A DNA stretch of 64,000 nt, taken from NCBI GenBank assembly GCA_977018835.1, contig OZ361256.1, positions 2,666,001 through 2,730,000 of the forward strand, written 5' to 3'. Position 1 is the stretch's first letter; the number at the start of each line of letters is the position of its first letter. Shown one piece after another: positions 1-64,000 of this stretch. Position numbers and translations under genes: made by a program. The notes beneath the pieces were generated by a model. It was given only the letters and a program-made list of their open reading frames with translations, searched no databases and was not told the origin of the DNA. This DNA comes from Minutocellus sp. GHC0000111. Its lineage: Eukaryota.

Positions 1-433
1 GCAGAGTGGACACCTCGGCCAATTCCTTGTCTCGGCCGAGCAGACCACCGCCGCCGTTACTTTCCGCTGCATCATCACCACTCTGCTGTTGAGTCAACTC
101 GTCATCCTTCTTCGACAGTGCCTCCCTGCATATGTCCACTCGGTACACATAGTCGTAGGTGAAGTAGGCAATCCAAACCGTGAATGGCAGAGTAGCGACC
201 GACAGCAGTCCGAAGCGGGCAATGTCAATCCCGGTAGTCTTCGGGGGCATATGATAGGCGGGTGCATTATTATTGCTCCATCTCTGACGTGGACGTATTC
301 TTCCAGCGGTTGCCGAAGCGGTGTTGTGAAGAGCGGCCGAATCTGCTCCGTGGGCACTGGTATTGCCCAAACGAGGTCGGAACTTGTCGATGAGACGACG
401 GAGGGTGGTGGATGATGATCGAGCTGCCATCAT
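1..433 (-). CDS. Partial CDS (5' end, runs off the window edge); unknown protein with an Arg/Ser-rich N-terminus and one hydrophobic helix
   Basis: Manual translation from ATGATG at 433 is open to base 1: MMAARSSSTTLRRLIDKFRPRLG...IARFGLLSVATLPFTVWIAYFTYDYVY...; absent from the ORF track because no stop lies in the window. The N-terminus resembles a mitochondrial presequence. Confidence 0.6.
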   Translation of the reverse strand, partial: MMAARSSSTTLRRLIDKFRPRLGNTSAHGADSAALHNTASATAGRIRPRQRWSNNNAPAYHMPPKTTGIDIARFGLLSVATLPFTVWIAYFTYDYVYRVDICREALSKKDDELTQQQSGDDAAESNGGGGLLGRDKELAEVSTL

Positions 434-697
434 ATAATGTTTTATGCAAGAAATGAGCACATCATGAGCGCAGAGGCGCGGCCGCAGAACAGAAAAATGA
501 AGCGTATCTTCTTCCAACGGGCCTGTCCTTCGTCGGATCCATCGTAGGTCGGGCTGACTGCTGCTGCTGCCCGCGGAGCGGAGCGGAGAGCGGAGAGCAT
601 TCTCAATTTGGTTGGCACATTGAACACCTCCCCACGCTTGGTCAACACGGTGGTTTGTTCTTACCGTTTTGAGCACGGTCGTGTTTTGAGTGTCATC

Positions 698-1750
698 ATG
701 AGCGCGCCCGAAGAAACGGGCGCCGATACCAGCGCTGCCGCCGCCCCTCCGTCTCTCGAGGCGGCCATCTCGGCACTCCCCGATCTTCTCGGAAATCGGT
801 TGGCCGAGATCGAGAAGCGCGAGCAAGAACTTGCCAAGGCCAAGAAGGCCTTTGCCGAGGAGACCGGCAAGGCATATGGATCTGCCAAGCCCAGCGATGT
901 GCTCCAGTTGAACGTCGGTGGTACCAAGCTGACCGTTCTCCGGTCCACCATTTGTTATGCCGAGGGTTCCATGCTCGCGAGCAAGTTCTCTGGGAGGTGG
1001 GATGACTCTCTGGAAGTTGAAATGGACGGAAACTTTTTCATTGATCAGCCGTATGAGCTATTTTGTATTCTGATCAATTACTTCAGGGCGTGCATGTCCG
1101 CTACTCCCAAGGCTCCGCCCGTTAGCATTTATAAAATGACGAGAGACTTGAAGCCACATGAAAAAGAGGACTTTATTCGAATGGTGGAATACTATGGATG
1201 CACAGGAGCAGTATATCCAACCAAGATTCGGTCCAGCAGTGACAGTGCGAAGGTTCGCCAATATCCCGAATGCACCGTTGAGTCCCCTGATTGGTCTACC
1301 TTCACCGTTTTGCCTGATGGTGAACATTACAGACGAATCAAATCTTTTCAAGTCGAAGTCGGAGATGTCGAGCGGATTGTCGTCGGCGTGTCAACAAAAA
1401 GCGATTTCGGCAGTGATTTCAAAGGGGTCGGAGAAGAGAAATACACCCTTGGAATCGACTCATGCAATTCCTCGTTTGTTCTTTTCAGTAAAAACGGGAA
1501 GGAGACAAAAGGTTTGGAAGACATCAAGATTGCAAAGGGATCTGTTATCAAGGTTGACCTTCACAGAGCTGGCAGCTCATACCAACAATCTTCCTGGCCC
1601 GAAAAAGTTTTCGTTGATGGAAAGTTGGCGTTTGCCTGGGCAGATATTTACAGATTGGATAACAGTCTTTCTAAGAGCACAGAGGTCTTTCCTGCCATCA
1701 GTGTGAAAGGAAGCTTTAGCATTTGTGACGTCGAATTGGGCTTTGAATGA
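698..1750 (+). CDS. BTB/POZ (KCTD/T1-type) domain protein with a SPRY-like beta-rich C-terminus
   Basis: First ATG at 698 (MSAPEET). Coiled coil, then DVLQLNVGG...RSTI...GSMLASKFSGRWD...DGNFFID...FCILINYFR, a typical BTB_2 signature. C-terminus ends VFPAISVKG, as in SPRY-like domains. Confidence 0.8.
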   Translation: MSAPEETGADTSAAAAPPSLEAAISALPDLLGNRLAEIEKREQELAKAKKAFAEETGKAYGSAKPSDVLQLNVGGTKLTVLRSTICYAEGSMLASKFSGRWDDSLEVEMDGNFFIDQPYELFCILINYFRACMSATPKAPPVSIYKMTRDLKPHEKEDFIRMVEYYGCTGAVYPTKIRSSSDSAKVRQYPECTVESPDWSTFTVLPDGEHYRRIKSFQVEVGDVERIVVGVSTKSDFGSDFKGVGEEKYTLGIDSCNSSFVLFSKNGKETKGLEDIKIAKGSVIKVDLHRAGSSYQQSSWPEKVFVDGKLAFAWADIYRLDNSLSKSTEVFPAISVKGSFSICDVELGFE

Positions 1751-2123
1751 GGGCACTCTTGGGCTCTCAAATACAAATTGTTTTCCGGTAAGGCACTAGA
1801 TCTACATTTGTGTACTCTGGCAGATCTTGAGCCATTTGCTTGGGTTGCCAGAAAAGGGTGGGCAAGGGAGGCCATCCTTTTCGACCTTCGAGGGGGGGGG
1901 GGTCCGCCCCCGCCCCCCCGCGCGCGCGCCGAAGTTGAGTCTGTCCGTCATCAGTATCAAGCCTCCCTCAATCGAAGCAAAGCAACATGATACTGGGGGC
2001 CCCAGTAAGACCGAAGGGCGAGAAGGCAAGTACCCTGCCTGTCTTGACTTCCACCTGTTCCGAAGATAATACTCGCAGTAGTTTAGAATTGATACTTTCG
2101 CTCTTGGGCATTGGCGCAGCGTT

Positions 2124-3398
2124 ATGATCCGACGGCGGCGGCACCTGGCGCTTGCAACAGCTGCTGCGGTCACCGCCGCCATAAATGCTTACGGCGAAGG
2201 TAGTGGAAGTGGTCCGGTATTTGTCAGTGCGGCTGGACAACTATCGCCGGTCCCATCGCCAGCGCCGATCCAAGCGTCGGCGTCATCACCAATTATACGA
2301 CGAAAGAAGCGGCGTTCTTCAACGAAGAAACGGGCGTCATCTTCGGCGTCGTTCCCGGCCCCTGTTTCGACGATTTCGGCTCCCAACAAGAATGAGGCCC
2401 CAAACGTGCAGCAGACAGGTACTAGTACCACTACAACAAATCAAAATACAGAGAATGGAGGCAAAACAAACGGCAAATCGACCTTATCCAATCCGATTCC
2501 GACTAATGACCGGCCAAACAAATTTATGGATCCATATCTGGCCTCAACAACACCTTGGGTCCGACGGTATTTAGCATCGACCGCCGATGACATGCTCCTT
2601 CCGGTGCCGAGGGAATTCTTGGCCGATGGCTTCAACCTGCAGGGATTGCAACAGAACGTGGAACGGATAGGCCAACAGGCTGCTGCTAGGGCTGGAAATG
2701 AGATAGCACAAACAAACGCAAAAGACCCCGCGACGGAAGATGTGCCGAAGAAACAGCCGCTCTTTCCCTTTTACAGAGCAGCGCTGAAACTGATACTGAG
2801 AAAGAAGGAAGAGGGAGAGGATGACGACAATATGAATTTAGGCGTGGTAGCAGCTGCTGAGGCACTATATGTGCTCGTTCATGCTCGGTTCTGCGTATCA
2901 CCTCGGGGCTTGGAAACATTGCGAAGGTTGATGAGCACCCCATTGCAAGTCAAGGCAGCAAGAAGAGATGAATGCAACGAACCAATTTTTGGCAGATGCC
3001 CACGGATCGGATGTGATGGTATGCCTCTTTTACCTTGTGGTATGAGTGATGAGTACGACGATGGTAATAATGACAAAGGTGGAAGAAATCGAAAGGCCAT
3101 GAGGTATTGCATATCTTGTGGTGAGATGCTGATGCCGTCCAAACCATCAAAGGTAGATGGAAGTGCTTGGGGTACATCTCTCTGTCATCTGCTTGTAATG
3201 ACATATGGGGCCAATATATTTCCAAAGTACTTTGGTGGTGGCAGTAGGAAGATGCCAAGTGTTGCTTCAGCCGTTGGCCCGCCAGATGGATCAAGATCGA
3301 TCGGAGGTTACTCTCCAGTTCCACAAGTATTTGGATTCCCTGTACATCGAATGAAAGCAGCAATCAAGTACCCTTTGCTTTTGCAGGAGGAAAAATAG
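2124..3398 (+). CDS. Casein kinase II beta (regulatory) subunit-like protein with a long N-terminal extension
   Basis: CK2-beta motifs in order: WVRRYL...PREFLADGFNLQGL, PFYRAALKLIL, acidic loop EEGEDDD, AAEALYVLVHARF, FGRCPRIGC...LLPCGMSD, YCISC (Zn ribbon), VDGSAWGT...HLLVMTY, PQVFGFPVH. Confidence 0.85.
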   Translation: MIRRRRHLALATAAAVTAAINAYGEGSGSGPVFVSAAGQLSPVPSPAPIQASASSPIIRRKKRRSSTKKRASSSASFPAPVSTISAPNKNEAPNVQQTGTSTTTTNQNTENGGKTNGKSTLSNPIPTNDRPNKFMDPYLASTTPWVRRYLASTADDMLLPVPREFLADGFNLQGLQQNVERIGQQAAARAGNEIAQTNAKDPATEDVPKKQPLFPFYRAALKLILRKKEEGEDDDNMNLGVVAAAEALYVLVHARFCVSPRGLETLRRLMSTPLQVKAARRDECNEPIFGRCPRIGCDGMPLLPCGMSDEYDDGNNDKGGRNRKAMRYCISCGEMLMPSKPSKVDGSAWGTSLCHLLVMTYGANIFPKYFGGGSRKMPSVASAVGPPDGSRSIGGYSPVPQVFGFPVHRMKAAIKYPLLLQEEK

Positions 3399-3568
3399 CA
3401 AATAGGCCAGATAAAGGTGGAAACTTGGACCACATTCCCATCGCGTCGTAAAATATATCCGATTCAATCAGCATGTGCAGTTTTATTAGTACCTAGGTAC
3501 TAGTATTATTGGAGGGTATCGCAGAAGAGTGTGTCTAAAGTTACGTAGCAGATCTTGGCGTATTGTTA

Positions 3569-4754
3569 TTAGCTCAAGATATTGATTTCCAACCCACTGG
3601 CCTCGTCCCAGCCATTGCCCTTTGCGAGCGCGGCCTCTTTTCTTTCCTCTTTCACTTTCTTCTCCGCTTCAGCTTTTTCTCTTTTCTGCCTTGCCTTTTC
3701 GCTCCTCTCGGCCATCCGTTGCATGTACTTGGCACGAGTGAGTGAAGTTATATCAAGGCCACACGGCAATGACTGATCTAATCGTCCACTTGGATTCCAG
3801 TTGCCCGACCCTGCCAATCTTGCCTGCTTGTGCTGCATGCCAATGAGCCAGTTGGCATGAACCAGCGCCACACTATTCCTATTTCTTGCTGAGAAGCATT
3901 GATTGCCTGACGGAAAGGCTTCAGAATCGCCAAGACGCCAAGTCACATTGTGTTTTCGGTCGTGAACAGCCGCATTGAATGCCGGCTGGTCATTTTCGTA
4001 CCACCCTGTCAGAATTTCGTCTCTCCATATTTCGAGGAGCTCGATAGTGGCCTCGTTTGGTTTCAGAAACATATTGCATGAACAAAGCGACCACGAGGCA
4101 CCGTCTCCAACAAAAAAACGCGTCTTCTTCGCTTCCTTCTGGATCCACTTCATTCCATACATTCTTTTTCCACACCATGTCAGCATCATTGTAGAGGACG
4201 TTGTAGCCCTTTTCGACAAAGGATTTTATGAAAGTTGGTGGAGATGCGGTCACTTCCTTAAAGCTACTCATTCCAAATGTTGCATAGGCATTGCTTTGGG
4301 ACGCATCATCGAGGCCGGGCAGAACAGGCGCAACATGACCAGGATATGCTGCCTCTAGCGTAATCTTGGTCGCGCTATCGAGCGGAATAAGAATAAAATT
4401 ATCAATGCCGAGCGTCAGCAAGGAGTTGGCCCAGTTGTCAGCGAGAGGAACCCCAGCACAGTTCACGGCTACAATTGCAATTCTCTTTCGTTCGTCAGCA
4501 ATCTTTCCCAACAGATCCGACGGAGGCCAGTCAGCAGCCGACACCTCATCATCAATGTAGTGAAAGAGATCCCTTGCTCGGATGGTCACGTCTGGGCTGT
4601 CATTTATGGGATCCTTGTTCAATGCTGCAAGTGCAGCAATTGTGAGACCAAGGAAGGTCGTCGACAGAATTCTCCGACGCCGTCGCTTTCGGCTGGACGG
4701 GTTAGGAGGCGTAGGCGGCAGCTCCTCGGCGATATTATCAAATGAACGCCACAT
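3569..4754 (-). pseudogene. Nucleotide-diphospho-sugar transferase (GT77-like, type II membrane), paralogue 1; +1 frameshift in a homopolymer
   Basis: N-terminal TM, YNDADMVW (DxD), DQPAFN and HANW are split over two ORFs. The frame changes at a 7-A run (4112-4118); 6 would give DAFFVGDG, matching DAFFVSDG in paralogue 2. May be an assembly error rather than a true pseudogene. Confidence 0.75.
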
Positions 4755-5175
4755 GCTTTCAATTGTGGTTAATTAATCGGTATGTGGGAGGCAACTGGCA
4801 ATCGTTTGTTGCCGCTTCCATTCGAATTGCCCTCCGCCGCTTTCAGATTGTGCGAGACCTGCAATCAAGCGCCGGCGGGGCCGGGGTCATTGCGAGAATT
4901 TTTTGACTAATTCGACCGATGGTCCGCACGATGATATCAGAAAGAAAGCGCGTTTGGGAAGCTGACCAATGTTGGTGCAGCAAGGGTCGCTGCTACATCT
5001 GTTCAGTATGGTGATCTAGAGATGCAAGTAACATGAAAAATTAAAAGTTATACATCCCTTAGCTCGGCGCTGCTGAAAAGTGTTCTTCAGATGTTTTGAT
5101 GGCAGGCATCAGAAACGGCAGAAACAGCTTCTTTATCGTCGTCGGTCGGCAAAATCATCAAATTCACCATGTCAA

Positions 5176-6619
5176 TCAAACAACTCGATTTGATGTCAAT
5201 TTTGCGCTCATTCCGACCTCAATATCGCCCCCACCATAAGCCGCAGTGGGACTTATTCTAGTATCAACATCCAAATGCGCTCCATCGGCAGGATTTCCCT
5301 TTAATCGGCTGGCAAAGCTCTGTGACTTGCGTGCGTGAATTTGTTGCAATCTTCTCGGCGTCATTGGGAATCCATCGTGACCATCTTCGCCGAGCATTTC
5401 TTCGATCTCTTCGTCCAGTGTCTCGATAATGTCTCCAAAGTCTGGCCGCTCTAGTATGGTTGCTGACCAACATCTCCGCATTAGATCCGTCCAGGGAATC
5501 GGCCAAGAATTGTCCGGCTTGGGCCGGTAGCCCTGCGCCACCACCAAGTCCGAATGCATCTTGCAGGTGTATCCCGAATACGGCGTGGCAAGGGCACATA
5601 TTTGCCAGAACAATATCCCAAACGAGTACGTGTCAACATTTTCCGTATAAGGATGGCCAATGGCAACCTCCGGTGCCATGTACCGCAGCGATCCAGTATT
5701 GCCCGTCAGATTGTAAGTACCATCCGCATTCCGATCATCCGGATGCAACCTCTTGGCCAGACCAAAGTCGAACAGCTTCAGTTCTCCCTCCTCATCAAAT
5801 CCTAGGTTGTCTGGTTTGAGATCCCGGTACACAATGGACTCCTGGTGCAAGTGATGCAGGGCCGATGCAATGTCCCGCGCAATGAAGAGCCGGTCCAACC
5901 ACAACCGTTGCAATATGTCACGGTTGGCACAGCAATGGCCAATGCAGGGGACCCACACGCCCATGGCATAACCCACGTCCCGTCTCCACTCTTGCAACCG
6001 CACGTCCAACGTGGTCGTTAGCAGATCCAAAATGATAAAGTACCGACTCTCCAACGGGTCGGAATTGGCCACGGCACGCATTGTAATGATGTTGGGATGT
6101 CGGAGCATGCCCAGAAAGCGCGCCTCGACGGCCAGATCGACGATGCCCTTAGTGTATTCATCTTCTGGCAAATCATTGCGCAGCGTTTTGATGACGTAGC
6201 GATGCAGCCCGGTGTCGGTGTTGAGGCAGGTGGAGGATAATCTAGCGCGGGCACGGGATTCGTTCAAATCGCCCAGCTGCGCATCGTACGTTGGGTCAAT
6301 GTCAATACGTTCAATGATGTTGACCACTGAAAAGCCACCCCTACCGATTTCCATTCCGACGCATAGTTCTGCAAACAAGGTGAATTTACAAGCGCAAGGG
6401 GGGTGGGATGGAGAAAGGTGAGATAGGAGTCGAGCACAACGCTTGGCTGGTGTTTGGTGTTTTTATTGTAGCGGACCAGATCAGACGCACGCAAAAAGAT
6501 AACCAAAGGAGCACAATAGAACACTTGGAACACATACCTGGATACGCCAGCTTTGGGACTGTTGCATCCGCCGACGATTCGCCGCCGCCGTTGGACTGGT
6601 TGCCGCCTGCGTCCATCAT
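5176..6619 (-). CDS. Ser/Thr (TKL-like) protein kinase, 2 exons (intron 6369-6537)
   Basis: IGRGGFSVV, YVIK, YRDLKPDN, DFG, GSLRYMAPE, DTYSFG, CW...RP. Donor CCAG|GTATGT and acceptor TTGCAG join MMDAGG...LAYP-E-LCVG in frame. Confidence 0.9.
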
Positions 6620-6885
6620 CTTGGGCAACTGCTCTCAGCAAGTGGTTTGGCGGGACGGGAACGGTTTGCAAAAATGAGGCACGGCCGGCTCGGCTCGGCA
6701 TTGGATTTGAGGCAGGATGAGGACTCCTCGCTTACATTTTTCGGGGAGTTGAGTTCGCCGGCCTCGATGACCCCCCGCCCCAGAGACCTAGCCCGCCCGC
6801 TACCAGCCCCAGGATGGGCCATACCAAAGGCATGCCCAGCTGTTCCTCAAACATACCATTATTGGCTGCAAAAGACCAAAGCAAC

Positions 6886-8058
6886 ATGACGAGCAATAGC
6901 TTAGAGACGATCGGCGACGGTCGCAACAGAAGGCGGCGGCAGGCAATATCGGCCTCGTCCCTCCTATTTGCTGGAGCTACAATTCTCACCTACAGCGGCT
7001 ACTATGACAGTGAACCATTCTTTGATCGTCGACAGCTCAACGTCTACGCAAACGCTGGGGTGAAATACAAGCGGTTAACAAAGGACCAAAGTCGAGCGCT
7101 GCAGTCCCGAAAGCGTCTCAAAGGTTATATCGACGAAAAGGTGGCACGAGCCGACTGGCCGCCGTCGTCGACTGTGGACAATGTCGCAGATGAGCACAAC
7201 CGCGTGGCATTGGTGGCCGTCAACTGCGCTGGGGTGCAATTCGCTGACAATTGGGCCAATTCACTTTTGAAACAGGGTGTTGACAACTTCGTAATGATTC
7301 CACTGGATAACTCGACATACACGACGTTGCTCGATGCCTACCCTGAAAACACGGTGCCTACTTTGCCTGGTCTTGAGAACTTTTTCGACCACCATTTGGA
7401 AAAGTACAACGGATTTGGGAGTGATCACTTCAAGGAGCTGACGGCATCTCGACCGACCTTTATTAGGTCATTTGTGAAGAAAGGATACAGTGTTCTTTAC
7501 AATGATGCCGATATGGTGTGGAGAGGCAATCTTTGGAAAGAGATTGACCCAGAGCCGGTGGCGGCGGTGGAAACAGAAAGCAACGATAAGGACGCCTTCT
7601 TCGTGTCTGATGGGACACCGCACTATATTTGCTCGTGCATGATATTCATGAAGCCAACAGCCACCAACCTCGAGGCACTGACCGTGTGGAGAGATGAAAT
7701 TCTGACCGGAAAATATACTCAAGACCAAGCTGCGTGGAATAAGATATTGAATGGTCCAGAGTTCTTATGGAAGGATAAGCTGAACTGGCAGCGAGGCGAT
7801 CCAGTGAAATTCCCCCCGGGCAGTGCCTACTTCAACCAAGAGACGATAAATCCGGAGCTCAGGGACAATGCCCTGCTTATCCACGCGAATTGGATGCACG
7901 GCGGATTCAACAAGAAATTCAAGCTTGAATTATCAGGAGATTGGAATCCAAGTGGAAGGTTGAATCCGTCGCTGAAATGCTCAACGTCGTTGGGTGGCGT
8001 GAACATGCCCCAGTGGATGCGGGAGGCATGGGAGAATAAAGAAGCAGCATTAAAGTAA
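6886..8058 (+). CDS. Nucleotide-diphospho-sugar transferase (GT77-like), paralogue 2, intact
   Basis: Basic stretch + TM signal anchor, AVNCAG..FADNW, YNDADMVW, QDQAAWN, FPPG, LIHANW. Likely start MTSNS at 6886 (the ORF is open from 6814). Confidence 0.85.
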   Translation: MTSNSLETIGDGRNRRRRQAISASSLLFAGATILTYSGYYDSEPFFDRRQLNVYANAGVKYKRLTKDQSRALQSRKRLKGYIDEKVARADWPPSSTVDNVADEHNRVALVAVNCAGVQFADNWANSLLKQGVDNFVMIPLDNSTYTTLLDAYPENTVPTLPGLENFFDHHLEKYNGFGSDHFKELTASRPTFIRSFVKKGYSVLYNDADMVWRGNLWKEIDPEPVAAVETESNDKDAFFVSDGTPHYICSCMIFMKPTATNLEALTVWRDEILTGKYTQDQAAWNKILNGPEFLWKDKLNWQRGDPVKFPPGSAYFNQETINPELRDNALLIHANWMHGGFNKKFKLELSGDWNPSGRLNPSLKCSTSLGGVNMPQWMREAWENKEAALK

Positions 8059-8102
8059 CTATGAGTCCGTAAGAAGACAACTGACAATAGATCTACCGGT
8101 AG

Positions 8103-8140
8103 ATCTCTCTCTCTCTCTCTCTCTGCATCTTTCTCTCTCT
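8103..8140. repeat. Interrupted (CT)n microsatellite
   Basis: atctctctctctctctctctctgcatctttctctctct. Confidence 0.8.
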
Positions 8141-8310
8141 GGGCTTCTCGTGACCCCATGATGATGAGTCGAACAAGTCCGTCGGGGCTATTGTGGCGGA
8201 TCGTTGCATGATCACCATTTTGAACACTCACTCTGCCTCAATTCTGCATTCTGCAGCCATTCCAAGGCAATGTTGCTAGCCACTGTCTGCTCAAATAGAC
8301 AACAATAAGC

Positions 8311-9509
8311 ATGGATCACGATGAGCGATGTACGAGCCGCACCGGCAGCAGCCGTCGCTTTCAGCAAGCCGCCACCTCTATCTTTCTCCTCTGCTTCGGC
8401 TCACTGATCCTCTCTTCTTTTGACCAAAGTAGCAGCCATGCCTCCACAACCACCTCGAGGACACGGAATCTACTATCGCATGTCGATGACGAGGTATCGG
8501 CAGCTGATTGGTCACCATCGTCAATAGTAGACAGAGTGGTTGACGAACGGAATAGAGTTGCCATTGCTGCCGTAAATTGTGCAGGTTTGAGATTTGCGGA
8601 CAACTGGGCGAACTCCTTGCTGACGCTGGGAATCGAGAACTTTATCATGATCCCTCTGGACAATTCCACCGAGGCCATACTGACTGAAATTTATCCGGAA
8701 CACACGGTCCCAATGCTTCCTGGTGCCAACGATGATCTCGAAAAGTATCATGCTTACTCCGACTTTGGTGGATTTGCCTTCAAGGAGTTAACATCGACAC
8801 GACCGTCTTTCGTCAAGGCATTTCTGAAGAAAGGATACACTGTTCTGTATAATGATGCCGACATGGTTTGGCGCGGGAACTTGTGGGACGAGGTTGATCC
8901 TTTCAGAGAAGAAAGTGGGGGGAATAACGACGCTGTCTTCATAGAAGACGGTAGCTTCTGGTCAATGTGTTCCTGCATGATTTTCATGCACCCGACGGAT
9001 AAAAACATTCGTTTTCTGGAGCTATGGAGAGATGAGATCCTTACCCGAAGGCACAACAACGACCAATATGCATTTAATGCGGTTTTACGAAACAATCCAC
9101 AAAGCGTCGATTGGCGTCGTGGAGACAAGATGAAGTTTCCATCGGGCTCATTATACTTTAAGATGCATCGTGAGAAGGATGCCAAGGCCAGGGAGAATGT
9201 GCTATTAGTTCAAACTGGATGCAAGGAGACGTGAAGAAGAGGATGGCATTAGTTGACAGTGATAATTGGCATCCCAGTGGAAAGATCGATCAGATTAGTT
9301 TGCGATTAGTACCGTGTGGGGAAGATTTCAGTGATCTCAAACAACAACAGAGGGCGCAGAGTATGGCCGAATACGAGTTGAAAGTGAAGACGAAACGAGA
9401 AAAGTTGGAGAGTGAAGAACGAGAGCTGAAGCAGAGAAAGGAAGCAGCGCTAAAGAATGGAAATGGCTGGGATGAGAAGAGCAATTTGGAGATAAATGTT
9501 TTGAGGTAA
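8311..9509 (+). pseudogene. Nucleotide-diphospho-sugar transferase (GT77-like), paralogue 3; apparent 4-bp deletion at the HANW motif
   Basis: YNDADMVW and NDQYAFN present. At ~9211 the sequence reads GTT CA AAC TGG ATG where the paralogues have V-H-A-N-W. The downstream frame (9219-9509) matches the paralogue 1 tail (KEAAL..GNGWDE.S.LEIN). Confidence 0.75.
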
Positions 9510-10276
9510 TGCTATCTCTAGAATTACTTTTGACTGACCTTGTCAACTTTTGAGTTTCAAGGAGACTCCTTGATTCTGCATGAACCTAACGCTTTCTACC
9601 GATACCTACAATAGTCGTACCTTAGTTCAGGAAAGCGCTGAGACTGCATGTAGTAATTCCTATCGTGTGGACCAGAATGCTCTTCGCATTATTTTATCTA
9701 GATACCCTCCTCGAGCACTCTGGATTTCTTCTTCATTAGTGGAGCAGGCGATGGGGCCCGCCGTTACAAAAAAAACCTAGAGTCTAGTTTCTACGATCAC
9801 AAATTTTATCTTGAGCAGGAACCCTACCGGTAACTAGAGTGACATGCTATTGCTTGATCCTCAATTACAACATACCGCCCATTCCCCGCGGGCTCGATGC
9901 CTGGCGCTTCATCATTCTTACAGTATTCGCCTTTTCCTTGGATGTTTATTCACCTCTGGAACTCCAGAGATAGCCACGGACGTTGTTCCCCTCGGTAAGA
10001 ATGCATAGTCCACTGCTTTCTCGGCAGGGCCGGCCATATGTAGAGTCTCTTCTACATTACCTACTTGTAGCAACATGCTCTAGCTAGTACACTAGCTGGA
10101 TCTACTCCAATACATGTACACGTACACTTTAGGTTTAAAAATGTGTTTCAAGGGCGGCGTCGCTTCGGGATGGACTGGGCAGCTTCTTCCGCATTAGAAC
10201 TGTATTGTATACGACGTATTTGGCCTCAAATTATACAATGTAACTCTCTACTAGACTCTAAACTAGCTAGCTAATT

Positions 10277-12433
10277 CTATTCTCCCTCGCTCTCCATCTC
10301 GCCGCCGTCGTCATCATCGCCATCGTCGTCGTCTTCCTCCTCCTCTTCCTGCTGCTGCTGCTGCTGCTGGTGCTGCAAGTATTGCAAGTGGCTTAATAGC
10401 AAGGACTGTGGCTGTGGAAGTGCTAAATTTTCCCAGTCTTCCTTCATCGACATGATGTCGTCATCTTCATAGTCAAGCTCTGTGTCATCTGAATCAGAAT
10501 CAGAATCCATAGCAACGCCATTCATATAGTAGCGGGACTCCTCCTCTTCCCTTTCCGTATCTTCACTTCCAATGAACTCAGGAACCCAAAAGCTATAGGT
10601 TGTCCCGTCTAATGCATACTGTTGACCTTGCAACCTTTTCGTCGCAGCTGTCTTTATCTGGCCTGGAACTATAGTGTACACAGCACCTGTAGTAACCTTT
10701 TTCGCTCCATCTCTTCGTGCTAATGGAGTGGGAGGCGGAGGAACACTAAACATGTCTATACTATCGCCGGGGAAGCCGTAGCGAACTTGCTTGGTATTTT
10801 GGAGAATAGACGAATAATCCACATCTTTCGAAGCTTCAAAAGCGTCAACCACTAATACACCGAGCAGGTGCAGTATCTCAGCAGCGACTAATTCCATTGC
10901 CCCGGCGCTGATTTTGACGATGCCTGCCCGATACGCAAGTCTGCGGACAATTTTACGACGGTATTCCGACGGTAGCACATCTTCAGAGAGACAGTCATTG
11001 TCTCGCCAGCGCCACAGACTTCCATTGCGTGATTGGCAAAAACATGAACATGCGCTTCCGGCCGTGGAGGGATGCTTCTTTAATGCGACGCTGCAAAGAC
11101 GATTGGAAGAGAGACCCAACACAGAGTTGGACGTCCTTCGATCGAGCACAGCAACATCTCGCCTCTCTACGACGATCTTACGTGACTGGCATGCCATCAG
11201 AACTGCTGCCATCAATCGTTCGGTCGCCCAGTTTTCGACAAGTGCAGCGAGGTATCCCACGGTGTCACCCCGGAGGCGGAATGTTCCGCCACATGAGCTC
11301 CCCGGTTGGATCATTTTGTCGGCAATTCTCTCCGCGAGCTGCCTGAAATCGTGACTGTAATTTGTGTTCTCTTCCCCTGTGTAGATGAGCTGTTCCTTAC
11401 CGCTCTCTCCGCCGAGAACCGAAAGGATTATGTTCTCCGTGTTATGGCGTTGGAATCGCCTGGCGTAGGTCAGCTCCTTCTCGTAAAATATCCATTCTCT
11501 GAGGCTGAAATCGTGCCCGTCGACACTGCAGTTCAAAAAGCGCCCTCGGATCTCCTTACCGTACAGGTCCCAAAATCCTCCCTCGGCCCGCAAGGCACGA
11601 TGCATCGACTTGCAGACCCGCTCAAGCTGCAGCGCTTCGTGGGGATGGTAAGCTTTTGTGATGTGGGTGTTGGGAAACATTTTGAGAGGATGCCGAGGCC
11701 GAAATGCACGATTTACATCTTGATCTTCTCTTGTCACAACAAAGAGAAATATTAGCTGCAGCACGGGTTCGGGCAGCAGATCCAAAGCCGCCGCTGCAGC
11801 GGCCGGGTGCTTCGCGTCCATATTATTGAAGATCGCAGAGTCTTCTCTTTCACCTTCCATGCGCGAGTCCTCATCTGTGTCGTCCTCGGTGTCGTCCTCG
11901 AACTCCGACACGCTGTCCTCCATTTCCAGGCATTCCAAAACATCTTGATAGACTGCCTCCTCCGCAGCCTCTTCGGGATGCGGGGAGCCTCCGTGCTGTA
12001 AGGACGATTCGTCCATGTCGCAACTGTCGCCTCTGTCGGCCCCACCGCTGCCGTTACCAGTGCACGTAGCAGCAGCTGTCTCCCCCTTCTCCGTCTCCTC
12101 CCATCGATCCAGCACGCCGTCGGGGACGTAGTATTCGCCCAACCTCAGCCCGTACCGGGCGTGCCGGGCCGCCGCTCGAGGCGTGTACGTCGTGGCCAGC
12201 AGCCGCGCCAAATTGCCCGAGCCGGTGGCGGCGTACGTGTAGATAGCACCGCCGTCGGTGGGCCGCGATTCCTCGAGTCGTCTCTGCCTCATGTCCTGCG
12301 GCTGGGGCCACGGGGGACCGATGATCCCGCTGTCGTCCGACGGTGCGATGCCTTGTGCGTCATCGGCGTTCGATGCGGTGGCGACGGCCACAGAAGCATC
12401 AGCGGCAACGGCGGCCCCATCGTCGATCTCCAT
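10277..12433 (-). CDS. F-box-like + tandem histone H3-like / H4-like fold protein with acidic tracts (718 aa, single exon)
   Basis: LDLLPEPVLQLIFLFV...LERVCKSMHR...FW (F-box-like); ELTYARRFQRHNTENII...FRQLAERIA...FRLRGDTVGYLAALVENWATERLMAAVLMACQSRKIVVERRDVAVLDR (H3-like); IVRRLAYRAGIVKISAGAMELVAAEILHLLGVLVVDAF...TIVPGQIKTAATKRLQG (H4-like); D/E-rich middle and C-terminus. Confidence 0.75.
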   Translation of the reverse strand: MEIDDGAAVAADASVAVATASNADDAQGIAPSDDSGIIGPPWPQPQDMRQRRLEESRPTDGGAIYTYAATGSGNLARLLATTYTPRAAARHARYGLRLGEYYVPDGVLDRWEETEKGETAAATCTGNGSGGADRGDSCDMDESSLQHGGSPHPEEAAEEAVYQDVLECLEMEDSVSEFEDDTEDDTDEDSRMEGEREDSAIFNNMDAKHPAAAAAALDLLPEPVLQLIFLFVVTREDQDVNRAFRPRHPLKMFPNTHITKAYHPHEALQLERVCKSMHRALRAEGGFWDLYGKEIRGRFLNCSVDGHDFSLREWIFYEKELTYARRFQRHNTENIILSVLGGESGKEQLIYTGEENTNYSHDFRQLAERIADKMIQPGSSCGGTFRLRGDTVGYLAALVENWATERLMAAVLMACQSRKIVVERRDVAVLDRRTSNSVLGLSSNRLCSVALKKHPSTAGSACSCFCQSRNGSLWRWRDNDCLSEDVLPSEYRRKIVRRLAYRAGIVKISAGAMELVAAEILHLLGVLVVDAFEASKDVDYSSILQNTKQVRYGFPGDSIDMFSVPPPPTPLARRDGAKKVTTGAVYTIVPGQIKTAATKRLQGQQYALDGTTYSFWVPEFIGSEDTEREEEESRYYMNGVAMDSDSDSDDTELDYEDDDIMSMKEDWENLALPQPQSLLLSHLQYLQHQQQQQQQEEEEEDDDDGDDDDGGEMESEGE

Positions 12434-12575
12434 GGTGGCGTTATGACCCGGCTGGCGATGGCGGAAGACTGGATCTTCAAATTTTATCGCATTTTTGCAC
12501 CGGCCTCGCCTTCATTTTTTTTTCCCGGCTCGCTCGCCAACCTCATTTCTCAAACTCCAAAAAACCATCTCAACC
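12434..12575. promoter_or_regulatory. Putative bidirectional promoter (142 bp between divergent start codons)
   Basis: ATG at 12433 (-) and ATG at 12576 (+) face away from each other, separated by pyrimidine/A-rich 5' UTR-like sequence. Confidence 0.5.
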
Positions 12576-15500
12576 ATGGCCCGCTCCAGCAGGAGACGGG
12601 GCGCCGCCTCGACCGCTAACGGCGGTGGCGGCGCTGCCTATGCCCCTCCTAGTCGCAGGGGTAGATCTGCCCGATCAACCGCTACTACAGAAGAAGACGC
12701 AGAGGAGATTTTTGACTCGAACGATGCCGTGACAAAAAGTGACACATCAGGTACCGCTGCCGAAGCCGCTTCGAGCACAAAGCATGCAAGCGGGGACGAC
12801 GAGATCGAGACGATGAACGACGTCGAGATGGAAGATCGCAAGATGCCCGCCAAGTCGTCGGCGGATGACGACGATGGAGATGACAACGAGAGCGGCGGCA
12901 AGTCGTCCGATGAAGAATCCGAGTCTGATGATTCCTCTTCAGATGAAGATGATGGTGGTAATGGTGACAATGACAACGACGGACTGTCCGAATACGAACG
13001 CCTCCGCCTCGAACGCATCAAGCGCAACCAGGAGCGCCTCGCCGCCCTCGGCCTCCTCGACGTCAAGGAGCAGGTCCGTCAGCAGCAAAAGGCGGCCGCC
13101 GCCAAAAAGAAGAAGAAGTACAAAAAGAAGGACAAGGATGCTTCGGCAGCCCCGCAGCGCATCCTCCCCAAGCGGCAGGCCCGCGACCGCGCCTCCCTGA
13201 CGGCCGAGCAGCTCAACCCGTTCGACGTTCGCAAGATGCGCATCTCGTCCGATCCCACGTACTACGAGCGTCGCGGCAGCAGCGGCGGTGCGGCGTCCAT
13301 GGCCGACAGGTACCGGCGGACGTACCGATGCGGCGACTGCGAGGGGTGCAACTGGGCCGAGGACTGCGGACAGTGCGTCTGGTGCGTCGGCAGGATCAAC
13401 AATCCCACCCGACAACGCAGATGTCTGATGAAGATTTGTCGCAATCGGTTGGTCGATACCACCGTGGAGGAGATGGAGGGAGGTGCTGGTGATGATAATG
13501 TTGAAGCGGCAGCAGCAGCAGCAGCAGCAGTAGCGGCTGAAGAAAAAGAGGAAGAGGAGGAAGTAGCAGAGGGGGAATCCAAGACCAAGACGATCACCGT
13601 TACCGTGGGGGAGCTCGTTCGCAAGAATCGCATCAAGATGCCGCCCAATATGGGTGGACTAACATCCTCATCGTCATCCTCTGAGTCTGCTGCGGATACC
13701 ATTGCAGCTATGGATACAGCTGCTGGTGATGGTGACGGTGAAGAAAAGAAGGAAGAGGACGATGAAGAGGTAGGACGTGATTCTGGCAAGAAAATGCCAT
13801 CCGATGATGCCGCCTCGCAGAAGACTGATCCTACTAGTACTACCGGCGATGGCAAAACCAAGAAGGACGGCGAGCCCAAGAAGGACGACGACATTCCAAT
13901 TGTCTTCCCCGACAGCTGCTTCGCCTGCAAGGAGGATGGGATCCTCTTCTGCTGCGATACCTGCCCCCGGGGCTTCCATTCCGATTGCCACTTTCCAAAA
14001 ATCCGAGACTTGCCTTTAGGCGATTGGCAGTGCATCGAATGCGTCCGTGCCGCCAATGGTGGTGGAAATGGAGACGGTGGCGGGGATGTTGCGGCCGCTG
14101 AAAAGGCTCCCGAGATCCACGCCATCCTCCCCGCTGGATTTGATCTGGAGGAGCATTTGACCCGAAGCGGTAAGAAGCGTGGGGCGGCAAGTCCCAAACG
14201 AGGTAGGAAGAATAAGGCGCCCGAGGTTGGCATCGGTGGTATCAGTGGTGAATCGGCAGAACCCGGCAAGACTGTCAAGGTGACGATTCATGAGCCCCGG
14301 GCGCGATGCGTGGCCTGTACCGAGTACGGTGATATTGACGAGGAGGCTGCCATTCTGTGCCGAGCCTGCGACCAGTACTTTCACAAGGACTGCCAGACGC
14401 TGGACCACAAGCGAGGAGGTCGCTGGCGATGCGATGCTTGCCAGACTGCCAAGGCGAGCGTATGGTACGATCTATTGGCAGTTATCCCTGAGGAATGCGG
14501 CAAGAAGGATGAAGAGGAGGAGGAGAAAAACGTACCAGTAGCGGCTGGTACCAAGACCATAAGGGTTTCGGTGGTCGGACCAGAGACCAAATGCGTCGAA
14601 TGTTCTCAAGACGGCAGTGGTGGAGAAGATATGGTTTGGTGCCGCGCTTGCGATAATTCCTTCCACCTTGGATGTCACTCTCCTCCCCTCCAGACCATTC
14701 CCAAAGGGCGGTGGAAATGCGGCAAGTGCAAGATCGCCAACATTCCTCTTCCAAGACCTCCAAAGCCCAAGAGCAAAACAAAGGACGAGATTCTTGCCAG
14801 CCTGAAGCTGTTCAAGGGAGAGCACGACGACGATTGCTACATCTGCTACAATGGAGGTGGTAAGTATTGCTATTGTATCGTATTTATTTCCGTTTAGTAC
14901 TCCGTCTCAATTTCTTCAAGCGTCAATTGATCCTAACAACTCCAATGACAACTCAATGTTTTCTCCCATTGCCGCGCCTCGCAGATCTTGTGTGCTGTGA
15001 CTTCTGCTCCAAGGCGTATCACATGCAATGCCACATTCCTCCACTTCCATTTCTTCCTGACGAAAATTTACTGTGGAAATGTTGTGAATGCTCAGCTGTC
15101 GAAAGGACCAAAACGAGTCGCTGCGGCGAGTGCAAGGCGTGCCTTCGAAAGCCTTGTGGCAAATGTGCCCACTGTCTCAACGGTAGGACCAAGAAGGTAT
15201 GCATTAAGAAGGTCTGCCCTTACCCGAGGTTTGCGCCACCGGCGTCTTCAACCTCAATTCCAGGCCTTATCAATATTCGAGTTCCTCTCGAAGGAGATGA
15301 TGAGGATGAACAGGAATCGCCCATCAAGTCTGGTGGCAAGAAGCGTGGCCGCGAGCCCGCCAACGATAGCGCCGGCCCCGGGGGCAAGAAGAAAAAGAGG
15401 AAGGGCAGTTATGATTCCGATGACGACGAGGAAATGCAAGAAGAGTCAGAAGACGAGTGGGGTGGTGGGCCCATCACCTTCAAGCTCAAGCTGAATAGTC

Positions 15501-16783
15501 TCAAGTCTGCATTTATGGACCCAGAGAGCGTCAAGATACGCAAGATCATCAACTCCGCCCGTCGCAATGCCAAGGACTCCAAGGCATGCGATAAGGCGTG
15601 CGAGCATCTCCGCAAGCACTTGTCGTCCACCGACAACCTTGAGAAGATAATTCTTTGGCGTGGTATCGAGATGATATGCGATGCCATGCGGGAACATCCA
15701 GAGAAAACCATCGTTCAGGCCGAGGCATGCTTCACACTCGCTGAAATGATCTGGCTCGATCCTACCATTTCCACCAAGCTTGCTCACGAGGGTGCCATCG
15801 AACTCATTGCTTCCTGCATGAACCGCTTCACTACCAACTTGAAGGTACAGCAGATGGGATGCGGGGCATTCCGAGCTCTGACATACGACGAGGCCTCTGT
15901 ACCCTTTATCAAAGATGCCGATGGCCTCGCCGCCGTGCTCTCCTCCATGAAAGCTAATCCCAGCAAACTCCTCGTGCAGAGAGAGGCGTCTTACTTCTTG
16001 CAGAACATGCTCGTTCACGAAAACGAAACCGCAAACGCCATATCCAAATCTCGGGTTGTTCCTATCATTGCAGATGCAATGGCCAACGAGCAAGCGGACG
16101 CCGAATTCATCCAATCTGTTTGCGGTCTCATTGCCAACCTCGCTCTCAACAAACGAGCAAAGGCTGCGATTGGAAAGTCTGGCGCTATCCCCTGCATCAT
16201 TGATGCACTCAACCCTTCCGAAGATCTGGATGTGAAGCAAGCGGCATGTTCCGCACTCAAACATTTGGCCCTCGAAAGCCCCGACAATCAAAAGAGAATA
16301 TCCGAGGCCGGTGGTCTTGACGCTGTCTTTTCTGCGGTTAAATCCTTTTCCGACGATGAAGTTTTGCTCATTGCTGCCTTTGGGGCGCTCAAGGAATTGT
16401 GCATCAAGGACGAGGCTTCGAGCCGCAAGCTTGTCAGTAAAGGCATCGTAAAGATTCTGCTCAAGGCAATGCAAGATAACCAGGATCTTGCCATAATGCA
16501 ATCCGCGGCTTGTGGCCTCATCGGATATCTGCCGTATGGTAAGAGAGACAAGGAGGCCCCGAAACTTGCCAAGCTAATCATTGCTGCGATGAAAGCGCAT
16601 GGCGACGTCAGCTACGTTCAGATCGAGGGTTGCGATGCTTTGGTGGAACTCGCTCAAGTAAGTACTGTGATTCCCTTTTTGAAGGAAAAGTCTACGGCAA
16701 AGGTCCTTCAAAAAGCCAAGAAGGAGTACGAAGAATGCCAATCCGATGTTGAAGATATTTTGGCCGTGGCCAAGAAGAAGTAG
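12576..16783 (+). CDS. Chromatin reader with two CXXC-type zinc fingers, four PHD fingers and C-terminal ARM repeats; 2 exons (intron 14860-14984)
   Basis: G|GTAAGT...GCAG|AT joins CYICYNGG-D-LVCCDFCSKAYH (a PHD). Other PHDs: CFAC...CCDTCPRGFHSDC...WQCIEC, CVAC...CRACDQYFHKDC...WRCDAC, CVEC...CRACDNSFHLGC...WKCGKC. CXXC: CGDCEGC...DCGQCVWC...RRCLMKIC and CGECKAC...CGKCAHC...CIKKVC. ARM-like repeats (VQQMGCGAFRAL, VKQAACSALKHL); NLS-like basic tracts. Confidence 0.88.
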
Positions 16784-16858
16784 AAATTCCGAAACAAGGA
16801 AGGCCTGCACTTCAGGTAGTAACTATTGAAGTACCGGTAGATTGTTAAATTATTAAAT

Positions 16859-19800
16859 TTAAGAGACAAATATATCCACATCATCGTCCCATTTACCTCC
16901 CATTTGGTCGCGAACTTTTCGTCTTGCCTTCTCCATCCCAAAGGCAAATAAACGAACTCGTTTAACTGGCATCGCCGAGTTCGATTGGGTCTCCCCTTCG
17001 TCGTCTGGTATCGGTTGTCCCGGTCTCCATTCAACCCCAACCACTGTGCATCGGGATGTTTTGTTGTGGCGGCGAAGCTCATTGTTGAGCTCGTCGAGCC
17101 AACCGATCAAAGTTTCACTGCCATCGCTTGTCCACACTTCTAAGCGAACAGTCTCGCCAGAATTGACTCCTCTCCATATCCATCCTTCTTCCTTACACAA
17201 AAAGTGACATTTGCAGCGCCTCAGATTCTCGATGGAGAGTCTCCCGTGTGATCTTGTCTGTTGGCCAGGATGTTGCCGCCAGTAAAAAAGAATTTGGTCG
17301 ACTTTTCCACAAACGAGACCTTGGTCGAAGAATGATAACCAGAAATGCGTATCAACGGGCCACATCGCATCGTCTCGAAAGCAACCTTGGTGGCCTCCTG
17401 TAGCCTTCAAGACTGCTTCGAGTCGGAAAATTCCTGCCTGGTGCATAGATGGAATCTCCAAAAACCTTGCTTTTTGCATCAATTCCGGGGTTGTGAGGGA
17501 ATTCTGCCACGCGACATAGCGTTCCATTCCCTCTGCCTCCCAGCCAATGCACTTGGTTAACGAAGTTACACCGTCCCACTCTGGATGAATTCGCAGACTT
17601 CTCATCATTGATCGAAAGGCACTGCCTGGGCGCTCGTCGTCGCTCTCCATGTGTCCGATATAGCGTCCCTTGGATAAACGAAGGCACCGAGTCATGACTT
17701 GACCTTGCCCGGCATTGATATCATCCCATGGAACGATCACGCGTAGCCGAGCACTCTCATGAGTGGCAGCGGTTACTTCCTCGGCAGACAAAGGTGTTTC
17801 GATTATTTCCACCTCAGAATCAGGGACGACCTCGGAAGCCTGCCGAGATAATTCTGCATTCCTCTTTGGCATGGTAAGAGCTGGGTTGGTGGTCTTCTTC
17901 TTACTCGGGCATATCTTACTGCGACGATCAACGATTGCTCGAGCTTCTGATATTGACAAAATCGTAGAGGATCCCGATCTTGGATCAAATGCTTCAACCG
18001 AACCGCGATCCCCCAGTAAGAATGCAAGATCAACAAGGAAAGCCAGAGAACCGTCAGTGGAGCAGTCATCACCACAGAGAACTTCAGTGATCTCTCCTTC
18101 GTCCAGCTCTTGTTTTAGACAATCTCGCACTGCTAGTGGTACCCAGGGCATTGCATTATACACCGGAAGAATTACAGAAAGAGTAGGATTCAGGTCGCCC
18201 GAGGTAGGATTCGTTCTTGGGCAATGATTGGCAATGATCTCATTGAATTCCTTGGCAAGTTTATCATCGGCCAGCCGCGTGTGCCACTTGCCGCGATGAG
18301 GCCGCGCATGCGAAATACCAGCTAGCGCTTGTTCCAAGAGTTGCACAATCGCGTCATCATTGGAATCGATCCATACATTGAGCGCCGCTATGTGCTCCAC
18401 TGAAGACCCATCTTCTATTGAATTTGGCGCGAGATACGTCTTGCTAGATGATCGTAGAAATTTAAGCTCGACAAGTCGAGAGTCAAGGTGTTCCCCCAGG
18501 CACGACATTCGATCTACAATAATTTCAAGAGAGGAAATAGGAAACGACCACTGTGCAGTATATTTTCTTTCGCCATCGCAGCTTTTGCGAGAATTTTCCC
18601 ACAGAGAATGCATGAGAGGGCCGTCCGGATACCAGGAACGGGCGCTGTAGGCAGAACGGTTGATTGAAGAGGATACGTCTGAATCATCAACACCTTCTAA
18701 AACAACTGCGACAGCGTCATTGCTACCATCGGCATTTCCATTGCTATTGGGCAGCATCCAATGAATCCAACAATGGCCAGTGGATAGTGCAAGTGCACGG
18801 ATCTTTTCACAAACATCATCGTCGGACATATCGAATTTGACTTCCTTCTTTCGTACCTTCGGAGTCGGAATGAGTTGAAGTGTGGCGTCCAGTGTGGTAC
18901 CGGCCAAACCGACTCCGCATCTGGCAGCCTTCAATAGACTAGAGTTTTGAAGGACCATGCTACCACCACTTGGTGTATTGATCTCAGTCGAATCTTCAAC
19001 CAAGGCGACATGCTCTCCCGACCGTAGTACCATTCTCATCGAGACAATTTCATCGCTCAAGGTCCCATACTTGCTGCTCGAGCCATGACTACCGGTTGCT
19101 AGTGCGCCTCCTACTGTTTGGTCAAGCAAAATTGGCAACGATGATAGAGTGAAGCCGGATCGTTTTAGTGCAGTGCATAATTCCGATAGCTGCATTCCCG
19201 CCTCAACGCGTACGGTCGCTGCTTGGCCGTCTTGATCAATCTGAAAGTCCAACACTCGATCCATAAGGGTAGCGTCGATGAACATCGACGATTCACTCTG
19301 AAGACATTTTGATGAATTTAAGCCCCCAACGGGTTGAGAGGTAATGCCAGAGCAACATGCCGCTTTGGTTGCAACCACCACATCATTTCGGCTTATAAAC
19401 AACGAGCAATGATTGTAGGTTGATAGTGCGCGGTATTTGTCGTATTGCTGAATGTCGATGAGGAATGGATAGTCATGTCTTCTGGGCAAAAGCGTTGAAC
19501 TGACACAGATTTTCCAGATTGGCATTCCAGCATGGAATCAATCACTGCAACATCTCGAATTGCCTCCTCGGGGCAGCATTTCGGCGTAACTTGCTTCCTC
19601 CTGGGCGAACCAAGCACGACACCAGCAAAGATGTCCAAGGACTCTTCCAAGCTTTCCTTTACACCTCCATGAATCCAACTATCGCCGCTTATCCGTTCCA
19701 ACAATTGCACATTTGAATTTTCATGTCGCTCGATTGTCGATGTAGCAACATTCCACACTAATCGGCGTTCGTCGCCAAAAAATACGGTAATGACTGCCTT

Positions 19801-20928
19801 CTCGTCTTCCCGATTGATATTGCGCTTGCACTCCATTGATATTTCTCCAGATATGTAATTACCGTGGTTAGCTTTGCCCACCAATGAGATGTTGTCATTT
19901 GCTTCATTTTGATCGTATCTGCAATCGCATACGGAATCGATCTCGCCAAAGAGCCGACGCAAAACGCGAATAACATGGACCCCAACATCTCTGGTAGCAC
20001 CGCCGTCATACAATGCAGATGCGTTCGCTCTCCACCCTTCTGTGTCAAGTCCCTGGCACAAAGCGAGTGAGTATGCCTTCGGCCGAGATTTTTGGCGAAT
20101 AATTTCAGCATTCAAGTGCCTTTTCATTGCGCCAAGTGATGCCTTATGGGCCCAATTTTCTGATACCAACCACCGTTCGCCGGCACGCAGGTACTGACAG
20201 GCTTCCCATAGCGAATGAGATTGCCGCGAATTGGGCGATACTGGCTTCTCGGATATGACGCACTTTCCAGCTCGAAGGCACATGCCAACTGCTTCGACCA
20301 TCTTTGGAATTGGTATACACAGCACGCACACATCGGCAAGCCATCCCGATCGGTCTGACGATGGACCTTCCGCATCATTATTTGCATCCAACAGGCTTTG
20401 TTCATACGTCAGATATTCTTCGAGAGTATCAAATCTAGCAACCTTTTCATCGCCAGAAGTGTCGACCTGAAGATTGATTCCGTTTCGGCGCAAAGTGGCA
20501 AGCGCTCTGGTAGCCCCATCTGGCTTCCCGCAAAGAACTGTTATCTTGACGTCAAAGCGTTCTCCGTGGTTTGCTTTCTTTGGTTTGATCTTTCTATTGA
20601 TGATCTTGGCCAGTGCCGGAAGATGTGCACGGTTGCAAAACCATCCGCCTCATCCGACAACAGCCAAACGAATCGCGTTCTCGCATGGGGCTGGAACGAT
20701 GGCTTCAGACGCGTGTGCTTTGCTGGAATGCTGATTTCCCTCGCATTGCAGAGGCTTGGGGGCAGAAGGAGACGGAGCCTGACGGCGAAGGTCAGCAACC
20801 GATCGGCCACTCGCCTTTATCTGCAACAGCCTCCTCTCTTTCTTTCTCCTTTTCGCTTCTTCTTTGGAAGCTTTGCGGGCCTTCCGTTCTGCCTTTATTC
20901 GCTCTCTTCTCTCTTGCTCGGCCTCCAT
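16859..20928 (-). pseudogene. Disrupted three-domain fusion: Gfo/Idh/MocA NAD(P) oxidoreductase + FAD aldonolactone-oxidase-like domain + GT2 glycosyltransferase
   Basis: IRLAVVG*GGWFCNRAHLPAL (in-frame TGA 20650-20652), ISEKP, ENW, DVGVH; frameshift at ~19396; VRVEAG, QTVGGALATGSHGSS, VELKF, RPHRGK; LSVILPVYNA, DDCSTDGS, MESDD, ERYVAWQNSL, YWRQHPGQ. Confidence 0.75.
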
Positions 20929-21178
20929 CGCATCGAGTTGTGTTGCTCAAGATTTTCCTGGACTCATAACCTGATATCAACCGACGACCGAGAACAGAGA
21001 CGGCCACAAGCAAGTCAAGGAGATTGTAAGATCTTATTTGATTGATACATCTAGGATAGATAAGTAGGTCTAAGAGAAGACTATTTGGGTATCCCTCACT
21101 TCACTTGGCTTCTCTTGTCTGTCTGTCAGTCAAACTACTCAGTACATGTAGATCTACCAATTGTAGGGATGCCGGTCG

Positions 21179-21588
21179 GACGCATCACAGTTTCATGTGA
21201 GACAAAAACGGACAAAATAAGGCCTTTCTTTTCATTGTCATAACTACTAGAAAACACGGGATTTTTTGGTCCCGCTCTAAATTATTCTGATTTCAGAAGG
21301 AAGAGCGACGCTGTGCCTTTCCCTAACGACGGGGGGGCTGTTTTGCGGTGTGGTAACTTTTGATGCAAGAAGAATTTTCAGATACTGCCAGCGGCCATTC
21401 GGCGGGCGAATGTCCTCTTGCCATTGACATGCTCACTTGATGAAAATATTGACGACAGCGGCAGAGAGCGGCAGTTCATCATGGTGAAGATGGCAAAATG
21501 AAGTACTTTCTAGGTTACGTCAGCGATAAAGGGCCTTATTTTGTCCGTTTCACTACGGTGAGCGTCTCACCTGAAACTGTGATGCGTC
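21179..21588. mobile_element. Non-autonomous DNA transposon (MITE-like, 410 bp) with long imperfect TIRs and a 4-bp TSD (GTCG)
   Basis: Left GACGCATCACAGTTTCATGTGAGAC vs right GTCTCACCTGAAACTGTGATGCGTC (24/25 inverted match). Inner second block AAACGGACAAAATAAGGCC / GGCCTTATTTTGTCCGTTT. GTCG directly flanks both ends (21175-21178, 21589-21592). Confidence 0.8.
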
Positions 21589-21706
21589 GTCGATGAACTC
21601 GAGATCGAATCACCGAGAAAACATCATCATCGCCATAGTGCATTTTCATCAACTATCGGTACTACATGTAGATCTAGAGTAGCTACGATCCTATTACCAG
21701 ATCTAT

Positions 21707-22746
21707 CTAAGAAAAAGGCACAAAGTAATCCAAATCAACTCCCTCCGATTCACCGTAATATCTACCACCATCGACTTCCTTGAAGTGCTTCTCCGAAAAT
21801 CCCCATGGATATGTGGTTGGGCTTGTTTCCGACACATGTGCATTGATGTCTCCATTATTGACCATTCTCCACTGCCCGTTATTTATCCGCTCCAACTCAT
21901 ACACTCCACAGGCTGCAAACTTGAGCTCCCTCATGCTGCACTTGAGCAATGCCGCAATTAGGGCCACGGATGCTGCATGGCTGAAGCAAACGATCGTCTC
22001 CCCCTGATGATGCTCCTCAATCTTCTCGGCGAATTTTCTCATTCGTTTCGTATAGTGTCCGGCAAATGCCTCACATGGATGTCCCGTTTTGGGACAAGTA
22101 AAGCCAGGAGTCGATTCGACCTGATGCAAACTCTGATACGTCGGGTCCACATGAGGAAAGTACGCAAACCGTTCTTCGGGGGAGGGCAGCACGTTCCCAG
22201 GAGTAGCATGGGCCTCACTCAGACCATATTCAATAGAAAGCAGCACGCCGAATGCATCGGAAGTCGGACAGGCAGTCTGAATAACACGCAGGTAGGGAGA
22301 CACCATGACTTTCGCGATGGGATTGGGGGCGGTGCCACTGCCGTTGACTTTTCCGATAGTTTTCACGAGGTAGTCGGCGGTCTCCTTGGCTTGACGATGA
22401 CCAAGTGCACTTAGAGGAGGGTCAGTGGTCAGAGCTCCAAACTTCTTCGCCGCTGGTGCCCAGTGATCATTGGCATAGTCGAAGCGGTCCTGGGGGGAGG
22501 AAGGGGGTTTGATTTGTAGAAGCAATGTGAGAATGAGGAAGCGGAAGAGGCGTGTGGGCACTACGATCGCACGAGTGACCACGAAAAAGACATGCTGGCG
22601 GGCCCGCCAAAATTTATGCTTTGTGTATGTGTTGTGTCCGGCGCTGCACTCACTCCATGGCGAATCAGGAATACTCTCGAAACCACATCGTCGCATGCCG
22701 AGGTGGTTGGGGACGCGTCGGTAGCTGTCAGGTCGTTGGGTGCCAT
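21707..22746 (-). CDS. Histidine phosphatase (phosphoglycerate-mutase-like) family protein; 2 exons (intron 22490-22653)
   Basis: GGA|GTGAGT...CCCAG|GAC splicing gives VFLIRHG-DRFD. Also DPPLSALGHRQA, SPYLRVIQTA, GLSE, CFSHA. Confidence 0.88.
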
Positions 22747-23297
22747 GACGGAGAGAGACAGTAGTCATTCAAATGAAGCAAGTTGTAAAGCGCCGTTCCA
22801 AAGCGTTCGTTCAGATGAGCAGCAGCAGCTCCTTCCGTCGTCCGCTTGTGGTCTTTCCGTCGTCAGGGCTTGGATTAAAAAGCCCGTCTCTTCCGTGCAC
22901 TTGACGCCACATTCAAAGCGGCAGTATCGACCAGGTTGAAAGAAAGATGTTTCCCGGAAGGATTTCCTCTCAAGTTCACACTTCCCTCGCGTTGGATCTC
23001 CTAACGGCAGACATTTCGGAAAGCAAGCGATGATAACTGTTGATGAGTGTCGATGAGTTCAGCTACGAATTGAACATGCTTCCACTTATTTTTTTCTACG
23101 ACACGGGATGTGGGGCTGGTCTGCCACTTTCAAGGCGTCTTCTTTTCATCACACCAATGTTCACCGCCTCTGCAAACTTTCTTGAGGCCGAATTCAGCAC
23201 CCTCACAACCCACTTCCAATCTACTGCAAGCTAATATTAAAGGTGACAGCGTAGCTGCCGATGGTTGAACGCTGCTCGGCACAAAAGACGCAGTAAA

Positions 23298-26200
23298 ATG
23301 GGAGAAGGCGGCGGAGGCGGTAACAACGCCGCCATTGCCGCAGCCAATCAAGGTTATCGGGTCAAGGGATACATGTACCACTCATCAAGCGCTGACGAAG
23401 GTGATCCCAGCCCGGTTGTTCTGTATGCAACGATTGGCTATCTCATCGTAGCTGTTTTGGCAATATGGCCCATCGGTAGGTGAAAGGCTGCGTACACGCA
23501 TTTCTTTGTTTATTTGGTACATTGTTCAAATTGATTGAAGAGAATTACGACTTTTTGGACCTCGTTCCTTTTTTTGCGAGAACTTGAGAGTTGCATGCAT
23601 TTTTGTGTGACGATATGCATAATGGTGCTCACCGACAATTACAACCATCCTGGCCGCTCCAACTCCACAGTCCAAATAACACGCCGATTCAAAAAGCTTC
23701 GGAAGGCTCAACGAAAGAGGGCTCTTGAGCATGCAGCATCAATGTCGACCACAGCCTTTCGTCGCACCCCGTCACACATCGCAAGCGGCTATCCAGATGA
23801 CCACTCTCTCGCAGTCAGTAGAATCGCCCCAGTCAACGGCGGAGCCAGTGTTAGAAGTAGTAGAAGTTCCAACGTTGAGGGCGATGATGAGAGTGTTGCG
23901 ACGGCCAAGAAAGACAATACCAACTATTGCCCTCCTCAAGATGCCAACTGCGATAGCAGTAGCATCGCAACTCCCCAGCGTGGCAACAAGGGGAATGCCA
24001 GCTCGAGCCGCTCTCTTCCTTTTACTAAAGCTCCCCTCACCGGCGTTGCTGGTAATGAAAGAGGAAGGGCCAACACCTACGACTGGGCCGAAATGGAAAT
24101 ACCTCCTTCTTCCTCTGGCGTTTCTATCAAAACCACCCGTACAATGGCCGAGGCAGATACTCGAATGAGTAATGTATTCATTGAAATTCCAACGACAATG
24201 AAGGGCACTGCTTGTGCCAGTTCGTTCAAACAACCACCCCCAACAACTGTGGAGGGGGGCATTGGAGATGATGGGCAACCTTTCGAGCCTACAGTATCTT
24301 CGATAGCCAGTAGCAAGGGCACGCAACAAACTGAATCCACTGTCACCTCGACGCCTTCCTTGAATAGCTATGTATGTGGCAAGACGGCAGCAAAATCGCT
24401 AGCAACCGCTTCTACCCAATTGACTGGCTCTACAGATAGCAAAGATAGCCTTCAAGATACAAGCAAGGGAACTCCTGCTGCACGCCAGACCAGAGATGCT
24501 CGCTCTCGTGCCACAGTTTCTACTCGAAGGACAATACAGAGTGCAGCAACGACCAGTACAGTCAAATCCTTCCACTCTCTTGCGGGTAGAGGAGGCCGGA
24601 AGGCTCTCCGTGCCGCCAAGCTTGCCAACATGAGGCCTGACATGGCTATGCCTAGTAGCATGCCCGAGGCGCCATCATCCTCTTCGGTGTATAAGGCTGC
24701 TGGCGATGACATGACCCTCAAGACCGTCGATGATGGCGCTACAGTGCGCACTTCGTTCACTCGGCGATCCACCAAATCCGCCGTCACTACGGCCACAGTC
24801 AGATCTTTCTACTCGCTCTCGGCCCGCAGTGGCCGCAAGGCCGTTACGGCAGCGAGGCTCGCCTCTAAAGCTGATATCACATCTCCCCTTGACTTACCTC
24901 CGAATCCTAATAGAGGCGATAGAAGTACCAAGAAGGTCACAAGCGACGACGCCACTGTCAGCATGTTCGACGAATACTTCTCCATGGAGGGCGGTGGCGA
25001 ATACGACGAGGAGGAAGGCAGCCCACGAGGATGCCTCATCGTCTGCTCTGCTGACAATTCAGATTGGCATGACGATAAGACTATTGATACTGAGGACATC
25101 CTTGATGAAGGAGCTTGGGACAACTACGAGTGGCATGAGCTGCCTAGCCATGTTCGAGATGCAGCCTGCCTTCTCGGTTGTACTTCGAGCCAGGCTTGGA
25201 ATTGCGGCGGCGTGGCATACAACAATGATAAGTCCTGGAACGAGTTGAGCTCGGCCCAGATTAGAGCCGCCCGGGTCCTTGGCTTCAATCAGCGTCTGTG
25301 GGATCACGAAGTGGTCGAAAGAACAAAGATGCAACAAGTCATTCGAGGCCTCGATACGTATCGCGAAGTGGTGCAGTGTAATGAAGAGACTAGGATGATT
25401 ACGGGCATTGCGCTTCCCGCTACTTGGGAGACGATGCTTGAGCTAATCACAGAAGCCATTCAGATTGCTCTTATCTCGAAGTACCTTGGACAAGACGCAC
25501 TCGACGCCTACGCCGTAGTAGAAGGTTGCCTGTTTGTTGCCTATAATATTGGATCAGGGCTGACTGATGCCGAAGAGATTCTTGTTTGCCAAGCTCTCGG
25601 TATGGAGGACACCTTCCTTGCAGGACAGTACACCCTCCTTTCTATTGCTACATACATTATTTCAGCCGCCCCGGTTTATCTATGCCTCATTTTCTTTATC
25701 GAAGCGATCATTATTGGTCTTGGTCTCAACGCTGAGGTGGCCACCATGGCAATGCTCTACATCCCGGTCCTTGCCCTCTCCCATTTTATCAGTGACTCTT
25801 TTGCTGACACGCTTTCGTCGCTGCTGCGATGTGATGGGAAGTATCTTGAAATGGCGATCATTGATAGTATCTTCAACGTTTCGCACATAATGATGGTTGC
25901 AGCTGGGGTTGTTTTCTTTGACGTTGGCCTCGTTGGAATGGCTTGGATCGAGGTTGTCAATGCCGTGATTTACGGCGTCTTCATCTTTGCCTATTCCTCC
26001 GCCAAGGGGTGGTTGCAGCCATTTTGGGGAGGCTTGACTGATGTTCGAGTGCTGCTCTCATTAAAGAGCATCAAAAACATGATGGTTTTGGCTTTCCCAC
26101 TTGCATTGAATGAGTTTATTTCATCAGGTGAATGGTCAATCCTATCTCTGTTCGCTGGATATATCGGCGGCATAGATCTAAATGCATGGACCATCCTCGG

Positions 26201-27191
26201 TTCCCTCTGGGGTTTGTTCTCTTATGCCCCCGAGGGTATCAACAGTGCCGTCGTCATGCGACTAGCATTTCATCTCGGGCGCGGTGATCCACGAAGCGCC
26301 AAAGTGACCGGCTACAAGTGTCTGGCGTACTGTGGAGGCCTTTCCTTGGTAGTTTCGGCCATGTTCTACATTTGGCATAAGGAGATCATCGCTCTGTTTA
26401 CGAATTCACCACTGATCGCTGCCTCTCTCGGAAAAACCGTCGTTTTGATTGCCGTTGGAAATGTGATTGTTGGCTTGGGTGGTACAGCAAGTGTCATTCT
26501 TACAGCGCAGGGCAGGCCTGGTATCGCCACTTGGGTCAATGGCATTTCTGTTTGGGCCATTAGCATTCCTTTGAGTGCTTTGTTTACATTTGGACTGAAA
26601 TACAATATCACCGGGCTCGTCTGTTCGATGCTCACTGCCTACACTACGTCGTCGCTCATTATGTTGGCCTTCGTCTTCACAACCAATTGGGCAAAGGCCT
26701 CGATGGAAGTTATTGCTGCCGAAGCCGAGGAAGAAGGGTCTTTCGGCGGCGATGATGCATCAACGATTTCACAACTAAGTTTGGCTTTGAAAGATGACCC
26801 CGGAATACGACCGTCATGTGATGCAACAAATGATGAAAAAGATTCATCGACCGTTGTAGCACTTTATACTACAACAAGTGATTGTGCGCCCATCGGCTCT
26901 CGAGCTTTCGCAATCCCATCATCGAGCGCCTGTACTTCTTTATCTCGAAAACCAGATTGTTCTTCGTTGCCTTGCTGTTCCTATGTTACAGATGAAATCT
27001 CTATGTCTGGAATGGAGACTATAATGAGTCCAGGTGGACTTTTTACTATCGTTGAAAACAACGAAGAAAGATTTCGGCAGTGGGTCGGAACGCAGTCATC
27101 GGTCAAGAGCGTAAGTAGTAAAGGCAAAAAAGTCCGAGTTATTCGCGAAAAGAAAGGAATGAATAAGAAGTTCTCGGCTACCGATGTGTAG
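23298..27191 (+). CDS. MATE-family transporter with an N-terminal TM and long S/T-rich disordered extension, copy 1; 2 exons (intron 23476-23670)
   Basis: G|GTAGGT...CACAG|TC joins WPI-V-QITRR. The C-terminal half has ~12 hydrophobic helices with MATE motifs (LVCQALG, RLAFHLGRGDPRSAK, ILTAQGRP, WAISIPLS, TTNW). Confidence 0.85.
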
Positions 27192-28120
27192 GTAGCAACA
27201 TCAATTTCTTCGAGAAGAAAATATTTTACATGTGTACCGGTGCGTGTAGGTCTATATTATATAATTTAATTTGTTTACACGTAGCCATGTTAGAACGTAG
27301 GAAGAGAAAATCGTTTTCAAGCGTCTGGCGTTGCCTGTAACTAGAAGCCCGCATTCGCAGGGTTGCAGTTCAAGCCAGGGTGTCGTGTCACCACCAAAAT
27401 ATGGACTAGATAGGATAAGGATAAGGATGTAGGATTCCCACATATATATTAGTTCAACCTAAATGGCTTTATCGAATTGCCATGTACATGTACATGTCAT
27501 GGCGGCGATTCCTCACGTAAAATTAGAACGTTCACTCATTGCAATACGACGAATTGATAGCTGGCATCCCTTAGATACCGATGCCCTACATGTACCGGTT
27601 CGCGTACATGTAGTCAAAACAAAATCCAGATAAGAATTCCTACATTAGGAGGGTATCTCATAAGAGTGAACTAAAGTTAGCAGATGTACGGTCCGGACTG
27701 TACCGGTAGATCTATTCGGCCAAACAGCGAGAGATGCAGCAGTTTTCAGTTTTGCTCAGCGGGACGGGAACAATTCACCGGGAACAAAGGTGCTACTAAC
27801 GAGAGCGCGCCGGCCAGATATCTTATTGGCAGTCCAAAGAACCAGTACAAAGGGGTGCTCGCCAACGGGACACGGTGCCCGAAGAAAAGTCTGGGAAGAA
27901 AATCGAAAAGTTTTTCTGCCGGGTGAAAGGTGAGGATCTAGCAAGCGTTGATACGTTGAAACGATGCAACGCACATTGAGCGGGGTATTATTTCTCTTTG
28001 GGACGCATAATTTTGATAGGAAGTCAGGTAGCCATACCCCTGGCTGCGAACAAGCTCGTCGCGCTGTCGTTGCGCTCAGATTCTGTTTGTAGGCCCACGA
28101 TAGTGACTGCCTCCATCGTC

Positions 28121-31009
28121 ATGGTCCGTTACTCTGTTGCCGCTTGGTCGCTGCAAGTTTTGGCCCTTGCGCTCTTCCTTGGTGCCTATTACAATGGTGC
28201 TATGGCTGTCGAAATCGTCGATGCAAACGGAGGAGCTGCGCCATGGGGTGGCATCAGAGATAATTTCTGGACTGTCGACCCAGTTGACGTCAACAAAAAG
28301 CAGAAGCAAGCATCTGCTGGCGGAACTTCCAACGGCAAACAAGCCAACAACAACAAAGCTGGCAACAAGAACAAAGCTGCAGATAACAAAACTGGCAATA
28401 AAGATGGCACCCCTGATCCCCCTAACGACAATGGTGTCGACGTCTGGTCCCTCCCCAAAGCGATTGCAAATGTAACAGGACAAGAGTCTCTCGTCGGTTG
28501 GGAAAAATATCTCTCGAATGACCCCTTTGGCGAGGGGAGTGGCATTGGACCGATTGCCCTGGTCAATTCTGTTGGCGGGCTCACTTGGCGGTCAGCAATC
28601 AAGTGCGTGAATGGCGACAAGATGGAAGTAAGTCAATACGGACAAGAGATATGCATCGGAGTTGGGGAGGGCATTTGTACGGCAGATGGATGGCAGTTTG
28701 GTATTCGATATCACGACGATAACATGTATGTCATGCTCTGGAGGAAAGATGACCAAAACAGCCCCGCTTACAAGTGGTTTCCAGGAGCAAAGCAATTGTG
28801 CATTGGAGATCAGAGGCTATTTGGCAGCAACGAATTGGACAAGAATGACGAGTACGAGATCCCCAGTGTGGAATATCTTCGAGTCGTCTTCGACGGCTGT
28901 CACTACTATCTGATTGGGACTGGGTCTGTAAAAGCAGAGAAGTTTGCAAAACTCAAAATTTCGGCAGATGAAGACAAGAAAAAGCCCGTTGAAGTCAAGT
29001 TCGGTAAACTTTGGAATATCGATGAGAATGGAAATTCCGTGACGAGTCCTGATGCTATTTGGTATCCCATCCCTTGCCAATCTGAAGGCTCTACCGCCTC
29101 GAGCCCGATCGGAGCTAAAGCTGGAGATGGCGATGCTCCACCAGCAGCCAAGGGCGAAAAAGGTGCAACCGAAGGGACGCTAACAGGAGAAGCTGGTGCT
29201 TCATGGAGCATCCCGACAAAAGCTCCAACAGCTATTCCCTTGTCGCCATTATCGGAGCCAAAGAAAGCTTGCTTCTGGCGTTGGGATGCATCCTGTCAGG
29301 ATGATCCTACATACCGTTCCAAAGACAATTTAGGATGTGAAAAATATGAGGGCGAGGACTGCCTCGATTTGAGCCACTTTAATCAGCCAGACGTGTCCGA
29401 ACTCATCACGCGTTGTCCATGTAGTTGTAGAATTGAATGCAATTCTTATAATATCTGGGAGCCTAGCTCGGAATCACAGACAAATGTTCCCAGCTCAGAG
29501 CCTTCAAATGAACCATCGCGCAGGTAAGTCCAGTCTCGTTTGTAGCGTGAAAGTATTGGTACAGTTGGTAAATAATGGTGTCGAGCTCAAACAGACATGG
29601 TATAGCTCACAAAGGTCTTTCTTGTTTACATCTACTTTTCTCTCTCACTCTACGATCGTCCTAACTCAAATAAACGTACATGCAGGCCAACAAAGATCCC
29701 TTCCGTCAGCCCGACCCGCTCTCCAATCACCATAGGCGAGTCGGCAGGATATGAATTCGCTATGACAACGCCAAAGGAGGATTGGGTTTGGACTCGCAGT
29801 TATTCAGCTTGCAACCGTCGTCTTCAAGAGACTGTCGAAACGAAGCAACAAAAGAGGACCAACTTTCAACGAAGATTCAACAAGCGTTTCCGAGATGATG
29901 TCGAAGAAGAAGGCGTCGGCGACGACATTAGTGAACGCGCAAATTATCCTCTTCCAGGAGAATACGATGATAATCATATCATTGAAGATAGGAGCGGCGA
30001 AATACGAACATCTGAACGAGAGTTTGACCATGAAAATGAAGTTGGATTGGACATGAATGCCATCGGATGCATTCCTGATGTTATTCCAGTTGGTAGAGCA
30101 TCGGAAACTCCCATGACTGATACGCAGGTATGTCCTGCTGTAGCATCTCCATTCGGTGGACCAAACACCACTGCCCAGGTCGACGGATTTGTTATTCCAG
30201 AATGCGGAGGGCTATGCGCTAGCCGCATCAACCGCAACGTCCTCTGGGCTATCAATGACTACTCCAACCACCACTCTCTCTATGCGATCAACTCCATCGA
30301 CGGTTCTGTCCAACAATATCCAATTTCTAATGGCAACAATTATGACTACGAGGACATTGCATGTGGGCCGGGTCCAATTCCAAATGTTGGTTATATCTAC
30401 GTGGCGGACATTGGTGATAACGATGCTTGGCGTGGTATGAAATATTTCCTTCGGACGTGGCCTCCAATTGTCATTTACCGCATCCGCGAGCCCAACTTGT
30501 CCACTCTCCGGAACCCTGAACTAACGCAGTGGGATAAGCTCGAGCTGCGGTACACCGATGGACCTCACAATGCCGAGGCTGTAATGATCGACCCGGTCTC
30601 CCGCAGAATATTCATTCTGACCAAGTCGAGCGGTAGAATCTGGATGACACCAAGTGAATGGGGACCGGGCGATGCGTCCATGGTTCTCAAACGAGTGGGC
30701 CGGATCAAGAATATGCCCGACTCGTTGACTGGAATTGACATCAGTCCGGATGGAAAAGAGATTGTTGTCAAGTTCTACGATTCCATCCATTACTTTTGCA
30801 TGGGCAGTCGGCAGTACGGCAATCCCGCCGGTGCCTGGCAGGATATTTTGAATGTGCTGACAACGACCGATGGCATTCCAGTCCCTTACGAAGAAGAGCC
30901 GCAGGGAGAGGCCGTGTGCTTCGGTCCGAGCTTTGATGATGGCTTGTACACATTGTCTGAAGCCAAGCGCAACCCGCTCGTCCCCCTCATTCATCACCAA
31001 AGGCTTTAG
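28121..31009 (+). CDS. Secreted protein (signal peptide, Cys-containing N domain, ShKT-like Cys module, RRL site, C-terminal bacterial-type beta-propeller), copy A; 2 exons (intron 29524-29685)
   Basis: MVRYSVAAWSLQVLALALFLG signal peptide. AG|GTAAGT...TGCAG|G joins to MTTPKE in frame. CQDDPTY...C...C...RCPCSC; ECGGLCASR...LWAIND, DYEDIA, YVADIGDN, HNAEA, DISPDG, QGEAVCF. Confidence 0.8.
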
Positions 31010-32148
31010 CCTTTGCTTAGCTACGTAGTGCAAATTGTAGCACGAGAGTTTGTCGAACTTAACTTGCTGGCGATAGCATTGACTGTAGTGCTAATGCGCC
31101 TGGATAAATAATATAATTACAATGCATTACGATTCGTATGTGCGAATATAGTCCAAGCTGAAATGCCTGCTCGGACAGATAGATAAGAGACAGCAGGGAA
31201 TCCACAATTCATTCACTGGGCTCCGCAGCCTCGCGGCGCTCCGCCAGAGCTCGCTTACGCTCGCTGCTGAATGAGTGATCAGCCTTATCAAACTAATATA
31301 TATCAATCATTGACACCGAATGAGATAAGGCATCGCATTTACAAATAATGCACGTGTGCAAGGCTGCTGATTTCGGCGCCGGACGCAGGCAGAGACAGCC
31401 GACACTTTTATAATTGTTAATAATGCCCAGTCAAAGGTGGGATGCTGAGTTGAGCTGAACCAGAATGAATCGCCAGTCCAGCCAGGCGGGCGGCGTATCT
31501 TTTTGGCTTGTGCTTCATCGTGAGTGATAATTACTCCTCTAATTTAAGAGTTGACTGAGGCTACATGCAGGGGAAAATTGTGCTTCATCGGTTCATCGGA
31601 TCTTTTCGTCTGTCGTCGTCCGACTACATGTACCGATCCCTTGACTCGACTCACTCGACTCATTCGACCACAACTAGCTATGTACGTACGTAGTAAAGGG
31701 CGCATCCCCCATCTTTCTCACAGTTCCAACGATAGCGGCTGTGTCATCTGTCCCAGTATCGTCCAAGATGGTGGTTGCTGCGCTCGCTCACTTTGCCTCT
31801 CTTTTCCCCATGCTCCTCGCGTTGGGTGCCAAAGATGCCCATGTAAATCCTGAACCGATCGTCGCGTCGTTGTGACCTTCAACGCACGGCGATCGGTCGT
31901 AATGACATTTTGGTACAGTGGGCCCGTTGTGCTACAAAAGAACCATGGTCATTCTTCATTCTTCTCCGCTTGCCCTCTCGTTCTTCATGTGCGTTTTGCC
32001 GGGTTTGTGCTGAGCATCGGGGCGGGTTGGTTCATTTGGCGGTACCATAACTCACAATTCCTTTAAGGCTGAACATATCAACCGAGTCAAGTCAAAAGTG
32101 AAAACCCAGTGCTAATACGCGCAAACTTCAACACAACATTCGCCAGTC

Positions 32149-35100
32149 ATGGGAGGAGCCGAAGGCAACGCCGCAGCAATCAACTCCGACATCGCCGAGT
32201 ATGGCTATCGGGTGAAAGGTTCGCACGGCGCCCAGAACAACAATAGCAGGGGACATGATCCCAGTCCAATCCTTTTATATGCGACGGTCTTGTATCTTAT
32301 TGTGGCTGTGCTGGACATCTGGCCAATCGGTGAGTGAAATTTGGTCATGCAGTCTCTATATCACTGTATCCAATACAAGCTCTTGGCGGCATTGATTGAA
32401 TTACTAGCTAGGATAGAATTGCCTCCAATCGCAATCGAATCCTCATGGCCTTTCATGCCTTTCTTTCCCTCTCCATCTTTAGTTCAACGGGCCCGTCGAA
32501 TCAAAAAAAGCCGCAAAGCCCAACGGAAGAAGGCTCTGGAGGATGCCATGAGATCTCCAAAGGCTCAGCGTCGTCGATCATACATCGCCAGCAATTACCC
32601 AGACGACCATTCCCTCGCCGCCAGCACCATTAAAACATACGATTATTATTCTTCACATACGACGGCAGTAGCTCAAGGTGAGGGTTTCTCCAATAGCGAT
32701 GACGTTGATTCTGGTGACAATTCTGATTCGAACGATGACGACAGTGTTGCGACCAACAAACAGGACAATACCAACTACTACCCTCCCCAACAAGCTGTCA
32801 CTTCCGAAATGGATACGAATGATGATCTACCATCTGTACCCGATGTCAGTGTGGCAACTCCAAGACGTCACAACAAGGAGCGCAGCGATGGCATTGCCAC
32901 ATCGAACCAGGATGCTTCTAGTAGACCTACTAGTACTTCTCCTGCCCCGGTGGAGGGCAACGGCGAGGCAGCGGATGCTGTTGCCGAGTGCGATGTGGCC
33001 AACATGGAGGTTCCCACCTCTCCATCCATCGTTGCTCTGGGCACAATCGCTACTACTGCTACCATGGCTGAGGACGATGCTCACATGGCGGATGTTTCGG
33101 TGGAGATGCCTCCGTCTCTGCACCGTCCGAATGCAGCAGCACGTTCCAATGAATTTGCAGAAGTCCAACGTCCAACAAGAGTGGAGGGACTCATCGGTGA
33201 TAATGGACAAGCTTTCGTGCCAACCGCGCCTTCTGTTGCCGCCAGTAAGGGCACAGAACACACCAAAGCGACCGCTGCATCTACGTATGCTTCCGCTCCT
33301 CGTAGATCATCCAATGGTGACGAAAGTAGCCACTGGACACCGTCTTTGCAGAGCAAGGAGACTGCACAGGTATCGAAGACTGATGCAACTCAGCCGACTG
33401 TTTCTGACCAAAGCAGTGAGACGTCCTACAATGGTCTACGTATCTCTGGATCAGGGTTGAGCGAGGGAACCTTGACCGCAAGGACGAGCATCGCCGGTGC
33501 CAGCACATCGAAGCATGCCCAGTCTTCCGGATCAGTGGCTACCAAGGCGACACGAACTACAAAGCCAGCGAAACCGCTCGCTCCTCCCGCTCTCGCGTCA
33601 CTACATCAACTCGCAGGACGGCCCTGACCGCCGCAACGACCAGTACAGTCAAATCCTTCCACTCTCTCGCTGGGCGCGGAGGCCGGAAGGCTCTCCGTGC
33701 CGCCAAGCTTGCCAACATGAGGCCTGACATGGCTATGCCTAGTAGCATGCCCGAGGCGCCATCATCCTCCTCGGTGTACCTAGGTATAAGGCAGCTGGCG
33801 ATGACATGACCCTCAAGACCGTCGATGATGGCGCTACCGTGCGTACCTCGTTCACTCGGCGATCCACCAAATCCGTCGTCACTACGGCCACAGCCAGATC
33901 CTTTTACTCCCTATCAGCTCGCAGTGGCCGCAAGGCCGTTACGGCAGCGAGGATCGCATCTAAAGCTGATATCACATCTTTCCTTGACTTACCTCCGAAT
34001 CCTAATAGAGGCGATAGAAGTACCAAGAAGGTCACAAGCGACGACGCCACTGTCAGCATGTTCGACGAATACTTCTCCATGGAGGGCGGTGGCGAATACG
34101 ACGAGGAGGAAGGCAGCCCACGAGGATGCCTCATCGTCTGCTGCGCCGATAATTCCTCCAACGCAGATATGCACCACGAAGACAAGATCATCGACACGGA
34201 GGACATCCTTGACGAGGGTGCCTGGGACGACTACGAGTGGCACGAGCTGCCCAGCCATGTTCGAGATGCGGCCTGCCTTCTTGGTTGTACTTCGAGCCAG
34301 GCTTGGAATTGTGGCGGCGTAGCATACAACAATAATTAGTCTTGGAGCGAGTTGAGCTCGGCCCAGATTAGAGCCGCTCGGGTCCTTGGCTTCAATCAGC
34401 GATTGTGGGATCATGAGGCAATCGAGCGGACGAGATTTCATGAAGCCGTCCGAGGCCTCGATACGTATCGTGAGGTGGTGGAGTGCAATAAAGAGACTGG
34501 AATGATCACGAGCATAGCTCTTCCCGCTACTTGGGAGAATATGATTGAACTCGCCACGGGAGCAATTCAGGTCGCGCTAATATCACAGTACCTTGGACCA
34601 GAAGTTCTAGCTGCATATGCCGTTGTGGAGGGTTGTCTCAGCATTGCCTACAATATTGGGTCAGGGCTTGAGGATGCCGAAGAAATTCTTGTGTGCCAGG
34701 CTCTTGGCATGGAGGACACATTTCTTGCAGGACAGTACACTCTCCTTTCCATCGCCACTTATCTCTTGGCGGCTGCGCCTGTTTACATCATCCTGATTTT
34801 TTTCATCGACGAGATCATAATCGGGCTTCGCCTTGGCAACGAAATTGCCACCATCGCTATGCTCTACATCCCGGTGTTGACACTGTCGCACTTGATTCAT
34901 GACACCTTTGCGAATACGCTCTCTTCGCTTCTTCGTTGCAGTGGTAAGAATCTTCAAATTGCAGCCATCGATAGCATATTCAATGTCGTCCATGTAGCCC
35001 TGGTGGCGATTGCCATTGTCAGGCTTGACTTCAACCTCGTGGGAATGGCTTGGATCGAGGTTGTCAATGCCGTGATTTACGGCGTCTTCATCTTTGCCTA

Positions 35101-36352
35101 TTCCTCCGCCAAGGGGTGGTTACAGCCATTTTGGGGGGGCTTGACTGATGTTCGCGTGTTGCTCTCACTAAAGAGCATCAAGAACAAGATGGCCCTGACC
35201 ATTCCACTCGCGTGGGGCGAGTTTCTCGACTCTGCAGAGTGGTCTGTCATCTCCATATTCGCTGGCTGGATGGGCGAAGTTGAATTGAATGCATGGACAA
35301 TACTCGGATCTCTTTGGGGAATATTTGAGTACGCCCCAGAGGGTATTCATACCGCTGTGGTTATGCGATTGGCATTTCATCTCGGGCACGGCGACCCAAG
35401 GACCGCCAAAGTCACCGGCTACAAGTGCCTGGCATATTCTGGGACTTTATCACTCCTCATCTCGGTGGTCTATTTTGCTTGGCACAAGGAAATCATCGCT
35501 CTATTCACTTACAATGCAAATATTACGAACGTTCTCCAGAAGAACTCCCTTTTGATTGCCGTTGGAAACGTGATCCTCAGCTTGGGTGGCACTGCCGGCG
35601 TTATCCTAACTGCGCAGGGTCGCCCAGCTATAACAACCTGGATCTATTCTATCGGCGTGTGGGGCATGAGCGTCCCTCTTTCCGCGTGGTTCACATTTGG
35701 TCTGGAATACAACACCAGCGGCCTTGTCTGTGCCATGCTGATTGCCTACACTACGTCCTCGCTCGCATTGCTCTTTTGCGTATTTACAACAAATTGGGCT
35801 AAAGCTTCGATGGAGGCCATTGCAGCCGAAGCCGAGGAGGACGGTTCTTTTGACGGCGATGACTCTTCAACCATTGCACCACATTACTCAGTTGTGCAGG
35901 GAGGCAACTACGGAGATGACTTATCGACAGCAAAATCTGCATCTCAGTGTTCTCATAGCCCATCGACCTTCGCTCCAGGTATGCTTGAAGGACAAGAAGA
36001 CAATGATCATCGTACCTTGGAATCGCCAACACCAAAGCACGAACTCAGAACTGAACAAGGAGCAGATGCAACGACTACCTCAAAGCATCTGGCTTCTTTT
36101 GCAGCCTCTCCGCTAGATGATATATTGGAGTGCGACGAGGAAGATAATCTTTCGGCATATGGAATGGAGACAACCATGAGTCCCAGCGGAAATTTCACAA
36201 TCGTCGAGAATAGAGATGCCCGTTTCCGACAATGGGTCGGTGCTCGGCCATCCAAAGTCAAGAAAGGCAAGAAAAGACCCCCGAGAGCGCCAAAGAAAGG
36301 ATCTGGCTCAAGGAGAACAGGCGAAAGTCATTCTCCTACTATTGAGAAGTAA
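32149..36352 (+). pseudogene. MATE-family transporter copy 2, disrupted (intron 32330-32482; -1 shift ~33562, 8-bp insertion 33779-33786, TAG at 34337)
   Basis: Colinear with copy 1 and has the same intron position (WPI-V-Q). Three lesions found by comparison with copy 1, including AAG->TAG. The MATE domain itself (34352-36352) is open. Confidence 0.8.
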
Positions 36353-36410
36353 ACAATATACCTAGGTAACTGTATTTTACTACGTAGTACTCGCACTAAA
36401 TTAGTACAAG

Positions 36411-39400
36411 CTATTGTGTTTGATTCGCCGCCCAGGTAGCCAAATTTGCGCGAACTATTGCATCAACCCCCTGTGCGGGGGGCTTTACCTGGAATTGTGG
36501 GTACAAATTCCGCAGATTGAGAGATTCTGTGATGCGGGAGAGTGGTGATTCAACACTAGGAGTGCTTTCATCCAGACCATTCGCCCTACACTTTCCAGTG
36601 ACAATTGCGATACAGAATTTATGGCGCATCTTGTTGCCTTGCATTCGACGAGAGAAGACGAATTTCTTGTTCACTTCTGTCTCTTCCTCGGCAAAGCAAG
36701 TAATGTCACGAATGCATCCATTTGCCCGTAGCTTCGACCACTGAGCATTTCGTCCGAAATAAACCTCTTTATCTTCAAGGCTGTCCATGCTTGTACTCGT
36801 TAGCAATGTGCCAGGTGGTGAATTCTCAACCAGGTCGATATTGTCCGACAAGCAGAGGCTAGATCCATGCAAAATATCACACTGAATTTTCTCAGTCATC
36901 CGCTTGCCATTTTCGGTGATATGAAATGGCTGAGGATCCCACTTTGATGATAAAAATGTTGGCACTGTAAGACAAGAGTCTCCAGCAACTGTAGTAAATC
37001 GATTGGGGTATTTATTCAAGAGGAGGTCGGCAGCGGGTTTCTGGTAAGGTCGGTCAAATTTATCGAAAGAAACCACAACTGCATTGCGTGATGCTGAAAG
37101 AAAGAGCGCAGCGGAGTGACCTACACCAAAGCCGGTCTCACACCCACGAAGGGAGCGATTGGGGTAGGAGGCCTGCAGAGCTCTTTCTAGTCTTTGAATA
37201 ATAGTGAAGAATAATTGCCGTTGCCTTGGGTAGAGGAATATGCCCCCGGATACTCTTGCTTTCGGATACGTAGCAACCGTGGCGTCGATTGATTGCCACG
37301 AGGAAATCATTTCTTCTGGCAGCCCCCCTAGTAATTTCTGGGACGCTGCGGTCCTTGTCTCGGTTGTTAGCTCTGCATTTGCCGGGTTTTGTCTCTGGGT
37401 CCGTTTTGCGCGTTTCATACGTTTTTGCTGCGCTTTACCTCGTTTGTTTACTTGTTTTGGCATCTTATTTCGTTGACCCCCAACCGAATACTCAACTCTC
37501 ACCCTAATTCTGCCATCTTTTGCCTTTTTGGGACAGAAGAATTGCAAGCGCTCGTCGAATTTATTGCACGTGCCAAATGACGGTGCGATGTAGGTCTTCT
37601 CGTTTTCGTTTCGGCAAAACTCTCTTGGAATTTTTCCTTCGGCACATGTGCGGTGCTGAGGGATTTCTGTAGTCAGTAAGTTTATTGACCAAGATGGAAT
37701 TGCCGGTAGCTTGGCGTTTTCTGACCTCGTGCTCATCAAGCCTCGAAGTGTTTTGTAAATGTCGAAGCCACTAGCCATGCGCTCTTGGTTTGTCTTGAGA
37801 GCTTCAAGCGATATTCCAGATAAAGACTTGGGTACAATAATCTCCGTCCATGGTCTTGAATGTTCCACTTGGGTTGAGAAATCAGCAATGCTGGGCCCAT
37901 CTTGGAGACCATGGTCACTTCGGAGAATTATAATTGTGTTGCTAGCATCCGGTCTGGCTTTCATTTCTGTGAGAAGCACCAACAAATTCCGATCGTATAC
38001 TTCCGCATTGAGAGGCATTGCTTCCCATCGTGCAGCATAGTCGTGCGCTGCCATGGCATTTAGAAATGCAAATCTGGGAATATTCCTGTAAGATTCCCAC
38101 ATTTTCAATATAGATGCAAAAGGAATCAGGCTCTTCTCTACACCAGCATCGCCGTCAACGCAAGGCAAATGGAAGCCCGAATCTCCACTCCAGAGCATCT
38201 TTGGAGATATAGGATTATTATCTTTCGACGACAAATATCTCTCGGCGATTCGGCAGTGGGCTCTGTGAACTTCAATGTCGGTATTTAGCTCAAATACGTT
38301 ACCCTGCGTTACATATGGGCTCTCGTTGAAGCAGAATTCCTCTCCGAAAAGGGAGACGTATCCTAAATCGCGGGCGATGTCGAATAGGAAAGGAGATGGG
38401 CTATGGTCGGTACTCGAGGAGCTGGGGCACCATATAGATGCGTTGCGAAATGTGATGTGATGATATAGATGGAACTCCATTGCGTCGGGATCATTGCAGA
38501 ATCCATCCACAGTTGTGCCTTTGCATTCTTCATCGGGGTGTGACGTCAAGCATCCACTGAGGGCAGATACCTACGTATACGTAGCGCAAAAACGGAGTGC
38601 GATTGTGTAAGTTGAGAAAGAATAAAGAATAGAAAAAGCATCACTAGCAACGCCATCTTCATCGCTTCTCACCTGGTTTGATATGCTGTTGGGCCCAGTT
38701 ACCGAGAATCTCTGGCTGAGATCCACTGCGCACAATCCTGAGTTACAAGTCAGCTCGCCTTGCTCGTTTCTTTTAATGCGATGTCCGCTAAGAAATTCTC
38801 TAGTCAGAGAGAAATGCCGGTCGGCATATGCAATGGAAGCAGAGTCGACCTCAATGAAAAGAATGTTCGGCGGAAGAGCGTTGTGTTTCTTTCCTCTACG
38901 TTGCTGTTGCGAGCGGTGTAAAATAGCGGGATCTCTCTCAACTCGCGTTTCAAATAACAGTGTTCGGTTGGGACAATCTACAAAGGCAAAGTATTCGTGG
39001 GGGGCTTCCACAGCCCTCCCACTTCCCTTCCACGGATGGTGACTGCATTCATACCAATTCCGATGACTTGTGGAACAATTGCACGGTATAGCGAACGAAT
39101 TATCATATAGCTCTCTCTTTGAAAGAGCGTCTCCTTCCGCGCATACTGCTCTCTTTTCTTTCTGGATCGAAGGTATATCTGCATAGTAAGATAACATTGA
39201 TGCCGGCGACTTCATCTCTACTACGTCGCCACTGACCGCTCCTTCTACTTTGGCTTCATTCTGTTCCAAAATGTCGCATAGATACCGAGGAATTGTCATT
39301 GTTCCGTGGCATCTCTTCCTTGCACCTGAGAGCGGCCTCATGAGAGATGTGCCTCTCGCATCAATCTTCCTGCCGTGGTTAGTAGAACCCATCCTCTCCC

Positions 39401-41645
39401 CAAAGAGTAGGTGACGCATTGTAGCGTAGGCGTCAAGAGGCGTAGTCCACAAATCTGCGTTGGCCTGCAAAGCACCACCAGGTCCCATGGATGTCCATTT
39501 AGATGGAGGTTTCATGAAAAGTATCGGACTCGCTCCGTCTTGCCTCCCTTGAAGCGTCTGAAAATATGACCCATGGGATAGTCCGCTCTGTGATACAACA
39601 ACGACGAGGGCATTATCAAACTCAGATGGATTCAGATCCCGCCATGTTCCCAACAAAGACATTAAAGGATCATCTAGAGCCGCAGAGAGAACATTCGTGT
39701 CCTCCTGGGTATCAGAGAAAGAGAGCAATGCCGCCCAAGGTCTTCCTTCTCCCTGTTCGTACGCATCGATGAATTGCGCAGCGTGTTCAACCAGGCGCAT
39801 TGCCGCAGCTTTCCCAGCGATGCAGTTTGGTCGTTCGAAATCAAAGCAATTCATTTCATGCAGAGCAGAGCCGTGTGTTGAATTAGCCAATAGGCTTGGG
39901 TTGGGATCATCCTCTCGAACACATGCATCCTTTCCCTTGAAAATAGCGTAACCTCGATGACGTAAATCATCCCACATCCAACGCTCGTCTCTCCCATTTT
40001 GAGATGGCATATGTTGGCCTGCGAAGAGTGCTGCGTGATTTGCTTCTCGTGCTAGAGCAACCGGTGTGTACCGATCCAACGAAACAAAACCAGCATCTTC
40101 CAGCAAAGCTCTTGTCTTGGGGAGCATTTGCTTGAATAGCGGCCGGCTTATAGTGTCTATTTCTAGCACCATGAGATTGCTTGGGCCAAGTGCGCCATTA
40201 TTGGGCTCGTCCCACCTTCTTCCATCAACATTCATCGCGGGAATGATACGAGTTGCGCATGCGGACGCCCCCCTCCGACCGCCACAACCCCTTATGTGGG
40301 CACATACTGCTTCGGACAGTGCAACGCTGGGTCCCGAGATCCAAAAGCGATCTAATCGCTCTGGATCAGAAACAATCGCGTTGCCACAATAGACATTGAC
40401 ACTGTTGAGGAATTCTTTTGCTGATACAGTCGACCCTTTGTCGTTGATTTCTGATAGCCCCACCGCTCGGCTTCGATCTGCCTCCGAAGTAAACTGTAGT
40501 CTAGCTGCTGCTTTGCAAGATTTCACAAAGATATAGCAATCTCCAGTGTCTTTGTCGACCTTCGGTTTGCCGGCCCCAAGAGTCGCAAAGTAGGTCCTTG
40601 CACTCGGGATCGCAAGATCAAGACCCTTTGTTGCAAATAAATATGCCGAAAATGTTCCATCTCCTACCGCCGCTGTTTCTGCGCCGTGCTGGAAGAATGC
40701 TGATGCACCGTCCCGATCCCGCCCAACAAGGGCATTCGGTGAGTACAGCTTCAAGCTGTGCGACGAACTCAGTAACGATACCTTGTAATCCATTTCTGAG
40801 AGTGTTATGGCAGACTCAAGCCCATTGGTGACGGTCACATCTCCGCGCGCCGTTGCATTTCTGACAATCGTCGCGCTCACCCGAAAGACAATGAATTTGA
40901 TGGGCACGTTGGACAGTATGCTTGATGCGATATCTGTCGCCAATGCATTCTCAGACCCAACAGGTGGATCAAACACCGCCAACAATATTGATCTCGGCGG
41001 GCCCGACGCCGACGACATTTGGGTGTCCCACCATTTTGTTAGTTCGGTAAACATCACATCGGCGCTTGGATTACCGACAATGGAATGCACCCGATGTCCC
41101 TCGTCGGTGGCATATCGCACGAATGACGGTCCGATGGAGGCATTGGTCCTTAGTTCATCCAATTCGGACAATGACGACGATGGTCCCAAGTCTTTGGACA
41201 CCACCAGCACACTCGTTGGTTCGTCTTCGTCATCTTCCACCATGCTGCCGTGACGGGTCAAGAGCCGAGCGGCAAGGTCCCTCATCACATATCCAAAATA
41301 GGTCGACTTGGAGTTCGCCACGTATCCCGGCCGTCGGCTGAGACTTCGTTGGAGTACCTCCAGCTCTGTCAGATCGTTGATTGCCAGTGGAGACGATGGG
41401 ACTTTTTCGGAAGGGGAAATGTTGCGAGCTTGAGCATGAGAATGATCGTTGGCATGAACACGACGCCGCTCCTTCCGTGGCATGTCTCGGTACGGACCCT
41501 GGCGATAGTCGTGACCACCGTCGTAGTGCTCGATCCCGAGCGACCCCAGGGAGGCGTTGGCATTGGCATGGCGGTGCAGAAGGTAGACGGAAACTATGAC
41601 CACGGCGACCGCGGTGCAGAGCAGCCGGCGGAGCCTTGCGCTCAT
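36411..41645 (-). CDS. ~1710-aa type II membrane protein: two DUF229-like (alkaline-phosphatase/sulfatase superfamily) units + C-terminal SAM-dependent methyltransferase; 2 exons (intron 38571-38672)
   Basis: N-terminal TM. NLMVLEIDTISR...LPKT and NILFIEVDSAS...FSVTGPNSISNQ|VSALSG (CAG|GTGAGA...GTAG|GTA), AAHD, IIILRSDHG, DIYKTL, RTCAEGKIPREFC; then CETGFGVGHSAALFL...VVSFD (class I MTase motif I). Confidence 0.75.
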
Positions 41646-42088
41646 AATAATACTGCCCGCTCAGCACCAATGCGACCACCTAATGCCTATCGATCAAGTC
41701 AATCCATTCAATGTCTGCATGCGGCGATGAGGGCCGAGAAAGCAAGCGGGCCGACAGGTACTCAAGGGCCGAACGGCATGGCGGCTTCTGACTGACTTGC
41801 GTGCCGAGAAAAAATGAGGCGGTCGGTCTGTCCGTCGATTCAACCTCGCCGACGAGGAAACGCATTCGTCATTCGACGACCAGGTGGCCTTGTTGATCAG
41901 GTGATGGTGGACCCTTGATACTTACATGTACCACCAAACGCCGCCATGATTGACAATTCTTGGGTGACATACTAACGTATTACCGCTTGCAGGTGTTGAG
42001 TGAGCTCCGAGTGTGCGTGAAGCTTCATTCAGCGGCTCAGCGAGCGGCGCTTGCACGTTCTGTGCCAAAATAACATCGCATACACAAC

Positions 42089-43600
42089 ATGCCATACGAA
42101 CGCCGGACTCTGTCCATCCTCCTGTGCATGATCGTCACCGGCGCCCTACGGTCGGTGGCGGTCAAGCTCTTGTATCAGATTGGGCTGTCGGCTCCGTTTT
42201 TTGTAACTTTGCTGTATCTTTGCGGTCAGTCGCTAAGTTTAGTGGTGCATTTCGTCGGTAGACGGTTGGGCATCGTCAAGGAACGTTCAGAGCAGGTGAA
42301 TACCAGCAATGGCAAAGCTGGCGGTAACGTCGAAGCAAAGGCAGCAACACGGAAGAATGGGGGCGAGAGTTATGCTAAAGTTGATTCTGAAGCATTCGAA
42401 GAGACTTTTGATAATGACGAACACGTAGCGCCACAATGCAATGGCACAGCATCTTCATCACAGCATGCAAAGCCATCATTGCCTCCACCCAGCCGGCAGC
42501 GATCGGGCTCTCTTACCGGCCTAACAGAAGAATCATCCGAGGCCGTGTCCTACATTCACAGGATACCGCACTCTCTCAAACCTGCCGTGCCGGGACTTTT
42601 CAATCTGATAAATAGCGGTATGAGATGGGCGTCCCTCGTATTCGTTCCAGCCTCGACCGCCGAAATGCTGATTAGTGGATTGGAATTGATCTTGAGTACT
42701 GTTGCCGCCAGGCTTATACGGAAGAGAATGATATCCGTGCAAAGATGGGGCGGTGTTTGCATCGTAGCAGTTGGGCTGATTGTTGTTCGTTTGTCTGAGA
42801 TATCACCTGCAAGTGATGATTCCGGTGATAAAAATGATGTGCTCCATTCCACCAACATTGTGAACGAGGACGACATCATTGCCGAGGAGGGAGCTAGCAT
42901 CGATAATGACGCAGCTTTGTCGGAACCATCTGAAACAAAAATTACAGGTCGGTTGATTGGAGATATTCTTATTATCGGTCAATGCATCATGTCAGTCCTG
43001 CAGGATCTTGCAGAAGAATTATTCATGCACGAGGCTGAGCTCTCGCCGACGTTGTTCCTGGGGTGGGAGGGCATCTTCGGTTTAGCATTTGGCCTTCCCC
43101 TGTACTTACCCCTCGCGCCATTGTTGGGAGAGGATCCTACCGAGGTGTGGGCGCTACTGCAGTCATCCAAATGGATTCTGACATATGTGATTGGGTTGAT
43201 ACTTCTCTTTAACATTACTGGTGTCTTCAACATTGTCGCGACATCAGTGACGTCCTCCATGACCCGCAACATTTGGAAGAACTTCAGGTCCTTGGTAGTT
43301 TGGATATTGGGATTGTGCATTTACTACTCATCGGGGAATGACAGTCTTGGAGAGGAGTGGAAAGTGCCCGCTTCCTTTGTGACATTGTTTGGCTTTGCAA
43401 CGATGTTGGGCGGCGTCTGTTTGTATTATCGCACACGGGAGGCGACCACAGATGCCTGCAACTGCCAATGGGGAAGAATGCGGTACAGTGCCGAAAGCAT
43501 CGAGATGGGCAATGAGCCAATAGCCATCCCGTCCGTTGAGCTAGCAAACGTTGACAACAACGTCGAGGATCACTCCGCTGCGCACGGTGAAGTAACATAG
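42089..43600 (+). CDS. SLC35F6-like nucleotide-sugar/DMT-superfamily transporter
   Basis: About 10 hydrophobic helices; VPGLFNL, PASTAEML, GWEGIFG, FNIVATSVTSSMTRNIWKNFRSLVVW (cf. SLC35F6 SATTRMVLDSLRTVVIW), GFATMLGGVCLY. Confidence 0.8.
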   Translation: MPYERRTLSILLCMIVTGALRSVAVKLLYQIGLSAPFFVTLLYLCGQSLSLVVHFVGRRLGIVKERSEQVNTSNGKAGGNVEAKAATRKNGGESYAKVDSEAFEETFDNDEHVAPQCNGTASSSQHAKPSLPPPSRQRSGSLTGLTEESSEAVSYIHRIPHSLKPAVPGLFNLINSGMRWASLVFVPASTAEMLISGLELILSTVAARLIRKRMISVQRWGGVCIVAVGLIVVRLSEISPASDDSGDKNDVLHSTNIVNEDDIIAEEGASIDNDAALSEPSETKITGRLIGDILIIGQCIMSVLQDLAEELFMHEAELSPTLFLGWEGIFGLAFGLPLYLPLAPLLGEDPTEVWALLQSSKWILTYVIGLILLFNITGVFNIVATSVTSSMTRNIWKNFRSLVVWILGLCIYYSSGNDSLGEEWKVPASFVTLFGFATMLGGVCLYYRTREATTDACNCQWGRMRYSAESIEMGNEPIAIPSVELANVDNNVEDHSAAHGEVT

Positions 43601-43678
43601 AGAAGATATTTTGGGTTGCCTGAAGTCACTATGATTAAGTTTGATCTCATTTCTACAGCGGCACAACAGAAGAGAGAT

Positions 43679-46600
43679 CTATCGTTTGGATCTCCTCGAG
43701 AGGACAAGAGCTCCGACAACCAGCAGTCCGCCGACAACAGCGGCGGATGCCCAGAGCTTGGAACTGTCGTTCGATTGCTTCGCCGGTGCCTTTCTGCTTT
43801 CATTTTCGGGAACCTCTTTTCCATCTACATCATCTACATCGCCTTCTGTCGAAACAAAGCTGTCACGAGACCGAGCGACAGGAGTAACATCAGTCGCATC
43901 GTCAGCAACATCCGCATCCTCACTCGTCGGCGTATTGGAAGCTGCAGATTCAATCTTGCCATTCTCATCTTGGGAAATACCTCGAAGTCCCACGGCAGGC
44001 GCTTCTTCCGAAGTGCGAACTCCCTCGGTGACCGAGGAAGCTTCTTGCTTTTCAACGTCGGCTGGAGTCTCTACAATGGCTGGCGGAGAAATGCCCTCGA
44101 CAGCAGCAGGAGATTCGCCGAGAGAGGCTTCCTCACTCTCCATTAATTCTCTCTGTCGCTTCGCTTCATCCTTTTTCTTCTTTTCTTCAGTACTTACAGG
44201 AGGACATACAATGCTAGCATCGTCGTCTTCGTCCGTCTTACCCTCGTCGATGCATTCGGAGAAGTAGTCTTCGACCTCCTGGCAGCTCAGGCCGTCCCTG
44301 CTGATAAGCTCAAGAGGATCGGTCTCGAAGCGGGAATTATCGAGGTCCCGATCCATCTCCGCCATATGCAGGGGGGTAGCAGTCGCTCCGGGGGAGAAAA
44401 GGATCTCAAGGCGGAAACGCTTGGGATCATTCATGTCCTTCTTCGGATCTTCAAACAACCGGAAGACGATCTGGGTGAGATAACACAGCTCAGGAGTTCG
44501 ATCAACAACGTCACGACCTCGCTTGGACAGGGCAAAACTTGAGCTTCTTGAGTCGTTGTACGTGAATCTCAGCACGTTAAGAAGGGTGTGCAGATGACTC
44601 TCCGAAGTAAAGTAAAGCCGAGTTCGGACGCGACGGCCCATGGTGTTGATAGGGAGGTCGGCTGAGTACTCCATATTGATCATGTACCTCATATCGACTT
44701 GGTCGTCTGTTCTTGCAATGATAAGATCGTACCTGAGGAACAGAAAACGGGCGGTAGAAAAAGAAGAGGGAGGAGAAGTCGTGTTAGATACCAGCTCATA
44801 ACAGATGACCCCAACAAAAACTATAAGAAATTTGCCCAACCAGTTCGTCGAATAATAAAACATACTTGATCTTATCGAGGAGGAGACGGCACATCTTTTG
44901 ACCAATACTGCGCTTCTCAATAATGGTTGTACCATACTCTTGAGGAACGACACAATCGGCCATGGTCTTGGCCATGTTGTACAACTTCTCGAGGGTCTCA
45001 GTGAGGCCAAGATGGGGGTTGTGCAGCATGTCGAACCGGACGTTGTCGTGAACATCTGGAACGCGTGAGAGATCGAAGGTATCTGTGTCTTCGTCGTAGA
45101 ATTTGCGGTAGAGAAGGCGCCAGCGCTCAGTGAGCTCGAGGAGAGTTTCGCCCTTGTAGAGCTTGATGTGAACTGCGCTAAGGGCACTCTCTCCTACCCC
45201 TTCCTTGTCAGTACCTTCGGGGTTACTCTCATCACAACTTGTCAGGAGACCAAGCATCTCATCGAGCTGTTCTAGTAGGTCGGCCATGGTAGAGCGGATA
45301 GCGAATAGCGCCTTGCGAGGATTCTTCACCTCCCGGAGTGCGGCATGGAGAGACGTGAGCTCTACAGGTCCCACAATCTCCTCGTGTTCCTCGACGGATG
45401 TCTCGTCAAAGTCAACATCTTTCTGAAGGTTCTCATTGATCTTCTTCTTACAAATTTCCAGCTCTTTTTTCACCTCCTTGTTTCCAGATGGATCCAACAT
45501 ATGGATACTGTCCTTCTCCTTGTGCACGAGAGATACAAGGATGGGCGGAATTTCGCCCTCGAGCTCGAGCAGGCCCTTGGCGCCGGCGGCGGCAGTCTTC
45601 ATCACCCTGCCCTCATCGGACGTCTTGATCTTGAGGTCGTGGCGGAAGGTTGAGTGAAGACGAAGAACGCCGCCACCGCTGGCATCCGGATATAATTCGT
45701 GGCGGATCCGCTGACCAAGGTTGATGGCCTGCTTTTCACCGAGCTTCGTAAGGTTTCCACCCCACTTGAGAATCAATTGGACCTCGGTGCATTTGACGAT
45801 TTCCTTGCCATCTTCTCCAACAGTTTCGTCCCACTTCTGCGGCTTGATCTGCAGCTTGCGGTTGAGACCGCCAATCTTCCACCGCTGTAACACGTCGCGC
45901 ATGTGCCTCAGCTTGTAAAGGAGCTTCCCATCGTCGGAATTCTTTTTCTTTTTCCCTCCATAAGATCTCGCCTCTTCTTCCTTATCGGCAATCATAATGC
46001 AAATAGTTTTGAGGAATTCTTCGAGCGGCTTCTTGGCTTTGACCTTGAGATCCTTCTTGGGAGTCTTGCAGTGCTCGTGGAAGTAGGCCAGGATACGAGG
46101 CTCCGTCATGATCACCTTGAGCTTCTGCTTCGGCGTGCGATCGCCGTGGCGAATGACCGCAATAACGCAGCGAAGTTCCTCCTTGTGGGTGCTGGGCTCC
46201 TTCACGCTGACAACCTCCTCGTCGCCATCATCGACGACAGAACTGGCCGCTGATGTGACGATCGAGGGAGGCTCAACGGCCAACTTATGCGGAATCTGGC
46301 TGATGGGCATGGCACCTTCCTCAAGAGTTGTCGGAGCCTGAACAGAGTTCGTATCCGATTCCGTTCTTGCTGGCGACAACGGCACAATATCGGCAGACGA
46401 CTCTTCCGGGGGCTTGGGCTCACCCTTGAGCATCCTGCTGACGCGCTGGATAGCAGATGGTGCGGGCTTCTTGGCCTTTTTCGGTGTGATTTGGTTGTCT
46501 GGCATCGTTGTCAGCAGCGGATCAAGAGCCGAGAAGCAATTGAGACGAGTTGGTCTGACGGCCGCCAGCATGTGCTCCGTGAGGATCTGCGCGCAATCGT

Positions 46601-56811: not shown

Positions 56812-59800
56812 ATGGTCCGATATGCTGCCGCTGCCGCCGCTGCCGCTACATGGTGGCTCAACGGCTTGGCTTTAGTATGCATAATCTCATCTTTTAGCCA
56901 TAATGGCGCTTGGGCTGCCGAGATTGCCGACGCCGATGACTATGGCTGGGCTACTAGCGTCGATCCTGTTGAGGTCGACAAAATCAAAAATAAAGAATCA
57001 GGTAAATCATTCAACAAAGATACTAGTAAAGACACGAACGACAAGGATAAGGACGACGACAAGGACAAGAACGACCAGAAGGAAAAGAACGACCAGAAGG
57101 AAGGTCCGGACAACAAAGCCGATCCCAACAAAGACGCCGGCTCCAAAGAAGTGAATCTCTGGTCGATTCCAGCGGCTATCGCCAACATCACTGGACAAGC
57201 GCCCATCGTCGATTGGCAAAAATATCTCTCAAACGACCCCTTTGGTGAAGACCACGGCAACGGGCCAATCTCCGTGAACGATTTCGTCGGTGGATCTACT
57301 TGGCCATTCACTTCAACATGCCTGACTGGGGATCAGATGGAAGTAAGTCAATACGGACAAGAGCTATGCATCGGAGTTGGGGAGGGTATTTGCATCGATG
57401 GATGGAATTTCGGCATCAGATATAACGGTCTGAGCACCTACGTCATGCTCTGGAAGGACGGCGACGACGGCAGTCCAGCATACAAGTGGTTCCCAGGAGC
57501 TCTTCAGTTGTGCATTGGAGAGCAGAGACTGTTTGGTGGACATAAGGTGGACCAGAACGATGAGTACAAGTCCCCCAGTGTGGACTATCTTCGAGTCGTC
57601 TACGATCGCTGCCACTACTATCTGATCGGGCCTGGATCTGTGAAAGCCGGCAAGTTTGCAAAGCTCAAGATATCAGAGGATAAGGAGAAGGATAAGCCCC
57701 TTGAAGTCAAGTTCAGTAAACTTTGGAAGATCCACGCAAATGGACAAGCGGAGTCGAGTCCTGATGCTATTTGGTATCCCATCCCTTGCGATTCTTGGTA
57801 TTTTGGAAGCTCCAACCCAAGCGATTTGATTTCCTTGCGTGGACCGTTGGACGAGAACAATGCCCTGCCTTCCACGAGTCCGGTGACTAGCCCAACCTCT
57901 ACTCAGCCCACTCAATCTCCCAGCACTGCGCCAGTATCAGCTCATCCTACAAGAGGACCTTCGTCGTCGCCGGTATCAGACAGTCCAACTAGAGGCCCAA
58001 GCGCAGCTCCGGTTTCCGATCATCCCACAAGAGCCCCTTCCTCGTCGCCGGTATCGGACAGCCCCACGCCTGGCCCAAGTTCCTCGCCGGTGTCTTCTTC
58101 TCCTACTCGCATTCCTTCTTCGTCGCCGGTATCAGACAGTCCAACTAGAGACCCAAGTGCCGCGCCGGTCTCTACTTCTCCCACAGACGCTCCAGGCACC
58201 TCCGAGCCATCGACTAAGCCAACTTCTGCTCCTGTTACTGCGAAGCCATCGGCCAAGCCGACTTCGGCTCCTGTCGTCACTGAGATCGCCACAAAGGCCA
58301 CCGAGAAAACGCCGGTCTCGACAACCCCTGCACCGCCCACACCGGTGCCATCAGCCAAGCCAAAGACCGCCAGTCCAACAGCCGGACCAACCACATCCCC
58401 GATGTCTCAGAGCCCTACAGCTCGTCCAAGTCTTTCGCCGATATCAAATCAACCGACGAAGACACCATCCACCTCTCCCACGAAGGTGCCCTCCACAGCA
58501 TCACCGACCAAGCCACCCAGCCAAGCCCCAGTGTCGAGTCCTCCCACAGCTGCCCCTGTTACGCCAGAACCATCATCTGGACCTACCAAGGCGCCTGTAC
58601 CCATTTCGACGCCATCTCCCACGCGTAATACTTCAACAAATTTGAGGGCTGGTACTCAACAGACAAATGATGAGCCAGCCGGATACGAACTGAGAATGAC
58701 AACGCCAAAGGAGGCTTGGATGTGGACTCGAGATTACTCTCGTTGTAATCGACGTCTTGAAGTCTGGGAAGACCAAGGAGACGAAGAGGATTCGACAGCG
58801 AATGATCAAAAGGGGTTCCGTTGGGGATTCAAGAACCGTTTCGGTGGAGGTGATGAGGAGGAGGAGGACGTAGGCGACGACATTGGTGCCCATACAAATG
58901 ACGATATGGACTACGCCGTCTTTGGGGAACGAAGCAAGGAGATTAAAACTTCGGAGCGCGTCTTTGACGACATCGGCGGTGATGACATCGTCGAAGTGGA
59001 CAAGAATGACAAGAACGATAAGAATGACAAGAATAAGGATCATGGTGACAAAAATCAAGACCAGAAAGTTGATGATGGCATCGATGCAGATGAGATGAAT
59101 GCAAGTAAGGAAATTAACAAGGCATGTATTCCAGCCGTGATCCCGGAGGGGAGAGCATCGACAACTCCCATTACTTCTACACAGACATGTCCTTCCAGAT
59201 TCTCACCTTTCAGTGGGCCAGCTACCGTTAGTCGTTTGGATGGAAAAATTGTTCCAGAAAGCAGCGGCATATGCGCTAGCCGAATCAATCCAAACGTAAT
59301 TTGGACTCTCAACGACTACTCCAATCAGGCCACGCTGCATGCGGTCGACTCCACCGACGGTTCAGTTCGACAATACCCCATCGCCAATGGCAACAATTAT
59401 GACTACGAGGACATTGCCTGCGGTCCAGGACCCATTCCAGACGTTGCGTACATCTATGCGGCCGACATCGGCGACAACATGGCTCGCCGTGGCTTCAAAT
59501 ACTTCTTTGGACGTCTCACGTGGCAACCCGTCATCATCTATCGAATCCGTGAGCCCAACCTAACCGCCCTCCAAGATTCTGAGCTGACGCAGTGGGACAA
59601 ATTGGAGATAACCTACAGCGACGGCCCGCACAACGCCGAGGCGATGATGATCGACCCGATATCTCGCAGAATCTTCATCATTACCAAATCAAGTGGATCG
59701 ATCTGGATGGCGCCAAGGGAATGGGGACCAGGAGATGCCAAGATGACGCTGACAAAGGTAGGCATGATCAAGACGATGCCGCACCAATTGACGGGTATAG

Positions 59801-60072
59801 ACATTAGTCCAGATGGCAAGGAGATTGTGGCGAAGTTCTACACCCACATAATCTACTTTTGTTTGGGGGATCGACAGTACGATAATCCGGAAGATGCCTG
59901 GCAAGAGATTGCGAGGGTTTTGAATACAGAGAGTGGAATTCAAGTGCCATACATTGCCGAGCCACAGGGAGAGGCGGTGTGTTTCGGTTCGAGTTTCGAC
60001 GAAGGTATCTATACCTTGTCTGAGGCCCAGGACAGAGAGCTGGTGCCCCTTATCCATCATGAGAGGTTGTAG
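56812..60072 (+). CDS. Secreted PT-repeat + beta-propeller protein, copy C (intact, 1086 aa)
   Basis: Signal peptide (WWLNGLALVCIISS...AWA), K/D-rich tract, Cys-containing N domain, ~280 aa of S/T/P repeats, CNRRLE, C-terminal propeller (ESSG, DYEDIA, ADIGDN, HNAEA, DISPDG, QGEAVCF). Confidence 0.85.
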   Translation: MVRYAAAAAAAATWWLNGLALVCIISSFSHNGAWAAEIADADDYGWATSVDPVEVDKIKNKESGKSFNKDTSKDTNDKDKDDDKDKNDQKEKNDQKEGPDNKADPNKDAGSKEVNLWSIPAAIANITGQAPIVDWQKYLSNDPFGEDHGNGPISVNDFVGGSTWPFTSTCLTGDQMEVSQYGQELCIGVGEGICIDGWNFGIRYNGLSTYVMLWKDGDDGSPAYKWFPGALQLCIGEQRLFGGHKVDQNDEYKSPSVDYLRVVYDRCHYYLIGPGSVKAGKFAKLKISEDKEKDKPLEVKFSKLWKIHANGQAESSPDAIWYPIPCDSWYFGSSNPSDLISLRGPLDENNALPSTSPVTSPTSTQPTQSPSTAPVSAHPTRGPSSSPVSDSPTRGPSAAPVSDHPTRAPSSSPVSDSPTPGPSSSPVSSSPTRIPSSSPVSDSPTRDPSAAPVSTSPTDAPGTSEPSTKPTSAPVTAKPSAKPTSAPVVTEIATKATEKTPVSTTPAPPTPVPSAKPKTASPTAGPTTSPMSQSPTARPSLSPISNQPTKTPSTSPTKVPSTASPTKPPSQAPVSSPPTAAPVTPEPSSGPTKAPVPISTPSPTRNTSTNLRAGTQQTNDEPAGYELRMTTPKEAWMWTRDYSRCNRRLEVWEDQGDEEDSTANDQKGFRWGFKNRFGGGDEEEEDVGDDIGAHTNDDMDYAVFGERSKEIKTSERVFDDIGGDDIVEVDKNDKNDKNDKNKDHGDKNQDQKVDDGIDADEMNASKEINKACIPAVIPEGRASTTPITSTQTCPSRFSPFSGPATVSRLDGKIVPESSGICASRINPNVIWTLNDYSNQATLHAVDSTDGSVRQYPIANGNNYDYEDIACGPGPIPDVAYIYAADIGDNMARRGFKYFFGRLTWQPVIIYRIREPNLTALQDSELTQWDKLEITYSDGPHNAEAMMIDPISRRIFIITKSSGSIWMAPREWGPGDAKMTLTKVGMIKTMPHQLTGIDISPDGKEIVAKFYTHIIYFCLGDRQYDNPEDAWQEIARVLNTESGIQVPYIAEPQGEAVCFGSSFDEGIYTLSEAQDRELVPLIHHERL

Positions 60073-60251
60073 ATTTATCATCAATCATCGAGGGAAATTC
60101 CTTCTTCTTCAATGGTTTCTCTCTCGGACGACATTCTGTACTGTAAAAGTAAATACGTAGAGTGATCGATTGCTGTCTGATTCATCGTTCTACATGATGA
60201 AACCAAATTAAAATACTCTACAACCTAGCATTTTGTTCTTGTGATGGTCGT

Positions 60252-62821
60252 TCACTTCTTCTTTTTTCTGTCAGACTTCTTCTTCTTTGACTTCTTTGAA
60301 CTTTTCTTCTTCTGCTTGGATTGTTCCTTCGAGTGACCTTTGCGTGGTGCCAGAGATGTGATGGCGATGGAACGATCACCATTGCTCTCTTTGAGAGCGG
60401 CGATGGCCTTGGCTCGGGAGCAGGAGGCCCGAGACATGGCGAGCTTGATATCCTCTTCCTCTCGTAAAGATGTACTATCGTAGAGATACAAAGTGGAGCC
60501 ATCTTTGACGCCATAGTCTCTTAAGTACCGAAGCTTACCATTGATCTCGGACCCTAATTCACGCTCACCCTGGGCGCTTTCGATGCAAATGATCTGTTCA
60601 TCTACAGGAATTGAATGCCTCAATTCGATTCGTCGCTTCAGATTATCAATATTATCATCGACCACAAGCTCGAAGTTGCCGATGATGTTTTCGTCCTTAT
60701 TACTTCTCACGTTGCGTGGACAAATGCGCACACAAACGCCGACTTGGGCAAGCAATTTGTCTCCATCTTCGATGTCATAATCACCGATGCATGTGCCACG
60801 GATGAGTGGCCCGCGATGATGAAGGACGATGCGATCAGGGTCAATGTCACATATCTTAGCGACGTTCGACTGAACTGTTTCAATCGCAGTTTCAGGAGTC
60901 GCATCAAGCCAGATATTTTCATCAATGTCATTAGCGCCATTTGTTTCAAACGAATCTTGAGTCTCTACAAGTACGTCCACAAAGAGGAGAAGTGTTGCCC
61001 CCCGAGAAGGAAGGTGAAGATTGATCCTCAACGTTCCTTTTGTGGCCTTCGTCAAGTAAGTACTTGCTAAATCAGCATCCTGAAGCTGGCACCAAGCCCC
61101 AGTTGCGTTACCTCCCTTGAGGTACTGAAAAAGGCGCTGTTTATTGGCAGGATACTGGTCCCTCCCCTTGGTGTACATTAAAAGCCGTTGTTTATTGGCA
61201 GGATACTGAAGACCAGCCTCAAGCTTTGACTTTATATCACGGACACTATCAAATCGACTTGTTTCAAGGCAAATTGAGTCGCCATATGGAAGGGCACAGA
61301 CGATTTTACTTGAACTGATCAAACGGAGAGAAAGATGGATTGTTGCTTCCTTGTCAATGTTGTACGTCGAAATCATTTTTTTGCCCTCTAGCTCCTTTCC
61401 AGAAAAGACAAGGCGCTGATTTCCCGGGGGTATTCCTTCCTTATCATAGATGTTCTCCTTGAGGGTCGACACGCGATCTGATAATCTGATGGTAATGGTT
61501 ATAGATTTGCCACTCAAATTCTTCACAAACACTTGGATCCCATCCACTGGAAGTGGCGGGTGGATGCTGACCAGTTTGCGCTTGCTCTTGTCCCAATCCT
61601 TTCTGTCCCAGAAGCGAGCACCAGATCTATTGAGCCAAGCAAGGTATGCAACGCCCCCGAGCAACTCGCCCGCTCGGCAAAGATAGTCCGCCGCTTTGCT
61701 ATTGTCGGCCTCCACATGCGACCCTGATAGGTAATACGAACTGAGCTTGAACTTGCTTCTCCATTGCCCTCATCAGACGAACGGGTGAGCCATTTCACAT
61801 GATTTGCATCATCACCGTCCTCATAGTACATGGATGCAAGAAAGTAACAATACTTCCCCCGAATGTTGGCATCGGCACTTTTCTCAGCTACCAAACGAAA
61901 GCATTCTTTGATCACATCACGGGGCTTTGACTTTGAGCCGAGATAACATCTCCCAAGCTTCCCGATGGCACCGATATGGCCCTGTTCTGCCGCCAACTTC
62001 AAGAACTTGTAGTACAGATACTTTTTCCCTTTGCGGTGATATAGGTGGGCCAACCAGAAGCTTGCCTCAAAGTGTCTAGCGCTTGCTGCTACCTCCAAGC
62101 ACGGTACGAGACTGACCCAATCCCTCATGTCGTGGCACAAATATGCCTTCTGTATAAAAAGAAAGGGATCTTTTCCCAATGTCACATCTTTTTCGATCGT
62201 CACAAAGTGCGAAGAATCGAGAAGCTCGCTTGCTTTTTGTAAATCTCTTTCGATTCCAAGTCCAAGGTGTCCAACGGTATACATTTGAGCCAAGATGCGG
62301 GCGGAAGGTGCATAGACTTTGCCAGTACTAACGGCCCTTTCCAAAAGACTCAGTCCGAGCTTCGGTGCTGGCTTCGCCACCACCGATGTTGATTCTGCAG
62401 GGCCCATGCCACAATGATACATCCCTAAAAAGTGCTCTGCAAATTTTATCCCTTTTGCGGCCTTTGCGAAGAGTAGCCGTTCACATTCCTGTCGTGTACT
62501 CGGCAAAGGAATGCCGCACATGTGACAATGAGAGGCATTCATGCTGTGCTTTAAACAGAGGCAAGTGACGCACACGTAAATGCCACAACACGGAATGAGG
62601 GCGACGACCACGTCGTCGTAGAAAGGATTTGTCTCCGCACAGCATATCGGGCATTCCAAGCGCTCTCCGATGGCACTATGCTCAAAGTCCGTCGGTCGGC
62701 CCAGCACCAACGGAGTCGACGAGTCCTCCGCCACGAAAAGCCGCGCAGAAGCCAGGGAAAAGTCATCCTTCGCGGATTTCTGGTCAGCCCATGCCCGGGC
62801 CAAGGCCTCGCTAGATGCCAT
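60252..62821 (-). pseudogene. RING finger + Sel1-like repeats + tandem ubiquitin-like domains + NAC-alpha/HYPK-type UBA; 1-nt frameshift ~61753
   Basis: ECPICC...PCCG..VCVTC...CHMC; Sel1-like AAEQGHIGAIGKLG. GNGEA continues in the shifted frame as [39 protein letters not shown]...[19 protein letters not shown] (ubiquitin-like, no GG); [28 protein letters not shown]. The frameshift could be an assembly error. Confidence 0.7.
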
Positions 62822-63704
62822 GGCTATTCCTTCCAACCGTTAACGATACTACCTGACTACCCCTGCACCATCAGCCTCGGGTTCCAATGGCGTGGAAGCA
62901 GAGCAAGATACCTTCTTATCTTCTCGCTTCTCGCTCACTCGCTCGTCGGCTCTCGATCTCGGCGCTCGCCTCGGCGTATGCCTCGCTCGCCCTCATTTTG
63001 CAATGGAACGAGTCGATTGAGTCGTCACTTTGTTAAACGTCTTACCAACAACACCGAAATGGTCGTCCATTGACCCTGTGTTCTTGTACGAGCTCCACCA
63101 ATTTCTCAAACATAGCAAATCTGCTAAAATGGTACGAGGTCTGAAAATATTTTAAAAAGCTCCCACCAGGACCTAAACCGTTCCAACCCACCACCCTCAT
63201 TCTTGTTCTGACCCGCCTTTGGCCACCGAAGCAATCGATCGGGTAAGGGAAAGCGGTAGCAACAGACCACAGCCACAATCGCGTTGGCAATCGACCACCG
63301 CACCCCCCAGTTGCATCTATCTGTCTTGGATCCGGCGAGTGGAATTCATTCGACTCGACTCTCGACGGTACCGCCTCTCGCTCTTCATTCTTTCGACCGG
63401 CGGCGCGGCCTTGTGCTCACTTTCCTCACTTGCAACGCCGGCGCAACCGCGCAGCTGCTGTCGTAATTGCGACTCCACTCCCATCGTCCGTCTGTTTGGG
63501 TACTTGACTTCAAGTCGGTCTGTTGCGGAACTAAACCTTTCATCGAGCGCATCTTGTGTCGTACTTGGGATTGTGGCCGAGAAAAACCGGCACGATCTGA
63601 ATTGAATTTGAAAAACAGAAAAAAAAACAGCACATACCACATACATACATTGAACCCCGAAGGTCGATTTGAATTGAATCGAAGTTGAACAATTGGGAAC
63701 CAAA

Positions 63705-64000
63705 ATGGCCGGCCTCAAGTCCAAGATGCTGGCCCGGGGCCGGAAGATGACCGGCAAGCCGTCGTCCTCTGCCGCGTCGGTCGCCTCGTCTACTGCCAAA
63801 TCGGCCGCCGCGTCGTCCTCCGAGGCCGCCAGGGCCGCCGCCGTGGCCAAGCTGGCGGCCATCCGCAAGGAGAAGGAGGCCGCGGCCGCCGCTTCTACGG
63901 CCGCCGCCTCGACTTCACCCGCCGCCGCCATTGACGACGTCGACAGCCCGTCGAACCGGACCGCCGCCACCTCGGCCATGGCCACTCCCTCACCGACCAA
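63705..64000 (+). CDS. Partial CDS (5' end), Ala/Ser-rich low-complexity N-terminus, unknown product
   Basis: aaaATGg at 63705; open to the window end with strong GC3 codon bias: MAGLKSKMLARGRKMTGKPSSSAASVASS... Confidence 0.65.
   Translation, partial: MAGLKSKMLARGRKMTGKPSSSAASVASSTAKSAAASSSEAARAAAVAKLAAIRKEKEAAAAASTAAASTSPAAAIDDVDSPSNRTAATSAMATPSPT

Follow-up and report, generated by a model that had tools for sequence, protein, structure and literature searches.

A Gfo/Idh/MocA–flavoenzyme–glycosyltransferase fusion gene, broken in a Minutocellus allele, with a flavin domain of an undescribed clade

The window analysed here, a 64,000-nucleotide stretch of contig OZ361256.1 of Minutocellus sp. 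GHC0000111, carries a pseudogene allele of a gene that joins a Gfo/Idh/MocA oxidoreductase, an FAD-dependent oxidoreductase, and a family 2 glycosyltransferase (GT2) in one polypeptide (Table 1). The flavin domain belongs to a clade related to the vitamin C and alditol oxidases, in which the Arg of the catalytic Arg-Lys pair is replaced by Lys. We tentatively propose that the intact protein may couple a glycosyltransferase to a sugar epimerase that works by oxidation followed by reduction.

Table 1 Features of the fusion gene in the window
Feature	Position	Strand	Basis or location
Triple-fusion gene, pseudogene allele	16859..20928	minus	colinear over full length with the single-ORF homologues P0001 and P0003
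N-terminal Lys/Arg-rich segment	20794..20928	minus	14 Lys+Arg in 25 residues
Gfo/Idh/MocA NAD(P)-dependent oxidoreductase domain	19500..20670	minus	Pfam; motifs GxGGWF, EKP, ENW, DxGxH kept
Premature TGA at Cys of Rossmann glycine loop	20650..20652	minus	Cys in relatives; TGA unchanged in X2, X4, X5, X7, X17
2-base insertion, frameshift at flavin-domain start, polymorphic	19393..19398	minus	in X2, X7, X9, X17; absent from X4, X5, X10
VAO/PCMH-type FAD oxidoreductase, undescribed clade	18230..19460	minus	Pfam, AF2 model, site table, profile alignments, tree
Asn replacing flavinylated His	19318	minus	flavin domain
Pro at oxygen gate	19135	minus	flavin domain
His	19087	minus	flavin domain, active-site residue list
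Gln	18553	minus	flavin domain
Glu-x-Lys	18469-18461	minus	flavin domain
Asn	18379	minus	flavin domain
His-x-Gly-Lys	18298-18287	minus	flavin domain
Soluble GT2, GT-A fold with inserted segment and C-terminal alpha/beta domain	16859..18196	minus	PF00535 E 5e-9; AF2 pLDDT 94.5
Acidic SDD motif	~17644-17636	minus	GT2 domain

Gene layout, relatives, and two lesions of the window allele

The colinear order of Gfo/Idh/MocA, flavin, and GT2 domains, proposed in the initial annotation, is borne out by Pfam and the reading frames. The gene starts with an ATG at 20928 on the minus strand and would comprise about 1355 codons if its lesions were read through; no intron was found across 16859..20928. The Gfo frame (20928-19393) contains an in-frame TGA at codon 93 (20652-20650), and the flavin and GT2 domains lie, as that annotation stated, in one uninterrupted ORF (19537-16859, 892 residues from stop to stop). 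Among the Pfam families it had named, PF01565 (E 2e-16) and PF00535 (E 5e-9) match the window protein, PF01408 falls under the cut-off (E 0.0027), and PF04030 (ALO) finds no match; PF04030 is present in 10 of 19 proteins scanned, all of them relatives of the flavin domain. PF22725 matches just over the cut-off (E 3.8e-6).

Intact triples encoded by a single ORF were found in P0001 (1363 aa), P0003 (1390 aa), P0311, and Triparma strigata P0009. Since the fusion is one gene in these relatives, the first of the refutations set out in the initial annotation does not apply. The window gene is 83/89/79/87% identical to P0001 by domain, and 10 of the 15 listed members of the P0003 cluster are 1377-1390 aa long. 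Out to Triparma, at 24-38% identity, the domain order and the N-terminal helix are the same, and the catalytic motifs of all three domains are intact. The Gfo-flavin pair occurs without GT2 in Incisomonas P0014, Chrysophaeum P0209, Polykrikos P0222, Prorocentrum P0237, the partial Cymbomonas P0234, and bacteria. The cassette was found in 1 of 401 genomes of the class of G001, namely G001 itself, and in 2 of 151 genomes of its family. Six proteins came out of a profile search aimed at long Gfo fusions, none of them a new triple, and among the at least 80 loci listed by a generic-pattern scan of genome contigs, one was a family member and the others served as controls. The phage collection gave one 24% match, which by identity is not a Gfo-flavin family member. 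Most members of both the Gfo-flavin and the GT2 family stand alone, and the coupling of the two is therefore not obligatory. By title among the matches listed, the fusion was absent from the published work found.

Two lesions break the window copy. The TGA replaces a Cys found in P0001, P0003, and P0009; of the 16 relatives whose motif was read, 15 have it. The 2-base insertion segregates: X4, X5, and X10 are shorter by two bases at 19394/19396, whereas the TGA remains in X4 and X5. X2 (depth 222), which may be the window's own source, agrees with the window at both lesions. The contigs X7, X9, and X17 from RNA libraries match the window letter for letter and show no splicing across the frameshift; for X7 and X17 the same holds at the TGA. 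The RNA-library contigs derive from two other studies, may contain DNA, and show neither strand nor level. Since the lesions are present in DNA and in unspliced RNA-library contigs without splice joints, both assembly error and introns were ruled out as their cause. GT..AG candidates of 40-200 nt spanning the lesions had canonical ends in 0 of 27 and 0 of 10 cases. Both breaks are genuine alleles, and the window allele is a pseudogene that cannot encode the three-domain protein. The P0003 cluster contains a different frameshifted null allele (P0283+P0271). The gene thus looks dispensable, being dead in the lineage of the window and frameshifted otherwise in a related cluster. Work on the function of the fusion calls for an intact homologue, since the window copy is a pseudogene whose second lesion is still segregating.

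The position of the TGA exactly at a conserved Cys raises the question of selenocysteine, with the alleles lacking the insertion (X4, X5) being functional; X4 has the TGA in an otherwise open frame. We regard this as very improbable. No Rfam match up to E 5 was obtained in 15500-21800, and the single weak SECIS-like pattern, 1.07 kb downstream, is at chance level, as 14 of 84 background tiles have one likewise. In X10 the short 3' gap contains many indels, and the Cys sits in a nucleotide-binding loop. Moreover, X4 differs from the window by only three letters and one gap, so its open frame reflects recent ancestry and not selection.

A flavin domain with an altered catalytic pair

The AF2 model of the flavin domain (pLDDT 86) has VIA Z scores of 35.0 to GalDH, 34.2 to AldO, and 32.4 to DprE1. 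Together with the PF01565 match, the Z of 35.0 over residues 1-396 places it in the VAO/PCMH fold shared by GalDH/GLDH, GULO, and ALO; the best structural match is 8qnr (rmsd 2.5, 340 aligned), and the cap domain is predicted to fold like that of GalDH and AldO. Glu386 (33 of 33 family members), Lys456 (32 of the 32 with a letter there), and TGSHG of the aldonolactone oxidoreductases are kept, and position 413 retains the Asn of GULO. The Arg388-Lys456 pair is reported to be conserved in aldonolactone oxidoreductases (PMC11099136). At the Arg388 site, mapped via bacterial E-x-R homologues and AldO, Lys is found in all 33 family members that cover it, whereas 79 of 82 bacterial ALO/AldO-like controls have Arg. 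The change is conservative, and a literature search found no paper on an R388K result.

Other positions also set the family apart. A conserved Glu of the controls (79/82) is Gln in the family (30/33). Position 113 is Ala in GalDH and Gly in GULO and ALO, whereas Pro occupies it in 30 of 34 family members and 4 of 82 controls, with Gly in none of the 34; plant GULLO5 also has Pro at the gate (PMC11505616). The flavinylating His is found in 6 of 30 family members, against 78 of 82 controls, and the window reads GGLNS in place of the covalent-FAD GxGHS, as had been noticed earlier. The window thus shows Asn and Pro in place of the His and Gly113 of the GULO/ALO oxidase branch, and its FAD is probably non-covalent, as in GalDH. 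The alditol oxidase AldO gives full-length profile matches (2vfr, E 1.6e-43; 8ot8, E 3.3e-45; Z 33-34) and has the C-terminal His..Lys in common with the flavin domain. It differs in having E-x-R for E-x-K, the Glu of QSEY for Gln, and a cap His for Asn, as well as the flavinylating His that most of the family lacks. In a quick tree with SH-aLRT support only, containing 16 of the 82 controls and no true GULO, GalDH, or ALO rows, the family is set apart as a clade of its own (SH-aLRT 98) from the ALO-like bacterial sequences included; the tree label GT2triple is loose, as no GT is seen in P0196 and no Gfo in P0008. The flavin domain also differs from the aldonolactone oxidoreductases in its fusion to Gfo and GT domains.

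The active site also resembles that of DprE1. In the profile alignment, P85, H101, Q279, K309, and K367 of the window fall on P116, H132, Q336, K367, and K418 of DprE1 (numbering of 21gq_A), and the DprE1 site is lined by H132, Q336, K367, and K418 (PMC6128881 Table 2). Overall likeness is lower: identity to DprE1 is 17%, the hhalign score is 170 as against 440 for the ALO/GalDH-like enzymes, and the DprE1 motifs DIHGKNHH and YxAKD read TGSHGSS and HRGK. The domain scores 44.8 bits against a cut-off of 500 for NF053785 and lies on a separate tree branch. Judged from aligned residues, the match would support a DprE1-like way of working, not membership of the DprE1 family.

The C-terminal HWxK site reads HRGK in the window and P0001, HLGK in P0003, and HYGK in P0009, whereas bacterial members have HWGK. 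In trypanosome GALO, changing this Trp to Gly abolished flavin binding, so the algal domains lacking it may be weak or dead. Their C-terminal FAD elements are shortened as well. These losses would suit an incidental fusion of neighbouring genes in a compact genome, with algal redox domains that are in decay or have no catalytic activity, as would the null alleles of the window and the P0003 cluster, the long tree branch of the window (0.17 vs 0.064 for P0001), and the few synonymous differences (10/27 in X10 and 13/32 in X6 vs 28% expected, from partial tables of listed differences). We nevertheless consider it decidedly unlikely, since domain order, N-terminal helix, and the catalytic motifs of three domains persist as far as Triparma, and a second, well-supported GT fusion exists in the bacterial locus L088.

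The Gfo and GT2 domains and the basic N-terminus

The Gfo domain has the Rossmann GxGxx loop, which holds the TGA in the window, the EKP and D-x-x-x-H motifs, and the C-terminal alpha/beta domain of the Gfo/Idh/MocA family. It shares the loop and both motifs with 1zh8, WlbA-type 3q2i/3q2k, 1,5-anhydrofructose reductase, GFOR, and the sugar 3-ketoreductase 3rbv. None of the characterised enzymes is close (NCBIfam equivalogs 14-60 bits vs cut-offs of 330-650), and for a bacterial member the closest solved structure is the uncharacterised 1zh8 (E 1.3e-29). Keto-sugar reductases and sugar 3-dehydrogenases are among the matches, and the domain is about equally close to the aldose dehydrogenases GFOR, aldose-aldose oxidoreductase, and DHDH. 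Many members have a C-S-R-S/T loop, a usual feature of Gfo enzymes that bind NADP(H).

Both redox domains may instead be oxidative, or shuttle a cofactor internally, and yield a keto-sugar or aldonic-acid glycoside without an epimer. The AldO-like full-length match fits this reading, and the Gfo relatives include levoglucosan dehydrogenase, UDP-GlcNAc 3-dehydrogenase, and DgpA, which are glycoside and UDP-sugar 3-dehydrogenases. Two oxidases in one chain, however, need two substrates or sites, and the C-S-R-S/T loop would favour reduction in vivo; we consider this reading unlikely.

In the GT2 domain, D186 and D187 of the acidic metal-binding motif are invariant in 78 aligned rows, and a family alignment joins the domain with single-domain algal and bacterial relatives. 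The fold matches generic GT2 folds only (best SpsA, Z 21.0, rmsd 3.4, 226 aligned), and PDB and fold searches found no characterised close relative. An insertion of about 90 residues is present relative to the bacterial relatives, and no hydrophobic segment exceeds KD 1.92, in keeping with a soluble enzyme. Among 401 Pseudomonadota genomes, 13 bacterial relatives were found, single-copy and with unrelated neighbours; no polysaccharide gene was seen within 1.5 kb of these loci, and no queuosine gene beside them (ORFs of at least 150 aa, up to four a side, E 1e-15).

The basic N-terminus is shared with P0001, P0003, and Triparma P0009 (37% identity, E 1e-6); in P0311 the basic helix was judged by eye, and the N-terminal HMM did not report this protein. 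P0241 and P0234 have 11 Lys+Arg there, and seven other Gfo-flavin proteins scored have 4-8. From its composition, the segment is a possible nuclear-localisation or nucleic-acid-binding helix.

QTGAL/B3GNTL1, the queuosine-tRNA galactosyltransferase, has a soluble two-domain GT2 build that the GT2 of the fusion may share. The GT2 studied here differs in being joined to two oxidoreductases and in having the inserted residues. With a QTGAL-like GT2, the fusion could act in the nucleus, building a sugar onto a base of tRNA or DNA and remodelling it afterwards, and the solubility, the conserved basic N-terminus, and the solitary bacterial relatives fit this. The Atlas sequence matches, however, are generic GT2 clusters, many of phage origin, queuosine genes are absent beside the 13 loci, and the redox pair has a cell-surface glycan context in bacteria, which makes this reading quite unlikely. 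B3GNTL1 appears as the gene name for QTGAL in PMC11705514.

Bacterial context and a possible sugar-editing function

In the four bacterial loci read, two of which (L002 and L110) are related and have a common insertion site, the Gfo-flavoenzyme cassette is near surface-polysaccharide genes. The L088 ORF joins a GT43 domain (PF03360, E 2.8e-25) at its N-terminus to Gfo and FAD/ALO domains, and its neighbours are GT4, DUF4422, and UDP-galactopyranose mutase genes. L001 adjoins an exopolysaccharide cluster and L002 a GT2 gene; around L110 no GT lies within 4 kb, and an FkbM methyltransferase and a polysaccharide flippase are 4-7 kb away. A GT is within 4 kb in 3 of 4 family loci vs 4 of 78 control loci, where the control queries came from the family's own loci.

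The initial annotation read the domain order as a pathway from sugar via lactone and ascorbate analogue to glycoside. In this scheme the Gfo domain would turn an aldose into an aldonolactone with NADP+, the flavin domain would convert the lactone into an ascorbate-type enediol, and the GT2 domain would glycosylate the enediol. Part of this stands: the order fits, the flavin domain is in the GalDH/AldO/ALO neighbourhood with GalDH as the best structural and N-terminal sequence match, Glu386, Lys456, and Asn413 are kept, and aldose dehydrogenases are among the Gfo matches. According to PMC4396506, fungi make ascorbate glycosides, and algae with secondary plastids already have GLDH for making ascorbate. 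The pathway itself is not supported, and we consider it unlikely, given the invariant Lys at the Arg388 site, the separate clade, a TIGR01678 score of 65.6 bits vs a cut-off of 396.8, and the polysaccharide context, as well as the broken window copy. Since the GT of L088 is at the N-terminus, the domain order has no pathway meaning.

We favour the epimerase reading, at a strength that we would put as quite possible but short of probable. With a nucleotide-sugar as donor, the GT2 domain would glycosylate an acceptor in the cytosol or nucleus. The flavin domain, as DprE1 does, would oxidise a secondary hydroxyl of the ring-closed sugar, on the donor or the product glycoside, to a ketone, and the Gfo domain, in the part of DprE2, would use NAD(P)H to reduce the ketone again on the opposite face. 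One stereocentre would thereby be inverted and the unstable keto-sugar kept within a single polypeptide. This reading is consistent with the intact triples, the Gfo-flavin pair, the second GT fusion, the polysaccharide context, the active-site signature, and the clade; against it count the greater likeness to ALO/GalDH than to DprE1 and the retained Glu386, Lys456, and Asn413. The proposed logic is that of the decaprenylphosphoryl-ribose 2'-epimerase DprE1/DprE2, in which flavin and NAD(P)H oxidoreductases serve glycan synthesis. DprE2 is an SDR, whereas the partner here is Gfo/Idh/MocA; the fusion is a single soluble polypeptide with a GT, and no lipid-carrier link was seen.

A wider form of the proposal seems quite improbable to us: the Gfo and Lys/Lys flavoenzyme cassette would be a portable, soluble DprE1/DprE2-like epimerase that bacteria and protists have attached to GT43, GT2, and perhaps GT8. 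The GT8-like call, in P0238, comes from a weak glycogenin match (E 0.16) with no Pfam match. In Parmales and their relatives its partner would be a QTGAL-like GT2, with a basic N-terminus, and these algae may thus write a sugar on a tRNA or DNA base and then edit its stereochemistry.

Within the vitamin C/alditol oxidase flavoenzymes, the flavin domain represents an uncharacterised branch with an altered catalytic pair, and algal genes of this kind could wrongly be annotated as GULO. The flavoenzyme and its Gfo partner occur from soil bacteria to marine protists and have been fused to a glycosyltransferase more than once. If the epimerase reading is true, the fusion would achieve DprE1/DprE2 chemistry in a second way, as one soluble chain, and would give algae a route to rare-sugar glycosides.

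Three-domain relatives of the fusion gene

Intact relatives bear out the initial annotation of a three-domain gene: P0001, P0003, P0311 and Triparma strigata P0009 each carry the Gfo/Idh/MocA (Gfo), FAD-binding (flavin) and GT2 domains in the same order within a single reading frame, and the flavin and GT2 domains of the window do share one uninterrupted ORF. In P0001 (1363 aa), Cys takes the place of the TGA and the frame continues across the frameshift site, and P0003 (1390 aa), P0311 (1429 aa) and P0009 (1220 aa) are triples with a basic leader and the same domain order. The nearest named triple-fusion relative of the window's copy is that of T. strigata, and the window's flavin domain lies inside that clade, which points to a stramenopile host, most likely a diatom. 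The 1912-aa gene model P0139 contains an HPF1 domain in addition to the triple, which may be a merged neighbour, and we infer that P0270 and P0035, which have a 23,060-base longest contig in common, look like an intron-split triple. The Gfo-flavin pair occurs in Incisomonas, Chrysophaeum, Polykrikos, Prorocentrum, Cymbomonas and bacteria without GT2, whose absence is not always certain since some records are partial. In the green alga Cymbomonas tetramitiformis, a Gfo-flavoenzyme model with a basic leader (P0234) and a GT2 protein (P0019), each partial, may be a single gene. No publication on the Gfo-flavoenzyme-GT2 fusion was found among the literature matches listed.

Features of the fusion gene and its surroundings in the window
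Feature	Position	Strand	Remark
PF03407 ORFs	3990-9234		three nucleotide-diphospho-sugar transferase ORFs inside 5 kb, 8-13 kb from fusion
Convergent neighbour	12447-16783	plus	CXXC, several PHD fingers, ARM repeats; stop 76 bases from fusion's stop
Second frame	19537-16859	minus	FAD-binding domain and GT2, without stop
First frame	20928-19393	minus	leader and Gfo; broken by TGA at 20652-20650
Fusion gene start	20928	minus	ATG; frame opens with Lys/Arg-rich leader, then Gfo/Idh/MocA domain
Repeated element	21153-21300		upstream of fusion gene; about tenfold jump in contig depth, many loose ends
Motif around agatctacatgta	about 21150 and 21670 (regions 21150-21300, 21640-21720)		upstream of fusion gene
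MatE transporter ORFs	23535-27191, 34340-36352		two ORFs
DUF229 ORFs	36411-41660		two in tandem, same frame; single stop between at 38571-38573

Active-site residues of the flavin domain

The flavin-domain model (pLDDT 86) matched GalDH (Z 35.0), AldO (34.2) and DprE1 (32.4). In a quick tree, the flavin family forms one clade (SH-aLRT 98) apart from DprE1 and the ALO/AldO-like proteins. Aldonolactone oxidoreductases have Arg388-Lys456 as their conserved catalytic pair, and Gly113 and a flavinylated His mark the oxidases among them, as described by Boverio et al. (PMC11099136). We compared 34 family rows with 82 control rows of bacterial ALO/AldO-like proteins, dropping rows under 330 aa. At the Arg388 site, Lys is found in 33/33 family rows and Arg in 79/82 controls. 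Gln occupies, in 30/33 family rows, a site with Glu in 79/82 controls; position 113 is Pro in 30/34 versus 4/82, and position 413 is Asn in 32/33 versus 0/82. The flavinylation site holds His in only 6/30 family rows, compared with 78/82 controls. P0014, a Gfo-flavoenzyme fusion from Incisomonas, retains this His. Incisomonas is reported to have GULO as well as GLDH (PMC12614181), and P0014 could be the protein behind that GULO annotation.

The initial annotation proposed a one-gene route from sugar via aldonolactone to an ascorbate-analogue glycoside. We consider this route unlikely, given the uniform replacement of the catalytic Arg388. Secondary-plastid algae are reported to have GLDH and to make ascorbate by way of galacturonate (Wheeler et al., PMC4396506; Smirnoff, PMC11066809), so the gene is not needed for ascorbate supply, although an ascorbate analogue could still be made.

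In a profile alignment, the family's Pro, His, Gln, Lys and Lys align with Pro116, His132, Gln336, Lys367 and Lys418 of DprE1, whose site is lined by the last four (PMC6128881, Table 2). This likeness should not be over-read, because the overall profile score is far higher to ALO-like proteins than to DprE1 (440 versus 170), the family keeps Glu386 where DprE1 has Val365, plant GULLO5 has Pro in its gate as well (PMC11505616), and HWxK has lost its Trp in the algal triples.

Partner domains and a possible reaction

The Rossmann loop and the EKP, ENW and DxGxH motifs are all conserved in the Gfo domain. Its nearest solved relative, 1zh8, is uncharacterised, and since the next matches mix sugar 3-dehydrogenases, keto-sugar reductases and aldose dehydrogenases, sequence does not fix the reaction direction. 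That a keto-sugar or an aldonic product is the end point seems doubtful to us.

The GT2 domain model (pLDDT 94.5) has only generic GT2 structural matches. It aligns over its full length with a bacterial two-domain family, and this build may resemble QTGAL/B3GNTL1; nucleic-acid glycosylation, partly compatible with the oxidise-then-reduce reading below, is quite unlikely. Inspection of three intact triples revealed no membrane span. GT2 occurs by itself in many algae and bacteria; its bacterial relatives are single-copy in 13/401 Pseudomonadota genomes, with unrelated neighbours. We regard an incidental fusion of the domains as improbable.

The Gfo-flavin cassette is rare in the bacterial genomes searched. 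At locus L088 (9260-12247, plus strand), a 995-aa GT43-Gfo-flavoenzyme triple, with GT43 at the front (E 2.8e-25), adjoins GT4, DUF4422 and UDP-galactopyranose mutase genes; to our knowledge, GT43 is unusual in a bacterium. Locus L002 has a GT2 gene tail to tail with the cassette and a PEP-CTERM gene upstream. In its kin L110, no glycosyltransferase was found within 4 kb, but genes for an FkbM methyltransferase and for a flippase lie at a distance of 4-7 kb. In Rhizobium, the flavin gene alone flanks an exopolysaccharide cluster. A glycosyltransferase lay within 4 kb at 3/4 family loci versus 4/78 control loci, a comparison biased toward the family by queries drawn from its loci. The C-terminal domain of the protist Gfo-flavoenzyme P0238 (also P0264/P0267) weakly matches glycogenin (GT8; E 0.16), a lead to a GT8-like domain.

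Because of the DprE1-type residues, the permanent NAD(P)-dependent sugar oxidoreductase partner and the repeated glycosyltransferase ties, the pair may most simply edit a ring-closed sugar by oxidising and then reducing it, a reading from sequence that we favour tentatively. The flavin oxidoreductase would oxidise the sugar, and the Gfo partner would then reduce it to the edited form.

Lesions in the window's copy

Contigs of run X2 (organism A, depth 222) agree with the window at the TGA and at the insertion. The two bases at 19394/19396 are absent from contigs of three further runs: X4, a different sample of organism A; X5, from a sponge metagenome; and X10, from organism B. Without these bases the two frames run on as one. 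The X4 contig differs from the window by only three letters and one gap and keeps the TGA, and the X5 contig spanning the TGA shows no other letter. RNA-library contigs from two studies are window-identical without joints, over the insertion in X7, X9 and X17 and over the TGA in X7 and X17; no canonical intron fits at either site. The TGA is thus found in 5/5 near-identical runs with a listed contig across the site (X2, X4, X5, X7, X17), and the insertion segregates as a second lesion (four runs with, three without). Recoding of the TGA as selenocysteine is very improbable, as searches for it gave no support.

Genes near the fusion, which encode PHD/ARM, kinase, casein kinase II beta and polyubiquitin proteins, mark the host as eukaryotic. 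The upstream repeated element is possibly a small non-autonomous transposon.

The window's flavin-domain branch (0.17) is longer than that of P0001 (0.064) in the quick tree, and a related cluster has a different frameshifted allele (P0283 and P0271). We take the gene to be dispensable and the window's copy to be a pseudogene, and regard the fusion as a real, undescribed enzyme architecture, present here as a dead allele.
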